From positions 96,001 through 160,000 of the forward strand of contig JAHJQN010000003.1 in the NCBI GenBank assembly GCA_018819225.1: a stretch of 64,000 nt of DNA, read 5' to 3'. The position numbers and the translations under genes were made by a program. This DNA is from Candidatus Micrarchaeota archaeon (GTDB lineage Archaea > Micrarchaeota > Micrarchaeia > Norongarragalinales > SBBD01). The notes beneath the pieces are model-generated. The model made no database searches and was not told where the DNA came from. It saw only the letters and a list, made by a program, of their open reading frames with translations. Positions 1 to 64,000 of this stretch are shown in pieces; positions within the stretch are counted from its first letter, which is position 1; every line of letters begins with the position of its first letter.

Positions 1-2171
1 GTGTTGATGAGTTCCTGCGTGTTGCCGTTCACGAAACCGTGAGCCGTCTGTTGATCGAAATCCGGATGCACATTACCGGGATCGAGCACCGTCTTGCTCT
101 CCCCGAAGAACACGATCCAATGCCCGTAATCCCACCAGGAAATCACGCGGTCATTATCCGAAAGATGGTCTTTCATCCAGTCCAACGATTCCATCCAATC
201 CGGAGAAATGCGCGAGTATTGCAAGCCGTTGGAAGCGGCATTCGCGATCGGAAGCTGCATGTTGAAGAGGATAAGACCCGTGAGCAACACGATGACGGTC
301 ATCGCGCCCCGCAAATACTTCGACTCCATGAGCTGATAGTTATCGTTCAAGGTCTCGAACGTGCGCTTGAGTTCTCCGAGAATGAACGGGATGGCAAATC
401 CGAGCGCCACCGCCAAATGGACCAAGAACTTCACGCGGTTCAATCCAATGTACGCGACCGGGAAGAAAATGAGAATCGTCAGCAACGCCAATCGATCCCG
501 CTTCTCGGAATAGGCGTACAATAGAATCATGGATCCCAAGCTCACGATGAGAAAGATGAATACGTCGCTCGAAGTCAGGAAACCAATCAACGTCGCCAAT
601 GCCGGAAGCGAGGAGCCCACCGCGTTAGCAAGAACCGTAAGGAGCGAGTCCAGAAACGAGTTGAAGAAAATTAAAAACAAGGCCACAATCAAGAACGTGG
701 CCGCATACTGCTTCTCCACGCGCCTCCATATGACGACGAAAGCGGATAACACCGCCATGAGCGTGGCCATCAACAAGACTTGCTCCGGATTGAATTCACC
801 GAATGCGGAACGGTAAAAGCCCGGATTCGTGGCCGCTCCTTCCTGAACCGTTTTATAGAGCGCATTGGAAACCGTGGCATAACCGAGCGAGGAATTCGCG
901 ATGCCGATGAACTTGGAGCCCAACGGACTGATAAAAAGAACGAGACTTCCGAGAATGAGAACAAGCGCCATGAGCTTGGGAGACGACAATTTCAAGCGTT
1001 CGCCCACGCGGAAATGCGCGAGAGCGTAAAGGAATAAAGCGAAAACCGCGGAAAGCACGACCAACTGGGTTCCGCTCGTGATAAACTCAATAGAGACCGG
1101 CGCTACGCGGTAAAACGCGAGAAGAATATTTCCGAACAACGCGCCTCCTCCGAACAACAAGTAGATTTCCGTATACGTTTTGTCCATTTCGTGCGACAGA
1201 AAATCGACCATAGCCTGCAATGCAATGTAAGCGGCCAAGACCGTGAACGGCCAGATGTGGTGAGCCGAACCCGTCACGGAAAGGAAAGCCACCAAGCCGG
1301 CAATCAAACCTAAGCGCACGCTCTTGCGGCCCAACGCCAGACCAAAGAAAATCAGAGCGGCAACGGAAATGAAGATTCCGAACGGCGCTTGCTCGGACAC
1401 GCCGGCCGCGAACTTGGAGACGAGTTGCGGCATCACCGTCAGAAGAGCCGCACCCGTTAAACCCACGTACGGGCCGTATTCCTCCTTTAAGTAAAGGAAC
1501 GCCAACCACACCAGGAAAACCGCTACGAGCGGCGGATAGAGCTGAATAATGAGAATCATATCCGTCTTGTCGAACAACGAACCTGAAAAATCTTGATGCA
1601 ACAAGAACCAGCCCCCCGTCAGATAATGGATGACGGGAAATTCGCGGTGGCTCTTCATTTCCGGGAAGTACGAGAGATCGGATTCCACGGGAATCTGACC
1701 CGTTTCCACGAGCATGCGCGTCAATTGATCGTAATAATACGGATCGAACTCGAAGAAGTTGGGTGCCCACGACGTGTTCACGCGGAGCCAAAATCCGTAC
1801 ACGGCAATCAAAAGAAGCACCGCGAACACGGCTTTCAAACGCCAGTCATGCTTGACGTTTGACCAGTGGTTAAACGCGTCCTTCAATTCGCCGGGAATCC
1901 GGCCGATCTGATGGTTTCGGAACATCAACGCGATGCCCGCAATGAACACCAACAGGATGTTGAAGAGCACGACCCCGGTATTGAACCGAAGCCCCAGGAA
2001 CTGGAACTCGAGAATGGCCAGGGTAGGCGGAAGCAGAATGCCGAGAACGACGCCGATCAACGTTTTTTCCAAACGGGAGAACGTAATACGGTGCAATAAC
2101 GCGAAGCCGAAAATAATGCCCGGAATAGCGAACAACAGAAAGATGAACAGCAATAGAAACGGCTCGATCAT
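1..2171 (-). CDS. aglB: Oligosaccharyltransferase AglB/STT3 (C-terminus runs off the window edge)
   Basis: Absent from the ORF track because there is no stop in the window. Manual translation from ATG 2171 gives a polytopic membrane protein with EFDPYYY, KTVQE and RVISWWDYGHWI..TVLDPGN motifs. Confidence 0.93.
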   Translation of the reverse strand, partial: MIEPFLLLFIFLLFAIPGIIFGFALLHRITFSRLEKTLIGVVLGILLPPTLAILEFQFLGLRFNTGVVLFNILLVFIAGIALMFRNHQIGRIPGELKDAFNHWSNVKHDWRLKAVFAVLLLIAVYGFWLRVNTSWAPNFFEFDPYYYDQLTRMLVETGQIPVESDLSYFPEMKSHREFPVIHYLTGGWFLLHQDFSGSLFDKTDMILIIQLYPPLVAVFLVWLAFLYLKEEYGPYVGLTGAALLTVMPQLVSKFAAGVSEQAPFGIFISVAALIFFGLALGRKSVRLGLIAGLVAFLSVTGSAHHIWPFTVLAAYIALQAMVDFLSHEMDKTYTEIYLLFGGGALFGNILLAFYRVAPVSIEFITSGTQLVVLSAVFALFLYALAHFRVGERLKLSSPKLMALVLILGSLVLFISPLGSKFIGIANSSLGYATVSNALYKTVQEGAATNPGFYRSAFGEFNPEQVLLMATLMAVLSAFVVIWRRVEKQYAATFLIVALFLIFFNSFLDSLLTVLANAVGSSLPALATLIGFLTSSDVFIFLIVSLGSMILLYAYSEKRDRLALLTILIFFPVAYIGLNRVKFLVHLAVALGFAIPFILGELKRTFETLNDNYQLMESKYLRGAMTVIVLLTGLILFNMQLPIANAASNGLQYSRISPDWMESLDWMKDHLSDNDRVISWWDYGHWIVFFGESKTVLDPGNVHPDFDQQTAHGFVNGNTQELIN

Positions 2172-2228
2172 ATGAATAAAGTCCCCTCTAACGCGTCAGG
2201 AAAAAATTACGCGGACTAGGTTTATAAA

Positions 2229-3497
2229 TCAAGCGCCCGCTCGACGGAAAGCTTGCGGACGCAGGCTATACCAGATGCGAATCGAAACCGCGGTCAAAAG
2301 CGTAAACGAGGAAAGCACGACAGCCAACGCGGCGCCTTGAAGATGCAGGACGGGAACCAAAAGGTTCAAGAGAAGGGCATGCAAGCCAATGCCCGCGATC
2401 AGCAAGAGGAACGGAAACCGTTCCTGACGCTGCGACCACATGATGTTCAACAAAATCGTAAAAATGGCGAAAAAGAACGTGCCGATGGCCAGCAAGGTCA
2501 ACACCGGAGCGGCCCCGGCGTATTCATCGGGATAAAAGAAGGAGATCAAGGGCCCGGAAAACAACACGAAGGCCACGAGCACCGGCAGCAAGAAAGCGGA
2601 CGACTTCCAGATCAGTTGCTTCAAAGCGGCCGGATCCTTCGCATAAGAGAGCTTCGAAGATTTCGGGAATACGACGAGCACGATGCCCGCCGCCAAGTAG
2701 AACAATACTTTCGAAGTGACTTCCGCCACATTGTAAATGCCGGCAGACACGCTCCCCAAATAGTACTTGACGAAGAAGAGCGCCAAGTACATGAACGCGG
2801 AAATCATAAAGCTCGTCAACATCAAAATGAAAAAGGATTTCTTGAGGCTAATCGTGTACGGAGTCGTACCCTTAAGACGAAAGCGAAAGAACGCCGCCAG
2901 CACGAGCACCACCACCAAATACCCTGCCGGAAACGAAGCCGCGGCTCCCAAGAGCCCGAAACCCATGAACACGAGCAAGACCGCCGACGCGAGCTTGAAG
3001 AACTCGCGCGCCACGCCAATGGCCATGAGTACCACAATGTTTTCCTTGGACTGGAAGTAGCTGGAAGCCATGTTCATGAAATACGCGGCGGGAATCCCCA
3101 GCGAGATAATCGCAGCCGCCCATTGAAGTTCACGGCTGTTGTACACGAAAAGTGCGGCCAACGAAATAACGATAATCAAGAGCGCACTGAGCAACGTGAC
3201 GTTTTTCAAGTACTTAAACAAGACGAAGTGCATTTTCTTGAACTGGCGCTTGGCCTCCAATTTCGAGAGCTCGCGCGTCAACACCGCGGAAATACTGGCC
3301 GCGGGAACACTGGCCACCGCAAACAAACCGATGAGCACGCTCAAATCCCCGTATTGGCTTTGAAGCAGCATGCGCGTCATGACGAAATGGAACAAATACG
3401 CAAGAAACAAGTTGGCCAAGGTTCCCGACGTAGCGATGAGATTGCTTCGAAACAATGGACGATCGCGCAAGATGCTGCGCACGCTCTCCAAATACAT
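2229..3497 (-). CDS. Oligosaccharide flippase (Wzx/MOP family)
   Basis: 422 aa, ~12 hydrophobic segments, MOP-type patterns (TRML..SQYGDLS; LGSVSAGIYN); lies between a GT2 and aglB. Confidence 0.85.
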   Translation of the reverse strand: MYLESVRSILRDRPLFRSNLIATSGTLANLFLAYLFHFVMTRMLLQSQYGDLSVLIGLFAVASVPAASISAVLTRELSKLEAKRQFKKMHFVLFKYLKNVTLLSALLIIVISLAALFVYNSRELQWAAAIISLGIPAAYFMNMASSYFQSKENIVVLMAIGVAREFFKLASAVLLVFMGFGLLGAAASFPAGYLVVVLVLAAFFRFRLKGTTPYTISLKKSFFILMLTSFMISAFMYLALFFVKYYLGSVSAGIYNVAEVTSKVLFYLAAGIVLVVFPKSSKLSYAKDPAALKQLIWKSSAFLLPVLVAFVLFSGPLISFFYPDEYAGAAPVLTLLAIGTFFFAIFTILLNIMWSQRQERFPFLLLIAGIGLHALLLNLLVPVLHLQGAALAVVLSSFTLLTAVSIRIWYSLRPQAFRRAGA

Positions 3498-3510
3498 TCG
3501 TGCAATACCC

Positions 3511-4425
3511 CTACCGTTTCTTGCGGAGAAGATTCTCGAGTCGCTGATTGTTCTTGAGGCTCATGTCCGCCAACATGCCGATCGCCCAGATTTGAATGGC
3601 GAGCAAGAACGAGAACGCCGCCAAGATCGTGGACGGAACGTGCTGAACGCTCCCAAAAACGATCTTCTCGTAAACCACGAGAGACGCGGGCCATAACCCG
3701 AACAAGAAGAACAGGAAACCCAGGATGCCGAAAAAGTATAAGGGCTTCGTATCGCGGATCATGAGAATCAAGGTCTTGAAGATGCGCAATCCGTCGTGAA
3801 TCGGATTCAGTTTCGTCTGGCCCTTCCGCTTCTTGTAAAACAAGGGAAACTCATGAATCCGCAAGTTATTTCGAAGCGCTTCAATCGTGATCTCGGTCTC
3901 GACTTCAAACGCCTGGGAGACGAGATTCAACTCGTCCAGCTTCTTTCGGGATAACGCACGATAGCCCGTCAACATGTCCGTAATGTTCTTTCCATAAAAG
4001 AAGCGGATCAACGCATTGAACGCGATGTTGCCCAGCGTGTTGAACGGCGTGATACTGGCGGAATCGCGTTGCGCCAGGCGCGTCGCCACCGTCATATCCG
4101 TTTTCCCGTCCATCAACGGCTCGACGAGTTTCGGAAGCTCTACCGATTGATAGGTGCCATCCCCGTCAATGAACACCACGTAATCGCATGAAATCTGTTC
4201 CAACGCCTCTTGAATCGCCGCCCCCTTCCCCCTTGTTTTTTGAATGAGAACCGTAGCACCCGCTTGCTTCGCTCGCGAAACCGTCCGATCCTTCGAGCGG
4301 CCGTCTATGACGACCGGCGTCACCTTTAGGTTGCGGACGCGCTTCGGAAGCGTCTTCACGACATCGAAAATAGCGTCTTCCTCGTTAAGGGTAGGAATGA
4401 GTACGCAAATATCGGTACGGATCAT
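3511..4425 (-). CDS. GT2 polyprenol-phosphate glycosyltransferase (DPM1/AglJ/ArnC-like) with 2 C-terminal TM helices
   Basis: VLIPTLNEE, IDGRSKD, GKGAA, FIDGDGTY, DMLTGYR and FEVETEI motifs. Start moved to ATG 4425. Confidence 0.9.
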   Translation of the reverse strand: MIRTDICVLIPTLNEEDAIFDVVKTLPKRVRNLKVTPVVIDGRSKDRTVSRAKQAGATVLIQKTRGKGAAIQEALEQISCDYVVFIDGDGTYQSVELPKLVEPLMDGKTDMTVATRLAQRDSASITPFNTLGNIAFNALIRFFYGKNITDMLTGYRALSRKKLDELNLVSQAFEVETEITIEALRNNLRIHEFPLFYKKRKGQTKLNPIHDGLRIFKTLILMIRDTKPLYFFGILGFLFFLFGLWPASLVVYEKIVFGSVQHVPSTILAAFSFLLAIQIWAIGMLADMSLKNNQRLENLLRKKR

Positions 4426-4521
4426 GCGGGTAACCCCCTCGTCAAACAATATCCCTCGAACCCTATTAAAAGCATTGTCCTTTGAAGTATTGTTAACGAC
4501 CGAAACAAAGGAGGGGAAACC

Positions 4522-5361
4522 GTGTTCGCCTTACGAATCGACATCGACAGCCGGTACGGGCTACGCAACGGCGTACCCCCTCTACTTGACATCCTTCGAA
4601 AACACGACATCCCAGCGGCATTCTGCGTCGTCATGGGAGGCGAATCCGGCGTGATCGACGTACTGAAACACCGCGGAGGAAAAGCCGGCCTCGGAGGCGG
4701 CGTCAGCATCCCGAAAAAAGAGATCGTGCGCATGCTCCTCCGGCCGAAAAACTTCGCGGAAGAAAACGTGGAACTCCTCCAACGCATTCCAAAAGAAGGG
4801 CATACGCTGGGCGTGCATGCCTGGAAACACCGCGCCTGGACACGATCGCTGGATACGATTCCCGTGAAAGAACACATGCGAATGGCTACCGAAAAGTACC
4901 GGGGGTTGTTCGGAAAAAAACCCGCGCATTTCGTATCCCCGGGATTCCGCGTGAATCGCCAAGTACTCGAAGGACTCGACGAACTGGGCTATGCATATGC
5001 CAGCGACCTGCCTGAAGAGATCCCGTTCCGTCCCGAAGCGCACGGACACGTGTTCCAACACGTGCAAGTACCCGTTACCCTGAAAGCCGACGATACCAGC
5101 CCCTTGTTCGAATACTACTCGAAGAAAGGATGGCGGAACGAAAAAGTCGTGCACCGGATCCTCATGCAAGTACTCGAACGCGACAAGAAAAACGAGCTCG
5201 CAACCGTTTATCTTCACGACGTATTCGAGGGAACGGTTAAGCCGCAGATCGTCGACCAATTCCTGCGCGGCATCAAAAAAGAAGGGGTTCGCGTCACGAC
5301 ATTTGAAAAACTCGCTCGCGAAGGAAAAAAGCATGTGCGGCGAGTGCTCAACGATAATTGA
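4522..5361 (+). CDS. ArnD-like deformylase/deacetylase (NodB/CE4 fold)
   Basis: LRIDIDS..G...GVP.LL..L, GVHAWKH..W and YASD motifs resemble ArnD. Confidence 0.8.
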   Translation: MFALRIDIDSRYGLRNGVPPLLDILRKHDIPAAFCVVMGGESGVIDVLKHRGGKAGLGGGVSIPKKEIVRMLLRPKNFAEENVELLQRIPKEGHTLGVHAWKHRAWTRSLDTIPVKEHMRMATEKYRGLFGKKPAHFVSPGFRVNRQVLEGLDELGYAYASDLPEEIPFRPEAHGHVFQHVQVPVTLKADDTSPLFEYYSKKGWRNEKVVHRILMQVLERDKKNELATVYLHDVFEGTVKPQIVDQFLRGIKKEGVRVTTFEKLAREGKKHVRRVLNDN

Positions 5362-5372
5362 AGTGAAGCACG

Positions 5373-6497
5373 ATGTTCATCACCGGGATAGGAAAAACAA
5401 AATTCGGGGTTTCGGAAAGCCCCCTCCATGAAATGGCTTACGAGGCGGCCGCGCAAGCTCTTCACGATGCGGACATGACGCCGAAAGACCTTCAAGCCGT
5501 ATACGTTTCCAATTTCGTAGGGGGCCCGGATGCGCGTCAATTGCACTTGAATGCCGTACTCGTCAGTCTCCTTCAATGCGAGGGAATCCCCGCGTTCCGA
5601 ACCGAAGCCGCATGTGCCGCGGGAGGCAGCGCGGTCTTTCAAGCGATTCGCAGCCCGTACGATAATATTCTCGTCGTAGGCGCGGAGAAAATGACGACCA
5701 CGAGCGCGAAACAAAACAGCATGCATATCGGTTTTGCCGGCGACCGCTTGCTCGATCAAAAAGAAGGCCTCATTTTCCCGGCGAGTTACGCGCTCATCGC
5801 CCAACAACATATGATGACGTACGGAACGACCTTGGACGATCTGGCCGCCGTTTCCCTCAAGAATCACGTAAACTCGCAAAGGAATCCGCTCGCTCATTTT
5901 GCGCACAAGAAAGTGACGCTGGAAGACATTCGGAAATCTCCGATCGTGTGTTCGCCACTGCGTTTGTTTGACTGCTCGCCCATTTCCGATGGAGCGGCTG
6001 CCGTCGTACTCACGAAAAAGAAAAAAGGGAACAGCATTTCCATCGCGGCCTCCGCCATGGCCACCGATTCCATTTCCCTCGTTCAGCGAAAGAACTTGAC
6101 CTCTTTTCAAGCCACGAAACGGGCCAGTGAAAACGCCTATAAAGAAGCGGGGGTTCAAGCGAAAGACTTGGATGTGATGGAAGTGCACGATTGCTTCACG
6201 ATCGCGGAACTCGTGGCCATGGAGGATCTCGGGGTATGCGCTCCCGGAGAAAGCGGGAAATGGGTGCGCGAAGGAAAAACCGCGTTGAACGGCGAGCTAC
6301 CCATCAACCCGGATGGCGGATTGAAAGCGGATGGGCATCCCATCGGCGCCACGGGCATTGCCCAACTCGTCGAGTTGGCCGCCCAGTTGCGGGGGGAAGC
6401 CGGAAAACGGCAAGTGAAAAACGCGGAAACGGGTTTGGCACAAAACGTGGGCGGCGTCGGCGGAACCGCGGCGGTCCACATACTGAAAAAGGGATGA
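5373..6497 (+). CDS. Archaeal-type thiolase (acetyl-CoA C-acetyltransferase)
   Basis: EAACAAGG (catalytic Cys), GAEKM, DCSPISDGAAA, EVHDCFT, GHPIGATG, QNVGG. Confidence 0.93.
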   Translation: MFITGIGKTKFGVSESPLHEMAYEAAAQALHDADMTPKDLQAVYVSNFVGGPDARQLHLNAVLVSLLQCEGIPAFRTEAACAAGGSAVFQAIRSPYDNILVVGAEKMTTTSAKQNSMHIGFAGDRLLDQKEGLIFPASYALIAQQHMMTYGTTLDDLAAVSLKNHVNSQRNPLAHFAHKKVTLEDIRKSPIVCSPLRLFDCSPISDGAAAVVLTKKKKGNSISIAASAMATDSISLVQRKNLTSFQATKRASENAYKEAGVQAKDLDVMEVHDCFTIAELVAMEDLGVCAPGESGKWVREGKTALNGELPINPDGGLKADGHPIGATGIAQLVELAAQLRGEAGKRQVKNAETGLAQNVGGVGGTAAVHILKKG

Positions 6498-7591
6498 CCA
6501 TGTGGACATGCATACCCTGCAAACGATTCTGGCACTACCCCCTCAAGAGGTGCGCGTACTGCGGAAAGGATCTCGCGGAAGAGTCCGCGAAAACACTCAC
6601 GGTCATCGGCGTTACGGAAGTGTTGGTGCCGTCCGTCGAGCACCCGGACGTCCCGTATTTTGTTTTGTTACTCGAGGACGAAAAGGGTTTCCGGCATTTG
6701 CGGAAGAGCATGGACCCGCAAAAAGTGGGGGACGTGCTCGACGTCAAGCCAGCGACCAACGCATTCGCCCGGATCGGCATTATCGGGACCGGGGCCATGG
6801 CGTCCGGCATCGCGATGTCTTGCTTGAAAGCCGGCATGCCCGTCATCGTGAAAAGCCGGAAGCAGGAAACGCTGAATCGATTCCAGGAGAACATTGCGCT
6901 GAAACTGAAAAAAAATCTTTCCGAGGAAGCGGTGAACGAAACCCTTACGCGGCTGGAACTCACCACCGATTACGCGAAACTGAAAAACTGCGACATCGTC
7001 ATCGAGAACGTGATCGAGAAATTGGATGCAAAGCAAGACGTGTTTGAGGCGTTGGAAAAACATTGCGGCCCCAACACCATTTTGGCCACGAATACCTCTT
7101 CGTTGCTCGTCTCCAGCTTGGCTCCGCTCGTGAAAAAACCGGAGCGCGTCATCGGACTGCACTTCTTCAATCCGGTCGAGAAGATGCGTCTCGCCGAAGT
7201 GATTGCCGGAGAGAATACCTCGATGGAAACCGTCCGGAAAACGCGGGAGATCGCGGAAGCCATGGGAAAAACCGCCGTGCAAGTGAAGGACGCGCCGGGA
7301 TTCATCGTCAACCGCGTGCTCTTCCCGTTCCTGAACGAGGCGGTGCTGCTCTTGGAGAACGAGACCGCGAATGCAGAAGACATTGATGCCGCCGTCAAAA
7401 TGGGCTTGAATCATCCCATGGGCCCGTTGGCGCTCATTGATCTCATCGGAGTCGACGTGTTCGTTGAAATCATGGACAACCTGAAAGAAGAGACGAAAGA
7501 ACAGAAGTTCGAGGTTGCTTCCCTCGCGAGAAAGATGGTTAAGGAAGGAAAGCTCGGCAGGAAAACCAGGCAAGGATTCTACGCGTATTGA
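6494..7591 (+). CDS. Fusion of DUF35 (Zn-ribbon + OB-fold) and 3-hydroxyacyl/3-hydroxybutyryl-CoA dehydrogenase
   Basis: ATG 6494 overlaps the thiolase stop (ATGA). N-terminus has CIPC..YP..RCAYC plus an OB-like segment; then GTGAMASGIA, NTSSL, GLHFFNP, PGFIVNR, HPMGP, GKLGRKT. Confidence 0.9.
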   Translation: MTMWTCIPCKRFWHYPLKRCAYCGKDLAEESAKTLTVIGVTEVLVPSVEHPDVPYFVLLLEDEKGFRHLRKSMDPQKVGDVLDVKPATNAFARIGIIGTGAMASGIAMSCLKAGMPVIVKSRKQETLNRFQENIALKLKKNLSEEAVNETLTRLELTTDYAKLKNCDIVIENVIEKLDAKQDVFEALEKHCGPNTILATNTSSLLVSSLAPLVKKPERVIGLHFFNPVEKMRLAEVIAGENTSMETVRKTREIAEAMGKTAVQVKDAPGFIVNRVLFPFLNEAVLLLENETANAEDIDAAVKMGLNHPMGPLALIDLIGVDVFVEIMDNLKEETKEQKFEVASLARKMVKEGKLGRKTRQGFYAY

Positions 7592-7608
7592 ATAAACCGG
7601 GGAGGCAT

Positions 7609-9087
7609 ATGGATTTCGATCTCCGTCAAGTCCAGGAATTCGGAAAAAAGGGATGGTACAACAAGCACTATTCCGGTCTGCCGATTACGCTTTCATCGAT
7701 CGCTAAAGGAATTGCCACTCCCCTTGAGGATGTCGGATGGAGCATGCGCTTTTCCGCGTGGTTTTTCCGCGAGAACATGTTCAACTTCTACTGGGGGCAG
7801 GAGGACATGGAGCGCGTCCGTCAATACGTGCTCGAACACAACGACGCGAATAGTAAATTCGCTGTCGAAATCATCCAACGGTGGGAGCGGCAGGCAAAAA
7901 AAGTCCATGAAAAAGTGCAAAAACTGGAAAGAAGGCCACTGGAAACGCTTTCCGATGAGCAATTCATTCACGAAACAAGTCAGTTGAATGAAATGCATGC
8001 TGTGGCGAGTTACCTGCCGCACATCGCGGACAGCTTCCTCGAAACGGGTGAAACCTCTTGGGCCCATGCAGCGCTCGAAAAGGACCTGACCGGCGTTCCG
8101 CCAACAGAAAGGGGAACGACGATCGAGGCGTTATGCCGGCCCACGGAGCTGACGTTCGTAAGACAAGAATATGCGGAACTCGTGGACGTGGCACGGAAAC
8201 GAGAAGACGGATCGCAAGAGGAATTCGAAGCGGCGTTGGAGGCGCATGCGCACAAATGGCAGTGGATCGAAAACAATTACCGGAAGGGATCGCATTTGAA
8301 CACCGCGTATTTCCAGGACAAATTGAATCGATTGACAACAAAGGAGTTGGCGGGCGGCACGGAAGTGGAACGAAAACGCCTCCATCGAGTGAAAGAGAAA
8401 AAAGCGGAGATCCTAGAACGGAACGGGAAAAGGGCGCAAAACCTCATTTTCCTGTTGGAGCGATTCGGGGTTTGGCAGGACGCGCGAAAGAAAATGAACC
8501 TGCATGCGACGCAGGCATGGTTCCGAATCCGCGATGAACTGGTGAGACGGACTGCGCTTTCTGAAGATGAAGCCAATTATTTATGCGGGGACGAAGTGGA
8601 AAAGGCGTTGAACGGGACCATCGAAAAAGAAACGCTTGCTGGCAGGAAAACGCATGGATTGGCATTGATGGGACTTTCCGAAAAATTGCTGAAATGGACG
8701 GGAAATGAGATGCGCCGAGCGGAATCGCTGTTTGAAACCGTGGAAACTGAAACCGATGAAATCAAGGGGGTTATAGCATCGAAAGGCTTTGCGAAAGGAC
8801 GGGCGGTACTATTACTCAATCTTCATGCGATGGCCCGCGTAAAACAAGGAGACGTCATCGTTTCGAATCAAACGACTCCCGAGTACGTCCCAGCGCTTAA
8901 GAAAGCAGCGGCTATTGTGACGGATCAAGGCGGGCTGACGTGCCACGCGGCTATCATCTCCAGGGAATTGGGAATTCCTGCGGTCATCGGCACCCGGATC
9001 GCATCACGCGTGTTCCATGAAGGAGATGTGTTAGAAGTGGATGCCGTGCACGGTGTGGTGAGGCGGATTCGGAACCCGACGAATTAG
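7609..9087 (+). CDS. Large N-terminal domain + C-terminal PEP-utilizer mobile (phospho-His swivel) domain protein, copy 1
   Basis: C-terminal TTPEYVP..AAAIVTDQGGLTCHAAIISRELGIPAVIGT. GGAGG just upstream of ATG 7609. No ATP-grasp or TIM-barrel domain recognised. Confidence 0.85.
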   Translation: MDFDLRQVQEFGKKGWYNKHYSGLPITLSSIAKGIATPLEDVGWSMRFSAWFFRENMFNFYWGQEDMERVRQYVLEHNDANSKFAVEIIQRWERQAKKVHEKVQKLERRPLETLSDEQFIHETSQLNEMHAVASYLPHIADSFLETGETSWAHAALEKDLTGVPPTERGTTIEALCRPTELTFVRQEYAELVDVARKREDGSQEEFEAALEAHAHKWQWIENNYRKGSHLNTAYFQDKLNRLTTKELAGGTEVERKRLHRVKEKKAEILERNGKRAQNLIFLLERFGVWQDARKKMNLHATQAWFRIRDELVRRTALSEDEANYLCGDEVEKALNGTIEKETLAGRKTHGLALMGLSEKLLKWTGNEMRRAESLFETVETETDEIKGVIASKGFAKGRAVLLLNLHAMARVKQGDVIVSNQTTPEYVPALKKAAAIVTDQGGLTCHAAIISRELGIPAVIGTRIASRVFHEGDVLEVDAVHGVVRRIRNPTN

Positions 9088-9137
9088 GCGGGATCAAGCA
9101 AGCATACGTTTTTATTTTACGGACGAATACTACGCGC

Positions 9138-10373
9138 ATGCGCCACCTCCAACAGTATGCCGTTTTTACCGGAAAAGAGGAAATTCAAAAGATCCGGGAA
9201 CAAGGAGCGACCCTCAACGACGCGCACGTCGCGCATTTAAGCTCCACGTTTTACGGAGGGGGCGTCGCGCAACTCCTTTCGACGATGGTGCCGCTGCTCA
9301 ACGAAGCCGGCGTGCGCACCGGATGGCGTATCTTGCGCGGATACCCCGAGTTTTTCACCATAACAAAAAAAATTCATAACGGCCTATACGGAGACCACGA
9401 TATTCGCCTGACGCTATCTGAAAAGCGCACGTACCTTCGCGTCAACGAGCTCAACACCAAGTACATGCACTTGGGAGGACATGACCTGATCATCGTCCAC
9501 GATCCCCAACCGCTCCCGCTCATTCGGTTCAAGAAAGAACTCGCAGCGCCGGATTCCGTGAACAACCAGAAATGGCTTTGGCGTTACCATCTCGACTTCC
9601 GCAAGCACAACCCCCACGTATGGAAATACCTCAAACCGTTTGCCTCGAAATACGACGGCATCATCGTCACGCTCCCGGAATATCAGACGGACGTGCGCAA
9701 GCCCCATCACTTCGAAGCGCCGGCCATCGATCCATTGAACGATAAAAACCGCCCGCTCACGAAAAAACAGGCGCGCCGCATCCTCGAAGGACATGGCGTG
9801 CCCCTGGATAAGCCGTTGATCACGCAAGTCTCCCGCTTTGACCCCTGGAAAGACCCGTTGGGGGTCATCGACGCGTTTAAGCAAGTGAAAAAATACAAGG
9901 ATTGCCGATTGCTCATGCTCGGCGACATGGCGGCCGACGATCCGCAAGGAAAATTCGTTTATGATCAAGTCATCAAGAAAGCGGCGGGCGATCCGGATAT
10001 CCATGCCGTAAACATCGAAAACGATTTGCTGGTGAACGCCGCGCAGAAAATGTCGGACGTCGTCGTACAAAAATCCTTGGCTGAAGGATTCGGTTTGACC
10101 GTGGCCGAAGCGTTATGGAAAGAAACCCCGGTCGTGGCTTCGCGGGTCGGCGGCATCCCGATGCAGGTCGAGCACGGGAAAGGCGGATTGCTCGTGGACA
10201 GTATTGCCGAGTGCGCGGAAAGCATTCGGTATTTGCTGGAACACCCCAAGGAAGCCGAGCGCATGGGAAAAGAAGGAAGAGAACACATTCGAAAGAACTT
10301 CTTGATTACGCGACTCGTGCTCAATGAAATCTCCATCATTCAATCCACTTTAGGGAAAAAATCGGCGCCCTAA
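9138..10373 (+). CDS. treT: TreT-like GT4 trehalose synthase
   Basis: STFYGGGVAQLL, HDPQP, QVSRFDPWKDPLGVI, EGFGLTVAEALWK. Confidence 0.82.
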   Translation: MRHLQQYAVFTGKEEIQKIREQGATLNDAHVAHLSSTFYGGGVAQLLSTMVPLLNEAGVRTGWRILRGYPEFFTITKKIHNGLYGDHDIRLTLSEKRTYLRVNELNTKYMHLGGHDLIIVHDPQPLPLIRFKKELAAPDSVNNQKWLWRYHLDFRKHNPHVWKYLKPFASKYDGIIVTLPEYQTDVRKPHHFEAPAIDPLNDKNRPLTKKQARRILEGHGVPLDKPLITQVSRFDPWKDPLGVIDAFKQVKKYKDCRLLMLGDMAADDPQGKFVYDQVIKKAAGDPDIHAVNIENDLLVNAAQKMSDVVVQKSLAEGFGLTVAEALWKETPVVASRVGGIPMQVEHGKGGLLVDSIAECAESIRYLLEHPKEAERMGKEGREHIRKNFLITRLVLNEISIIQSTLGKKSAP

Positions 10374-10406
10374 ACGTTTTTTAGGGGAACCAATCATTAC
10401 GATTCC

Positions 10407-11897
10407 ATGGAATCGCTTCAGCATTTAGAAGGCGTCATCAAGAACCGGTTGAAAAATCGGCTGCTCGTCATCGCCTCCAATACGGCCCCGTACGTGCACT
10501 TTTTCCAGAAAGATAAGGTGCAGCACCGTATCGGTACCGGAGGAGTCGTGAGTGCCTTAAACGCAGTCCTGGAGGCTTCGGGAGGCACTTGGGTCGCGGC
10601 AAGTCAAGGCGATGCGGACTCCGAGGCCATGGATAAAGACGGATTTATTTCAGTACCACCTAAAAAACCCGCCTATCGATTCCGGCCCTTATTCCTATCG
10701 AAAGGGGACACCAACGGATACTTACACGGCGTATCGAATGCCGCCATCGTTCCATGGGCGCATAACGCGTACGTCCGACCGCGATTCGAGGAGGCGTGGT
10801 GGAAATCGTACGAGAAAGTCAACCGGCAGTTTGCGGATGCGATCATCAAGAGCATCGGGGACCAGGACGGATTCGTGTGGATTCAAGACTATCAATTATC
10901 GCTGTGCAGCCAATACGTGAAAGAAAAACGGCCGGATCTCGTGGTCGCCCAGTTCTGGCACGTGCCCTGGCCGAACGCCGACGTATTCAAGGTGAATCCG
11001 TGGGGGGAACACATATTGAAGGGACTCTTGCACAACGACCTCCTCGGATTTCATGTGCCCCAATACGGTTTCAATTTCGTGGACGCGGTTGATCAAACAT
11101 TGCCCGCCCGCATTGATCGCGAATCCAACACCATTCACTACCAAAAAGGCCAGACGGTCATCCGACACTTTCCGATTAGCATCCACTATCAAGGAATCCA
11201 CCAGGAAGCCAAGAGCATCCGCCCACCCGCGCTGAACCAGATTCGAAAAAATCTGGGGGGAACTTCTCAACGGTTCCTCGTCGGACTGGAGCGCTTCGAC
11301 TACACGAAAGGACTCATTGAAAAATTCCGGGGGTTTGACCGATTCCTGGAAAAAAATCCGGAATACCAAGGAAAAGTCACGCTCGTACAAGTCGCATCGC
11401 CCACGCGGGAAGCCGTAAAGGAATACAGGGATTACGCGGACGACGTGGTGCGCGTCATCGAAGAAATCAATTGGAAATATGAAATGGGTCGGTGGCAGCC
11501 CATCATTTTATTACACGAGTTTGTCAGCCGCCAAATGTTGCTCTCCCTCTATCGATTGGCGGATGCCTGCCTGGTGACCTCTCTGCACGAGGGCATGAAC
11601 CTCGTTGCAAAAGAATACGTGACCAGCAAAACGGATGGAGACGGCGTACTCATTCTCAGCAAGTTTACGGGCGCGGCCAGAGAACTCAAGTCCGCCCTTC
11701 TCATCAACCCCTTTTCCACGCACGAGATATCGGATGCGATCAAGCAAGCCATGGAAATGCCGAAAGCCGAACGCATGGAACGCATGCATCAAATGCAGAC
11801 GTATATCCGCGAACACGACGTCTTTCAATGGGCGGCGGATATGCTGGAAAGCATCAGTCGTTTGGAGAGCTCGTCGCCGATCTCCTCTCAAAAATAA
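10407..11897 (+). CDS. otsA: Trehalose-6-phosphate synthase (GT20)
   Basis: WIQDYQL, FWHVPWP, DLLGFH, ERFDYTKG, EGMNLVAKEY, LSKFTGAA. Confidence 0.9.
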   Translation: MESLQHLEGVIKNRLKNRLLVIASNTAPYVHFFQKDKVQHRIGTGGVVSALNAVLEASGGTWVAASQGDADSEAMDKDGFISVPPKKPAYRFRPLFLSKGDTNGYLHGVSNAAIVPWAHNAYVRPRFEEAWWKSYEKVNRQFADAIIKSIGDQDGFVWIQDYQLSLCSQYVKEKRPDLVVAQFWHVPWPNADVFKVNPWGEHILKGLLHNDLLGFHVPQYGFNFVDAVDQTLPARIDRESNTIHYQKGQTVIRHFPISIHYQGIHQEAKSIRPPALNQIRKNLGGTSQRFLVGLERFDYTKGLIEKFRGFDRFLEKNPEYQGKVTLVQVASPTREAVKEYRDYADDVVRVIEEINWKYEMGRWQPIILLHEFVSRQMLLSLYRLADACLVTSLHEGMNLVAKEYVTSKTDGDGVLILSKFTGAARELKSALLINPFSTHEISDAIKQAMEMPKAERMERMHQMQTYIREHDVFQWAADMLESISRLESSSPISSQK

Positions 11898-12650
11898 TTA
11901 TCGGGCTAACGAATGCAATAATCGATCCACGTCCCGAATTCCGTTTACATAGTATCGAGCGTTCGTGGTTCGGAAGTTCTTCTCGGAAGAGCGGACGAGT
12001 ACCCCGATGCCGTTGCGCTTAACCGCAAGAAAAGCGGGTTCGTCCGTCGAATCGTCTCCAACGTAGATGGGAAACGCGCGTTCGGAAGCGCCGATGCGAC
12101 GCACCGTAACGCCCTTGTCAGGAAGCCCTCTCGGAATCCATTCGAACGACTTCCGTCCAGGCACCTTTTGAAGAGAGGAAGTAAAGGAAAGAGAGTGAAT
12201 GGATTGAATTAAAGCGGCTTGACGCGATAACGCCACGTTGCGGTAGTGGAACACGAGACTGGAAGGCTTTCGTTCGATGAGAGAACCCGGAAAGGAACGC
12301 GCCAACGGCTTCAATACTCGTTCGAGTTGCGATATCATTCGGCGAATGCTTGCATTTTGACGGCTAAAAATCGGATTCCAATGCGCTCCACGCTCCGGGA
12401 TGACGCGAATCCCGCGAATGTGAAACCGTTTGTTCATGAATGAGGCGTCGCGACTCGTTAGAACCCAAACGGAAGCGCCGGAATCACGGAGTTTCATGAG
12501 GGCGCGTTTCATCGATGCGGCCAACCGGGGAGCCGCGGGATTTTTGCGGATGGGCACGAGTACGCCGTCGAAATCCAAGATCACGAGGCGACGACGGCGA
12601 CGCCATTTCTTCCTCAACAACGGAAGAGCAGAAAAAAAAGACGCGGGCAT
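11898..12650 (-). CDS. otsB: Trehalose-6-phosphate phosphatase (HAD IIB)
   Basis: LDFDGVLVPI, HYR, DKG, YVGDDSTDEPAF; convergent with otsA. Confidence 0.85.
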   Translation of the reverse strand: MPASFFSALPLLRKKWRRRRRLVILDFDGVLVPIRKNPAAPRLAASMKRALMKLRDSGASVWVLTSRDASFMNKRFHIRGIRVIPERGAHWNPIFSRQNASIRRMISQLERVLKPLARSFPGSLIERKPSSLVFHYRNVALSRQAALIQSIHSLSFTSSLQKVPGRKSFEWIPRGLPDKGVTVRRIGASERAFPIYVGDDSTDEPAFLAVKRNGIGVLVRSSEKNFRTTNARYYVNGIRDVDRLLHSLAR

Positions 12651-12741
12651 AAACCGACTTACCGCAACCTTATTTATATCGCTATAGCTTCAACGTTTCT
12701 ATTCAGCAAGCCACGTGAATCGCGAGGTGGAAAATTAGAGC

Positions 12742-14037
12742 ATGCAACGCGTATTCTCGCACATTCATTTCACGAAAACAGAATGGATGGTTCTGGGAGT
12801 GCTGGCCGCGTTTATCCTCCTGTTTTTCAAGCCCGTTGTGGCCGGAGACGGATTCGGGTACTACGTGATTCTTGAAGGAGCGGTCCGGTACCAGACCCTG
12901 AACCTGAGCGAACAGCTTCATTACAATGATATTACCTTCGGACCAACGGTTTGGCTGCACCCTATGACCCAAAAGTACGTGTCCCAGTATGCGCCCGGGC
13001 TCCCGCTCTTGAGCGCACCGATCTACGCGTTCTCCCTGGTCCTGGATGATGTGAGCGTCTTTCACCTCAAGGACGCGTTCTTCCTCGAGGAACGCGGAGA
13101 CATTGTGATCCACATGGCGAGCGTACCCTTAACATCGCTAGTCCTGCTGGGACTGGGAATGATCGCGATCTTGAGAATGATGCACCATCTCGGCATGGAA
13201 AAGGAAGGCGCTTTCGCCTTGTTGCTCACATTCTTCGGCTCGCCGATCACACGGTATGCCACGTACGATTTGAGTTACACGCACGTCGCGGAAGCCGGAA
13301 TTTTAGCCTTGGCGCTCTATTACTTCTTCAAGAATGAGGCGTGGAAAACCGGCGCGTTCTTGGGACTAATGACGCTGGTGCGATACACGTCCCTCGCATT
13401 CGCCGTTCCTCTAACCGTCTATTATTTCTGGAAAGGCCGCCGGCAAGAAGCGATGACCATGATCGCATCCATGGTTCCGTTCATCGCATTTGCCATGTTG
13501 TGGTCGTGGGTTCAGTTCGGCAGCCCGCTGGCCACCGGCTATTCGCAAGCCTCGAATCTCGCGGACAACATGGATTGGCCGGTGCACATGCCGCGAGTGC
13601 TTTTTTCCCTGGAAGGGAACCCCCCGGGATTGTTGTGGTGGTCCCCGCTGTTGTTCGCAAGCTTTGCGGGATTGTGGGTATGGAAGGACGATCGCAAGTG
13701 GGTGTTAATGGGGCTCGCCGTCATGCTGCTGCTCGTCACCGGAAGCTTCTTCAAAGGAACCACCGGATTCTCGTTCTCCAACCGCTATTTCGTTTCGTTA
13801 CTACCCGTTTTCGTCGTGGGAAGCGCGGTCATGCTCAAGAATAAGCAAGGTCGATGGATGGGAATGCTAGCGCTCTATGGCCTCGTACTATTTCTGTTGA
13901 CGCTCTCCAACGACTGGGGACACTTTCCGACCATAACGGAAGTCTGGTCGCACTGGTTCACGGAAGGCCACTTGGCAGAATTTCCGCAGGCGATCATAGA
14001 TAAGCTCGGATTCGTAAGATTTTTAACGGGTAAATAG
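12742..14037 (+). CDS. GT-C superfamily membrane glycosyltransferase
   Basis: Polytopic membrane protein; first loop GDGFGYY, then Y.PG, FGSPL.TGY, GLLWWSP, NRYF. Confidence 0.7.
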   Translation: MQRVFSHIHFTKTEWMVLGVLAAFILLFFKPVVAGDGFGYYVILEGAVRYQTLNLSEQLHYNDITFGPTVWLHPMTQKYVSQYAPGLPLLSAPIYAFSLVLDDVSVFHLKDAFFLEERGDIVIHMASVPLTSLVLLGLGMIAILRMMHHLGMEKEGAFALLLTFFGSPITRYATYDLSYTHVAEAGILALALYYFFKNEAWKTGAFLGLMTLVRYTSLAFAVPLTVYYFWKGRRQEAMTMIASMVPFIAFAMLWSWVQFGSPLATGYSQASNLADNMDWPVHMPRVLFSLEGNPPGLLWWSPLLFASFAGLWVWKDDRKWVLMGLAVMLLLVTGSFFKGTTGFSFSNRYFVSLLPVFVVGSAVMLKNKQGRWMGMLALYGLVLFLLTLSNDWGHFPTITEVWSHWFTEGHLAEFPQAIIDKLGFVRFLTGK

Positions 14038-14051
14038 GGTCAAGGAATTCC

Positions 14052-14319
14052 ATGAAAGTGAATCCGGGATGCGGAAACCTGAAATGCGTAGGATACGTGA
14101 ACATGAATCAGTACGAGCAGAAGGCGTGGTTCCGCGCAAGGGAAAAAAAAAGGGTTCCGTTTCGGAGGGAGGCAACGAAAACGGTATTATCCGTTCATCC
14201 TAATCGAGTCGTCATCAATCTTCTCGCGAATTTTTTCCCACGTCCTGCGACCTTTTCTGGTGTCGTACGGTAGGCGGATTCGAGGAAATCGAATTCATGC
14301 CCGAGAATCCGTCAGTCAT
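14052..14319 (+). pseudogene. Decayed class I SAM methyltransferase remnant
   Basis: MKVNPGCG....GYVN resembles the MKLNLGCG..GYVNVD start of type-11 MTases. A C-terminal-like FWC..VGGFEEIEF segment sits in another frame; the core appears deleted. Confidence 0.55.
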
Positions 14320-15438
14320 TCACCGGATTTTCAAGAGGCGGCGCCACGCTTTCAGTAGTTTTAAAGCCGCCTCGTTTCCGAATACCAAATAATACCACTG
14401 TATTTCGTTCCAGTTGGAAGAACAGGCGGCCATTTTCGCGTACTCCTTCTCATGGGAAACCATGTTTTCCTTGAACTCGGAATAGAGCACGCGGTAAAAG
14501 GGCCTCGTGTCCATCAGACAGGAATCCGCATTCCCGACTTTTCCGAAATGGAGGATACCTTTTCTTTGAAGTTGTTTCTGCCGGGCCTCCAGAAACGGGG
14601 AATGGCTTTTCAGGAATCCCAGCGCTTGAATTTCGCTCTTGCGGCCCGGGTAAGGAATGACGAGGAAATCCTGGCACAACACATAGTCCCGGTTCTGCGG
14701 AGAACTGTCCTTGACGATGACCAAACGCTCTCCCATCGTATGCAGCTTGAGCGGAACGCGCTTCAGGTTCCCGTTATCATCGGTCACGTTCACCGACATG
14801 CGGCCCTCTTTGTGAGTCAACGGAAATCCAACCTGCAGCTCAATGTAATGTACGAGGCTGTTATTGTTATTTCCGATGAGCAGGATCTTTCCGCCGCTCT
14901 TCACTAACCGGTCGTACGGCGTGTTTTCTCCAAAACCCGTATCCGACTCGTCATGTCCCCGCAGGAAATCCTTTGCCTGATTTCCCCAAGCTGCAAACGA
15001 ATGCGTGGGATGAAGGCTTCGAGTAACATCCGACCGCTTGCGAAACACTTCCGCCACTGCACCCACGTTCGTCTTCGTTTTACGCACGTCAAACGAAAAA
15101 TTCGAATCCGAATAGCTTTTTGGCGGGCGGTTGAACGTGGGAATCAAGATCGTCCCATTTTTTCCGACGGACTCGATGAGCGCCTCGATGAACGTGTTCG
15201 GCCCTCCTTCCACGAATCCGATGCAGCTCAACGCGGTTTGCACGAGCAGGGTATCCCCGCTCCGCACGCCCATACTCCGGAAATCATGCACGAGCTGCTT
15301 CTTGGACACGATCGCTGGTTGGGAAGACGCTCCCTTCGATTTCTTCCTGGAAATGAATTTCTTCTTGGCAATAAACAGCCCTTTCTTCATCCAGTTCGGC
15401 GTCACCAGTTTCACGGTGCGCGAAATCTTCTTCCTCAT
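14320..15438 (-). CDS. AAC(3)/YokD-family N-acyltransferase
   Basis: GDTLLVQ, GTILIPTF, RSLHPTHSFAAWG, FGENTPY, GGKILLIG, HYIE. Confidence 0.85.
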   Translation of the reverse strand: MRKKISRTVKLVTPNWMKKGLFIAKKKFISRKKSKGASSQPAIVSKKQLVHDFRSMGVRSGDTLLVQTALSCIGFVEGGPNTFIEALIESVGKNGTILIPTFNRPPKSYSDSNFSFDVRKTKTNVGAVAEVFRKRSDVTRSLHPTHSFAAWGNQAKDFLRGHDESDTGFGENTPYDRLVKSGGKILLIGNNNNSLVHYIELQVGFPLTHKEGRMSVNVTDDNGNLKRVPLKLHTMGERLVIVKDSSPQNRDYVLCQDFLVIPYPGRKSEIQALGFLKSHSPFLEARQKQLQRKGILHFGKVGNADSCLMDTRPFYRVLYSEFKENMVSHEKEYAKMAACSSNWNEIQWYYLVFGNEAALKLLKAWRRLLKIR

Positions 15439-16310
15439 CGGTTGACGACCTCCAATGGTACGTCCATATAATTCCCGGAAAAGTGTTTGGCCAGCTCTCC
15501 AGTCGAAACCACCTCCAAACCCTCCTCCTTTACTTTGACCAGAATCCGTTCTAAAACGTTTACCTGCATCGCGCCTTCGAGCAGCCCATGGCCGTACAAT
15601 ACGGCAGGTAGCCCCCGACGATGTTTCTCCATGATTCGTGAAAACACCTGATCCGCTATTTTAGAGTCCGGGATACCGCGCGCCCATGCGTCCTCGATCA
15701 GCGGAACCGTATCCGAGCACATCAAATTGACGGGCACTTGCATGTGTTTGAATCGTTTTCCGTTGATTACGGGATGGAACGGCTTATCTCCTGGAAGATC
15801 CCCGGCGGTCTCGAAACGGAACCGATCCAAACTCTCGAGAACCCTCACGCGGGTACGGAAAGCGGGAGACGCGAAATGCCGGGGCTTTTTTCCGAACAGG
15901 TTCTCAAAACGAGCGATCATGTCCGAAAACTCGAGGTCCACATCCATTTTCGGAAGTGACAACGCCCACTCCTCGTGCTCGATCGCATGGCAACCGAATT
16001 CATGCTCTTTTTCCGCAAGGCGCAGCAACTCCGTACTTTCTTCGGAAAAATTGACGGGAAGAAGCATCCTGCGCGCGAATTCTCCGTAGGAAATCTTGCG
16101 GCGGTGAGGCCTCTCGACGGGCGTGTACCAGGGATCGTAGTTTTTTCGGGAGAAGAACTTGCGGCGCAGCACGTGGGGAAGAAAAGGCTCACGACCCAGC
16201 ACCAGGAAGAAGCTGGCCGTTGAATCCGTTTTCCGGAGCGCCTCCAAAATGCGGGGCAACCCTTCCCGAACCCCGATGCGCGTATCCAAGTCAATCCGGA
16301 GGGAAAACAT
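15435..16310 (-). CDS. ArnD-like deformylase/deacetylase, second paralog
   Basis: LRIDLDT..G.REGLPR.L, HEFGCHAIEH..W; clearly related to 4522..5361; stop overlaps the AAC(3) start. Confidence 0.8.
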   Translation of the reverse strand: MFSLRIDLDTRIGVREGLPRILEALRKTDSTASFFLVLGREPFLPHVLRRKFFSRKNYDPWYTPVERPHRRKISYGEFARRMLLPVNFSEESTELLRLAEKEHEFGCHAIEHEEWALSLPKMDVDLEFSDMIARFENLFGKKPRHFASPAFRTRVRVLESLDRFRFETAGDLPGDKPFHPVINGKRFKHMQVPVNLMCSDTVPLIEDAWARGIPDSKIADQVFSRIMEKHRRGLPAVLYGHGLLEGAMQVNVLERILVKVKEEGLEVVSTGELAKHFSGNYMDVPLEVVNR

Positions 16311-16322
16311 AGGTCCATCCCT

Positions 16323-16631
16323 TCAATGAAGTATGGTCCCGCCAGTCAAGCGAAAGATTTCCTTGTCGCCGCGTTTTCTCGTCCGGTCGTCCTCCATCCG
16401 TCGTTCCAGCGCCGTGCCGAGTTTACTCCATGCGTTCACGAAACCCGTTCGGAACGGAAGACCGATGTTCATCGTTCTGACCGGAATCAGGAGGGGCAAG
16501 AGCACGGGCTCGATGGCTTCCGGAAGCGATAACAAGAACCGGGTCACGCGTCCATCCGTGATCGCATGGCCGAAATGACCGGTCACCGCAAAAGTTTGGT
16601 CCCCGAGAAAATTCTTCATGCTCCTTTTCAC
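16323..16631 (-). other. Short ORF or possible gene remnant, unknown
   Basis: 102-aa ORF filling the gap in a minus-strand cluster; no motif recognised. Confidence 0.25.
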
Positions 16632-16701
16632 AAAACGAAGTGTAACGAATAGCGACGAACGATTTTAGCCTACCCGGCATTTTTAACCATTTGGATACCA
16701 G

Positions 16702-17814
16702 CTACGGAAACACGTCATCGAAGAACTCCAGCCATCTTTTCTGCCAGACCGGCAAAGCAAACCGCTTGACATGGGCTAATGCGCGGCCGCGAACGCGCTG
16801 GCGTAACGCCGAATCCTCCAGCACTGCAGCCAACGTATCCTCAAATGATTGAACAGAAGGCGCGCACAGAAAACCGGTTCGCTCGTGATCAATGAGATCA
16901 GGAATACCGCCCACGCGGCTCGCCACGACAACGCTCCCGCACGCCATGGCCTCCAACGCGCTCAGGGACGTGCCCTCTACGCCGCGACTCGGAATCACCG
17001 TGATGTCCGCCTTCTGATAAAGGCGAGGGAGATCGCGGTAGTGATCCTTGTGACCCCAGTATTTGATGCGCGGATCGCGGGACGCCGCTCTTTCAACAAG
17101 CGGTTGGAGCGGGCCGGTACCCGCAATCCATAATTCCACGTCGTCCCGGTTTAAGCGATGAAAGGCGGAAAGCATGAGATCAATGCCGCGGTTGCGCGTG
17201 AGGTTGCGAGGAAGCAAGATCGTGAGACGGCGGCCGTGCTTGCGCGGTTTAGGATAAAACGTTTTCAAGTCCACGTAATTCGGGATGACGGTCAGGCGAT
17301 CTTTATAGCGCGGCATATGGATGGAGACAAATCGAGGCAGCACCGAATCCACGCTCACCAAGCGCCGGCACGACTTCACCGCATACCGGATGAGATACTG
17401 GAAGAAGGCGTTTCGGGAACGCCATTTCATGTATTGAATGGGATCGAAACCGGAAAAAGGGACGTCCCAGGACACCCCGTGAAACGTCGCCGTGTTCCCC
17501 ATCGACCCCTTGGGATACGCGTGGTTCGCATCATGAAGATGAACGAGATCCGCGGAAGCGGAAACGCCTTTCGGCCATTCGAAATTGAACCAATACCGGC
17601 CCTTGGATGCGACCTGCGTCACGGGAATCCCATCGAATTCGAACGAATCGTTGACACGACCTCCTTGAACGACGGATACCTCGTGGCCTTGTTTCTGCAT
17701 CAGCTTGCAGAGGTCGTGAAGATAGACTTCCCCGCCGCCGATCAACTGGCGTCCCTTCACCGCGAAGGCATCCGCGGTTCCAGCAAAACTGTAGTTCACG
17801 AAGCAAATATTCAT
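16702..17814 (-). CDS. GT4 glycosyltransferase
   Basis: GGGEVY, VIPNYVD, EGTSLSALEAMACG..VVASRVGGIPD. Confidence 0.92.
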   Translation of the reverse strand: MNICFVNYSFAGTADAFAVKGRQLIGGGEVYLHDLCKLMQKQGHEVSVVQGGRVNDSFEFDGIPVTQVASKGRYWFNFEWPKGVSASADLVHLHDANHAYPKGSMGNTATFHGVSWDVPFSGFDPIQYMKWRSRNAFFQYLIRYAVKSCRRLVSVDSVLPRFVSIHMPRYKDRLTVIPNYVDLKTFYPKPRKHGRRLTILLPRNLTRNRGIDLMLSAFHRLNRDDVELWIAGTGPLQPLVERAASRDPRIKYWGHKDHYRDLPRLYQKADITVIPSRGVEGTSLSALEAMACGSVVVASRVGGIPDLIDHERTGFLCAPSVQSFEDTLAAVLEDSALRQRVRGRALAHVKRFALPVWQKRWLEFFDDVFP

Positions 17815-18836
17815 GAGCGCTTCTCCAACTGTTCCAAAACGTCCACGATGCGTTTCCCCGAATCGCCCCGACCATAAATATGCTTTGCTCGCGGCTTGAA
17901 GTTACGGATAAATTCACGGAGATCGAAATCGAATCCCAGCAAGGCGTAACCGTGTTCCACGCTCTCGAAACGCTCCGTCTTCTTCCGGAATATCACGAGC
18001 GGTTTTTGAAGGTACGCGCATTCCTCGGCTAAGCCGCCCGAATCACTGACCACGGCCGTGCACCGCGCCAGCAACGGCAAGAATTTTTCGTACGGCAAGA
18101 CGGAAAGAATACGGCAGTGTTTCGTCACGTCCGAATACAGACCGTACTGAACGAGTTTTTTTTGCGTATTTTTGGAAAGAATGAAGAGGATGCGGAAATG
18201 CCTGGAGAGACTTACGACGTTTTTCACGAGTCGAGTCATGACCGAGGAGCTATTGATATTCTCTTGGCGGTGGATGGAAAAAATCAGGAACCCGTCGTCC
18301 TTCACTTTAAGCCGTCGAGAGCGAATGCTGTCAATTACCGTATTGCCGACCAGGTGCGTCGAGTGCCGCGGGGTGACCGCAGCCGCCCGCTGCGTCGGCG
18401 CGAAATGAACATGGGACAAGCGGTCGGCGATGACGCGACTGATTTCTTCAGGGTACGGTTGAAGAAAATCGTACGTGCGCAGGCCGCTTTCGATATGGCA
18501 TACCGTCGCATTCGAGGCCAGGCGGCCGGCGATCGATCCGACCGTCGTCGACATGGTATCGCCTTGCACGACTACGATGCAATTGCGTACCAGCTTGCGT
18601 ATACGGTGAATATTCTTGGCCACGAACGCCATGCCTTCGAAAGAGGAGTTGAACGTGCCGCTGATGCCCGTAGGCGGCCGTAGTTCCGTAAAATGAGGGA
18701 AACGGAATTCACGCAAATCGTGCTGACCCGTCGAAATCACGCGGCAGGAATGACCCCGTTTCCGAAGTTCGCTGATGACGGGAAGCACTTTAATGGCCTC
18801 TGCCCGAGTGCCTAAAACAAAGACGACGGAGCGCAT
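17811..18836 (-). CDS. wecB: UDP-N-acetylglucosamine 2-epimerase (non-hydrolysing)
   Basis: GTRAEAIK, TGQH, VQGDT, HIESGLR, PEE, GNTVID, HRQEN, DSGG..EE. Confidence 0.92.
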   Translation of the reverse strand: MRSVVFVLGTRAEAIKVLPVISELRKRGHSCRVISTGQHDLREFRFPHFTELRPPTGISGTFNSSFEGMAFVAKNIHRIRKLVRNCIVVVQGDTMSTTVGSIAGRLASNATVCHIESGLRTYDFLQPYPEEISRVIADRLSHVHFAPTQRAAAVTPRHSTHLVGNTVIDSIRSRRLKVKDDGFLIFSIHRQENINSSSVMTRLVKNVVSLSRHFRILFILSKNTQKKLVQYGLYSDVTKHCRILSVLPYEKFLPLLARCTAVVSDSGGLAEECAYLQKPLVIFRKKTERFESVEHGYALLGFDFDLREFIRNFKPRAKHIYGRGDSGKRIVDVLEQLEKRS

Positions 18837-18842
18837 GCCAAC

Positions 18843-20699
18843 TCAACCATTTAATGCATACAACGAAACGCGTTGATGAGAGTAGCTGAGGATCGCGTGC
18901 TTTTTAAGGAATGCGTCCATGACCGCATCCTTGCGGCGTTCCCGGTCCGTCACCAACGAAACCGTATTTTCGTTCACGAGAACGTGCGTGAATTCCCGCG
19001 AACGCAGCCAGTCCCGGAGATCATCCGCGTCCTGGAAACGATTGAAATCCTCGTAAATGCCGTATTCGTACGAGAGATCGGAATAGTAGCCGTGCGTGTC
19101 CCGAAAGAAGAACAGCTTGCTTTCCGGCGGAAGATTGCGGGAAGCCCACTGCAGCGTCCCGTAATTGGGTTGCGCGCGCATTAAGTAATCGTGCGAGGAT
19201 TCGAATCCGATGGCCACCGCAAATGCAGGCGCCTTGTATGCGAACGTAAAAACGACAGCGAAGATCATGGTCAGTAAAATGATTCCGGACAGAACCGTTG
19301 AAATCCATTTCTCGCGTCTCAGTCGATCGTAGGCCAACGCAACCGGAATGCTGAGAATCGCGAGCGCCGGGAAAATGAATCGCGATTCCTGGAACGTGAA
19401 GAACCACAAGACCACGAATCCCGCAGCGAATCCGATGAGTTTCTTGATGTCCGCATCCATTCGGTTAACCAGAAACAAGGCGGGAAGAATGGCCAAGTAA
19501 AGCGGACTGATGATTCCGTTAAACGCGGAACCGAAAAAAGTGAGTGAGAACGGAATCAACGCGAGCTCCAGCAACGGATTGCCGAGAACGATTCCGGCCC
19601 GCACCGATAGGTCTTGAAGCATGACATTGAAAAACGCCGTGCCGTCTCCGGAAATCTCGAACCGTTCCAAGAACGAGTAATATAATGGCCAGACGGGATT
19701 GCCGGTGTATGCGAATGTTTTCCAGTACCAGGGAACAAAGAACACGGCGGATACGACCCCGAAACCCGTGAGCGCCTTAAGGCGTTGGACGAACGATTTC
19801 GTGGACGGAGCGCGTGCGAGCTTGTAGAGCAAAGCGAGCCCCAACAAGATCAAGATCCATCCGCCAAGCGTCTTGATCGCCGCGGAAAAACCGGCGAACA
19901 GAGCCGAAAGGAAAAGCCAATCCCACGATTCGTGACGCCACCACTTCAGAAAACTCCAGATCGCCAGCAATTCGAAGAACGCCAACGAAAGGTCGATATA
20001 CCCCGTTCCGAAAAAGGCCTGCACCAACGGAATGCTCGCAAATACCGAGGCGCCAACGAAAGCGGAAAATGAAGAGACATGTTCACGGGCGAGCGCGTAT
20101 ATCGAGAGTAACAAGAGCATGCCGATTCCGAACGAAAACAACTTGGAAACCGAGATCGTGTACAGAATCAATCCGAGCGCGTACAACATTTCCATGCCCA
20201 TGGGCCAGTTGGCGTGAGGAAGAGAAAGAAACGTGAACCCTTTTTCCTGCACGTAGATTTTAGCGACGGCGAAATGGTAGGACAATGAATCCCAGTCCTT
20301 GGGACCCGGATCGGTGGACGAAGGCGGTGCGAAAACCGCGAGAAACTGCATAACGATTAATGCGAAGAACAATAGAGTCAATGCCATGGAAAACGGTCGC
20401 TTGAATTGCGCGCAGAAAAACGGAATACTTGAGCGGAACCCGCGCCGGAACAACGCCAGATTCGAATCAAAATCAGGAAGAAGCCAAAACAACACGAGCA
20501 GAATCAAGGCGATCACGGAACGAAACGCGAGCAAATGAACGGCGGCCAGCACGAATAACGTCATGGAAAAAAAAGCGAGTCCCACGCCAAAAGAAAAAAC
20601 GATGCGCTGGATATCCGAAAGCTTCAAGCGGTGCAGCAAGCGCTGTCCGAAAGCGAACGCGAGATAGAATATCAATAACGCGTAAAGAAACGATATCAT
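18843..20699 (-). CDS. GT-C (ArnT/PMT-like) membrane glycosyltransferase
   Basis: WDSLSYH...K, GYID, PWY..TGNPVWP, RF.FP; many TM helices plus a C-terminal soluble domain. Confidence 0.78.
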   Translation of the reverse strand: MISFLYALLIFYLAFAFGQRLLHRLKLSDIQRIVFSFGVGLAFFSMTLFVLAAVHLLAFRSVIALILLVLFWLLPDFDSNLALFRRGFRSSIPFFCAQFKRPFSMALTLLFFALIVMQFLAVFAPPSSTDPGPKDWDSLSYHFAVAKIYVQEKGFTFLSLPHANWPMGMEMLYALGLILYTISVSKLFSFGIGMLLLLSIYALAREHVSSFSAFVGASVFASIPLVQAFFGTGYIDLSLAFFELLAIWSFLKWWRHESWDWLFLSALFAGFSAAIKTLGGWILILLGLALLYKLARAPSTKSFVQRLKALTGFGVVSAVFFVPWYWKTFAYTGNPVWPLYYSFLERFEISGDGTAFFNVMLQDLSVRAGIVLGNPLLELALIPFSLTFFGSAFNGIISPLYLAILPALFLVNRMDADIKKLIGFAAGFVVLWFFTFQESRFIFPALAILSIPVALAYDRLRREKWISTVLSGIILLTMIFAVVFTFAYKAPAFAVAIGFESSHDYLMRAQPNYGTLQWASRNLPPESKLFFFRDTHGYYSDLSYEYGIYEDFNRFQDADDLRDWLRSREFTHVLVNENTVSLVTDRERRKDAVMDAFLKKHAILSYSHQRVSLYALNG

Positions 20700-20821
20700 G
20701 GGGATCCGCCCCCCAACCAACCCAACGCCAGCGACGCATAACGCGAATTAAGAACATAATTCGAAACGAAAAATAGAAGGAAGACGAGCAGCATCCACGC
20801 AACGGAAAGCCAGCGGCGCAT
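20696..20821 (-). CDS. 41-aa single-TM protein (MRRWLSVAWMLLVFLLFFVSNYVLNSRYASLALGWLGGGSP)
   Basis: Fills the gap exactly: starts 1 nt after the radical SAM stop, and its TGA overlaps the GT-C ATG (ATGA). Confidence 0.65.
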   Translation of the reverse strand: MRRWLSVAWMLLVFLLFFVSNYVLNSRYASLALGWLGGGSP

Positions 20822-20822
20822 A

Positions 20823-22313
20823 TCAGAATCCCAAGTACATGCGGCGGTACGTGTCCCATATCCGGTACGCCGTCATCTCGTATTTCGTTTCAAAACGACC
20901 CGTGAACATGTTCACCAAACTCTTTAATGAAGTGATCGGACGCCTAAATAGCTTGCGGGTGAAGAATAACACGTACCATTTGACCCGCAAGCGCGCCAAC
21001 TTCCGGTATTCCTTTCTCCACGTCGGCGAAAAACTGAGTTGCTCATAATTCTCGTAATTCCAGTTTTCTTCCGTGGAAGCGGGCGAACCAGGAACCGGAG
21101 TCATGATGAATAACGTGACCTCGTCCGCGCCTGCATCCGCCAAACGCTCAATGTAACGCTCGGTCAACCTCAGATCCTCGTCCGTTTCCCCCGGGTAGCC
21201 CATCACGAAACAGGCTTGCGAGCGAATGCCCAGCCGAGTCATCGTGCGAATGCGCTCCAGCGCGTACGCGTGATCAAACATTTTCTGCATGATTTTCAGC
21301 ATGCGCGGGGAACCGCTCTCCGGAGAAATTGAAATGTAGTTCACGCCCGCTTGAGCCATCCATTCCAGCGTCACATCATCATACGTTTCCACCTTCGTGC
21401 CCGCGGCAAATTTGAGATGGATCTTCAAGTTCCGTTGAATGATTTCCTTGCACAATTCAACGATTCGATCCTTTCGAACCGTGGGATTGAAGTCCTCCAC
21501 ATGAAAATCGCGCACGTTGAATTTCTCGACAAAGTGTTGAAGCTCGTCCGCCACATTTTTAGCACTCCGAATTTTCCATGAACGACCCCAAATGCCGGGT
21601 ACAAAACAAAACGTGCATCCTAAAGGACAGCCGCGGGACGTCAAGAGCGGAAGATACTTGCCTTGATACGGGCCGTGCGAATACTTGAGCCTCCAATAGT
21701 TTTCAAGAGGCAACAGATCAAACGCGGGGAAGGGCAGGGAATCCAGATCTTCGAGGAAATGCTGTTTTGGACGGACGACGAGCTTTCCGTTCCTCAAAAA
21801 CGCGATGCCGTCAATGGATTCAATGGCACGCGGGTCCTGCGCGCGCAAGGCCTCCAGTAACTGGTGGCTGCTGAGCTCATACTCCGCCAACAACACGTAA
21901 TCCGCTCCGGCATTCAGGAAATCCTTGAAGTGAATGGTGGCGAAGTTGCCGGTCATGATCAACGGCGCTTTTATTGCGGCCTTAATTTGTTTGATGAGCG
22001 TCAGCAAATAATCGTACGCAATACCGTAGTTGGAGACGAAACCGGAATTGGAGGAAAGAAAAATCGCTTCCGATTTAGAATCCAAACGGGCCATGACTTC
22101 TTCCACGCGCAAACCTTTCAGGAAGTGAGTGGCGCCCGCATCCGTAAATTGATAGGGTTTTTCGCCAAACGCGTCAATGATTGTGACGTTTAATCCTTTC
22201 TCGCGCAAATACGCCGCCAGATACGGCACTTCCATGGACATGTACGGGACTCCGCTCCCGAACAAATCGCCCTTCTGGTTCATGAGCGGGGGAATAATGA
22301 GTTGAACGGACAT
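20823..22313 (-). CDS. B12-binding radical SAM protein (class B methyltransferase-like)
   Basis: N-terminal cobalamin-binding-like domain; TSRGCPLGCTFC; ESGS; GYPGET. Confidence 0.9.
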   Translation of the reverse strand: MSVQLIIPPLMNQKGDLFGSGVPYMSMEVPYLAAYLREKGLNVTIIDAFGEKPYQFTDAGATHFLKGLRVEEVMARLDSKSEAIFLSSNSGFVSNYGIAYDYLLTLIKQIKAAIKAPLIMTGNFATIHFKDFLNAGADYVLLAEYELSSHQLLEALRAQDPRAIESIDGIAFLRNGKLVVRPKQHFLEDLDSLPFPAFDLLPLENYWRLKYSHGPYQGKYLPLLTSRGCPLGCTFCFVPGIWGRSWKIRSAKNVADELQHFVEKFNVRDFHVEDFNPTVRKDRIVELCKEIIQRNLKIHLKFAAGTKVETYDDVTLEWMAQAGVNYISISPESGSPRMLKIMQKMFDHAYALERIRTMTRLGIRSQACFVMGYPGETDEDLRLTERYIERLADAGADEVTLFIMTPVPGSPASTEENWNYENYEQLSFSPTWRKEYRKLARLRVKWYVLFFTRKLFRRPITSLKSLVNMFTGRFETKYEMTAYRIWDTYRRMYLGF

Positions 22314-22398
22314 TCAAAACGCCTCGGCTGCTTGCGCTATCCAGAAAAGGATTAGGAAGCCACGAATGTTAATAACGTTTTGTTTAATGAACGAACGT

Positions 22399-23823
22399 TC
22401 AGTCGACGATCTGGTACTGCGAGAAGCGTTTCTTCGATTCCGTCCACTCCTCCTTCGTGCGGCTTTGCACGATATGGTCTGAAGCCAGAAAACCCATGTC
22501 CAGACAATGATCCATGTTGTTGTAGTTGAACAAGCCCTGCCGGCCAATCGTCAGGAAATTGTCCAGCGAGTCCAAGTACTTGACCACTTCATTCAAATGC
22601 ACGCTGAAGCCGACATCGTACAACGGATACTTGTTGCGCAACCGCACCGTAAAGGATTCGGCCACCTCATCGCGCTTGAGAATCTCCACTTTCTCGAGAT
22701 CCGCCACCACCTGCCCATAAAGCGCGTGATCCGACGCGTTCCACTGCGCGTCCCCGTCCGAACACGTGATTTCCACGCATAAAACGGTTTTATCCTCGGG
22801 AACCATGAGCCCGCTGAACCCCTTTTGCTCGGAAATGCGGTTGAACACGATGTCCCGCTCCGGATAGAAAATCCAGTTGTCGTCAAATAAACGCGATTTC
22901 TTGACGACCAAGTAAACCAATATGAGCGCCCGGTAGCGCAGTTTCGAAGCCGCTTGCAGTACTTTCTCGGGAGGCAACGGACGGAACAACTTCACGACAT
23001 CGCCCAAATGAATCGAGCTGATCAAATAGGAAGGAGTCAAGGGTTTGCGCAAACCGCGCTCCTCGAAAATCACGGTGTCCACGCGATGGCCGTCCATGCG
23101 AATCTCAGTCGGAAGCGTCTTCAAGTGAATACGACCGCCATTATCCGTAATGCGCTGCGCCATGCGATTCGATAATTGAATGCAACCGTGCTTCGGGTAA
23201 TAGAACTCGGACGCCGTAATCTCTTTCTTGTTCTTGTTTCCCAGGAACATGCGCTTAATCAATTCGGTTAGGGACGGAATGGAAACGCGTATGCGCGCCA
23301 GCTCCGCATCCAAACCGTTCGGGTTCACTCCCCAAACCTTTTCCGCATAACCTTGAAACACCGCTTCGTAGATCTTGCGACCGAAACGGTTCGTCAAATA
23401 TTTTTCGTACGAATAATCTTCTTCCTTCGAAATCGTGCGCTTCGCCAGCATGGATGCGTAACTCATCCCAAAACCGAACGCGACCGCCGGCGAAACACCG
23501 GACATCAACGCCGTGGGCTTGAAAGGATACGAGAAATACTTTTCAAGAATGCGGATGCGGCTCTTCTTGGGAATCGTCTGCAACTCCTCCCCCAACAACC
23601 CTTGAATTTCCTTCATCACGTTGGGAAGTTGCGTGTAAATCTTGTGCGGACCCAAATCCAGCTGATACGGACCGCGTTGGAACGTCGTCGCCGTTCCTCC
23701 GATGTGATCCCGTTTTTCCAGGACGTCTACCGCTAACCCTGATTCGGCAAGCTTCCAGCCAGCGGACAAACCGGTGACGCCGGCACCCAAGACGACAACG
23801 CTTCCAGGCATGAATCCGATCAC
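22399..23823 (-). CDS. FAD-dependent oxidoreductase (UDP-galactopyranose mutase/protoporphyrinogen oxidase-like fold), glycan-locus type
   Basis: GAGVTGLSAG, DLGPH, KVWG, FYYPK.G, YPLY, GRQGLFNYNNMDH. Confidence 0.82.
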   Translation of the reverse strand: MIGFMPGSVVVLGAGVTGLSAGWKLAESGLAVDVLEKRDHIGGTATTFQRGPYQLDLGPHKIYTQLPNVMKEIQGLLGEELQTIPKKSRIRILEKYFSYPFKPTALMSGVSPAVAFGFGMSYASMLAKRTISKEEDYSYEKYLTNRFGRKIYEAVFQGYAEKVWGVNPNGLDAELARIRVSIPSLTELIKRMFLGNKNKKEITASEFYYPKHGCIQLSNRMAQRITDNGGRIHLKTLPTEIRMDGHRVDTVIFEERGLRKPLTPSYLISSIHLGDVVKLFRPLPPEKVLQAASKLRYRALILVYLVVKKSRLFDDNWIFYPERDIVFNRISEQKGFSGLMVPEDKTVLCVEITCSDGDAQWNASDHALYGQVVADLEKVEILKRDEVAESFTVRLRNKYPLYDVGFSVHLNEVVKYLDSLDNFLTIGRQGLFNYNNMDHCLDMGFLASDHIVQSRTKEEWTESKKRFSQYQIVD

Positions 23824-24722
23824 TTCTTTCGCGCGAGGACCAAATACTGCGAGGCATAATACGTCACTTGCTGGTCCTGCAACCTCAACGCGGAAACTAA
23901 CGCATTCAATACTCTATGAATGGCCTTATTGTAAGGTTGAACGCGATACACCAAATAACCCAAGCTCAGTTTCTGGTAATGACGTTTCGAATAGACTTGC
24001 TCGAACCCGTTGCGCTCCAACATGTCCCGCATGGTCTTCGGCGTAAAGTACCACAAGTGCACGCTCAACAAAAACCACCATTTTCTGCCCGTGATTTTCG
24101 CGAGCCTGCTGCCAAAATTCGGGTAGTTCACCACGAGCAATCCGCCGGGCTTCAGGATGCGCATGGCTTCCTTCAAGTCCGCCGCCGGATCCGGCACGTG
24201 CTCGAGAACATCCCAGAACGTAACGACATCGAAATGGGCATCCGGATATTTAGCCGTATGAATAGTGCCTTGCTTCAGGTTCAAACCGAACGTTTCTCTT
24301 CCGTAACGGGCCAACCAATGAGAGGGCTCCACGCCGTACGCATCCCAACCGTTTTCCTTGGCTGCTTTCACGAACAAGCCCGCTGCAGCTCCCACGTCCA
24401 ATACGCGACCTTTCTTCGGCATATGCTTTTCCATTAACCGGACCCCGGCACGGAAAGTGGCCATCCGACCCTCGGATTGCGAGACATACGTCTTATCCTC
24501 AGCCGCCGAATAACCCCCCACAATGAACTGGCTTTTCAAGCGTGGGTTCACGTACACGAAATGGCATTGCTTGCACTTTACGACCTGGTCCGTCAACACG
24601 TCGTTTCCGGAAGCGGAGAAATCGGCTTCCGACGTGGATTTGCCGGATAACGCCGGATACACGACGGAATAATCGTTGGCTCCGCATAAATTGCAGTTCA
24701 CGTGTTCTAAACGCGAATCCAT
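23820..24722 (-). CDS. Class I SAM methyltransferase with N-terminal CxxC...CxxC
   Basis: CNLC..CKQC, VLDVGAAAG, FWDVLEHVPDP, HLWYF. Start moved to ATG 24722 (GGTGA upstream). Confidence 0.88.
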   Translation of the reverse strand: MDSRLEHVNCNLCGANDYSVVYPALSGKSTSEADFSASGNDVLTDQVVKCKQCHFVYVNPRLKSQFIVGGYSAAEDKTYVSQSEGRMATFRAGVRLMEKHMPKKGRVLDVGAAAGLFVKAAKENGWDAYGVEPSHWLARYGRETFGLNLKQGTIHTAKYPDAHFDVVTFWDVLEHVPDPAADLKEAMRILKPGGLLVVNYPNFGSRLAKITGRKWWFLLSVHLWYFTPKTMRDMLERNGFEQVYSKRHYQKLSLGYLVYRVQPYNKAIHRVLNALVSALRLQDQQVTYYASQYLVLARKK

Positions 24723-24889
24723 GTTCTCACCACGTTGACGATCGGATAGTATATTCTTATGAGGCGCATGGGTTCTGGCGGCCGTACGAATGCGCCTCGA
24801 AAAATAGTTAAGTATTACCAGCACGACAGGTTTTAAAACCGTTTGGAGTCCATGCGCCCGCGACGAAAACAAAGGCGGCGTCGGGAAAA

Positions 24890-26203
24890 TTACACGCGCC
24901 GAAATCCCTGAATGCCGCGCGCATCATACACTTTCTCATACGCGCTTTCGTCAAAATGCTCGTCAAAACGCCATCCGTCATACGCGCTTCGAATCACGCA
25001 CGCTTCGGAAATGGAACCGGATTCAATGGAATAGGCGATGGGGCGTTGGAGAAAATGAATGAGTACCGCCGGAATGTTCGAGAAAATGCTTCCGGGGCAT
25101 TGGGATTGGGCGAACCGGCCCGCCTCCACGTACGCGATATGCTTGTCGTATTGCGTGGCCGCGCCCGCAATCAATGCCATGGAAAGCAGGAGGTTTAGGA
25201 ACACCGCCACCGCCGCCCATTGTTCTATGCGGGATTTCTTGGCAAGGTACGTGGCAGACAACAGGCACGCGAACGGAATCAACGGAACCAAATAACGGAA
25301 CAAACGGAAATTAAAGAAGCCCCAGATCTCCATGGTAAACACGACGCCAAACACCGCTAGACCCAACAGAGCGAACGCATTGCGATGGAACTTCCGAACG
25401 TTTTGAACTAAAGAAGTCAAAAAGAGTGGGAACGCAAAAGCGAGCGTAAATGCAAACAACAAGAAATAACTCGGAATCTGATCCGGTAGAGACAAAGCGC
25501 CTTGTCGGACGTTCAACTGCGCGAAAAAGAAATCGTTGAGGAACTGAAAGGCATTCCCCGTCACCGTTTGACTGAAAACGAGATAGGGAGAGAAGAACAG
25601 CAGGAACGCCAACGCCGCCCCGATTCCGTGCGGACTGAATATCACGTGCAAGCGATGGTTCTTCCAATAATACAGAAAGGCGATGAGGAAAATGTAGAGC
25701 CCGATAAAGCGGGTGAGCGCGAGCAATGCCGCCAACGCTCCGAACCCCATCAAGTATTTGGGTTGCGAAAGAGAGCGGTGTAACGCGTAAAGGCTAGCCA
25801 CGAATAAGAGGACGAAAAGCGTTTCCGTGAGGACACGGGCTTCTAAAAACGCGAAAAACGGATTCGTGGCGAGCAGTACCGCCCCCCAAAATCCGACGTG
25901 TTCATTGAACAGCTCGCGACCCAAGCGGTACGTCAGAAAAACGGCGAGCCCCCCGAATAAAAGATTCAGGAGCTTTCCGGCGAGGGCCATGTCCCCCAAG
26001 AACGCGAACCACGAAAGGAGATAAGGAAACGCGGGAAACCGCGCGATCTCAATGGTGCGCGATAAATCGTTCGACGCGAACGCATCCGCGCCATTCATGT
26101 ACGTATACTCGTCCATCGCGAAGACTGGAAAGTAAAGGGATAATACCGCGATGATGACCCATGCCAGAACCATGGGCCAGAAACGCAACCAATTCATGGC
26201 CAT
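24890..26203 (-). CDS. GT-C (ArnT/PMT-like) glycosyltransferase
   Basis: MDEYTY, R.P.FP, LTETLF, LTR, RYLVP; polytopic. Confidence 0.78.
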   Translation of the reverse strand: MAMNWLRFWPMVLAWVIIAVLSLYFPVFAMDEYTYMNGADAFASNDLSRTIEIARFPAFPYLLSWFAFLGDMALAGKLLNLLFGGLAVFLTYRLGRELFNEHVGFWGAVLLATNPFFAFLEARVLTETLFVLLFVASLYALHRSLSQPKYLMGFGALAALLALTRFIGLYIFLIAFLYYWKNHRLHVIFSPHGIGAALAFLLFFSPYLVFSQTVTGNAFQFLNDFFFAQLNVRQGALSLPDQIPSYFLLFAFTLAFAFPLFLTSLVQNVRKFHRNAFALLGLAVFGVVFTMEIWGFFNFRLFRYLVPLIPFACLLSATYLAKKSRIEQWAAVAVFLNLLLSMALIAGAATQYDKHIAYVEAGRFAQSQCPGSIFSNIPAVLIHFLQRPIAYSIESGSISEACVIRSAYDGWRFDEHFDESAYEKVYDARGIQGFRRV

Positions 26204-26221
26204 TCCTCCTTTAAAAAAAAA

Positions 26222-28468
26222 CTATTTCCGCATGAGCGGCTTGGCGAGATTACCGTTCACCCACTCCTTCCATTGGCTCAGCAAACGCGGATAATCCACG
26301 CCCCCTGATTCTTCGCGCTGGTTCTCCGCCATCAGCATATACGTGGAATGGGCCTTGATGCTATTTTCCGCTTCCAGAATCTTCGGTAGATTATACTTAC
26401 GTTTCACGTCCACCAGATATTGTTTGGATTCCGCTCGCGCGCGAATCTCGCCCCAGATTTGATCGTACGTCAAGCCCCGATTGCGCTGCAATTTCTTGAT
26501 CCAGTCAGAACCCTCGATATTTTTTTCAAACAACTCCAAATTATCCTTACCGGCATCGAACTGCAACCATTGCAGGAACCCATTCTCTCGCTGCGGGTCC
26601 TCATTCCAATACTTGCCGATCTCCGTGACCTCAATCAAACGACGACTGCGCTTCAATGAACCCTTGAAACGAATCGGGGCCGCCACAATCGCGAAATCCG
26701 TGGCCTTAAAGCTCGTGGTCGGCACACCCAAATCATTGACCACACGATCCCAAATGCTGTACGCGCTCTCCCCGTGAATGGTGCCCATGACCACGTTACC
26801 CACGGCGCCCACCCGCATGGCCTCGTACAAGGCCTTCGCCTCCGTCGAACGCACTTCTCCCACGATCAACACGGAATCTCCCAATCGAAGCGCCGTACGC
26901 AAGGCATCCTCCGCGCTCACCTCGGCCTCGCTCTGCGCGCCCAACGGCGGACGCGTCTTCATTCGCTGGATGTTGAAACCGAAACGCTTCAGCTGGGGAA
27001 CCGGAAGCTCCTGTGTATCCTCTTGAACAATGATACGCAAGTTCTGCGGAATTTCCTGCATCATGGCCTGCAATAAAGAGGTTTTACCAGAGCCACGACT
27101 ACCGACAATCAGCATGGAGGCCTGGGCATCCACGAAAAAGCTCAGAATGCCTGCAGACACCGAGTTGAACATGTTGTTGTCCAGAAACTGGGCGAGCGTC
27201 CAAGGCGTTTGCTTGTGCAACCGAAACGCGAACGCGGTCCCATCCAATGCAAGCGGTTTGCCGATCGCCGCAATGCGCGTCTGCAAATCCGGCAAATCAA
27301 AGTCGAGAATGGGGTGCGCCTCGTCGAACGGCCGTCCGGAAAGCGATCGAAAACGGGACACGATGCTTTTCGCTTCCTCTTCCGAGAAAATGATGTTGGT
27401 CTGGCATTGACCGTATTTTGAATGCACGACGTATATGGGTTTCTGACCCAACGGAGAATCAATGTAGACGTCGGTCAGATTGCGGTCGCTGAGAAGGATT
27501 TCCAGGATGCCGTAACCGATCGTGTACCGGGAAACAATCGTCGCCAACTGGTCGCGTTCTTCGGCCGTCAACACGATCTGGTTATGTTGCGCCAGATCCG
27601 CAATCGTCGCCGTGTAAATTTTGCCGAAATACCGCCGCGCCTGCTGCATGTCCAAAAACGAAACCGTGGTGGGCCGATGCGTCGACACCACTTCCTTCGT
27701 TTTCTCCAACAAGAAGTATTTGTCGGGAGGAAGCGTGTACTCGGGCGGATTGATGTAATACATATACTCCACTTTCTCCGGATGACGGTAAATGAAGATC
27801 GGAGTCCCCGCAATCTCGTACTCGTCGACGAGCTGGAGACTCTCAATGCCCGAGAAAAAGATGCGGGAACCAATGAAGGAAGGCTTAATGGCGGCCTCGA
27901 AAAACGCGTGGTAGATGCTGCGATCCGTAGGGATCTCGGACAGTTGCACCAAATACTTCTTCATTTTTTGAATAATGACGGTTTTCTCCATCTCCCCGCG
28001 CAAAAAGTCCAATGTTTTCAAGAATACCGATATGTCCTCCTGCTCTTCAGGAGCCAATGACGCGTTTCGAGCCGCCTCTTCCTTGATCAGCTGCAGCAAA
28101 TACAAGTAGGCCTTGAAGAAATCGCCGGGAAGCAACCCCAAAAAGTTCATGACCGCATCATGACGCTTGGCCAGAGAACGGCTGTCCGAGGTTTTTCCGA
28201 GGTTGCTCGGCGCCCAAACCGACTCGGACTCGAACTTGGAAACCAAGTCCGCGATGCTGCGCAACATGGCGGATTGCTCTTCGTTGTAAATGCGTTCGTA
28301 GTATTCCGTGAGCACGATCTCGTCCGCATCCACTTCCCGCAGCTTCGATACGACGTCGTGCATGCATGCCGCATACTGCGCCACGTCCGCGCCATACGAT
28401 GCGCCCTTGTAGTTGATGATGAGTTGGCGTTTGCCCCCCTGCGTTTTGACGACGTATTCCCCGACCAT
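26222..28468 (-). CDS. Type II/IV secretion or pilus assembly ATPase (VirB11/CpaF/FlaI family), long form
   Basis: Walker A GSRGSGKT, EDTQEL, ALRLGDSVLIVGEVRSTEA, MGTIHG. Confidence 0.9.
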   Translation of the reverse strand: MVGEYVVKTQGGKRQLIINYKGASYGADVAQYAACMHDVVSKLREVDADEIVLTEYYERIYNEEQSAMLRSIADLVSKFESESVWAPSNLGKTSDSRSLAKRHDAVMNFLGLLPGDFFKAYLYLLQLIKEEAARNASLAPEEQEDISVFLKTLDFLRGEMEKTVIIQKMKKYLVQLSEIPTDRSIYHAFFEAAIKPSFIGSRIFFSGIESLQLVDEYEIAGTPIFIYRHPEKVEYMYYINPPEYTLPPDKYFLLEKTKEVVSTHRPTTVSFLDMQQARRYFGKIYTATIADLAQHNQIVLTAEERDQLATIVSRYTIGYGILEILLSDRNLTDVYIDSPLGQKPIYVVHSKYGQCQTNIIFSEEEAKSIVSRFRSLSGRPFDEAHPILDFDLPDLQTRIAAIGKPLALDGTAFAFRLHKQTPWTLAQFLDNNMFNSVSAGILSFFVDAQASMLIVGSRGSGKTSLLQAMMQEIPQNLRIIVQEDTQELPVPQLKRFGFNIQRMKTRPPLGAQSEAEVSAEDALRTALRLGDSVLIVGEVRSTEAKALYEAMRVGAVGNVVMGTIHGESAYSIWDRVVNDLGVPTTSFKATDFAIVAAPIRFKGSLKRSRRLIEVTEIGKYWNEDPQRENGFLQWLQFDAGKDNLELFEKNIEGSDWIKKLQRNRGLTYDQIWGEIRARAESKQYLVDVKRKYNLPKILEAENSIKAHSTYMLMAENQREESGGVDYPRLLSQWKEWVNGNLAKPLMRK

Positions 28469-28580
28469 TCGAAAACCCTGTCGCGGTATTAGACCGCCGG
28501 TTTATAAAACGTATTCGGATACCTGAATCGCCGCGAACAATCCTTTAAATAGCAGGAATTCGTACGAGGTAACGAGAATC

Positions 28581-29744
28581 ATGGAACCTATCCAGCGATC
28601 GCAACCGGCGCCCGCCCGAGCCACGCCTCGAGCAGAAGAAGAAGAGGAGGAGCTCGAGGAACCCGAAGAAGGCGATTACGTCAACGTATTCAAATACCAG
28701 TTCGCGAAATTCTGGCGGAACGCGCGCGACCCCATCAAAAAAAATGCGCCCAAATTCCTGTTGGCCATCGGCATCATCGCTCTAGCGTATTGGTTTTTCT
28801 TCATCAAACCCCAACCCGGCACGTTGAACATTGAAGCCGCGTATATTGACAATAATGAACGACAAGTCATCGGCGCCGCCGTATCCCTATCCTACGCGGA
28901 TGGAACGCCAGCCGTCGATGAAACGATCACGGATGAAAACGGGTTTGTGACGCTGGTGGGCGTGCCGGCCGAAGAACCGCTCGTGCTGCGCATTACGCCC
29001 AGCAGCTCAAAATACGATAGCTACCGCACCACCATTGAATTAAGCTCGCAGCAAACCCGACGCATTGAAGCACTCCTCGGAAAGAAAACAGGACTCGCGT
29101 TCATGCAAGACCATTATGACCTCTCGCTTCCCGCCGGATGCTCGCGCACCTTACCCATCGAAATTGAAAACCGCGGATCAAAAGAAGAAGTCGTGACCCT
29201 CGTGGCCGACGAGGACATGGTCGAATACGTGCGCCCCCTTTCCTCCATCGACTTTATCGCCCCCGGAGAAATCATTACCGTACCGGTGGTGGTACGAGCC
29301 GGAGATGGCGATTACGAAGGCAATATTCGATTCAAAGAAACCGCGCTAGGAACCCGATTAACCGTAAAGGAAAGCCAGGATATTCCAAAGCTCAGCGTGC
29401 GATTCGACAAGAGCAACGCAGCGGATTTCCAAACCGATTCCAGTGCGCTGCCAGCGGTCATGAAATCACAAGTGATCATATCCAATAACGGCCGTACCGG
29501 CACGCCCTACCTCACCGACATCAACATATCCGTATCCGGAGACCTCATTCCGTGGGTGGCACTCGATCTCGAGCTCGTGGACGAGGCGAACCGCAAAGGA
29601 GGCATTGCGCCTGAAAAAGACGTGTTGTTCGGGTATACCGTGATCGTACCCATCGGAACCCCGACCGGACCGTACACGGGTAGACTGCGCGTGCAAAGCG
29701 CGTGCGACGAAGTCCACATCCCCCTCAACATCGTCGTGAACTGA
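28581..29744 (+). CDS. Membrane-anchored extracellular beta-sandwich protein (carboxypeptidase-regulatory/Ig-like domains)
   Basis: Acidic N-terminus, single TM, GAAVSL...TDENG motif, then beta-rich domains. Confidence 0.6.
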   Translation: MEPIQRSQPAPARATPRAEEEEEELEEPEEGDYVNVFKYQFAKFWRNARDPIKKNAPKFLLAIGIIALAYWFFFIKPQPGTLNIEAAYIDNNERQVIGAAVSLSYADGTPAVDETITDENGFVTLVGVPAEEPLVLRITPSSSKYDSYRTTIELSSQQTRRIEALLGKKTGLAFMQDHYDLSLPAGCSRTLPIEIENRGSKEEVVTLVADEDMVEYVRPLSSIDFIAPGEIITVPVVVRAGDGDYEGNIRFKETALGTRLTVKESQDIPKLSVRFDKSNAADFQTDSSALPAVMKSQVIISNNGRTGTPYLTDINISVSGDLIPWVALDLELVDEANRKGGIAPEKDVLFGYTVIVPIGTPTGPYTGRLRVQSACDEVHIPLNIVVN

Positions 29745-29800
29745 CGCTCAAGCCGTTTTAATAATCTTCATACGCCCCTAATCCTCCAGGGGAATGGGAA

Positions 29801-32425
29801 GTGATTCGAAGTCTATTGCTCAAGAACTGGAAGAGCCACGCCTCCACCGAATTACGATTCAGCCAAGGGACGAACCTTTTTGTCGGGGTCATGGGCAGCG
29901 GAAAAACCTCGGTCATGGACGCCGTAAGCTTCGCCTTATTCGGAACGTTCCCAGCACTCAAGAGCCGGCGCGTCAAACTCGAAGACGTGATCATGCAGCG
30001 CCCAACTTCGCATACGAAAGCAGAAGTCGAACTTATTTTTAGTCACGAAGACCGGGAATACCGCGTGGTGCGCAGCATCGGAAGCCATAACGCCAGCGAA
30101 GCCCACGTGTTCTCCAACGGAAAACTGTTGGAAGCGCAACCCCAACGCGCCACCGAACTCCTGGAAACCGTATTGAAAATGGATTATGATTTGTTCGCGC
30201 GCGTCATCTACGCGGAACAGAATCGGATCGATGCGTTGCTGCAAACCGCTAAAGGCGAGCGCAAGCGTCAAATCGATGAATTGCTGGGCCTCAGCCGCTT
30301 CGAAAGCGTCCGCAGCGCCTCCGGAACGCTCACCAATCGGCTCCGCGGCCTGCAGAACGAGGAGACGCGCTATCTGGAAGGACTCGGAGGCGAACGCATT
30401 CAAGCGGAACTAATGGAAGCGAAGGAAAAGAACGCGAAATGGGAAATGGATTGGAAGAACGGAACCATCGAAGTTCAGAAACTCGGGGAAGAAGAGCATA
30501 CGCGCAGCCAATCCATCGCCGAATTGGAGGAGAAAGAAAAACGGCATCGGGAACTCGAACACGCCCGACAAGCGGCTGAAGCGCTTTGCACGCACCGGAA
30601 TAAAGAGCTCAATGAACTCACGAACGGAATGGATTCCATGACGCTTCAAACCCCACTGACCCGCGTAACGGAACGCATCCGTCGACAAAATGAGACTATC
30701 GCACAATGGAAAACGCAATCGAAACAGCGCGCGGTAATGGAAAGCGAACAACGACTCATCCGACAGGAAGCCAGCGGGTTGCCCGCTCCCCAACCCGTCG
30801 AAGCCATGCACCTGCAAATCAATGACTTGGAAAAACAATTGAAAAACGCGCAAGCGAAAGAACGTCATGAAACGGAACGACACGTCGCCGCGTCCGTAGC
30901 CGTTCATACGATTCAGCAGCGACTGCGGGAATGGAAGGAAAAAAACGAGCGACTGCAGCAAATCACCCAGGCGATAGACGAAGGAAAAAACGCGAAGGAA
31001 CAACGCTTGAAAATAGAACCCCGCGTCAACGAGGCCGTCCAATCAACGGCGGAACTGGAAGCGGAAACCCAAACGTTGCAAAAAGCGCTGGCCGCATTGC
31101 AGGCATCGGATTCCGCATGCCCCACGTGCGCCTCACCGCTTCCCAGCGATCGAAAACGCAGACTCATGGAAGAAAAAAATCAGCGCCTGAAAGATATCCA
31201 AGGGAAAAAACAAGAATCCGTTAAACGAAAACAAGCCCTCGAGAGGGATTGGAACGCGCTCCTAAAAAAAGAAGCGGACGGAACCGCGTTCGAATCCCAA
31301 CTGCACGAAGTGAAACAGGCGCCAGACGAAATGAAAAAAGATGCCGATGCCTTGAAAAAAGCGGAACACGTGCTTCGATCCGGCGAAGACGCATTGAAAG
31401 GCATTCGTCTGCAGTGCACGGAATCCGAAAAGCAAATACAAACGCAACGTCAGGCAACGGAAGCCAACGAGCGCGCTCATGCGCTCATGGATCGATTGAA
31501 CGCCCTCCTCAAAACCGAAGAAACGCTCAATAACAGTGAAGCGGCCTGGAAGACCGAATGGTCCGTGGCCTCACTGGAAGCCCTGGAACAGCAACGGGAA
31601 GTCCTACAAAAGGTGGAGCGCGCCCTGCAATTGCAACGAAAAATCCGGGAACACGAAAAGGAAAAAAGGGATGCTGAAAACGCGTTAAAGGAACTGGCTT
31701 ACGATTCCTCCTCACTCGAATCCATTCGGGAACACCATCAGAAGATGCACGCACGCCTCGCCCGACGCCAAGAATCACTTCGCAACCTGAACGAGCGCCT
31801 TGAAGAAGCGCGCGCGCAAGAAAAGAAGGTGGAGGAAAAACAACGGGAATACGAGGAAAGACTAAAACGCGTCAAACAACGCGAACATCAAACGGAAACC
31901 GTCATCAAATTCCAGCGCAGCGTGATTGAAACCCAGATGCGTTTGCGCGAAGAACTGATTACCGCGCTCAACCAGACGATGGAGGAAATCTGGGGCTCGC
32001 TATACCCGTACCGCGACTACCCCGCCATACGCCTCCGAGCAAAAGAAGACGATTACTTGTTGGAAGTGCAAACCGTCGAGCGCACGTGGCAAGGTATCGA
32101 GAACTGTTCCGGTGGAGAGCGCAGCTGTGCGGCGTTGGCGTTACGCGTCGCATTCGCCATGGTGCTCACTCCCGGCGCGTCTTGGATCATTCTGGACGAG
32201 CCCACGCATAATTTGGATGCGCAAGCCGTTCAACGATTGTCGGCCGTGCTGCGCGAGCAACTCCCCGGCATCGTCGAACAAACGTTTATTGTCACGCACG
32301 ACGAATCCCTCAAAGAAGGAGCCTCATCGAAAGCGTTCTTCTTTGAGCGCGACAAGGAAAAAGGAGGGGTAACGGTTGTTGAAGAGCTTAGCGCGTTGAA
32401 CCCCTCTCAAGAAGTCGACCGCTAA
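29801..32425 (+). CDS. rad50: Rad50/SbcC-type SMC-family ATPase
   Basis: Walker A GVMGSGKTS, long coiled coil with central CPTC zinc hook, SGGE signature, ILDEPT, VTHD. Confidence 0.88.
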   Translation: MIRSLLLKNWKSHASTELRFSQGTNLFVGVMGSGKTSVMDAVSFALFGTFPALKSRRVKLEDVIMQRPTSHTKAEVELIFSHEDREYRVVRSIGSHNASEAHVFSNGKLLEAQPQRATELLETVLKMDYDLFARVIYAEQNRIDALLQTAKGERKRQIDELLGLSRFESVRSASGTLTNRLRGLQNEETRYLEGLGGERIQAELMEAKEKNAKWEMDWKNGTIEVQKLGEEEHTRSQSIAELEEKEKRHRELEHARQAAEALCTHRNKELNELTNGMDSMTLQTPLTRVTERIRRQNETIAQWKTQSKQRAVMESEQRLIRQEASGLPAPQPVEAMHLQINDLEKQLKNAQAKERHETERHVAASVAVHTIQQRLREWKEKNERLQQITQAIDEGKNAKEQRLKIEPRVNEAVQSTAELEAETQTLQKALAALQASDSACPTCASPLPSDRKRRLMEEKNQRLKDIQGKKQESVKRKQALERDWNALLKKEADGTAFESQLHEVKQAPDEMKKDADALKKAEHVLRSGEDALKGIRLQCTESEKQIQTQRQATEANERAHALMDRLNALLKTEETLNNSEAAWKTEWSVASLEALEQQREVLQKVERALQLQRKIREHEKEKRDAENALKELAYDSSSLESIREHHQKMHARLARRQESLRNLNERLEEARAQEKKVEEKQREYEERLKRVKQREHQTETVIKFQRSVIETQMRLREELITALNQTMEEIWGSLYPYRDYPAIRLRAKEDDYLLEVQTVERTWQGIENCSGGERSCAALALRVAFAMVLTPGASWIILDEPTHNLDAQAVQRLSAVLREQLPGIVEQTFIVTHDESLKEGASSKAFFFERDKEKGGVTVVEELSALNPSQEVDR

Positions 32426-32894
32426 ACTGAAAAAAGATTTCAAAGACGAGTACGAGACCGACGAGCGAATAGTCTCCGGCAAACATCGACAACAGGAAGG
32501 CTCCCGCAACGAGTGCGAAACGGTGTTGAATGGCCAACGCACCGATCCGCGTATGAGATAAAGAAGCAGTGGATTTCAGCTCTTCTGCCAGCCATGCGAT
32601 GAACGCCAGCACCGCGAACGGAAGCAGCATGGGAATGAGTATTCCCCTATAAACGGCGATCGCAAGCGCGAATAAGAACATGAATCCGTCTTGAAGGGAA
32701 ACGCCTTGACCATGCAAGAGTCTGGCCACGAACAAGGCAATGAAAACGCTGGACGCCTGCGGGGAAAACGAGAGCAGCAGCCCCAAATAATAACCGGCTA
32801 AAGCGGCAAACGCCCACCGCCAAATACCGTGCGAAACATCGACGCCCTTCCAAAGGATGCCTGACAGCGCCGAAAAAAGATAGGCGTACGGCAT
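32388..32894 (-). CDS. Hypothetical membrane protein
   Basis: 168 aa, hydrophobic, directly downstream of DHS. Confidence 0.65.
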   Translation of the reverse strand: MPYAYLFSALSGILWKGVDVSHGIWRWAFAALAGYYLGLLLSFSPQASSVFIALFVARLLHGQGVSLQDGFMFLFALAIAVYRGILIPMLLPFAVLAFIAWLAEELKSTASLSHTRIGALAIQHRFALVAGAFLLSMFAGDYSLVGLVLVFEIFFQFSGRLLERGSTR

Positions 32895-32900
32895 GAGCGC

Positions 32901-33809
32901 TCACAACAACGCGTATAATAATGGGAATGCGAGCGTGGCCTCGGCGTGAACCACCGCCGTTTGACCCGTCGAGCGCACTTTCCCCCAGGACTTCGCTTCC
33001 CGCGTGTGCGCACCTGAAAGCGAGCCGTCACGCTCGAACGCCGTCGTCAAGTATACCGCGTAATCCAACCCCCCGCGCAACAAATTGCTCGCAATCGTGT
33101 AATGCTTGGAAATCCCGCCTCCCAGAATCCATGCGCCCGTTCGTTTGGACGCCAACAGCGTGGTCGCGAGCTCCGGCATGTCGCCCGTCGCATCCAAAGA
33201 AAACGAGGGATGATCCTGCTTGTAAAAGTAAAGCTGCAGGCCAATCGCGGAATCCACGAGGCCCGGAGAATACACGGGAATGCGATGCCGGTAACACGAA
33301 GCCAGAAACGAACGCTTGCGCTGTTGATGCAATTGTTTGCCTATCTCGAACGCGAGCGCGCTGGCAGAAACCGGATGCGTTTCATCATGCACGCGTTTGA
33401 GAACCGGCTGCAACCACTTCTCCAAGAAAACGTAATGCGCGTTCGGAATGTGGATGTTGCCCAAGCGATTCACGTCTTGTTGATGCAGTTGGGTATCATC
33501 ATCCTCGAACGAACCCAATTGATAGGAACGAAACGCGCGCAGAATATCGTGATCCAGCGCCCCCCCTGCCGCCACCACTCCATGAAAACGTTTCGCTTCC
33601 GCCATGTCGATAAACAGGCCACGCAAGCCCGTCGCCATTAAGTTCGAGGTCAATGACATGAAACGCGTGCAGTGCTGGTCAGCGAGCATTCGGCGGGAAA
33701 TCGCAGCCGCTCGAGCGAGTTCAGAAGACTGCAAACCCGTTGACGCCAATTGTTTTCCTAGCCCTTTGAGAGTCGTGTCACGCGACACACGCAAATCCGT
33801 AATGTTCAT
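32901..33809 (-). CDS. dys: Deoxyhypusine synthase
   Basis: TSNLMATGLR, NRLGNI, GGGISKH, YAVY.TT...DGSLSGA..REAKSWGK (catalytic Lys intact). Confidence 0.93.
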   Translation of the reverse strand: MNITDLRVSRDTTLKGLGKQLASTGLQSSELARAAAISRRMLADQHCTRFMSLTSNLMATGLRGLFIDMAEAKRFHGVVAAGGALDHDILRAFRSYQLGSFEDDDTQLHQQDVNRLGNIHIPNAHYVFLEKWLQPVLKRVHDETHPVSASALAFEIGKQLHQQRKRSFLASCYRHRIPVYSPGLVDSAIGLQLYFYKQDHPSFSLDATGDMPELATTLLASKRTGAWILGGGISKHYTIASNLLRGGLDYAVYLTTAFERDGSLSGAHTREAKSWGKVRSTGQTAVVHAEATLAFPLLYALL

Positions 33810-34915
33810 ACCAAGAATCCCCACGAGTGCTCGGCATTGCCGACGCCTTCACCCACGTCACGAAGCGTGAGTTCTTTCTTGCGCATTCGGAACCGGAACC
33901 GTTGAACCACGACCGCGTACTCATTGTACAAAAGCTCGGTTTTAAAGGGCAGCCATTTACGTCGCTTCCCCAGTTTCCACAACGCGCGCGCGTAACTCGC
34001 GAGCCCGATTTCCAGCGTGCCTTCCGCATTCTTGGCCGTCACCCGCCAAACCGGACCGTGCTTTCCCCGAACCGCGTTGACACGAAACGAGCGAAACCAA
34101 TGCATCGTCTGAGTCGGCCGATGAAAAAACTCGAGATGCTTCCGGACCACCACGTTCGCTTTGGATTCCAAACCAAATAAATCCTCTTTCACGAGAGAGG
34201 ATCCGAGGCGCGGCGCCATATAACTTAACGTGCTGCCGTCCCGAAAATGCACGATGCTCCACACCCACGGAATCACGGGACGCGTGACATGCACGTTCTG
34301 GAAATAAGCGGTTCCTTTCAGCAATTGCTTTTTACCATTCATCTTGAAAGAAGCGCGGCAAGGCAGGCGGCTGAGTTTCAGAATCCGGTACTCGAATTTC
34401 TTGAAAAAGCGATTATGTCGCACGTCCGGTTTTGAACCCGGGCCTACTAATGGCATCGAAAAATGCATGTTCACGCCTTCCTTTTCGAGCCAAACGTCCA
34501 TTCGTTTTCCTCGGTGTTGGAAGGTTCCTTTTTGTTTCGTAAGTGAAACCAACCGTTTCGTCGCGGGCTCGAGCAACAACGGGCCTTGATCCAACAAAAA
34601 GTTCTCCTTCATTTCCTTCCCGTCAAAAAACCAGCACGCGATCGCCCCCAATCCCAACTGGCCGCGTTCGAGTTGCAGGAACGGCTTGTCAAGATGCACG
34701 CTCATGTCATTGCATTCCATGCCCCGATCCTTCTTAGTACTCCACAACACCATGAGCTGCAACGGTTTCTCAGGGTTCTTGGGATTATCGAGAAAGAAGA
34801 GCCAAAACCACCACCACCAAACCCCTTTTCTCGCGTTGGAGTGGTCGATTTTCCAAATCGAGTCCATTTCGTTCGGATGCGTTATAGACATGCCAACATA
34901 AGCATCGAAATGCAT
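33806..34915 (-). CDS. Conserved-looking hypothetical protein, possibly CrtC/tocopherol cyclase-like beta-barrel
   Basis: WWWWFWLFF, GTAYFQ.V, PWVW..HF.DG; beta-rich; ATGA-coupled to DHS. Fold assignment is tentative. Confidence 0.55.
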   Translation of the reverse strand: MHFDAYVGMSITHPNEMDSIWKIDHSNARKGVWWWWFWLFFLDNPKNPEKPLQLMVLWSTKKDRGMECNDMSVHLDKPFLQLERGQLGLGAIACWFFDGKEMKENFLLDQGPLLLEPATKRLVSLTKQKGTFQHRGKRMDVWLEKEGVNMHFSMPLVGPGSKPDVRHNRFFKKFEYRILKLSRLPCRASFKMNGKKQLLKGTAYFQNVHVTRPVIPWVWSIVHFRDGSTLSYMAPRLGSSLVKEDLFGLESKANVVVRKHLEFFHRPTQTMHWFRSFRVNAVRGKHGPVWRVTAKNAEGTLEIGLASYARALWKLGKRRKWLPFKTELLYNEYAVVVQRFRFRMRKKELTLRDVGEGVGNAEHSWGFLV

Positions 34916-35034
34916 TTAATACTGTGGAAGCATAAGAAAAAGTGATGATGAAAGTGAACAACCACTGACGCGCAAGCGGTTGATGAGGTTGATAGCGTCT
35001 GAAAACCAATGATCAAGTTACGCGAGCCAGAGCC

Positions 35035-35391
35035 ATGAAGGATTTGGCGCCACGTATTGTCAGAGAGTGCCTATTGACAGAGGGGTTCTTCACCATTAAA
35101 GTAAATGAAAAAGTCATCGGTAATTATTTCAATGAAATTACAAAAAACCTCGGCTTGAAGACGTATGGAAAACCCATTATTTTTTCTCCAGAGGGCCTAG
35201 GCAAGAAAGAAAACCGGGGATATGACGCATTCGAACCGCTGATTGATCCAGGGATTTCTCGGTATGCGCGGTCTCATGCAAGATTCTTATCTTGCATTAT
35301 CTATTCATGCAAAAGTTTCCGGAAAGAAAAGGCTATCGCGTTCACTCGGAAGTTCGTTAAGATGGACGAAGTAGCAGCCTGCCCATTCTAA
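35035..35391 (+). CDS. S-adenosylmethionine decarboxylase proenzyme-like protein, probably degenerate
   Basis: PLIDPGIS.Y and IYSCKSF fit the short AdoMetDC-like family, but Pro occupies the expected pyruvoyl-forming Ser position. Locally AT-rich. Confidence 0.6.
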   Translation: MKDLAPRIVRECLLTEGFFTIKVNEKVIGNYFNEITKNLGLKTYGKPIIFSPEGLGKKENRGYDAFEPLIDPGISRYARSHARFLSCIIYSCKSFRKEKAIAFTRKFVKMDEVAACPF

Positions 35392-35651
35392 CGCTTTCGT
35401 TTTGAATACCATTTCTCGTAATCCTTTTGATTGCCAACGAAATAAACGACTTTCTGATTGGCTTCACACGTGAAAACAATTCGGTACTGCCCGACTTCCT
35501 CTGCGAAAAAATCAAGACCGCTTCGCATATGCCTCCGCGGAGGCTTCTCTCGCATTGCGGCTATCCGCTTGACGAGACGCTTACGAATCGAAGGGTCCAA
35601 GCGATGGAGAGCCTCCGCTGCATCCTCATGCAAGCGGACCGCATAGCTCAT
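35388..35651 (-). CDS. RelE/ParE-family toxin
   Basis: MSYAV.L...A...L.RLD..IRKR, VGQYRIVF, VYFVG; 87 aa, basic. Confidence 0.75.
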   Translation of the reverse strand: MSYAVRLHEDAAEALHRLDPSIRKRLVKRIAAMREKPPRRHMRSGLDFFAEEVGQYRIVFTCEANQKVVYFVGNQKDYEKWYSKRKR

Positions 35652-35905
35652 ATGCTGACGCCCGCCCTTTTCGCAACGTCTTCAATGGAAACAAGCTTCT
35701 TCTTGCCGCTGCGCACTTCAGCCCTCATCCCTCGAATTTTCTGGGCAACGAGCTTCCGTTCTCTCCCCCCGATCAAAGCGTACTCCCTTCCCAGCTCAAG
35801 AATTCCGGCACGAATGGCTTCCGCTTTCGTTTTGTAGTAGCCTTCTTTTACAAGCTTTTCCAGCACCGTCTCAACGGCGCCCTCCAACCTCACCACGGTT
35901 TCCAC
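35648..35905 (-). CDS. Ribbon-helix-helix antitoxin
   Basis: VVRL......LEKLVKEGYYKTKAEAIRAGI; overlaps the toxin start. Confidence 0.75.
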   Translation of the reverse strand: METVVRLEGAVETVLEKLVKEGYYKTKAEAIRAGILELGREYALIGGRERKLVAQKIRGMRAEVRSGKKKLVSIEDVAKRAGVSI

Positions 35906-36100
35906 TCAAACCACCACTAAAAAGATACCGTTTTGATATATTTAAAGCTTTTGGAGGATGGGCGATACAAAAAGAGGAAAGCAGAAAGGAGGCAACGCGG
36001 TAATCAGGGCGTGACAACAACGACAGCGTCCGAATACTATTTTGGGCGGCAAAGCGGTTCCGAAACGCTTTTGAACGCCTTAACTCTTTCTGTTTAACGG

Positions 36101-36541
36101 GTGGTCGGTTTGGAAGAATGGGGAAAAATAGTGAAGAGCGGCTTGGCCGCCGGAATCGTCATGCTCGTCATTTCGGTCGCGCTCATGCCCGTTTGGAGCA
36201 CATTAATTCCAGGTCAACAAGCCGAGTATGAGAACGAGCATATCTTTCGGCCGTGGAGCGATCCCTTGATGAGCTACGTTTTTGTGCACCCGTTCGTGCT
36301 GGGGTTGCTGATGGCTTACGCGTACACGTATTTCGGGAGAGGCTGGAAGAAAAAGAGCCTGCTCTGCAAAGGAACGTTTTACGGGTTATTGGTATGGCTG
36401 GTGGGCGGACTCCCCGGCATGCTCATGACGATCAGCTCGTTTCAATTATCGAATGCCATGGTACTCTCGTGGACCGTACAAGGCCTGATCGCCACCCTCG
36501 CGGGCGGATTCGTGATCGTCAAACTCTGGGAAAAGAAATAG
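36101..36541 (+). CDS. 4-TM membrane protein
   Basis: Four hydrophobic helices, FRPW.DP loop, G..YGL.VWL. Confidence 0.7.
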   Translation: MVGLEEWGKIVKSGLAAGIVMLVISVALMPVWSTLIPGQQAEYENEHIFRPWSDPLMSYVFVHPFVLGLLMAYAYTYFGRGWKKKSLLCKGTFYGLLVWLVGGLPGMLMTISSFQLSNAMVLSWTVQGLIATLAGGFVIVKLWEKK

Positions 36542-36542
36542 G

Positions 36543-37166
36543 TTATTTGCTCAACGTCGACCGATCAAGGAACCCAGAGAGGATATTATAGTGAGTAAGA
36601 TTTAATGACTTCGCACGAGTGAAATTACGGAGGCCGATCGCGAGCTGCTCATCACTTAATCGCGTCCCAGGTTTACCCAATTGGTCAAGAAATCGAGGAT
36701 TTCGCTCCAGCAAGGAAGGAGTAATGCGCATCCAGAACAAGAATTCGTGAATATGATCACCAACCATTCCCCGAATAACGGGGGGAACGTTTTTCCTTCG
36801 TAAGTATTGAGTAATGGCCGGCATTTCACGAGGAACTCCCGCGAATGCATAGCCGCCAATATGATGATCGTATGCGGATCCGATGGCTTGAGATAACGGT
36901 TCCAATGATTCGCCGAGGGCCCGTTGTTTCTCCGTTGGAATCGCAGGATGATCCCGGATCATTCCGAGGCCGATTCGCCCTTCCCTAATTCCCTTAACCA
37001 ACCGAGCCAGGTTAACGCCCTTTCGATTCAATTCAAGGAACTGAGGTCGCAACGCCGCAAAGTCTTTCTTATGAAGAAGCCCCCGTTCAAACAAACAACT
37101 CATGAGTCGATCCACGCGGAACTCAGGTATGCGAATAGAAAACTGTTCCCCTTCTCGGGACGTCAT
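36543..37166 (-). CDS. Hypothetical basic protein
   Basis: 207-aa ORF filling the gap; no motif recognised. Confidence 0.55.
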   Translation of the reverse strand: MTSREGEQFSIRIPEFRVDRLMSCLFERGLLHKKDFAALRPQFLELNRKGVNLARLVKGIREGRIGLGMIRDHPAIPTEKQRALGESLEPLSQAIGSAYDHHIGGYAFAGVPREMPAITQYLRRKNVPPVIRGMVGDHIHEFLFWMRITPSLLERNPRFLDQLGKPGTRLSDEQLAIGLRNFTRAKSLNLTHYNILSGFLDRSTLSK

Positions 37167-37222
37167 AAATCCCTTCGATACCCCAAGCTATTTATTGGTT
37201 GCTGAAGTACTGGCATTCGCCC

Positions 37223-37918
37223 ATGTTCTCCATCGTTATTCCGACGCATAATGAAGAAAAACGCATTCACGATACGCTGGAAAAGCTTTTGAAGTTTCTC
37301 CACCGATTCCGCAAACCCTACGAGATAATTATCGTGGACGACGGGCACGACCGAACGCTAGACATCGTTTCCGAGTTCGTGCACGTGAAACGCAACCACG
37401 TGCAATTGCTCCGGTTCAACCACCGCCAAGGGAAAGGGAAGGCGCTCGTGGAAGGCATGAAGAAAGCGAAAGGAGATGCGATTATCACGTACGACGCCGA
37501 CGGCGCCGCGCCGCCTAAAGAAATTCCCAAACTCCTCAAGGAATTGAAGCGGTCCGATGTCGTGATTGGAAGCCGGGCGCTCGAACACGCCGTGATCGTG
37601 GGCACGGTTCCGAACCGGAGGCGGATTGCCAGCAAAAGCTTTAACACGCTGATCGATTTTCTGTTTCAATTGGGCGTCAAGGACACGCAATGCGGATTCA
37701 AGGGAATCAAACGCAATAAAATCCTGCCGTTATTGAACCAATTCAAGCAGCACGGATTTGAATGGGACGTCGAGCTCCTCTTGCGAGCCAAAAAAGCCGG
37801 GCTTCGAATCAAGGAAATCCCGATCGAATGGCATCACAAAAAAGAAGGAAAAGTCGTTTATCGAGACGTGATGCGCATGCTGAAAGGCGTGGTCAAGTTG
37901 AAACGCGAAATGGGTTGA
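37223..37918 (+). CDS. GT2 dolichyl-phosphate glycosyltransferase (Alg5/AglD-like)
   Basis: SIVIPTHNEEKRI, VDDG, GKG, DADG, DTQCGFK, FEWDVELL. Confidence 0.9.
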   Translation: MFSIVIPTHNEEKRIHDTLEKLLKFLHRFRKPYEIIIVDDGHDRTLDIVSEFVHVKRNHVQLLRFNHRQGKGKALVEGMKKAKGDAIITYDADGAAPPKEIPKLLKELKRSDVVIGSRALEHAVIVGTVPNRRRIASKSFNTLIDFLFQLGVKDTQCGFKGIKRNKILPLLNQFKQHGFEWDVELLLRAKKAGLRIKEIPIEWHHKKEGKVVYRDVMRMLKGVVKLKREMG

Positions 37919-37924
37919 TGCGGA

Positions 37925-38569
37925 ATGTGGGTCGCCAAGTTCAAGGCATGGCACGACTCGCAGTGGCTGCAAAAGACGAAAAACCTCGAAGCCCGTGCAC
38001 GCGTCCATTACCTCAACATTTTCAAAGAGGGAAACAAACGGTTCATCATGAAGGTCATGCTGGTGGAAGGGAAAGACAAAGAGCAACTCATTCAATGTAC
38101 CCTTGACGAGTCGCGATGCCATTCGATTGAAGTTGCCGGGGACCAAGTGTTCTATTATTTGGAAGAAAGCGAGGGATTCTCGAACATGTTGCTGGATCAC
38201 CGAGTGTTTTTCGTGGGTCCGGTGATTATGGAAGGAGGCCAAGAACATTGGACCGTTGCGTCCCACCAGAAAAAGGATTTGACGGAACTCCATAAGAGCT
38301 TAAAACGCTTGCCGTATCGCGCGACCCTTGAATTAGTGAGTTTGAAAAAGGAGACGCCCCACTTTTTTGTTTCGACCGCCATGAGCAAACTGACGGAACT
38401 GGAACGTCGAACGATGGAAATGGCAAGAAACCACGGGTACTTCGAGCATCCCCGCCAGACGAACGCAAAGGAACTGGCGAAAATGCTGAAAGTGCCTCGA
38501 AGCACTTTAACCGAACGATTGCGTAAAGCCGAAGCCAAACTCATACCGGAAGTGCTTGACAGCCGCTAA
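37925..38569 (+). CDS. Transcription regulator with C-terminal HTH_10 (bacterio-opsin activator-type) domain
   Basis: LTELERRT..MA...GYFEHPRQ....ELAKML.V..ST..ERLRKAEAKL. Confidence 0.88.
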   Translation: MWVAKFKAWHDSQWLQKTKNLEARARVHYLNIFKEGNKRFIMKVMLVEGKDKEQLIQCTLDESRCHSIEVAGDQVFYYLEESEGFSNMLLDHRVFFVGPVIMEGGQEHWTVASHQKKDLTELHKSLKRLPYRATLELVSLKKETPHFFVSTAMSKLTELERRTMEMARNHGYFEHPRQTNAKELAKMLKVPRSTLTERLRKAEAKLIPEVLDSR

Positions 38570-38576
38570 AGTACAA

Positions 38577-38590
38577 CCGGAATATTCCGG
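38577..38590. promoter_or_regulatory. Perfect 14-bp palindrome CCGGAATATTCCGG, candidate operator
   Basis: Lies in the 69-bp gap between the HTH_10 gene and swivel-domain gene 2, upstream of an AT-rich TTAAGAT element. Confidence 0.55.
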
Positions 38591-38638
38591 CGATAGGATT
38601 AAGATCATACCGGCGCATAACGCTTCAAACAGATACGT

Positions 38639-40138
38639 ATGGCTAATTTGGAATGGGAGGTCATTGCCGAACGCGGACGGAGTCACGGCATCCACATCAT
38701 CGAAATCGTGATGGAGACCTACCTCGAAATCGCTTCCGGAAAACGCAAGTCCGAGTATACCGCGAAACAGTACCGCCAGGTCGATGCCGGAAAGCAAAAC
38801 GGTCGCGGCATGGGCTCGCGGGACGTACAACAGTACATCGATACGCTCAAGGAAATGGAGAAAAAGAATCCGAATGCGCTTTATGAACTGGCGCTAACCA
38901 GTGAACGCGATGTGGAGGAAGGGAAACGCGCTGCGGATGCCATCGCCAAAGAAGCGTATGCGCCCCCATCCGAATGGAGCGAACTGGCAGAAGGTATCGA
39001 ATTAATGGGGAACGCGTTTAAGGCGCTCACCCAACGATGCTATCATTACTTGATGATCAACAAGTTCTATCCGGATTCCGTTTCTCAAGCCATTGCGCAG
39101 CGCATAAGCGACCCTCACGAACAAGCAAGAATCGCAAACATTCTATTCACGTGCTCGAAACCCACCGGAATCCGCAAGGAAAAAAAAGAACTCCTGATGC
39201 TGGCTCAGGAAATGAAAAAGAACGCTTGGGACATCCATCGTCCGGAAGTGCACGAGCGATTGACAGCCATTGCAGAGCAATATGGCGCCCTCGGCATTTA
39301 CGTGATGTGGGGCGAGCCATTTACCGCGGAAACATTGAAACCCCGATTGAAGGAACTACTGGAAAGCGATCGCGAAAAAATGGAACAGGCATTGAATAAA
39401 CAGGAGCGAGTTTTGCAAGACACCGAAGACATCATGAAGAAACTGAAATTCACTCCCGAAGAAGCCATCCGCGTGAAAACGATTCAGGAATGGGCATTCG
39501 AAGCGAATAATCGCGACGAAGCATACGGGTATATCACCCGTCAGTGCATTCCCTTGCTGAATGAATGCGCCCGTCGATTCGGGATTTCACGGCACGATTT
39601 GCTGGAAATGCGAAAACACGAAATATTAAAACAACTTGAACGGAAGGAAAAAATGGGTGAGGCGTTCCAAAAGCAGATTGCCGCACGCGATGGAGCGCAC
39701 GCCATCGTACTGGAAAACGGACGCGTCCATCTGTATGAAGGGGCGGAATTCCAAGCCTACTTTGAAAAGGAAATGAAACTCGAGGAAAAAATGCATCACA
39801 TGCAAGAACTCCGAGGCCAAACGGCCTCACCAGGAAGCGTTTCCGGAAACGTGCGCTTGATTCACGGCATTGAGGACGTGCCCAAACTCGAGAAAGGAGA
39901 AATACTGGTGGCTACGGCGACCATGCCCGCGTATGTCCCCGCCATGGAAAAAGCAGCAGCCATCGTCACGAACGAAGGCGGACAGCTTTGCCATGCCGCA
40001 ATCGTTTCCCGCGAATTGGGCGTGCCATGCATTGTTGGAACCAAAATGGCCACGCACGTGTTTCAAGACGGGGAGCGCGTGGAAGTGGATGCGACCCATG
40101 GCGTCGTGCGCAAGCTATCCGTTCAGCGCAAATCGTAG
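38639..40138 (+). CDS. Large N-terminal domain + phospho-His swivel domain protein, copy 2
   Basis: TMPAYVPAM.KAAAIVTNEGGQLCHAAIVSRELGVPCIVGT. Confidence 0.85.
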   Translation: MANLEWEVIAERGRSHGIHIIEIVMETYLEIASGKRKSEYTAKQYRQVDAGKQNGRGMGSRDVQQYIDTLKEMEKKNPNALYELALTSERDVEEGKRAADAIAKEAYAPPSEWSELAEGIELMGNAFKALTQRCYHYLMINKFYPDSVSQAIAQRISDPHEQARIANILFTCSKPTGIRKEKKELLMLAQEMKKNAWDIHRPEVHERLTAIAEQYGALGIYVMWGEPFTAETLKPRLKELLESDREKMEQALNKQERVLQDTEDIMKKLKFTPEEAIRVKTIQEWAFEANNRDEAYGYITRQCIPLLNECARRFGISRHDLLEMRKHEILKQLERKEKMGEAFQKQIAARDGAHAIVLENGRVHLYEGAEFQAYFEKEMKLEEKMHHMQELRGQTASPGSVSGNVRLIHGIEDVPKLEKGEILVATATMPAYVPAMEKAAAIVTNEGGQLCHAAIVSRELGVPCIVGTKMATHVFQDGERVEVDATHGVVRKLSVQRKS

Positions 40139-41628
40139 ACTTCAAAGTAAGGATCCGAATAGACGCGCTCCATATCACGCAATACCACGGTCAGCGCGTC
40201 GCAATTCGAGGGTTGCTGCAAGCCATCCACCCGACGCACAAAGTACTCGTACTCTCCTTGATAGAGATAGGCCCGGATCCCGTACGATTCGCGACACATG
40301 GCCTGACGAAAACCATCGATGTTTACATGCGTCATGAATCCTTGATCGAACGCCCGGTGCCAGAAAAAGCGGGCATCGTATTCATGTGCAAACGGAATCG
40401 CGTAGGCGTCGTCCGTTACCATCGGTTCCTTCAGCGTCTGAAGAAACGCGTGCACGCCCAACGCCGCCGTCCGCTCCACAGGAGGCGTTGAAAAAACGAA
40501 CCCTAACGCATTCGAATAGGAATCGTAATATGGATACTGGACGACCGCGTTCAGGAACAAGAGGACCGCCAGAGCGATCGCCACTTGTTTTTGGAGAGCG
40601 GAAGCGTGGGCGAACGCCCAACCCGACAACAGGGCGAGAAATGGCCATAAAACGAGTGCGTGACGGAAGAACGGATACGGATTGAATGCAATGGAAATCA
40701 AAAAAACAACGAGAAAGATCATCAACGCCCAGACCCGAGTATCGCGAACCCGAGACTTCCACACTAAATACAAGGAAAGGAATCCCAAGAAGTAGAGCAA
40801 GGGCTCGGTGCGCGTCAGCGTGACGAGTAACAGATTCAAGTTCAGGGAATGGTTGCCTTCAAAATAGAATCGTAGAGCGTACAAGACTTTCTCCCGCGAA
40901 TAAGAAACCGCGATAAAAATCGTCAACACGAGCCCCAGTCCGCCCCAAAGCCGCGCATCCCACTTCTTTTCCCCGAAATAGCGCAACAGTTCCATCAAAC
41001 CAATGAACACGACGGCGGAAAAGCCGTAGAATTTTGAGCTCACCGAGGCCAACAACAAGACCGATAAAAGAACCAGTCGCGGTACATCCCGTTTGGGCGC
41101 GTACTCAAATAAGTAAACCAGTATGGCTGCCGTGAAAAAGAAAAGAAACACCATTTCCAGCATCACGGCATTCGAAAAAAGCAATAGGTTGGGAGAAAAC
41201 AGCATGATGAATAACGGGAGGAGCGCGGGAACCGGGCCCAGCCAGCGTCTCGCGATGAAATAAACGAGTAAGGCGAGCAACAACGAGAAAATCAACGATA
41301 CGAGACGCATGGACGGTAACACCGCCCACACCATCTCCTCAACGAACGGAACCGGGGGAATCGCGGAATAAGCGGTTCCCATGCGACTGAACTCGTCCGC
41401 GTTTAATGCCATGAATTGCGTCGGTAAACCCAAGAACCATTTCGCGAGCGGCGGGTGCTCGGGATTCGGATCCGCACTTAAAAAACGATGTTGGTTCTCA
41501 ATAGAGAAAAACGCGTACAACACCTCGTCGTTCATCGGCAACAAGTAGAGGTCCGCGCGAAACAGGACGCCGGCGAGCAAAAAAACCATCAGGAGAACCC
41601 GCGCATTTTTTTCAGGGGAAAAGCGCAT
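40123..41628 (-). CDS. GT-C (PMT/ArnT-like) glycosyltransferase, paralog A
   Basis: LPMNDEVLYA...EHPPLAKW, SNAVML, YPYYDSY..PPVER. Confidence 0.8.
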   Translation of the reverse strand: MRFSPEKNARVLLMVFLLAGVLFRADLYLLPMNDEVLYAFFSIENQHRFLSADPNPEHPPLAKWFLGLPTQFMALNADEFSRMGTAYSAIPPVPFVEEMVWAVLPSMRLVSLIFSLLLALLVYFIARRWLGPVPALLPLFIMLFSPNLLLFSNAVMLEMVFLFFFTAAILVYLFEYAPKRDVPRLVLLSVLLLASVSSKFYGFSAVVFIGLMELLRYFGEKKWDARLWGGLGLVLTIFIAVSYSREKVLYALRFYFEGNHSLNLNLLLVTLTRTEPLLYFLGFLSLYLVWKSRVRDTRVWALMIFLVVFLISIAFNPYPFFRHALVLWPFLALLSGWAFAHASALQKQVAIALAVLLFLNAVVQYPYYDSYSNALGFVFSTPPVERTAALGVHAFLQTLKEPMVTDDAYAIPFAHEYDARFFWHRAFDQGFMTHVNIDGFRQAMCRESYGIRAYLYQGEYEYFVRRVDGLQQPSNCDALTVVLRDMERVYSDPYFEVYDLR

Positions 41629-41642
41629 AAGGCATCTCCAGA

Positions 41643-43145
41643 CTATCGAAGCGTATACACGCGGAAATTCGCGTCTTGATATACGACGTTTAGTTGATCC
41701 AACAAGCTGTACAATCCATCGCAGTTACGCGGTTCCTGCAAGCCATCCGTACGTCGAACAAAGTACACGGCGCCGGAATCCCACAGGTACTGAGTCAACC
41801 GCGGATGATGGAAGCAAATGGGTTGACCAAAAGCAATCACGTCGGAGACCTCGAGCTGGCCGTTTTCCCACGCATACCGCCACCAGAACGTCGCATTGTA
41901 CTGAAACGAAAACGGCAAATGATACGGATCATCCGTAGCGATGGGTTCTGGCACGTTCGAAAGGAACGCGTGCACCCCGAGAACGGGCGAGCGCTCCACA
42001 GGAGGCGTTTGAATGATCCGACCCAACGGATTCACATACGAATCGTAATACGGATAATAATAGAAAGCGTTCACGAGCATGAGAACCCCGAACGCCAACG
42101 CCAGCTTTCGCTGCAAGCCGTTCGCATGAATAAACCCCCATCCCGCTAACAACGCGAGAAACGGCCACAAAATCAACGAGTAGCGGAAGTGCGGCCACGG
42201 ATTGAAAATAACGGAAACAAAAAACAGGCCCACCAAAACGAACAACGAGACCGCATGCCCATCGCGTTTCCCGTGCTTCCAGAAGAAAAATACCGCGAGC
42301 CCTACCAGGAAGAAGACCAAGAGCTCGATGCGAGCCAGAGTCACGAGCAACAAATCCGCGTTCAATGAAACGGAACCGCTCACGTAATGCTGAAACGCCC
42401 ACATCACTTTAAACAACGGATAAGAAACCGCGAGAAATGCGGCCGCGGTAATCCATACGGAAATCAGCAGCCAGTCATCCACCTCTTTTGTTTTAATGAA
42501 ACGAATCACTTCAAACAAGAGAATGACGCCTAACGCGTAAAAACCATTAAACTTGGCGCTCATGGCCGCAAACAAGAGAATCGCCAGCACGATTCGACGG
42601 GGCCAATCGCGTTTTCCGGAATACTCGAACAAGTAGAACAGAATACACGTCGTGAAAAAGAACAGGAATACCATGTCGAGCATGACGGCATTCGAAAACA
42701 AGGAAAGGCTGGGGGAAAACATCATCACGAAAAAGGCCACGAGTCCTCCTTCCAAACCCAACCATCGCTTCGCGAAAAGAAAAACCGCGAGCGCCAACAA
42801 CACGGAGAAGATCAGGGAAACGGCCCGAATGCTTGGAAGAATGCGCGGGGCCAACGATTCGACGAACGGAACCGGCGGCAGCGTCGAATACGTCTTATCC
42901 AAACGCGAAAACTCCGACATGTCGAAAGGAATTCCGTGCGTGGGAAGACCCAGAAACCATTTCGCAAGAGGAGGGTGTTCGGCATTCGCGTCTCCGGCAA
43001 ACCCCCGGTGCTGGTTTTCCATTGAGAGGACGGCGTACAACACCTCATCCGTCATCGGAAGCAACGTGAGATCGAAACGCAACCCGATTCCTAATAATAA
43101 AATGGCGGCCGCCGCCCACCAGTAGTACCGTTGGTCCAAGGCCAT
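41643..43145 (-). CDS. GT-C (PMT/ArnT-like) glycosyltransferase, paralog B
   Basis: LPMTDEVLYA...EHPPLAKW; tandem duplicate of paralog A. Confidence 0.8.
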   Translation of the reverse strand: MALDQRYYWWAAAAILLLGIGLRFDLTLLPMTDEVLYAVLSMENQHRGFAGDANAEHPPLAKWFLGLPTHGIPFDMSEFSRLDKTYSTLPPVPFVESLAPRILPSIRAVSLIFSVLLALAVFLFAKRWLGLEGGLVAFFVMMFSPSLSLFSNAVMLDMVFLFFFTTCILFYLFEYSGKRDWPRRIVLAILLFAAMSAKFNGFYALGVILLFEVIRFIKTKEVDDWLLISVWITAAAFLAVSYPLFKVMWAFQHYVSGSVSLNADLLLVTLARIELLVFFLVGLAVFFFWKHGKRDGHAVSLFVLVGLFFVSVIFNPWPHFRYSLILWPFLALLAGWGFIHANGLQRKLALAFGVLMLVNAFYYYPYYDSYVNPLGRIIQTPPVERSPVLGVHAFLSNVPEPIATDDPYHLPFSFQYNATFWWRYAWENGQLEVSDVIAFGQPICFHHPRLTQYLWDSGAVYFVRRTDGLQEPRNCDGLYSLLDQLNVVYQDANFRVYTLR

Positions 43146-43146
43146 G

Positions 43147-44541
43147 TCAATGCGTCGTTATCCGAGATAATGGCGGCAGCACGACACCCGCGGTTTTCAA
43201 CGGCTTTTCAAACAATCGATACACCCGTTTAAGTTTGGCAAACGTTTTTCCTTCGAAACGCAATGTAATCGCGGGTTCCGTATTCGAGACGCGCACTAAA
43301 CCCCACGAGTCCCCGAGATCCAGGTACACGCCATCCAGCGTTTTCACCGCAGCGCCAAACCCCTTCTTCAAATCCGTCTGGACTCCCTGAACGACCGCAT
43401 TCTTTTCATCGTCCGCACAGAACAAGCGCAACTCGGACGTGCACGGATACTTCGGAATGCGTTTCAGTTCCGAGGAAAGCGGGTGATTCATGACGGAAAC
43501 GAGTTGCGCCATCTTGGCCGCCGCAAACAATCCGTCGTCAAAACCGTAATGATCCGCAAACGAAAAATGGCCCGTGATCTCGCCGCCCAAAACCGCGCCG
43601 CGCTTTTCCAGTTCCTCGCGAACCGCAATGCGGCCGGCCTTGGACATGACTTTCCTTCCTTTCAAACGAGTAATCTCTTCCGGCACGACGAGCGAACAAC
43701 GCAGTTCGTATACTACCGTACTTCTCGGATGACGCTTCAACGCATCGCGAAGGAATAGAATGAACGCGTCATCCCCGCGAACGATATTCCCTTGATCGTC
43801 CACGAACGCGGCGCGGTCCCCGTCCCCATCAAACGCGACCCCGAACTGGGCGTGCTGCCGCTTCACTTCATCCTGAAGCCAACGCAAGTTCTCGACTTGA
43901 TGCGGATCCGGCAAATGGTTCAAGAAAGCGGATTCCACGTCCTCGAAAAGCGAGTGCACCCGGCAGCCCATGAGCTCCAACAGAACGCGCGCAATGGGCC
44001 CGCACGTCCCATTCCCGGAATCAAAGACCACGCGAATCGGTTTCTGCAGCTTCACACGCTGCAATAAATCCGTCACGTACGGCTCGATAATTTTGTGCTT
44101 CCAATGCTTGCCTTTCCTCCCCCGAACATATTTCTGCTCGTGGTAAATGCGTTCGAGTTCCCGCATTTGACCGGAAAGCAAGGGCATGTGACGGTCGTAC
44201 ATCTTGAACCCATTGTATTCCGGCGGATTGTGAGAGGCCGTCACCATGCAACCGCCTGCCGCGTTCTCCGTAGCGAGCGCGAATTGAACGAGGGGCGTGG
44301 GAACCACCCCCAAATTCACGACATCGAAACCCGTTGAAAGCAATCCCTTGGAAAACGATTCCGCCAGCCGGAACGAATGATTGCGGTTATCCCGCGCCAA
44401 AAACACTTTTCTCTTCTTCGACTTGCGTTTGGCTAAAAGCGTTCCAAGCGCTTTGCCAACGCGTTCGGCCGCTGCCTCATCCAATTCCTGTGGGACCAGC
44501 CCGCGCACGTCATAGCCCTTGAAGAAACCCATGACACTCAA
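43147..44541 (-). CDS. Phosphomannomutase/phosphoglucomutase
   Basis: YDVRG, TASHNP, FDGDGDR, GEITGH, RVSNTEP. Confidence 0.93.
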   Translation of the reverse strand: MSVMGFFKGYDVRGLVPQELDEAAAERVGKALGTLLAKRKSKKRKVFLARDNRNHSFRLAESFSKGLLSTGFDVVNLGVVPTPLVQFALATENAAGGCMVTASHNPPEYNGFKMYDRHMPLLSGQMRELERIYHEQKYVRGRKGKHWKHKIIEPYVTDLLQRVKLQKPIRVVFDSGNGTCGPIARVLLELMGCRVHSLFEDVESAFLNHLPDPHQVENLRWLQDEVKRQHAQFGVAFDGDGDRAAFVDDQGNIVRGDDAFILFLRDALKRHPRSTVVYELRCSLVVPEEITRLKGRKVMSKAGRIAVREELEKRGAVLGGEITGHFSFADHYGFDDGLFAAAKMAQLVSVMNHPLSSELKRIPKYPCTSELRLFCADDEKNAVVQGVQTDLKKGFGAAVKTLDGVYLDLGDSWGLVRVSNTEPAITLRFEGKTFAKLKRVYRLFEKPLKTAGVVLPPLSRITTH

Positions 44542-45086
44542 CTATAGTATAACAGCTGCGGCTTGATGTAGCGCGCGAACCCGTAGCCGAGCACCAACCC
44601 GAATACGTGCGCAAAGTTCGCGATATTGGATACGACGTATACCCCGGAAAACACTTCCAGAACGAACCAGAAAACGCCGGCCACCCACATGGGCATTGGA
44701 ATAAAGCTCACGAACACGATCATGTTCGGTTCCAGCGCAACCAACGCCCCCAGAATGCCGAAAATGGCTCCGGAAGCGCCTAATGCAGGCTGCACGCCGC
44801 CCGTCAACAAATAACCAATGTTGCCCAGAATACCCGCTGCAAAATAGAGCATGAGAAAACGCTGGCTGCCTAAACGAGATTCAAGAATGGGTCCGAAAAT
44901 GAACAACGCGAACATGTTGAAGAACAAGTGCGAAAAGCCGCCGTGCAGAAACATGGAAGTGATAAAACCCCACGGCTGCTGGAAAATGTGTTGGGGATCC
45001 AGCCAAAAGAATTCCGTGAACCCGGGAATCAACAATTGAATGAAGAAAATCGCGAACGTGATACCCAATAAATACAACGAGTACAT
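44538..45086 (-). CDS. Rhomboid intramembrane serine protease
   Basis: TSMFLHGG..HL.FNM, GASGA (catalytic Ser), AHV.G (catalytic His). Confidence 0.92.
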   Translation of the reverse strand: MYSLYLLGITFAIFFIQLLIPGFTEFFWLDPQHIFQQPWGFITSMFLHGGFSHLFFNMFALFIFGPILESRLGSQRFLMLYFAAGILGNIGYLLTGGVQPALGASGAIFGILGALVALEPNMIVFVSFIPMPMWVAGVFWFVLEVFSGVYVVSNIANFAHVFGLVLGYGFARYIKPQLLYYS

Positions 45087-45155
45087 GCTTGGACCCCCCT
45101 CGACTGCAACTAATACGCCAAAAGGGTTTTAATGGGTTGGTTCTTTAGAAGGCCT

Positions 45156-45410
45156 ATGGTCGACGTGAGTCTCGTTCTCTCGCAGGCATGGTTCATTCTA
45201 CTGTTCTCGCTCGCCGTTACCGCACTCATTTTCCCCATCGTGTTTCTGGCGGGATTCGCTTACGATATGCTGTTGGAGCGTTACAAGAAAATCCCGAAAG
45301 TCTTGCTCATGCTCGTCGTCACGTTTCTCGGAGTGTTGGCGGCAGTCACGCTGCTGGAAATCTATTTGGAGTTCACGCTGCCGCTCGCTTTTGGCAACCG
45401 CCTCCCTTAA
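45156..45410 (+). CDS. Small 2-TM membrane protein
   Basis: Two hydrophobic helices separated by a basic loop. Confidence 0.65.
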   Translation: MVDVSLVLSQAWFILLFSLAVTALIFPIVFLAGFAYDMLLERYKKIPKVLLMLVVTFLGVLAAVTLLEIYLEFTLPLAFGNRLP

Positions 45411-46177
45411 GCCAAGCGTTCAGAAATGATGCGCTTGCCCAAATCCGTTAACTCGTAATACTTCCACTTGCGGCCCTCATCCATCTTGCGCACCAAACCC
45501 GCGTCCTCCAACTGCTCAAGATGTTGCTTGGCCCCCGGAAGCGAAATCGCCCGTTCTTTTGCGAGCTCGCTCAACGTCTTTCGACGCTCGTGCAGTGCAT
45601 GAAGCATGCTGACCCGCGTCTCCGACGAAAGCATCTTGAATACATCGGAAGGAAATGCCTCGGCAGAAGGCCCCACTCGAAACAAATTCAGGAACAGCAA
45701 TATGAGGATGGTCACGCCCACCAAATACTGGAAAAAGTGATTCGTGAGCAAGCCTCCTGCAGCGCGCGTTTCAGGAACCGGAGCCCGCGCTTGCGTCAAC
45801 GGCGATTCTTCTACCGGTAAAGAAACACTTGGAGACCGGTAAGGAGAAGTCGTTATAGGAGGTCCGGGCGGAACCGCTTCCTCTGAATCGCCTGCATTAA
45901 TCCCATGCGCTTCCGCACCCGCAGTAAATTGAGGCGGCGTAGGACTCGCGGAAACCAAGGCGCTCGGACTCTGCCCAACGGCTTCGGCAACGCTTTTTTC
46001 ATTGGGTTGCGCGTAATCCATCACCGGAGGAGACGGCAACGCTTCAACGCTTCTTGAAGCTGCGAAAGTCAAAGCCGGCTGCGCATCAAAAAAGAATCCC
46101 GTGGCCACTAAGCCAACGATAACGAGTAGGAGCGCCAGAAACGGCTTGCTGACTCTATTCCGAACCGTGATATGCAT
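45407..46177 (-). CDS. Membrane-anchored ArsR-type winged-HTH regulator (TM - Pro/Ser-rich linker - TM - wHTH)
   Basis: C-terminal FKMLSSETRVSML..L.ERRKTLSELA....S....KQHLEQL.DAGLV.....GRKWKYYELT..GK; two hydrophobic helices upstream of it. Confidence 0.85.
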   Translation of the reverse strand: MHITVRNRVSKPFLALLLVIVGLVATGFFFDAQPALTFAASRSVEALPSPPVMDYAQPNEKSVAEAVGQSPSALVSASPTPPQFTAGAEAHGINAGDSEEAVPPGPPITTSPYRSPSVSLPVEESPLTQARAPVPETRAAGGLLTNHFFQYLVGVTILILLFLNLFRVGPSAEAFPSDVFKMLSSETRVSMLHALHERRKTLSELAKERAISLPGAKQHLEQLEDAGLVRKMDEGRKWKYYELTDLGKRIISERLA

Positions 46178-46179
46178 GG

Positions 46180-46195
46180 TTAAGCAACTGCTTAA
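46180..46195. promoter_or_regulatory. Palindromic operator TTAAGCAACTGCTTAA
   Basis: Perfect 7-2-7 inverted repeat between the TATA-like box (46201-46208) and the regulator's ATG. Confidence 0.65.
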
Positions 46196-46221
46196 GTCGA
46201 TTAATAAACGCTTTCAAAAGC

Positions 46222-46237
46222 TTAAGCAATACCTTAA
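46222..46237. promoter_or_regulatory. Second operator copy TTAAGCAATACCTTAA
   Basis: Imperfect copy 42 bp from the first, on the other side of the TATA/BRE. Confidence 0.55.
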
Positions 46238-46332
46238 GCCAAATAGAGCCGGTAGAGCACGACGAGCACGGCAATAAACAATAGAAACGCGGCCCAAAAC
46301 CATTTATCGAGCTCGTTTAACGACATGGCCAT
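46234..46332 (-). CDS. 32-aa single-TM protein (MAMSLNELDKWFWAAFLLFIAVLVVLYRLYLA)
   Basis: Starts 6 nt after the HAD stop on the same strand; clean hydrophobic helix. Confidence 0.55.
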   Translation of the reverse strand: MAMSLNELDKWFWAAFLLFIAVLVVLYRLYLA

Positions 46333-46338
46333 GTGAAT

Positions 46339-47001
46339 TCACTCTTTCGCCATTAATTGATTCAAGTGATGACGCGCCTCCTTTAAATCGTTTACCACAA
46401 CATTAGCGCCATCCAAATTCTGCTGCCCACTTAATGGATTCTTCAAACCAATACAATACATTCCAGCGTTCCTGGCAGCTTCCACACCGTGCAACGCATC
46501 CTCAACGACCACGCACTTCGAAGGGGGAACGCGCAAGTATTCCGCGGCCTTGAGAAACAAGTCCGGAAACGGTTTTCCGCGAGGGATTTCCGAAATGGTG
46601 ACGAACACGGAGAAAAAGCGCCTCAACTCAGCTGCTTTCAGAAAGTGATTTACAACGCGCTCAACGGAACTTGAAGCAACGGCCATGGGAACCTCTTTTT
46701 CTCTTAATGCGGTCAAGAGCTCAACGGCATGAGGCACGCGCGGCATGCCATCGGTTTCCAATAACTCAAACAGCTTCTCTTCCACCAAACGACTCATTTC
46801 TTCCGGGGGTTTCGGCACGCCGTGCTTCCTGACAAAATATTTGCACAACTCGATTTCAGGTTGTCCGACTCGCTCGTACTGTTCACGAGCATCCATCTCA
46901 ACACCGTGCTCCCGAAACGCGATCTGCTCCGCCTTCAGGTATAACGGAATCGAGTCCACGAGCACCCCATCCATGTCGAATATCACGGCATTGAACGTCA
47001 T
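46339..47001 (-). CDS. HAD-family phosphatase (beta-PGM/CbbY-like)
   Basis: IFDMDGVLVDS, VASSS, GKPFPD, VVEDA..G.EAA..AGM. Confidence 0.92.
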   Translation of the reverse strand: MTFNAVIFDMDGVLVDSIPLYLKAEQIAFREHGVEMDAREQYERVGQPEIELCKYFVRKHGVPKPPEEMSRLVEEKLFELLETDGMPRVPHAVELLTALREKEVPMAVASSSVERVVNHFLKAAELRRFFSVFVTISEIPRGKPFPDLFLKAAEYLRVPPSKCVVVEDALHGVEAARNAGMYCIGLKNPLSGQQNLDGANVVVNDLKEARHHLNQLMAKE

Positions 47002-47002
47002 A

Positions 47003-48442
47003 TCACGGGTTCACCTTTCGCACGACTCCTTGTTCCGCATCCACTTCAACGACATCCCCGTCCTTGAAAACCCGCGTGCCGAACCGCGTTCCCACAACGC
47101 ACGGCACGTTCAATTCCCTGCAGATAATGGCCGCGTGGCACGTCACACCTCCCTCGTCCGTTACCAGGGCGTTGCACCTGCGGATGACGGAAACGAAGTC
47201 CTGGCGGGTCATGGAAGTGAACATGATTTCCCCGTCTTTCACTTTCGCCAAATCCCGGTTCGAATGCACGATGCAAGCCTTTCCAAATACTTTACCGCGA
47301 GAACCCACTACCCCCACCAACTCCGTTACATTCGCGATATCGGGTTCCTTGATTTCGACAGACGATTTTCTTATCGCGTCGTTTCCTCCGAAAATCCGTG
47401 CGGAATCGATTCGCTGGACCAGCAGAAAAGCAGTTAACCGTTCCTCGGCCGACTTTCGCAGCCTCGATCGCTTCTCCGACTGGATTAAACCCGTCTCAAT
47501 GTCTTGGTTGGTAAGCAGTGAAACCTGTTCAATACTTAACTGCAGCCTCTTCCCGATTTCGGAATAGAGCGTTCGAAGAGACAGGTTCATTTTCTGGCGG
47601 AGCATGTCCCGGTAGTCGCGCACGAAAACCGTTTCCTTGAGCATTTGAAGAAGTCGGAACAAATCATGATCCGGTTGCAGTTGAAGCCCTCTTAACTGCC
47701 GATCGAATACTTGTTGACGATCTGAAAACACGTGCTTCAAGCGAGCGCGTTCCTCCTCGGGAGCCGAAACGCGCTCCAACTCCTTCCGGAAATGCATGAC
47801 GGAATACGGTTCGTGATTGAAATCGAACATCGGGATGTGCTGATACGCGCGCGTATGCCGTTGAAGGCGGTTCTCCAACTCCTTTTCAGGAAGCTCGTTC
47901 CGGGACATTGCCAGTTCCAGCAAATCCATGCGCTCCTGAATCGCGTCATTCGGTTCCAAAGGCGTTGAAAAATCAAGCAGCAACTCGCCGGCTTTCTTCT
48001 CGTCCGGAACGCGTTTAAGCAGTTCGCCATGAACGGTTTGCGCCAACGGATCGCTGATAAGGAATACGATCCACATGCGCGAATAAAATGCGTTCACTTT
48101 CTCGATCACGTTCGAATAGAAGGACGCCAACTGGGCATCCGACAGCGCGGAAACATTCGTCGAAAGGAGTTGGCGTATCTCGCCAGATGTTATTTCGAGA
48201 AACCGTTGGGCATCCGAGATTAAAGAAGCGCGGCGAGGCCGGTCCTTCAGGAGATCGAACAAACCCTTCTCGTAAGCAGTCCACTGCGCCGCATCCGCGT
48301 AGTATTCCGTCTTTTTTCCATCGAAATAAGCCAGCGTGTCCTGAATGGAGATACGGTAAGGCTTGCGCTCCGGAAGGAAGCCAGCACTCCATTGCTGCGC
48401 CACTTGCACGCCAATGCGCCGGGAGTTGATTTTATGCCACAT
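47003..48442 (-). CDS. Large N-terminal domain + phospho-His swivel domain protein, copy 3
   Basis: ALVTDEGGVTCHAAIICRELNVPCVVGT; ends 1 nt before the HAD gene. Confidence 0.85.
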   Translation of the reverse strand: MWHKINSRRIGVQVAQQWSAGFLPERKPYRISIQDTLAYFDGKKTEYYADAAQWTAYEKGLFDLLKDRPRRASLISDAQRFLEITSGEIRQLLSTNVSALSDAQLASFYSNVIEKVNAFYSRMWIVFLISDPLAQTVHGELLKRVPDEKKAGELLLDFSTPLEPNDAIQERMDLLELAMSRNELPEKELENRLQRHTRAYQHIPMFDFNHEPYSVMHFRKELERVSAPEEERARLKHVFSDRQQVFDRQLRGLQLQPDHDLFRLLQMLKETVFVRDYRDMLRQKMNLSLRTLYSEIGKRLQLSIEQVSLLTNQDIETGLIQSEKRSRLRKSAEERLTAFLLVQRIDSARIFGGNDAIRKSSVEIKEPDIANVTELVGVVGSRGKVFGKACIVHSNRDLAKVKDGEIMFTSMTRQDFVSVIRRCNALVTDEGGVTCHAAIICRELNVPCVVGTRFGTRVFKDGDVVEVDAEQGVVRKVNP

Positions 48443-48550
48443 GCGCCATTTCCCTTCATCCGAATTCCGGACGACGTCAAACGTTCCGAATCACGCGATT
48501 AAAATAGGTTTCGAAGCATAACGCTTCTTCTTGCCCTAACCGGTTTTATC

Positions 48551-49483
48551 ATGCCCAGCTTGAACATCGCGGTTCTCGGAAAGAATGAACAGGAGCGCGA
48601 GCAAGCCGCTTCAGCCCTCGCCAAGAAAGGAACCGCGGACGATCTCGGGTTTTACCATACCGTGTTTCAAGGAAAAATTGTTTCGGTAGTGGATCCGAAA
48701 GCGTATCCCGGAAAACTGTCTTCGTTCATGCAAACGCTTTCGATCACGAATCAAGCGCTCGTCATCGCTCCGGAACCTTCACCCGAACTCGGCGAAATCA
48801 TTGTCGCTCTGGACGCCCTGAAAAAGCACGCGGTCACCATCGTAACGGATATGGATCTATCCGGCTTCCTGAACGGAACGAGTCTCGAACGTGCGCAACT
48901 CGTTACAAACATTGAGGAAGCCAAAACACACCTGTTTTCACAAGAAACACCGTTGCGGGAAGGAGACGCGGAAGTACTCATCGACCACTGCTTCGAAGTG
49001 AAAGGCGTGGGAACCGTTGCCCTTGGATTCGTAAAGCAAGGCACGATCAACGTTCACGATAAACTGCAGGCAGAACCCATTGGAAAGACTATGGAAATAC
49101 GCAGTATTCAAAAAAACGATGCGGACGCGAAAACCGCTGCAAGCGGGGACCGGGTAGGCCTTTCATTGAAGGGACTGCGTTCGGAAGAAGTGCCGCGCGG
49201 CACCATTTTCTCGAAAACAGCGTGGAACAAGGGAGTAGAGCTTGAATGCGAAGTAACGGCAACACGCTTCCGGAAAGAACCGTTGAAAAGCGGAGTGATT
49301 CACGCGAGCCTGGGCGTGCAATTCCAGCCCGTGCGCATTGAATGCGAAGAGATCGCGCCGGGAACCAGCGGGAAAGCAATACTTCAGTTCGAGAAACCGT
49401 TTGCGTTCAATAAAGGCGAGCCACTCATATTATGCGACTTGAACGCGAAAGGCCTGCGCATCGTGGGAAAGACAATTATTTAA
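48551..49483 (+). CDS. SelB-like translation factor homologue with degenerate G domain (aSelBL type)
   Basis: LAKKGT remnant, IDHCFEVKGVGTVALG, IRSIQ.ND, GDRVGL.LKG, RG; no intact P-loop. Confidence 0.8.
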   Translation: MPSLNIAVLGKNEQEREQAASALAKKGTADDLGFYHTVFQGKIVSVVDPKAYPGKLSSFMQTLSITNQALVIAPEPSPELGEIIVALDALKKHAVTIVTDMDLSGFLNGTSLERAQLVTNIEEAKTHLFSQETPLREGDAEVLIDHCFEVKGVGTVALGFVKQGTINVHDKLQAEPIGKTMEIRSIQKNDADAKTAASGDRVGLSLKGLRSEEVPRGTIFSKTAWNKGVELECEVTATRFRKEPLKSGVIHASLGVQFQPVRIECEEIAPGTSGKAILQFEKPFAFNKGEPLILCDLNAKGLRIVGKTII

Positions 49484-49496
49484 AAAAAAAGGAGTG

Positions 49497-49604
49497 TGCA
49501 GGGGACCGGAGGTGCAACCGACCTTTCTTAACCAGAAAGCTCGACCAAAGAGCGTCAGCGCAGCGACTTTTTGATCGACATTTTTCAAAAAAGGTCGGAG
49601 TGCA
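49497..49604 (-). repeat. Hairpin element plus duplicated tRNA-Leu 3' end
   Basis: tgcaggggaccgga (49497-49510) vs tgcagggggccgga (49601-49614), 13/14 identical. Between them are nested inverted repeats ccgaccttt/aaaggtcgg and tcgaccaaagag/ctttttgatcga. Confidence 0.7.
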
Positions 49605-49685
49605 GGGGGCCGGATTTGAACCGGCGGACCCCTAAGGGACAAGCTCCTGAAGCTTGCGCATTTGACCAGGCTCTGCCACCCCTGC
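49601..49685 (-). tRNA. tRNA-Leu(CAG)
   Basis: GCAGGGG/CCCCTGC-A acceptor stem, CAAGC-TTCAGGA-GCTTG anticodon arm, long variable arm, GCCGG-TTCAAAT-CCGGC T arm; no encoded CCA. Confidence 0.96.
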
Positions 49686-49864
49686 AAGAAACGTATTAAT
49701 TGGGAAACAAGGATTATAAAACCGGAAGCGGTGCATGCAATGATCCGGCGGTTATAGATACACGTACATCGGTTAAACCCGTTGTCGATCCTTCAACCCA
49801 ACCCATATATTGAAATTCCCGCATAGAATCGTTCACTCAATTAAGTACTATTAGGTGATGGATT

Positions 49865-50113
49865 ATGGGTTGTGGAGGAAACTGTCGATGTGGGCATGAC
49901 GAGATGACGTGGGTCGAGTACGGAAACCGAATCGCTTACGGCGCCAAGAAGGAGCTGCTGCACGAGGCGATCCGCGAACGCATGGCGAAAAAGCATGGAA
50001 AAGAAGTGGAAGCCATAGCGGAAGCGGTGATCAAGATCTCTGAAGGCGATTCCAAGCACGAAAACGAAGTGGAAGAGCGTTTAGAGAAGCTGTTCGGGGA
50101 AGAGGAAGAGTAA
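49865..50113 (+). CDS. Small helical protein with Cys/His-rich N-terminus (MGCGGNCRCGH)
   Basis: AGGTGA SD upstream, T-rich terminator-like tract downstream. Confidence 0.75.
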   Translation: MGCGGNCRCGHDEMTWVEYGNRIAYGAKKELLHEAIRERMAKKHGKEVEAIAEAVIKISEGDSKHENEVEERLEKLFGEEEE

Positions 50114-50210
50114 GCATGTCCGTTCGGGCGTTACGACGCCCCCTTTTTTCTTTTTTTCGAATCATGAGCCTCTGCTTTTTTAAGGTATTCCGGCATAATG
50201 GAGAGCGTAC

Positions 50211-50332
50211 GCTCCGATCGTCTAGTTCGGTCAAGGACGCAGGATTCTCAATCCTGTGACCCGGGTTCAAAACGCGCCGCTCTATCAAAACAACAGCAGC
50301 CAGAGCGTCTCGTGAAACTCCCGGTCGGAGCA
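50211..50332 (+). tRNA. tRNA-Glu(CTC) with a 47-nt intron at position 59/60 (intron 50272-50318)
   Basis: GCTCCGA/TCGGAGC-A acceptor stem, CAGGA-TTCTCAA-TCCTG anticodon arm. The T loop is interrupted by an insert that forms a BHB (TTCA/TGAA helix, AAA and ACT bulges). Confidence 0.92.
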
Positions 50333-50335
50333 TAC

Positions 50336-50370
50336 AAAAAAAAGAGGCAGGGGGTCTTTGCAGACCCCCT
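50336..50370 (-). terminator. 9-bp hairpin with GCAA tetraloop followed by a T8 tract
   Basis: Minus strand reads AGGGGGTCT-GCAA-AGACCCCCT-GCCTC-TTTTTTTT. Confidence 0.7.
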
Positions 50371-50404
50371 ATCATAATCAAACGAGTTAGTAACTCATCG
50401 TCGT

Positions 50405-50446
50405 TTACTCTTCGTTTTCTTGAGCCTTACCCTTTTTCTTTCCCAT
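50405..50446 (-). CDS. Putative 13-aa peptide MGKKKGKAQENEE
   Basis: GAGGTGA SD (50452-50458) 5 nt before the ATG; purine-rich codons. Confidence 0.45.
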   Translation of the reverse strand: MGKKKGKAQENEE

Positions 50447-50460
50447 GCGATTCACCTCAT

Positions 50461-50660
50461 CGGCGAGCATCCTTTGGCCTGGCTACCATTAGCTGAACGA
50501 CAAGCAGGCACATGTGTCTGGGCGGCGGCTCCTCCAGTAAACTTAACATCAGTTCATACGGTTTCGTTCCACGTTGTTTTCAGGCCGCCAATGTCCTCCC
50601 CAGCCCGGGACAGCCGACCGCCAAAGGCGCGCTCCCCGGATCCAGGCGCAGATCCCTTCC
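50461..50660 (-). ncRNA. Unidentified structured RNA (178-nt rod plus 5' hairpin)
   Basis: Nested stems CGG-GAGC-CCTTTGGC/GCCAAAGG-GCTC-CCG, GGCTGTC/GGTAGCC, GGCTGGG/TTCAGCT and GGCGGC/GCCGCC. G-U pairs only work on the minus strand. AT-rich TATA-like tract at 50680-50694. Confidence 0.6.
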
Positions 50661-50784
50661 GCAATGCAGTTCCAACAACATAAAAATATATTAATCCAGA
50701 TCTTACCGTCACGTGGCTGCCTTCCCAGGAGCACATCAAAAGCTTTAAACCGTCAACGCCATTGAGTATACGCGAGGGGTAGTA

Positions 50785-52356
50785 TTGCTAACGAAAGCGA
50801 ACGCGATACGAATCGGTATAGCACTGGCGCTGATCATCGGCATTCTGCTGCGATTCAATTTCGTTCTCCTGCCCATGAACGACGAGGTGCTATACATTGC
50901 CGCATCCATGGAAAAATACAGTGATTTTGCTCCGACTAAAGAACTCAACGCGGAGCACCCGCCGCTCGCGAAAATGTTTTTCGGAATGGCGTGCGTCATG
51001 GCGCCATGCGATTCCCACGTCCTCCAATTCCATTACCGAAAGTATTACCCGCTGGCGGTTCCGCTCATGAGCGTGGCCGCTGAACTCGTTCCGGTCATGG
51101 AAGCCATGCGTCTAATCGCCCTGCTGTTCTCATTGCTGTTGGCCATAGTCATTTACTACTACGCGCGAAAAGAATACGGAAAAGAAGCCGCAGCCGTTCT
51201 GTTCGCTATGACGATGATCTCCCCCAACCTTATCCTCTACTCCAACGTCGTCATGCTCGACATGATCATGCTCTTCTTTTTCACGACAACCCTATTCTAC
51301 TACATTTACACGTACCGCCGAAACCGCTCCATGAAACACCTCGCGGCATTAATGTCGCTTTTGATTCTCACGCTCGGCACCAAACAATACTTGCCGTTGT
51401 TACTGCTCCCGATCATCGCAGCCATTGAACTCACCGAGTACAGGAAACGAAAAGAAACGGATTGGAGATTGGCGGGCGGATTGGCGGCAGGCGTATTCAT
51501 TTTCTTTTTAATCATTTACCCGTTTGAATTATTTTATTACCACTTGTTCAACCATTACCAAGGATCCACGCTATTGAGTGCGGGCATCAACCTCAGCCTC
51601 CTGCCCACGCTGCTGGCGAGAATCGAACTTCCGCTCCTCGTCCTTCTGGGCCTGACGGCGCATGCGGCGTATAAGGAAAAGGCGTTTAGGCCGGAAGAAA
51701 CCTTTCTGTTACTGGCCGCAGGCATCATCGCATTCGCATCGCTAAAATTCCCTCCCGAACTCAGTTCGTTCCGGTACGTGCTCACGTTTTACCCTCCGCT
51801 CATACTCGTATGTGGAAAGGGCTTGCAGGAAATGAATGCCCAAAAAATGAAAGGTGTCATGGCCCTGCTCGGCCTATCGTTCATCGTCGTGATGGCTCAC
51901 TACCCGTACTACGATGATTTCAAGGGACCGCTGGGATACGCGTGGAGACACGAGCCCGTGGAACGCACCCCCTATTTCGATGTGCTCGCGTACATAAACG
52001 ATCACCATCCCGAAGAACGCGTTCTGACAACGGATTTCTACGCGCTCCCGTATACGGAAAAACGCTTGGCCAACTTCCTCGACTATTTCCGCGCCAAAGA
52101 CTATTTGAATGAAAGCAATTGGATCGCGGAAGACGAGGAAACCGGACAGATCAGTTTCCGAACGAAATTCCAGGACTCGTTTTGCACGGACCCGCAAATC
52201 GCGTACGCGCACCTCAAACAAGATGGAATGCGCATCGTGGTGTATCGCATCAAGAACGACGCCTCGCTGTTCTCGTGCCCGGCACTCGAGTTCGTGCTCC
52301 AACGCATGGAAGTCGAATACTCGAACACGCACTTCGCGGTATTTCGAATTGATTGA
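50785..52356 (+). CDS. GT-C (PMT/ArnT-like) glycosyltransferase, paralog C
   Basis: LPMNDEVLY...EHPPLAK, SNVVMLD, YPYYD...PVER. Confidence 0.8.
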   Translation: MLTKANAIRIGIALALIIGILLRFNFVLLPMNDEVLYIAASMEKYSDFAPTKELNAEHPPLAKMFFGMACVMAPCDSHVLQFHYRKYYPLAVPLMSVAAELVPVMEAMRLIALLFSLLLAIVIYYYARKEYGKEAAAVLFAMTMISPNLILYSNVVMLDMIMLFFFTTTLFYYIYTYRRNRSMKHLAALMSLLILTLGTKQYLPLLLLPIIAAIELTEYRKRKETDWRLAGGLAAGVFIFFLIIYPFELFYYHLFNHYQGSTLLSAGINLSLLPTLLARIELPLLVLLGLTAHAAYKEKAFRPEETFLLLAAGIIAFASLKFPPELSSFRYVLTFYPPLILVCGKGLQEMNAQKMKGVMALLGLSFIVVMAHYPYYDDFKGPLGYAWRHEPVERTPYFDVLAYINDHHPEERVLTTDFYALPYTEKRLANFLDYFRAKDYLNESNWIAEDEETGQISFRTKFQDSFCTDPQIAYAHLKQDGMRIVVYRIKNDASLFSCPALEFVLQRMEVEYSNTHFAVFRID

Positions 52357-52465
52357 AACCCGTCGGAAGCCGCCCATTGAGGCTTTAAAATCATTTTTAA
52401 GTTTCAACAGAATCATTTTATATGCTGACCAACGCATCACGTATCTGATTCATTAGGTGATGGAC

Positions 52466-52975
52466 ATGAAAGTAGGAGAAAAAGCCCCGCAATTCAATTT
52501 GGAAGCATACTCCAACGGAGAAATCAAAAAAGTATCCTCCAACGATTTCGAAGGGAAATGGCAAGTCCTGTTCTTTTACCCACGCGATTTCACGTTCGTC
52601 TGCCCCACGGAGCTGAAATCGTTGGCGACGCACCACACGGATTTTGAAAAAGAGGGTGCGCAAATTATCGGCGTCTCAACGGATAGCGCGCATTCTCATA
52701 AAGCGTGGTTCGAAAAAGACTTGCCGGAAGTGAAGTACCCGGTTCTCGCGGACACGGGACACCACCTCGCGCAGGAATATGAGATTCTCATCGAATCCGA
52801 CGGAACCGCTCTGCGAGGCGCGTTCATTATTGACCCGAAAGGCATTCTCCAGTACGCCGTCGTCTCCAACTTGAACGTCGGCCGATCCGTCAGCGAATTG
52901 CTGCGCGTCCTGAAAGCGCTGAAAACCGGGGGCTTGTGCCCCGTGGAATGGAAGCCAGGAGAAAAAACCCTCTGA
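52466..52975 (+). CDS. ahpC: Peroxiredoxin (AhpC/Prx1, 2-Cys)
   Basis: FFYPRDFTFVCPTE, GRS, LCPVEW; AGGTGA SD. Confidence 0.92.
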   Translation: MKVGEKAPQFNLEAYSNGEIKKVSSNDFEGKWQVLFFYPRDFTFVCPTELKSLATHHTDFEKEGAQIIGVSTDSAHSHKAWFEKDLPEVKYPVLADTGHHLAQEYEILIESDGTALRGAFIIDPKGILQYAVVSNLNVGRSVSELLRVLKALKTGGLCPVEWKPGEKTL

Positions 52976-52977
52976 AA

Positions 52978-53334
52978 TCAAAATAAGGGAACCAGGAGGC
53001 CAACGGAGTAAGAAACGGTATTGGCTGCCACGGATAGAACAAGCGCATTTCGGAGTTTTAAGCGAAGCAAGTAGCTCAACAACAACGTTTCCGCGAGTGT
53101 GACGAGGACTTCACCAAATAGAATGTAATACGCGGAGTTGACGAACGGGGGAAGCACGAACCACAAATAGGGAAGCGTCAGCGTCGACGGAATAATGGCA
53201 GCGGCCAACCATTCGCGCGGTTTCCACGATGGCTTGATGCGGAACGCGTTCAGCTTCCAAAAAACCAGTAGGACGCCGGCCTCCAAAAATAGAGTAACGG
53301 CCAGCGCCTGCACGAACCGCACTTCCGGCAGCAT
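52978..53334 (-). CDS. Small 4-TM membrane protein
   Basis: T...E, TLPYLW, GE..V...E, AN..S...G; hydrophobic; 1 nt downstream of the exported protein. Confidence 0.7.
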   Translation of the reverse strand: MLPEVRFVQALAVTLFLEAGVLLVFWKLNAFRIKPSWKPREWLAAAIIPSTLTLPYLWFVLPPFVNSAYYILFGEVLVTLAETLLLSYLLRLKLRNALVLSVAANTVSYSVGLLVPLF

Positions 53335-53335
53335 G

Positions 53336-54061
53336 CTAACAACTCTGTCCGAACAATTGCTGGAAGAAGCACGCGATCCCGCTCACGAACGCAGTCAATG
53401 GATCCGTTACGTCGCCGACAGGACGTATCGAGAGCGTCGGAGTAACCGTCGCAAACCGTGTCGGCGTAGGAGATACCGGGCTTTCAGGAGTGGGCGTCAC
53501 ATCCTCGGGCGGAATCGGCGGCATGTCGTCATCATTGTATAAGGAGGGAACCGGGAGCACACCCGTATCGTCATTATAAGGGACGTCCGGCTCGAGAATG
53601 GAATCCGGGTTTACTTCCGCATTCGATAAGTCGAGTTTCAACTCGCATCGACGGGTTCGATCCAAGAAATTCTGGTTCGTGCATTTACTGAACTCCACGG
53701 GATTTTCTCCATACCGCTCAACGAGATACGTATTGGAGTTCATGGTGACATACGCATTGCAATAATCGACGTGGCGGTAGTTGAGATAATACGGTTCCTG
53801 AATCTCGCAGCCGTACCCGGAGCAGGAGGCAGTATAAGAGTATACTTCAACGGGGGAATACGTACCGGGAGCCTTAACTATTTCCGGACCAGGACTCCAA
53901 CGGTAACCGAAGCACTTGACCGAGTATTCCAGAGCGTCATCCACCGGAACCCCGTCGTTCTCAATGTAAACGGTAGTAATCGCAGGAGTGGTCACATCCG
54001 CATTAGCGAGAGGCACGAACGCCATCATGGCGAAAAGCAACATTGTGAAAACCGTTTTCAT
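53336..54061 (-). CDS. Exported Cys-containing protein with Pro/Thr-rich tail
   Basis: Signal-peptide-like N-terminus (..ANA/DV), six Cys in a compact domain, PTP-rich linker, terminal CFFQQLFGQSC; GGTGA SD. Confidence 0.75.
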   Translation of the reverse strand: MKTVFTMLLFAMMAFVPLANADVTTPAITTVYIENDGVPVDDALEYSVKCFGYRWSPGPEIVKAPGTYSPVEVYSYTASCSGYGCEIQEPYYLNYRHVDYCNAYVTMNSNTYLVERYGENPVEFSKCTNQNFLDRTRRCELKLDLSNAEVNPDSILEPDVPYNDDTGVLPVPSLYNDDDMPPIPPEDVTPTPESPVSPTPTRFATVTPTLSIRPVGDVTDPLTAFVSGIACFFQQLFGQSC

Positions 54062-54100
54062 GGAATCACCGAGTCCTTGAGAAAAGGGGTCGTTATAAGG

Positions 54101-54116
54101 TTAAGCATTTGGTTAA
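54101..54116. promoter_or_regulatory. Third operator-like copy TTAAGCATTTGGTTAA
   Basis: Matches the 46180 motif; abuts a TTATAA box upstream of the 54061 gene. Confidence 0.5.
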
Positions 54117-54157
54117 GAAATTTGTTGAGAAACCAAAGCGATATATTCATCCACGCA

Positions 54158-54958
54158 ATGACGCATGCGATTCAACTGAAACAACGAAGCACCGTATTGA
54201 TTACAGGAGGAAGCCAAGGCATCGGAAGAGCAATGGCCGACGAGTTCGCAGCGCACGGATTCGATGTGGTGTTGGTGGCAAGGCACCAGGACATGCTTGA
54301 GAAAGCCAAAAACGAATTGGAAAACCGGTATCACACGCACGCGCATATTATTGCAATCGATTTAACCGCACCGGGAGCCGTAGAGAAAGTGTACAAGGAA
54401 ACCAAGCGCAAACGCATCCCAGTCGAAATTCTCGTCAATAACGCGGGATTCGGTTCGTGGGGATTGTTTCACGAAAACCGTTGGAAAATCGAAGCGAACG
54501 AATTGCAGTTGAACATCGTGGCGTTATCACATCTCACGCACGCGTACCTTCAAGACATGGTCAAAGCCAAGCACGGAAAAATATTGAACGTGTCCTCGAT
54601 AGTTGCTTTTCAGCCCGGGCCGTTCATGGCCGTATATTACGCGAGCAAAGCTTACGTCAACTCGTTCTCGGAAGCGCTATCGGAAGAGCTGAAGGGAACC
54701 GGAGTCACTGTCACTACATTATGCCCGGGAGCCACTCAAACCAAGTTTCATGAACGTGCGGGAGTGGATGCCCGCTCGATTCCTAAAGCGGCTTGGATGA
54801 GCGCGCAAGACGTCGCGGAAGCGGGATACGAAGGAATGATGAAAGGCAAACGCATCGTGATTCCAGGAAATAAAAACCAGGTCATGATTTGGCTATCGCG
54901 CATCACCCCCAAAAGCATTTTATTGAAAGCGGTACGGCGGTTTCAGGAGAATCGGTAA
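54158..54958 (+). CDS. Short-chain dehydrogenase/reductase (DltE-like)
   Basis: TGGSQGIG, NNAGFG, YYASK, LCPGAT.T. Start moved to ATG 54158. Confidence 0.92.
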   Translation: MTHAIQLKQRSTVLITGGSQGIGRAMADEFAAHGFDVVLVARHQDMLEKAKNELENRYHTHAHIIAIDLTAPGAVEKVYKETKRKRIPVEILVNNAGFGSWGLFHENRWKIEANELQLNIVALSHLTHAYLQDMVKAKHGKILNVSSIVAFQPGPFMAVYYASKAYVNSFSEALSEELKGTGVTVTTLCPGATQTKFHERAGVDARSIPKAAWMSAQDVAEAGYEGMMKGKRIVIPGNKNQVMIWLSRITPKSILLKAVRRFQENR

Positions 54959-55032
54959 AGCAATAGCGCGATATGTCGCGTGGGATAGGAACGCCAGAAG
55001 GCTTTTTTAAGGAGGAACGGAAACGTAAGTGT

Positions 55033-55128
55033 ATGCCGATCGTTATCGACGCCGGAACGCTCTTATTGTTCGCCGTGATCGCACTGGCTGCCATCGCATT
55101 AAACAGTCGAATGAATCGCCAGCACTAA
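55033..55128 (+). CDS. 31-aa single-TM protein (MPIVIDAGTLLLFAVIALAAIALNSRMNRQH)
   Basis: TTTTTAA box ~25 nt upstream; hydrophobic core. Confidence 0.45.
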   Translation: MPIVIDAGTLLLFAVIALAAIALNSRMNRQH

Positions 55129-55137
55129 CCCGCGGAA

Positions 55138-55236
55138 TTAAAAATAGGTTATCACGAAAGAGGCAAAGTAATACATGGCTAGAAGGATCGCGGCTAACAC
55201 CACGAATCCGCCCACTCGACCGTACAACATGACCAT
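55138..55236 (-). CDS. ~32-aa single-TM protein (MVMLYGRVGGFVVLAAILLAMYYFASFVITYF)
   Basis: GAGGT upstream; hydrophobic; convergent with 55033..55128. Confidence 0.4.
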   Translation of the reverse strand: MVMLYGRVGGFVVLAAILLAMYYFASFVITYF

Positions 55237-55355
55237 GACCTCGAGGAATCTTTTCTTGTTTGTGCACGTCAAATATTAAGCTTTCGAATCACGGGGAAAA
55301 CGATTTATAAGCAGGCGTCCCGTATGGCTTTCACCGGTGGAGGAGGTGAACGAAA

Positions 55356-55901
55356 ATGGATGGAAAGCACCTGCTCCTCGTAACCACGTTCTTCTTTCTC
55401 GGAACGTTTGCGGGATTCTTTGCTGCCGAAGGCAGCCTGCCACAGTACGGCCTCCACGGAAGCGTTCAACCCGTATTTTCTCCCGGGGCCGAGATCGCGA
55501 TGGTGCGCGCCCTCGCAAGCGCCGAGCGTTCAATTGATATTGAGTTATTTCAGTTTACTTACTCGGGTTTGAGGGAAGCGCTCGTGCTCGCGGTCGAACG
55601 CGGAGTCCACGTGCGCTTGATCCTGGATCCCAAAATCGATCGCAACTGGGCAACCGCCGAATTCCTGAAATCCAAAGGGGTTCGTGTTCGCTGGAGTTCG
55701 CAAGCATTTTATTATACGCATTCCAAGTATGCGGTGATGGATCAAAAAAAAGTGATGGTGGGAAGCACGAATTGGAGTTACAATGCCATGAAGCGCAATC
55801 GCGAAGCCGCCGTTATCATCGAGCAAGCCGAATTAGCGGAAGCATTCGAACGAATGTATGAAGCCGATTGGAATGACGCAGCCGAGGTGGAAACGCCTTG
55901 A
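55356..55901 (+). CDS. Phospholipase D/Nuc-like single-HKD protein, N-terminally anchored or exported
   Basis: FSP, RGV.VR, HSKYAVMD....VGSTNWS, NRE; GAGGTGA SD. Confidence 0.88.
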   Translation: MDGKHLLLVTTFFFLGTFAGFFAAEGSLPQYGLHGSVQPVFSPGAEIAMVRALASAERSIDIELFQFTYSGLREALVLAVERGVHVRLILDPKIDRNWATAEFLKSKGVRVRWSSQAFYYTHSKYAVMDQKKVMVGSTNWSYNAMKRNREAAVIIEQAELAEAFERMYEADWNDAAEVETP

Positions 55902-56350
55902 AATTCGATTCCAAAAAACTGGTGATTCGAAAGGCCTCGAAAAACGAGTTGTACAGCATCACCGTGATGACGCGCGCGTTCTTCCCGTATACCGGCTTCA
56001 CGATGGACACGATCCAGAAACGTCTTCGGGACCCGCGCATTCACTACCTCGTCGCCTTGTACGAAAAGCATACTGTGGGATTCATTGACTGGAAAGACCA
56101 TCCCAAAAACCTGAAGATCATGGGGCTCGCGGTCCTGCAAGAGTTTCAACGCCGGCACATCGGAGAAAGGCTGTTGCAGGAAGCGCTCGCGCACGCGAAA
56201 AAAAAGAAAAAGAATCGCATCGTGTTACTGGTCAGCGCCACCAATCATGCCGCGGATGCGCTCTATCGAAAATACGCGTTCCGGAAAGTCGGAAAGCTCG
56301 CGAAACCCATTGGAGGGCAAGACGTGCTCTTGTACGAAAAAAATCTTTAG
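55898..56350 (+). CDS. GNAT N-acetyltransferase (RimI-like)
   Basis: LAV..EFQRRHIGERLL, V...N..A..LYRK..F. Confidence 0.85.
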   Translation: MKFDSKKLVIRKASKNELYSITVMTRAFFPYTGFTMDTIQKRLRDPRIHYLVALYEKHTVGFIDWKDHPKNLKIMGLAVLQEFQRRHIGERLLQEALAHAKKKKKNRIVLLVSATNHAADALYRKYAFRKVGKLAKPIGGQDVLLYEKNL

Positions 56351-56580
56351 CGCTTGCGTTTCTTCTCCAGATTCTCCTTCAGGTGAAACGCCATTTTCTT
56401 GAATGCGATCATGAACAAGAGACTGATGCCGGCCACAAAATAATTGAACATGCTCCACACGTAACCGAATCCGGCTTGCTGGAAGAAATAGCCTTTCACC
56501 AGAAAATAGAACGCGTTTGCGAGAAATAATGCCGCAACCATATACAACGCCAACACTTTCGGATTAAACAAATTAGGCAA
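56347..56580 (-). CDS. Small 2-TM membrane protein
   Basis: GGTGA SD, two hydrophobic helices, basic tail. Confidence 0.65.
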   Translation of the reverse strand: MPNLFNPKVLALYMVAALFLANAFYFLVKGYFFQQAGFGYVWSMFNYFVAGISLLFMIAFKKMAFHLKENLEKKRKR

Positions 56581-56683
56581 GGGACATCACCTGACATCCA
56601 GCAAGGTATCCGCCCTTAAATAGCTTTTCAAACGCCTGAAAAGGAAGAAACGTATTTAAACGCAGATCGAAGTAATAGCAGCC

Positions 56684-57997
<1,314 letters not shown>

Positions 57998-58855
57998 TTA
58001 ACACGTCACGAGGAAGTCGAACAAGTTGTTGAGCGCGGTCTGCGAACGGATTTCTTCAGGCGGGAACGCCGTGTAAACCACCCAGCCCGCGTACTTGCGC
58101 GCGACAACGGCAGGACAAGGGCGTTCGAACGTGCAACTCTTCGTTCCGTACAAGGAATAAACGATCGTGGCCTCGGACACATCCGTGTTGACGATCGCTA
58201 CCTGTTTCGCGTCAATGGAAAACGAGGCATTCAAGCCTTGGGCCATCAAGGAATTGCGATCGCTGACTAATAATCGGACATCCGTGCCGTTTTCAATGCC
58301 TTGATAACTGACTTTAAGTAAACTCGACAGATCGCCGAAACCCTTGGTCGTGTTGATCTCTTTAACGAACCATTCGTAGTATCCCGGATCGCTTTCGTTA
58401 CGGTTTCGAGCATCCAACAAGTCCATGGGAGAAAGATAGTGCCGCGTGCCGGCGTCCGCCACCCAAATCACGCTGCCCCCGCGATCCAAGTACTGCATAA
58501 TCGCGTTCATTTGGTTTGGAGTAATGTCTTGCATGCGCTCGAATACCACGAGCTCGTAATTTTCAAGTATGGATGCGCTTAAAGCCGAATCCGGATAGGG
58601 TTCTAATAGGGTGTGTTGGCGCAAATTAGAGGTCAAGTTGAATAAAGCGGAAGGGTCGCCCGTACCGTTCGCACCGGATACGATCGCGACGCGGGAATTA
58701 CCCATGATGCCGCAGTACACGTTGCACCAGTCCCCCGGAACCTGCGAGCAATGAACCCACTTGAACTTCGTGACCACGACCAGCAATATGAGCAAGAGAA
58801 TTCCCAACACGAGAACGTGCGGAATCTCCTTCTTGAAATCATCCTCAAGACTCAT
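57998..58855 (-). CDS. Hypothetical membrane-anchored protein (possibly GATase-like alpha/beta domain)
   Basis: N-terminal TM, Cys cluster HC..VP..WC..YC, YELVVF and YL..GG.VIW segments. Confidence 0.65.
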   Translation of the reverse strand: MSLEDDFKKEIPHVLVLGILLLILLVVVTKFKWVHCSQVPGDWCNVYCGIMGNSRVAIVSGANGTGDPSALFNLTSNLRQHTLLEPYPDSALSASILENYELVVFERMQDITPNQMNAIMQYLDRGGSVIWVADAGTRHYLSPMDLLDARNRNESDPGYYEWFVKEINTTKGFGDLSSLLKVSYQGIENGTDVRLLVSDRNSLMAQGLNASFSIDAKQVAIVNTDVSEATIVYSLYGTKSCTFERPCPAVVARKYAGWVVYTAFPPEEIRSQTALNNLFDFLVTC

Positions 58856-58930
58856 ATCAGTAATCAGAGGGATTAGGAGGGCGAACGGTATTTAAACGTT
58901 GGTTCCCTGAATGCCTCCAGTGAACCCATC

Positions 58931-59086
58931 ATGGCCGATCACCGCGTTGCCACACCCAGCAGCTCAACGGGAATCATTCGATTCTATGACGTCAAGAGCT
59001 CGAACGTTCAGATCGATCCACGCATCGTCATCGGTTTCGTAGCCGCGTTCATTGTCCTGGAACTCGCCATCCAAGTCGTTTTCTAA
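58931..59086 (+). CDS. secG: Preprotein translocase Sec61-beta (archaeal SecG)
   Basis: Below the ORF-track cutoff; translates as MADHRVATPSSSTGIIRFYDVKSSNVQIDPRIVIGFVAAFIVLELAIQVVF. Confidence 0.88.
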   Translation: MADHRVATPSSSTGIIRFYDVKSSNVQIDPRIVIGFVAAFIVLELAIQVVF

Positions 59087-59101
59087 CCGTGCAAACAATC
59101 T

Positions 59102-59422
59102 ATGGCTCGTCTCTTGAAAGGATTGGCCGCTAGCCTCGGCATAGCGCACGGTAAAGTTAAGATCATTGAATCCGCCGAAGACCACTTCAAGTTCCGGGAA
59201 GGGGACGTGCTCGTGACACGCATCACGGACCCGACCATGACCGTCCTCATGAACCGCGCAAGCGCTATTGTCTGCGATATCGGAGGATTGACCTCGCATC
59301 CGGCCATCGTGAGCCGGGAAATGGGGATTCCGTGCGTCGTGGCGACGAAAGAAGCCACGAAGAAATTGAAGGATGGAATGGAAGTAACCGTAAATGGAAC
59401 CACTGGCGAAGTGCATGGATGA
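59102..59422 (+). CDS. Stand-alone PEP-utilizer mobile (phospho-His swivel) domain, copy 4
   Basis: 106 aa; GDVLVT..TDP, GGLTSHPAIVSREMGIPCVV. Confidence 0.88.
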   Translation: MARLLKGLAASLGIAHGKVKIIESAEDHFKFREGDVLVTRITDPTMTVLMNRASAIVCDIGGLTSHPAIVSREMGIPCVVATKEATKKLKDGMEVTVNGTTGEVHG

Positions 59423-60497
59423 ACTGCCTTGGATGGAAGAGTGGCTGGACTCGTTGGCTATTGGCATGGCGAACATGGACGAAGGCACGTGGGCCCCCTT
59501 CGATTGCTTTCAATTCTTTCCGTACGGCTCGGATTTGTGGCTCGAGAAATTGGGGCATGCGGAACGGCGATTGCAGGAGAAAGGCGTTTCGTATGAAGAC
59601 CTGGCGGACTTATTCCTAGGACCGTTAATGTTGCGAACGGAAATGCAGTTCGCGTTCTTCGACGTGAAAGCATCCGGTATCGAACGATCAAAGGGATTAG
59701 GCGTACTGGACTTTCTGCACAATATACTGAAAGCGAAGTGCGTAAAAGACGTGCCCGGATTTTATTCCTCGTGGGTGCACACCGAAAAGGAAATCCAAAC
59801 GATCGTGAAGCACACGCCTTGGAAAAAAGGATCGGCGGATATCGGGAGAGAAATCGGCAAGCTCATGAACTCATGCGCATCGCTCTCGTGGTCGTCGCAT
59901 TCGGATTACCATTACACTAATTTTTACGAGAACCACGGCCCGTACCCCATTGGAGAACACGTGCTGCTGGTGCGTCAGTTCCCGAACCTGAAACCCGTGG
60001 AGTTGTGGAAAGAAGCGGAGGGGTATGCGTACGATCGCATAACGATTTACACCATGTATCGAAAACAAGTTGAAATTCATTTGGATTGGGTGAATCATTT
60101 AACCGCAAAGCAATCGCTGCCTGAAAACCTGGCGAAATACGCTGTAAACATCAATGGGAAATGGAGCGATGTTAAACACACGCGGAAAGCGCGCGAAACC
60201 ATTGCGGAGACCGCGGCGGAACAGTTCGAACGCTTTTCGAACCTCCCATTTGAGGACGTGAAGCAGAAGATGCTGGAGATGAGAGGATATAATTTCAAAG
60301 AACTATTTGAAAAAGCGGGAATGGACTGGAAGCCCTCGCAAGAAATGCGCGAACGCGTGCGCGGAAAAGAGCTGTTACCGAAATACATGCCGGTATTGAA
60401 GAACGCGGAGGAAGGAAGGAAGTGGTGGAGACGGTTTTACGATTTGAATGACGCGTTCTTTCCGAGGCAGTTGAAAACCATCCGGTATAAACATTAA
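59415..60497 (+). CDS. Hypothetical 360-aa protein overlapping the stand-alone swivel-domain gene
   Basis: ATG 59415 overlaps the upstream stop; ENHGPY and R.FPNLKP.ELW segments; no family recognised. Confidence 0.8.
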   Translation: MDELPWMEEWLDSLAIGMANMDEGTWAPFDCFQFFPYGSDLWLEKLGHAERRLQEKGVSYEDLADLFLGPLMLRTEMQFAFFDVKASGIERSKGLGVLDFLHNILKAKCVKDVPGFYSSWVHTEKEIQTIVKHTPWKKGSADIGREIGKLMNSCASLSWSSHSDYHYTNFYENHGPYPIGEHVLLVRQFPNLKPVELWKEAEGYAYDRITIYTMYRKQVEIHLDWVNHLTAKQSLPENLAKYAVNINGKWSDVKHTRKARETIAETAAEQFERFSNLPFEDVKQKMLEMRGYNFKELFEKAGMDWKPSQEMRERVRGKELLPKYMPVLKNAEEGRKWWRRFYDLNDAFFPRQLKTIRYKH

Positions 60498-60524
60498 TAA
60501 AATTTGGAATCCATACGGGCGATT

Positions 60525-61271
60525 ATGGCAAAATTCTTGTTCGTGAAGGGAGTTCATCCTTCCGAAACGCACGCAATCGAGGCCGCCAAACGCGTGGCCA
60601 TTGAATTACGAAAACGGGGGCATAGCGTGCGCGAAATCCGCGTTCCGTACGCATTAACCAATCGGGGATTATTCGAAGGAAAACTGCTTCCGTTGGTCGC
60701 ACGATTCGTTATAGCCAGAAAAAAGTTAGGACAGGCAATGAATCCGGGAAATGTAAAGGATGCATTAAGCATGCCTGCAGAAAAATGGGTGATTGCCGCC
60801 TCACGGCTCATGCCCAGACGCTTGGTTGTGGAATGGCACAATTCGAATTACGCAACATTATCTCCCATTGAATGGTGGGGAAACATGGTGCGCATCGACC
60901 CGCATCGAGAATACTATAACGTGCCGGTACGCGGAGTCGTCGTAGAAACCCAGGCGCGCTACCGCCCCCGAAAAAAATGGCTGAGAGAAAAACTGGCGAA
61001 ACGCTTGAGAAAATACGGAGATTTGTTTCTGAGATCGGAAAGCGGAAGGGACGAATTGCAGCATCACGCCGACATCCATCGGATGTCGAATTACGTTCTG
61101 CGCGAAGCGGATCCGGAACGAACATGGCGAATGCTTCCAAAACGCTATGTGGAGACGATTGCGGACGAACTCGAGCGAGCCGAACGCATGGTGGGAAGAA
61201 CCAATGAAGGGTATAAAGTCAAACGGTTCCCCCGGCCGGATTTCGAATCCGCCACGAAGCCGATGCGTTAA
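60525..61271 (+). CDS. Hypothetical basic protein; weak M14 peptidase/deacylase-like motif
   Basis: GVHPSE (HxxE) and a later EWH; highly Arg-rich. Confidence 0.55.
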   Translation: MAKFLFVKGVHPSETHAIEAAKRVAIELRKRGHSVREIRVPYALTNRGLFEGKLLPLVARFVIARKKLGQAMNPGNVKDALSMPAEKWVIAASRLMPRRLVVEWHNSNYATLSPIEWWGNMVRIDPHREYYNVPVRGVVVETQARYRPRKKWLREKLAKRLRKYGDLFLRSESGRDELQHHADIHRMSNYVLREADPERTWRMLPKRYVETIADELERAERMVGRTNEGYKVKRFPRPDFESATKPMR

Positions 61272-61307
61272 TAATTCCTTGACGCCTATTCCGTGAGGGT
61301 GATGCGA

Positions 61308-61628
61308 ATGGCTCTCGTGAACGCTGATGATTCCAGTTTCGAAAAAGAAGTTCTGCAAAGCAAGGAAGTCGCCATCGTCGATTTTTACGCGGACTGGTGC
61401 GGGCCGTGCCAAATGATGGCACCGAAATTCGAACAACTCGCGCATGAAATGCAGGGGAAAGCCAAGTTCGTGAAATTGAATACGGATACGTCACCAAAAA
61501 CCGCGCAAGCGTACGGCGTCATGAGCATTCCCACGCTCATTGTATTCAAAGGAGGGAAAGTGGTGGACCAAACCACGGGCGCGATACCCAGAGACAATAT
61601 CCAACAACTCGTTGAACGCCACCTGTAA
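61308..61628 (+). CDS. trxA: Thioredoxin
   Basis: VDFYADWCGPC, SIPTL.VFKGG; GGTGA SD. Confidence 0.96.
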   Translation: MALVNADDSSFEKEVLQSKEVAIVDFYADWCGPCQMMAPKFEQLAHEMQGKAKFVKLNTDTSPKTAQAYGVMSIPTLIVFKGGKVVDQTTGAIPRDNIQQLVERHL

Positions 61629-62291
61629 TCAAAGCATGCGGCGCAAGCGCTCGCGCGAATCCGTTAATACGACGCGACCGTTCGAGGAAGCGCGACCGTG
61701 ACCCGGCAAAATCCATTCCACATCCAGTTGCATCAAGCGCTCGAAAGAATCCAGTAGAGTCGGCAAGTCACCGGAAGGCAAATCGTACCGGGGAACGCTT
61801 CCTTCCGTAAATACGGTGTCTCCTGAGAGCAAGGCTTTGCGAGACGGTTCGTACAAACAAATCGCGCCCACGCAATGACCGGGCGTGTAAATCACTTGAA
61901 ACGTCAAAGAGCCCAGCTCTAAACGATCCCCATCCTTGAGCTCGCGGTCAATGGAATGGCGGGGGAGATCCAAATGAAACATGCTGGCGACTGAAATCTC
62001 GGTATCGCGTTGTTTTATTACCGCAGCGGCCTTCTCATGCATGGCCACGGGAACGTGCGGAAAATAATCATTTCCCGCAATGTGATCAATGTGCGGATGC
62101 GTATTCACGACGTAATCCAGTCGCGGAAAACCGGAAATACTGGCAAACGGATTTCCGTTCAACGTGCTGCACGTATCCACCAACAACGCGCCCTTCGAAC
62201 CCTTAATCAAGTAAGCGTTGGGATCCGGAGGCTTCTCGGCAGTGACCAAGAACCCCGGAATGACTTCATGAGGCCGAAGGAAATGCGTCAT
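61629..62291 (-). CDS. Metallo-beta-lactamase-fold hydrolase (glyoxalase II-like)
   Basis: THPHIDH, TPGH, SGD, PGHG. Confidence 0.9.
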   Translation of the reverse strand: MTHFLRPHEVIPGFLVTAEKPPDPNAYLIKGSKGALLVDTCSTLNGNPFASISGFPRLDYVVNTHPHIDHIAGNDYFPHVPVAMHEKAAAVIKQRDTEISVASMFHLDLPRHSIDRELKDGDRLELGSLTFQVIYTPGHCVGAICLYEPSRKALLSGDTVFTEGSVPRYDLPSGDLPTLLDSFERLMQLDVEWILPGHGRASSNGRVVLTDSRERLRRML

Positions 62292-63407
62292 TCATTTCCT
62301 GCCCCGGAACTCCATGGCTTTTCGAACGCGTTCGTGAGCTAACTGCATGGCCGCATCACGCGCCGGAATCTTCTGTTCTTTGGCACGCTTGAGTACCTCC
62401 CGCGTGTTCGCTACGATCTTCTTTTCCACGATCTCGAACATTTGTTCAGGAGAACCGCCAATGGTTTCCACGTACGAGCTGATTACCCCGCCCGCGTTCG
62501 CCACGATATCCGGAATCACGATCATGCCCTTCTTTTCAAGTTCCACTTCAATTTTAGGATCCACGGGAAGATTGCCGCCTTGCGACATGATCTTGCACTT
62601 GACTTGATCTTTGTTGCCGTCGTGGATCACGTCCGGGCGAGCCCCTGGAATCAACACGTCCACGTCCAAACCGAACAGTTCTTCCGACATGAGCACTTGA
62701 CCCGAACCATAATTCTTGACCGCACCGGTTTCCGTCTTGACGCGCTCCAGTTTCGGAATGTCTAAACCGTTCGGGTCGTAAATCGTTCCCTTGGAATCGG
62801 ATACTGCAACGATTTTACAGCCTTTCTCGCTCAAAAACCGAGCGCAGAACACGCCGACGTTCCCGAAACCTTCAATGGCTACCGTGGCGCCATCGGGCTT
62901 CATGCCCGCGAACTCCATGGCCACGAAAATGCTTTGGGCTACTCCGAATCCGGTGCTGCCTAACTCGTGCGGCAACCCGTTCAAGTAAATGGGCTTGCCC
63001 GTCGAACCCCCCATGAAACCGATTTCGTCCGCGAAAGCGGCCATCTCTTTCTCCGTGGTATTCATGTCCGGGCCTGCAATGTACACGTCGGGAACTAAAT
63101 GCCGGATTTTTTTAGCGAACGCACGCATCCACTTCACCTTATCCACTTTTTTCGGATCTCCTCTAATTCCGGCTTTCGCTCCGCCAAAAGGAATGTCTGC
63201 AATCGCGTTTTTCCACGTCTGCGCCCGCGCCAAGCGGTACACTTCTTCCACGGTGACGTCGGGAACAAAACGAATGCCTCCCTTACCGGGACCGCGCGCC
63301 GTATTGTAAACGCAAAGAGTGCCTTCCATACCCGTCTGCGGGTCGTACACGTTGTAAATGCGTTCCGGGCCCCACTCATCTTTCTGGATTTCCTTGGACG
63401 TCATCAT
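62292..63407 (-). CDS. Glu/Leu/Phe/Val dehydrogenase (glutamate dehydrogenase-like)
   Basis: GPGKGGIR, TWKNA, PFGGAK, GPDMNT, GFGNVG, PD.VANAGGV. Confidence 0.92.
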   Translation of the reverse strand: MMTSKEIQKDEWGPERIYNVYDPQTGMEGTLCVYNTARGPGKGGIRFVPDVTVEEVYRLARAQTWKNAIADIPFGGAKAGIRGDPKKVDKVKWMRAFAKKIRHLVPDVYIAGPDMNTTEKEMAAFADEIGFMGGSTGKPIYLNGLPHELGSTGFGVAQSIFVAMEFAGMKPDGATVAIEGFGNVGVFCARFLSEKGCKIVAVSDSKGTIYDPNGLDIPKLERVKTETGAVKNYGSGQVLMSEELFGLDVDVLIPGARPDVIHDGNKDQVKCKIMSQGGNLPVDPKIEVELEKKGMIVIPDIVANAGGVISSYVETIGGSPEQMFEIVEKKIVANTREVLKRAKEQKIPARDAAMQLAHERVRKAMEFRGRK

Positions 63408-63489
63408 GGTCTGAACACCTCAAATGCGTTTCCGAACAGATTGGAATAGCAAGGAACAATGTCTTTAAAAAACGTTATCGGCTTCGGCG

Positions 63490-64000
63490 TTAGACGAATT
63501 TTCTGCAGATGCGTTGAACGACTTCACGATGTTCAGGAAGAGCAGCAACCAACAAACCCGTTTCCTTCAACTGAGGAAATATCGCTTTTGCAATAAACGA
63601 CGCCTGCTGCAACGGAACCAGCTTACCATCATTGAGAAGCACGGGCAAATCACTGCCACCCAACGTCTGCGAAGAAGCACAGACTACAAATGCGGACGAA
63701 TCGATATGCTGTGCGAGCTCGTTCTCGAGTTTATCGGAAGAACGCGCGTCGAAATCGCTGGCAACGAAAGCGGTTTTGAATAAACGACGATCCAGAATGC
63801 GTTGCACCAACGGAAGATCACGCAATTCAAGCAAGAGCTCGTGATCCAAGCCATTCTGAATGTCGCCGATCGAGATTCGGCTTTCCTCGAGCGCGTTTTC
63901 CAAGGCGTTCTCCATCATCTTGGAAGCGATGCGGTTCGCGTGATGATGGTAAACGGCGCGAAACATGAGGTAACGGGAGACGAGAAGACTTTCAGCAGAC
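63490..64000 (-). CDS. HD-domain phosphohydrolase, C-terminal part (5' end outside the window)
   Basis: Frame stays open to the edge: AESLLVSRYLMFRAVYHHH..RIA..M, D.EL, RRLFK. Confidence 0.78.
   Translation of the reverse strand, partial: SAESLLVSRYLMFRAVYHHHANRIASKMMENALENALEESRISIGDIQNGLDHELLLELRDLPLVQRILDRRLFKTAFVASDFDARSSDKLENELAQHIDSSAFVVCASSQTLGGSDLPVLLNDGKLVPLQQASFIAKAIFPQLKETGLLVAALPEHREVVQRICRKFV

What the first reader, a model, noticed from the sequence alone, without database searches (positions are those of the whole stretch)
5373..7591. Thiolase coupled to a DUF35::3-hydroxyacyl-CoA dehydrogenase fusion instead of HMG-CoA synthase
Seen: the thiolase stop overlaps (ATGA) an ORF whose first ~85 aa are a Zn-ribbon/OB DUF35 domain, fused to a complete 3-hydroxyacyl-CoA dehydrogenase. 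No HMG-CoA synthase or enoyl-CoA hydratase is present in the window. Established: in archaea DUF35 scaffolds thiolase with HMG-CoA synthase, channelling acetoacetyl-CoA and pulling the endergonic condensation. Inference: the same scaffold is rewired so that NAD(P)H-dependent reduction pulls the reaction, giving a dedicated 3-hydroxybutyryl-CoA synthase complex.
Basis: partly seen in the sequence, partly recalled or inferred. Interest (0 to 1): 0.7.

Follow-up and report, generated by a model that had tools for sequence, protein, structure and literature searches.

The report
Tethered hydroxybutyryl-CoA supply for glycan decoration
A small symbiotic archaeon keeps, beside its protein-glycosylation genes, a second thiolase and a reductase with a built-in docking domain that most likely make 3-hydroxybutyryl-CoA to decorate a surface sugar; this is an undescribed variant of known thiolase scaffolding and has not been tested by experiment.

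Summary
Observation confirmed. A thiolase with intact catalytic motifs (5373-6497) is followed by a protein joining a shortened (~82 aa) DUF35 domain to a complete 3-hydroxyacyl-CoA dehydrogenase (HBD). Pfam misses the domain, but a profile and a fold model place it in DUF35. A 2:2 model with the thiolase scores 0.92 against a best control of 0.02; similar complexes are solved, so this may be memory. The pair does not replace HMG-CoA synthase: the genome has the canonical HMGS-thiolase-DUF35 cluster on another contig. The pair sits beside aglB, a flippase, an aglJ-like gene and an ArnD-like deacylase. In 68 genomes of the order, HBD and that deacylase occur in the same 8, and each of the 8 has a candidate acyltransferase (hexapeptide in six, AAC(3)-like in two). 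Distant archaea and bacteria carry the cassette in glycan clusters, some with FabG replacing HBD. Best reading: a dedicated, probably NADPH-driven, 3-hydroxybutyryl-CoA source for glycan N-acylation. Channelling and the sugar acceptor are inferred. The scan already noted this cassette in five other genomes; I found no paper describing it. New variant of a known kind.

The parts
5373..6497 (+). Archaeal/SCP2-type thiolase; Cys81, HDCF (272-275) and GHP (321-323) intact; belongs to a clade separate from the genome's mevalonate thiolase
6494..7591 (+). Fusion ORF mini-DUF35::3-hydroxyacyl-CoA dehydrogenase (start at 6494 or 6500; 365 or 363 aa)
6500..6745 (+). Shortened DUF35 domain (4-Cys zinc ribbon C4/C7/C18/C21 plus OB-like barrel), predicted thiolase-docking domain
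6746..6769 (+). Short low-confidence linker of about 8 residues (pLDDT under 50 at residues 84-86)
6770..7588 (+). Complete HBD domain; catalytic Ser200/His221/Glu233/Asn271 present; Ser119-Arg120 replace the NAD-selecting Asp-Ile (NADP(H)-type signature)
4522..5361 (+). ArnD-like carbohydrate deacylase, 11 nt upstream of the thiolase; co-occurs with HBD in the same 8 of 68 genomes of the order
3511..4449 (-). AglJ-like family 2 glycosyltransferase (TIGR04182 E=5e-86, below cut-off), divergent from the module
2229..3497 (-). Flippase; 60% identical to a Polysacc_synt protein in a relative's locus
3..2171 (-). AglB/STT3-like oligosaccharyltransferase (runs off the window); 35% identical to a relative's protein that hits TIGR04154
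14320..15438 (-). AAC(3)-family N-acyltransferase; candidate user of the acyl-CoA in this genome (inferred)
15435..16310 (-). Second ArnD-like deacylase overlapping the AAC(3)-like gene; same pair in relative G001

Best explanation
The two genes form a dedicated acyl-donor unit for surface-glycan (probably N-glycan) tailoring. The thiolase condenses two acetyl-CoA. The shortened DUF35 domain docks on the thiolase dimer and holds the fused dehydrogenase next to it. The dehydrogenase reduces acetoacetyl-CoA, probably with NADPH, to (S)-3-hydroxybutyryl-CoA, which pulls the unfavourable condensation without draining the mevalonate complex. An acyltransferase (here most likely the AAC(3)-family protein at 14320-15438; a hexapeptide enzyme in relatives) puts the 3-hydroxybutyryl group on a sugar amine, most likely one freed by the neighbouring ArnD-like deacylase. 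Shown: gene anatomy, intact motifs, DUF35 homology, gene context and co-occurrence. Modelled: docking on the thiolase. Inferred: direction, cofactor, chain length, stereochemistry, the acceptor and which acyltransferase acts. Direct channelling is the weakest step (about even odds).
For: Catalytic motifs intact in both enzymes. The mini-domain profile recovers canonical DUF35 proteins at E 1e-9 to 1e-3; its best PDB sequence hit is the DUF35 of the thiolase/HMGS complex (6esq_E, E=0.0013); the top 7 of 48,161 chains by fold are all DUF35 proteins (Z 5.9-6.8). Complex model: ipSAE 0.92, best control 0.02, runs agree in at least 99% of contacts, partner pLDDT at least 87; the mark was reached by 58 of 80 solved and 2 of 110 mismatched pairs, and like complexes are solved. 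Thiolase and mini-domain are absent together from the loci of G056 and G031, while G051, in the same genus as G056, keeps both. No crotonase, acyl-CoA dehydrogenase, MaoC or PhaC found; a separate mevalonate cluster exists. HBD and the ArnD-like deacylase mark the same 8 of 68 genomes; a hexapeptide acyltransferase clade is in six of them and an AAC(3)-family gene only in the other two. 14 of 19 module loci have an acyltransferase within 4.5 kb, against 3 of 161 ordinary HBD loci. FabG-type SDR replaces HBD on the same domain in the same kind of context. In an Aenigmarchaeota locus the pair lies between WbpB-like and WbpD/WbpE-like genes. 0 of 31 fused HBDs keep the NAD-selecting Asp/Glu and 29 have Arg next to it, against 127 of 138 other HBDs with Asp/Glu. 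Bacterial analogue: the viosamine island (PMC3927599).
Against: No biochemistry and no glycan structure exist for this lineage. In this window the nearest acyltransferase is about 7 kb away, on the other strand, and of a different family from that of most relatives. Kin genomes are not independent, and the context references came from module loci (own locus left out), which favours the module. The non-Asp cofactor loop is also common in beta-oxidation-cluster HBDs of the same class (only 3 of 22 have Asp), so it does not prove a biosynthetic role. G056 and G031 keep HBD with no tether, so the tether is dispensable. In some relatives the deacylase sits near a formyltransferase and could be a plain deformylase. 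The genome is 90% complete, so absences are not proven.
Confidence: 0.7

Rival explanations
1. Same product and purpose, but no channelling: the DUF35 domain is simply the obligatory stabilising subunit of this thiolase type, and the fusion only co-localises and co-expresses the reductase. This rival concerns the channelling step only and is compatible with the glycan role.
For: Thiolases of this type are insoluble or inactive without DUF35 (PMC12960953; bioRxiv 2024.07.05.601840). Flexible DUF35 tethers are argued not to channel (PMC12329534). The linker is low-confidence. The same domain is fused to unrelated partners (HBD, SDR, DUF362). Stand-alone HBD suffices in two relatives.
Against: Two unrelated ketoacyl reductase folds were each fused to the same domain, and the linker is only about 8 residues, which suggests selection for proximity.
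Confidence: 0.45
2. Catabolic salvage: the deacylase frees 3-hydroxybutyrate from own or scavenged glycans, and HBD plus thiolase break its CoA ester down to acetyl-CoA.
For: Both enzymes are reversible and thiolysis is the favoured direction. The deacylase is the most constant neighbour in the order. An ADP-forming acyl-CoA synthetase is present.
Against: No CoA ligase or CoA transferase was seen in the glycan loci. Acyltransferases and nucleotide-sugar synthesis genes are the neighbours. Several loci lack a deacylase nearby (L221, L223, L224).
Confidence: 0.07
3. Fermentative electron sink: acetyl-CoA is reduced to 3-hydroxybutyryl-CoA and released as 3-hydroxybutyrate through the ADP-forming synthetase, unrelated to the glycan genes.
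For: A small fermentative genome with an ADP-forming acyl-CoA synthetase and no downstream crotonase.
Against: Patchy distribution (8 of 68 genomes), always beside a glycan deacylase, and recurring in glycan clusters of unrelated phyla. The cofactor loop looks NADP(H)-type.
Confidence: 0.06
4. The donor is for glycans but is not (S)-3-hydroxybutyryl-CoA: a longer or branched 3-hydroxyacyl group is made, or acetoacetyl is transferred first and reduced on the sugar.
For: SCP2-type thiolases take varied acyl groups. An N-acetoacetyl-sugar intermediate is proposed in the viosamine pathway (PMC3927599).
Against: No dehydratase or enoyl reductase for elongation was found. The closest solved relatives are C4 3-hydroxybutyryl-CoA dehydrogenases, and the family acts on CoA esters.
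Confidence: 0.13

Closest known systems
[quoted passage not shown]
   Same: Same thiolase family with Cys, HDxF and GHP motifs; DUF35 partner encoded immediately downstream; a following enzyme pulls the condensation.
   Different: No HMGS in the unit. The DUF35 is about 82 aa instead of about 130 and is fused to a reductase. The genome keeps the canonical complex separately. The thiolase belongs to a distinct clade.
Sulfolobus acidocaldarius KT/DUF35/ACR/MaoC fatty acid synthase complex (bioRxiv 10.1101/2024.07.05.601840)
   Same: A thiolase/DUF35 pair physically coupled to a ketoacyl-CoA reductase so that NADPH reduction drives the condensation.
   Different: There the reductase is a separate (R)-specific SDR and the path continues to fatty acids. 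Here it is a fused (S)-type HBD, with no dehydratase or enoyl reductase, in a glycan locus.
ChsH2-Ltp2 and Shy-Sal hydratase/aldolase complexes (PDB 6OK1, 9MYR; PMC12329534)
   Same: A DUF35 domain covalently fused to the adjacent pathway enzyme tethers it to a thiolase-fold dimer.
   Different: Those are catabolic steroid aldolases without thiolase chemistry, and the fused enzyme is a MaoC hydratase.
Pseudomonas syringae viosamine island VioS/VioR/ACP/VioB (PMC3927599); FdhC and QdhC 3-hydroxybutanoyl transferases (PMC4869667)
   Same: A glycan cluster with its own condensing enzyme, ketoreductase and acyltransferase giving an N-(3-hydroxybutyryl) sugar.
   Different: The bacterial island is ACP/KASIII/FabG based. 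This module is CoA based, uses an archaeal thiolase with a tethered reductase, and lies beside aglB.

Membership tests
DUF35 (ChsH2 zinc ribbon + OB fold) | Pfam PF12172/PF01796 match | tested here: not met
   No hit for this protein or for three other HBD fusions
DUF35 (ChsH2 zinc ribbon + OB fold) | Four-Cys rubredoxin-like ribbon followed by an OB-type barrel, homologous to known DUF35 | tested here: met
   C4/C7/C18/C21 invariant in 86 aligned members chosen for the motif; profile hits canonical DUF35s (probability 90.6%); top fold matches all DUF35
DUF35 (ChsH2 zinc ribbon + OB fold) | Binds an SCP2-type thiolase dimer | tested here: inconclusive
   Model supports binding (0.92 vs best control 0.02), but like complexes are solved and no experiment exists
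Archaeal thiolase/HMGS/DUF35 complex | Thiolase with catalytic Cys, HDxF and GHP | tested here: met
Archaeal thiolase/HMGS/DUF35 complex | HMG-CoA synthase encoded with the thiolase and DUF35 | tested here: not met
   The only HMGS is on contig C6 with its own thiolase and DUF35
Archaeal thiolase/HMGS/DUF35 complex | Shared CoA site and substrate channelling | not testable with these tools
   Needs kinetics or a structure of the full complex
3-hydroxyacyl-CoA dehydrogenase (Hbd) | 3HCDH_N + 3HCDH domains with catalytic Ser/His/Glu/Asn | tested here: met
3-hydroxyacyl-CoA dehydrogenase (Hbd) | Acidic residue after strand beta-2 that selects NAD(H) | tested here: not met
   Ser-Arg in place of Asp-Ile of Clostridium Hbd; 0 of 31 fusions acidic
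Sulfolobus-type archaeal fatty acid synthase | MaoC dehydratase partner | tested here: not met
   No MaoC found in a 90% complete genome; the enoyl reductase was not searched
Beta-oxidation cluster | Acyl-CoA dehydrogenase and crotonase present | tested here: not met
   Neither found (genome 90% complete)
Glycan 3-hydroxybutyryl donor module (viosamine-island-like) | Condensing enzyme, ketoreductase and acyltransferase inside a glycan cluster | tested here: met
   in this genome the acyltransferase is about 7 kb away
Glycan 3-hydroxybutyryl donor module (viosamine-island-like) | 3-hydroxybutyryl group present on the glycan | not testable with these tools
   Needs glycan mass spectrometry

The most novel reading that the evidence does not exclude
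An 'N-acyl swap' kit for archaeal N-glycans: the ArnD-like enzyme strips the N-acetyl group from a lipid-linked or nucleotide sugar, and the acyltransferase re-acylates it with 3-hydroxybutyryl made by a channelling thiolase-reductase complex. Swapping the fused reductase (HBD or FabG) on one docking domain would switch the group between (S) and (R), giving surface variation in DPANN symbionts. I found no report of a 3-hydroxybutyrylated archaeal N-glycan.
Probability: 0.3. Interest if true: 0.72.

Novelty: new variant of a known kind. Interest (0 to 1): 0.55.

Why it matters
It extends DUF35 scaffolding from isoprenoid, fatty-acid and steroid pathways to glycan tailoring. It defines a shortened DUF35 subfamily that Pfam misses and that serves as a swappable thiolase-docking tag (fused to HBD, FabG or DUF362). 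It predicts a specific, testable surface modification in uncultured archaea. A two-gene acetyl-CoA to 3-hydroxybutyryl-CoA unit with a tethered reductase is also a simple test case for whether such tethers channel, which matters for 3-hydroxybutyrate and butanol pathway design.

Tried and rejected
Pfam and NCBIfam gave no DUF35 hit for the N-terminus; a single-sequence PDB search gave only E=0.29. Single-sequence locus searches were swamped by ordinary HBDs, and the mini-domain alignment was too variable for a pattern scan. Foldseek gave no match at E of 0.001 or better, although its top ranks were DUF35 proteins. The HBD tree did not resolve whether fused HBDs have one origin (quick tree, weak backbone); it only supports G056 as sister to G051. 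The promoter/terminator scan was at chance level. A frameshift or assembly artefact was rejected: the fusion is one open frame here and recurs in more than 30 distinct proteins. Replacement of the mevalonate complex was rejected. PHA synthesis, beta-oxidation and fatty-acid elongation were rejected for lack of partner genes. No full-length DegT aminotransferase and no copy of the relatives' hexapeptide acyltransferase was found in this genome. Paper searches found no description of this fusion; the library lacks most subscription journals.

Full report
Observation. The window encodes a 374-aa thiolase at 5373-6497 (+). Its stop codon overlaps an ATG at 6494. The next frame runs to 7591 and has a second ATG at 6500, which is the start used in the database record and in two close homologues, so the 4-nt overlap depends on the start chosen. 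The thiolase is of the archaeal/SCP2 type (PRK06064 above cut-off; 6ESQ thiolase E=2e-73), with Cys81, HDCF and GHP intact. The second protein has complete 3HCDH_N and 3HCDH domains from about residue 91 of the 363-aa form. Its first ~82 residues carry four cysteines but match no DUF35 Pfam model.

Is the N-terminus DUF35? A profile of six homologues found 134 proteins among the 50%-identity representatives, a few of them spurious repeats. A profile of about 95 such domains recovers ordinary DUF35 proteins lying behind mevalonate thiolases at E 1e-9 to 1e-3. It aligns to this genome's own DUF35 with 90.6% probability, and its best PDB hit is the DUF35 chain of 6ESQ (E=0.0013). The fold model (pLDDT 92) ranks seven DUF35 proteins first among 48,161 chains (Z 5.9-6.8, modest values), and Foldseek agrees. 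So it is a shortened, divergent DUF35. A 2:2 model with the thiolase scores 0.92 against a best control of 0.02. The runs agree in at least 99% of contacts and the partner pLDDT is at least 87. The mark was reached by 58 of 80 solved and 2 of 110 mismatched pairs. Similar complexes are solved, so this shows likeness, not proven binding. The interface is mostly the OB strands (residues 37-69), which fits the loss of the zinc ribbon in four relatives (G025, G041, G051, G328). The full-length model shows two well-folded parts joined by a short low-confidence linker.

Genome context. The host is most likely a Candidatus Micrarchaeota archaeon: a genome of the same order matches a named Micrarchaeota locus by coordinates (G327 and L227), and the genome's mevalonate thiolase groups with Micrarchaeota and Iainarchaeota. 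The 1.37-Mb genome (90% complete) has a canonical HMGR, HMGS, thiolase, DUF35 cluster on contig C6. The pair in the window is therefore an extra system, and 'instead of HMG-CoA synthase' is true only of the locus. No crotonase, acyl-CoA dehydrogenase, MaoC or PhaC was found, so 3-hydroxybutyryl-CoA would have no standard onward route. The neighbours are an ArnD-like deacylase 11 nt upstream, then divergently an AglJ-like glycosyltransferase, a flippase and an AglB-like protein. Seven kilobases downstream lie an AAC(3)-family N-acyltransferase, a second ArnD-like gene, a GT4 and WecB.

Comparative evidence. Among 68 genomes of the order, HBD is found in 8 and the ArnD-like deacylase in the same 8, in the same locus each time. 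Six of these carry one tight clade of hexapeptide acyltransferase (75% identity or more). The other two, this genome and G001, are the only ones in the order with an AAC(3)-family gene. In G056 and G031 the locus lacks the extra thiolase and the mini-domain together, while HBD stays; G051, of the same genus as G056, keeps both, and their HBDs are sisters. Outside the order the cassette occurs in Methanobacteriota, Aenigmarchaeota, Nitrospirota and Actinomycetota records, beside hexapeptide or HGSNAT-like acyltransferases and nucleotide-sugar genes. In the Aenigmarchaeota locus it lies between a WbpB-like oxidoreductase and WbpD/WbpE-like genes, where the amine is newly made and no deacylase was seen nearby. 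In L219 and G328 the same domain is fused to a FabG-type SDR instead, again beside a hexapeptide enzyme. Of 19 module loci, 14 have an acyltransferase within 4.5 kb, against 3 of 161 ordinary HBD loci; only one control has both glycan and acyl genes, and its HBD also lacks the acidic residue. The references for this count came from module loci and kin are not independent, so it is a strong hint and not a statistic. The module thiolases form one supported clade (SH-aLRT 100, quick tree, midpoint root), apart from mevalonate thiolases.

Direction and cofactor. The residue pair after strand beta-2 is Ser-Arg where the NADH-using Clostridium Hbd has Asp-Ile. None of 31 fused HBDs has an acidic residue there and 29 have Arg next to it, whereas 127 of 138 other HBDs have Asp or Glu. 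By established Rossmann-fold rules (my own knowledge) this suggests NADP(H) and a reductive role. It is not diagnostic, because beta-oxidation-cluster HBDs of the same class mostly lack the Asp too.

Mechanism. Two acetyl-CoA are condensed by the thiolase. The tethered HBD reduces acetoacetyl-CoA to (S)-3-hydroxybutyryl-CoA and so pulls the reaction. An acyltransferase transfers the group to a sugar amine on a glycan bound for AglB. This genome shows no full-length DegT aminotransferase and only a weak formyltransferase-like hit, so the free amine most plausibly comes from deacetylation by an ArnD-like enzyme. Anatomy, motifs, homology and context are shown; docking is modelled; direction, product, acceptor and channelling are inferred.

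Comparison with known systems. DUF35 scaffolding of thiolase and HMGS is established (6ESQ; PMC12960953). Coupling of a thiolase/DUF35 pair to an NADPH ketoacyl reductase is shown in Sulfolobus (bioRxiv 10.1101/2024.07.05.601840). Covalent DUF35 tethers are known from ChsH2 and Shy, where channelling was doubted (PMC12329534). Dedicated 3-hydroxybutyryl supply inside a glycan island is known from P. syringae (PMC3927599), and 3-hydroxybutanoyl transferases from enterobacterial O-antigens (PMC4869667). An HBD gene is also listed in a V. cholerae capsule cluster (PMC1847822). The module works like these but is a member of none. I found no paper on the fusion.

Earlier notes and verdict. The scan reported this cassette, with the same reading, in five other genomes. 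I saw those notes after reaching my reading, and they are not independent evidence. A first-reader note on this window proposed the acyl swap, which I tested by co-occurrence. Verdict: real, a new variant of a known kind, interest 0.55.

Noticed in passing
L216:1574-15818 and L322:2853-10834: A sister branch fuses the same mini-DUF35 to DUF362 (Atlas cluster of 142 members, commonest taxon Minisyncoccota). In two loci it lies with acetyl-CoA carboxylase subunits, a FabA/FabZ-like dehydratase, a thiolase and FabG, which looks like a CoA-based fatty-acid or polyketide synthesis cluster. These thiolases keep the Cys but have HDAF. Possibly more novel than the finding itself.
   Followed up: partly
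L319:5197-7225 (G328) and L219:7875-10701: Mini-DUF35 fused to a FabG-type SDR behind the same thiolase clade, beside a hexapeptide acyltransferase; predicts the (R) isomer.
   Followed up: partly
window 7588-9087 (+): 499-aa ORF overlapping the fusion's stop, with only a C-terminal PEP-utiliser mobile domain; the genome has many paralogues, several in tandem on contig C7. Not seen in this position in relatives.
   Followed up: no
window 9138-12650: TreT-like glycosyltransferase, trehalose-6-phosphate synthase (GT20) and a convergent HAD-type, trehalose-phosphate-phosphatase-like gene interrupt the glycan region.
   Followed up: no
window 14320-16310 (-); L308: AAC(3)-family acyltransferase overlapping a second ArnD-like gene; found only here and in G001 among 68 genomes. 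Probably glycan tailoring rather than antibiotic resistance.
   Followed up: partly
L121:14632-19999; L123:12978-18716: Relatives with the module also carry a PseB-like dehydratase, a formyltransferase and FolD nearby (L121 also a DegT-like gene), suggesting an N-formyl sugar in the same glycan.
   Followed up: no
L092-L115: HBDs in beta-oxidation-type clusters of same-class genomes mostly lack the NAD-selecting Asp (3 of 22 keep it), so they may be NADP(H)-linked or work in the reductive direction.
   Followed up: no
window 40123-43145 (-), 50785-52356 (+): Three similar ~500-aa membrane proteins with near-identical N-terminal motifs, possibly GT-C paralogues.
   Followed up: no

Follow-up and report, generated by a model that had tools for sequence, protein, structure and literature searches.

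The 450-nt gap between a tRNA gene and a mannosyltransferase gene in the genome of a DPANN archaeon carries on its minus strand an ordered set of elements that resembles a small transcription unit. The question raised by this locus is whether the gap codes for an RNA of its own or is a spacer serving the neighbouring genes. The window, a stretch of 64,000 nucleotides, corresponds to C1:96001-160000 (contig C1) of a 1.37-Mb archaeal genome that is 90% complete and carries archaeal RNase P, SRP, fibrillarin and a T-loop tRNA intron. On one side of the gap lies the convergent plus-strand gene of tRNA-Glu(CUC) (50211-50332), on the other the divergent plus-strand gene of a PMT-family mannosyltransferase (50785-52356; Pfam PMT E 1e-9). 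The tRNA gene is interrupted by a 47-nt T-loop intron (50272-50318); ARAGORN recognises it once it is spliced to 75 nt, while the intron-bearing gene, a weak Rfam match, stays below the ARAGORN and Rfam cut-offs. Of the relatives, G002 has an intron at the same position, G003 has one in the anticodon arm and G006 has none. The locus has an identical sequence in a second assembly, so that it is no assembly error, and the feature is single copy in the host genome.

The surroundings of the gap have features of their own. A plus-strand gene at 49865-50113 codes for a member of an 82-aa Cys-rich protein family which in other DPANN contigs is usually divergent from a PadR gene; this partner is absent here and a tRNA-Leu takes its place. 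The tRNA-Glu promoter (50174-50191) also scores as a strong minus-strand promoter (11.8) that points antisense into the 82-aa gene. Next to many tRNA genes of the host (G000) there is a short hairpin element with A/T runs, together with an additional copy of one tRNA end, 5' or 3' (C1:168073, C2:102737, C2:331848-332009, C5:71392 and C7:235048; 49497-49614 in the window). One of these flanks has three tandem 5' ends, and the arrangement resembles a small element inserting at tRNA ends.

The first-pass annotation described in this gap a structured minus-strand unit of ~325 nt with a short reading frame. A Shine-Dalgarno sequence (GAGGTGA, 50452-50458) 2 nt after a long rod, and the 13-codon ORF behind it (50405-50446), are both found as it reported. 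The SD matches the 3' end of the host 16S rRNA perfectly and precedes the ATG at 50446 by 5 nt, the modal spacing; the frame has a Lys-rich start and an acidic end, and its stop codon ends at 50405. An SD with an ATG 3-7 nt later occurs at 19 sites genome-wide, ~12 of which start real genes. The number of such sites expected by chance is ~0.001 in this spacer and ~0.9 over all intergenic DNA, where two short ones are observed. Since ~0.9 chance sites are expected over all spacers, the ORF taken alone stands at about even odds, which the company of the terminator would raise. All its codons are common (each at least 10 per 1000), and pattern searches of genome, metagenome and viral collections gave no homologue. 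Read on the plus strand, the purine-rich ORF is rich in pyrimidines and could act as the signal at which transcription of tRNA-Glu ends. Elsewhere in the host, an intergenic SD-led micro-ORF of 8 codons ending in two Cys is found at C2:171443 (minus strand), and the gene that follows it has a metal-binding start.

Three minus-strand elements listed in the first-pass annotation follow the stop codon: a small hairpin (50384-50396) that competes with another weak stem, a perfect 9-bp stem capped by a GCAA tetraloop of the GNRA type (50349-50370), and a T8 tract (50336-50343) that is the likely 3' end. The 3' hairpins are the only part of the region to reach a local z of about -5, the value of the GCAA stem. 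Perfect 9-bp GNRA hairpins number three in the 1.37-Mb genome, the terminal one among them, and this hairpin is the most stable (tied) ahead of 246 intergenic T7+ tracts. GNRA-capped 3' stems are typical of stable RNAs. No annotated minus-strand gene is available for the hairpin and T8 to serve, and the next feature is the convergent tRNA-Glu. The idea of a self-contained unit with no downstream gene to attenuate is plausible and agrees with the end hairpin, the T8 and the SD.

The irregular rod (50461-50638, minus strand) has the nested stems and the A-rich stretch (50581-50562) attributed to it. Its main stems are 50634-30/50469-65, 50627-20/50478-71, 50615-11/50485-81, 50605-00/50496-91 and 50595-92/50502-499, and its apex is a multiloop with the A-rich strand and hairpins 50556-50538 and 50537-50518. 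With 60% G+C, as compared to 44% in the short spacers of the host, the rod scores as strongly non-coding in all six frames. Folding energy, the yardstick that the first-pass annotation had proposed, is no better than that of shuffled sequence for the rod (z -0.86) or the whole region (z -1.18), neither value being significant. The G-U pairs described as strand-specific are explained by composition, since the energy gap between minus and plus strands (12.4 kcal/mol) equals that of shuffles (12.0 +/- 4.7) with no excess. In contrast to the energy, the nesting of the stems exceeds that of controls. The rod has 37 pairs spanning more than 80 nt versus 11 in controls, and its long-range nesting depth (boundary-free) is 40, where shuffles and matched windows of the genome give 17 +/- 7; 2/120, 0/120 and 0/150 controls reach its depth (p ~0.01). 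The depth is stable across windows (40-46) and like that of the host's SRP RNA; ~3% of other intergenic strands nest to 37-51. Overall, the first-pass description is partly confirmed and its interpretation partly supported. Two further contacts seen by eye, a pseudoknot between loop and tail and a pairing of the apex with the ORF, gave p values of 0.73 and 0.08 in controls and were rejected.

In its full context the rod is predicted to engage the SD. A segment at 50644-50648 (minus strand) would act as anti-SD by pairing with 50457-50453 through 5 bp, one of them G-U, with a pair probability of 0.92, which extends the rod to ~210 nt (about 50648-50453). This segment lies in the loop of a 5-bp hairpin at the 5' end (GGATC-N8-GATCC, 50638-50655) noted in the first reading of the sequence. 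The hairpin is there as a sequence but remains unformed in the predicted best fold, where its loop pairs with the SD; it belongs to an alternative fold ~2 kcal/mol above the ground state. To open the start region takes 6.1 kcal/mol, a low value among 43 SD-led genes. The model thus predicts an SD that is masked yet not locked by the rod. Ribosome recruitment, as originally suggested, is possible, but the SD is predicted to be paired in the ground state, though cheap to open.

The promoter fits the unit less well. Scores were obtained with a BRE-TATA matrix trained on the host genome, for which the 10th percentile of real promoters is 6.5. The AT-rich TATA-like tract at 50680-50694 scores 7.7 on the plus and 3.9 on the minus strand. 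The tract is real, but the minus-strand role first given to it is not borne out, and it is more likely to be the promoter of the PMT-family gene than of the RNA unit. A second, weak TATA box that could serve a transcript from the minus strand lies at 50742-50749 (5.1 minus, 3.4 plus). Both candidates (3.9 and 5.1) are under the 10th percentile, so that neither makes a good minus-strand promoter.

Homologues, which the first-pass annotation had proposed to collect from DPANN genomes, were not found in ~400 relatives: BLAST against sets of 61 and 401 genomes gave none, nor did BLAST against phages and plasmids. Two single-sequence covariance models had no match in the order, the family, the relatives or, beyond the locus, the host genome itself, and exact patterns had none in genome, metagenome and viral collections. 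Such models and patterns are insensitive, and homologues are to be read as 'not found' rather than 'absent'. Two of the three findings that the first-pass annotation had named as refuting its reading, no homologues and a folding energy no better than that of shuffled sequence, have been obtained. These empty searches say little because the host genome is the sole member of its genus in the collections searched and the flanking proteins have no relatives above ~40% identity. The neighbourhood is variable and orphan-rich, and relatives differ from the host in the region behind tRNA-Glu. The one syntenic relative (G002), the closest to share the upstream gene and tRNA-Glu, has its contig end inside the tRNA intron; the 82-aa gene has further homologues, none of them syntenic with this locus.

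Judged from its letters, the locus probably codes for a one-off RNA of ~330 bases beside the tRNA gene. The reading preferred here, put forward tentatively and at somewhat less than even probability, is that the minus strand gives rise to a transcript of ~330 nt peculiar to this lineage, either a small mRNA or an RNA of dual function, in which the rod would loosely mask the transcript's own SD. Transcription would start near 50665-50720, and the leader of ~210 nt would fold into the rod, its basal helix pairing anti-SD with SD. The alternative 5' hairpin, ~2 kcal/mol away, might free the SD, so that the rod would tune translation of the 13-residue peptide instead of locking it. The GNRA hairpin and U8 may define and protect the 3' end and may also block read-through antisense to tRNA-Glu. 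A small lineage-specific transcript is the simplest account because a rare SD, a short frame, a rare end hairpin of matching orientation and a nested leader rich in G+C are ordered on one strand. It is opposed by the energy z-scores, the lack of homologues, the weak minus-strand promoter, the SD-ATG pairs expected by chance and the spacers that nest as deeply.

The first rival reading is an ordinary spacer. The hairpin, the T8 and the plus-strand U-rich tract would then be the terminator or insulator of tRNA-Glu, the AT tract the PMT promoter, and the rod and ORF products of chance. The rod's energy (z -0.86), the compositional origin of its strand bias, a promoter that fits the plus strand, the ~3% of spacer strands of equal nesting depth and the conservation not found in the genomes searched all agree with this view. 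It is nevertheless unlikely: three uncommon features occur together on one strand in the right order, and a 450-nt stretch with a G+C content of up to 60% is out of the ordinary among spacers of this host. A gene-like start context in a variable, orphan-rich neighbourhood, where the sequence downstream of tRNA-Glu differs among relatives, might instead point to a relic: a gene or mobile element would have inserted beside the tRNA and then lost its coding body, so that its leader, start and terminator are left. This is distinctly improbable for a single-copy sequence with no duplicated tRNA end, no coding remnant in any frame and no transposon-type ends when compared to TnpB loci of relatives.

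The nesting depth similar to SRP RNA, the pairing of the SD in the predicted ground state and a GNRA-capped 3' stem as in stable RNAs would also suit a purely non-coding RNA whose rod serves as protein scaffold or decoy and whose ORF is left untranslated; with neither a family motif nor a partner protein found, and with an SD that is cheap to open, we hold this to be very unlikely. An RNase P origin is the least probable of all, a far-fetched case in which a degenerate second RNase P RNA would have kept scattered conserved-region motifs and lost catalysis. The candidate shares some conserved-region-like words, in the right order, with archaeal RNase P RNA (RF00373), whose true gene is elsewhere. 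An ordered CR-I to CR-V motif chain built from the RNAs of 39 relatives scores above shuffles (nominal p 0.005-0.04) and, in one variant, comes 7th among 9148 bins of the genome. This test was post hoc, one among about eight families tried; the score is 23 versus 78 for the true gene, and motif placements differ between variants. The CR-I/P4 catalytic signature with its bulged U, present in 39/39 relatives, is missing here, and P2 is out of register, with at most 4/6 pairs after either CR-IV-like word versus 5-6/6 in most relatives. An nhmmer profile finds nothing at the locus among 141 matches to E 1000, and Infernal has no RF00373 match there.

Returning to the preferred small transcript, its relation to known families was examined. 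The first-pass annotation had assigned it to none, in agreement with Rfam, which has no match at either of two thresholds. Motif, Rfam and ARAGORN tests bear out that it lacks the hallmarks of RNase P, SRP helix 8 and tmRNA ends. Canonical RNase P and SRP RNAs as well as 5S, 16S and 23S rRNAs exist elsewhere in the genome, and for this reason the candidate replaces none of them. As a separate observation, at C3:98380-99110 a group I-like intron splits the host 16S rRNA gene close to the 3' end of the gene; the intron shows P, Q, R, S words and probably holds a LAGLIDADG reading frame. The 23S gene is ~750 nt longer than the model. The true 5S rRNA is at C1:258726, and a resemblance to it seen by eye failed its control; tmRNA is rejected by ARAGORN and Rfam. 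Words picked by eye for group II domain V, hammerhead, c-di-AMP/cobalamin riboswitches and bulge-helix-bulge had no Rfam match. A Y RNA lacks its Ro60 partner (no TROVE gene in the genome), and a retron or DGR template RNA lacks both a detectable reverse transcriptase and an A-specific variable copy. Fibrillarin is present, yet the complementarity to rRNA or tRNA that a guide of 10-12 nt would need is at background, which argues against a C/D guide RNA.

Comparison with the Cas12f tracrRNA used the Un1Cas12f1 sequence (PMC7229846) and locus L340; 48-70% of genome windows align equally well, and no cognate TnpB/Cas12f nuclease (PF07282) was found over cut-off in the 90% complete genome. L340:4176-6128 matches Un1Cas12f1 (Cas14a1) exactly in gene, tracrRNA and first repeat, and belongs to a GTDB genome whose title is Candidatus Woesearchaeota UBA12027. 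Another locus, L204 (G012:C93), carries a long TnpB/Cas12f-like gene whose stop is followed by ~200 nt of non-coding sequence that looks structured and differs from the TnpB right end usual in relatives. The likeness of the candidate to the CRISPR repeat is matched by 3-5% of genome windows, with no spacer seed. The host CRISPR locus (C2:1-10112 and C7:1-270) has an array split across contig ends, with a 37-nt repeat and at least 14 spacers; a type I-G-like cas operon on C2 comprises a cas4-cas1 fusion, csb2, csb1, cas8 and cas3 (by N-terminal appearance).

On small RNAs or regulation at the RNA level, the literature searched has almost nothing for DPANN archaea. To our knowledge, RNA switches have rarely been described in archaea. 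A structured leader controlling a 13-residue peptide would, if verified, be the first example in the lineage; at present the locus is a single orphan candidate, short of a discovery. It is rather doubtful that it represents a new class, an archaeal RNA of ~330 nt in which a long rod would turn the access of ribosomes to the RNA's own micro-ORF on and off. In a DPANN archaeon this would be a cis-acting translational switch or a ribosome-engaging RNA; a catalytically dead RNase P RNA paralogue, repurposed for this role, is less likely still.

Among known systems, archaeal SRP RNA (RF01857) has a long irregular rod and a nesting depth similar to the candidate, with two short shared words. RF01857 finds only C2:296783-297049, and the candidate has neither the motif nor the fold of helix 8, the corresponding segment being paired in the rod; the alignment p of ~0.014 comes from an eye-picked test, and the resemblance seen by eye failed controls. 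Bacterial 6S RNA, whose length the rod had been said to resemble, shares ~180-200 nt and paired ends with it, but its central bubble between two long arms contrasts with an apical multiloop here, and the likeness is left unsupported in view of the negative Rfam search. Archaea, as far as we know, lack sigma70. CreT RNA toxins (PMC8501985) share a strong SD, a start codon, a mini-ORF and a downstream stem-loop with the candidate, and the host has a type I CRISPR system. The candidate differs by its lack of consecutive rare codons, its distance from cas genes and its lack of a creA-like repeat or spacer match. CreT as defined is excluded because the codons are common and CRISPR repeat and spacer matches are at chance. 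Leader-peptide attenuators likewise combine a short ORF with two hairpins and a U tract behind it; the candidate, unlike them, lacks both a gene downstream and an evident antiterminator. Archaea are known to have small mRNAs and dual-function RNAs, such as the Methanosarcina mazei spRNAs and sRNA154 (PMC11456600), which like the candidate are stand-alone intergenic RNAs of a few hundred nt with a very short ORF. They have no sequence relation to the candidate, in which a rod of ~210 nt before the ORF pairs with the SD and translation is a prediction. With its SD, start codon, stop codon and own 3' end the candidate has the attributes of a small mRNA or dual-function sRNA, and while it falls into no named family it would function like a leader-controlled small mRNA.
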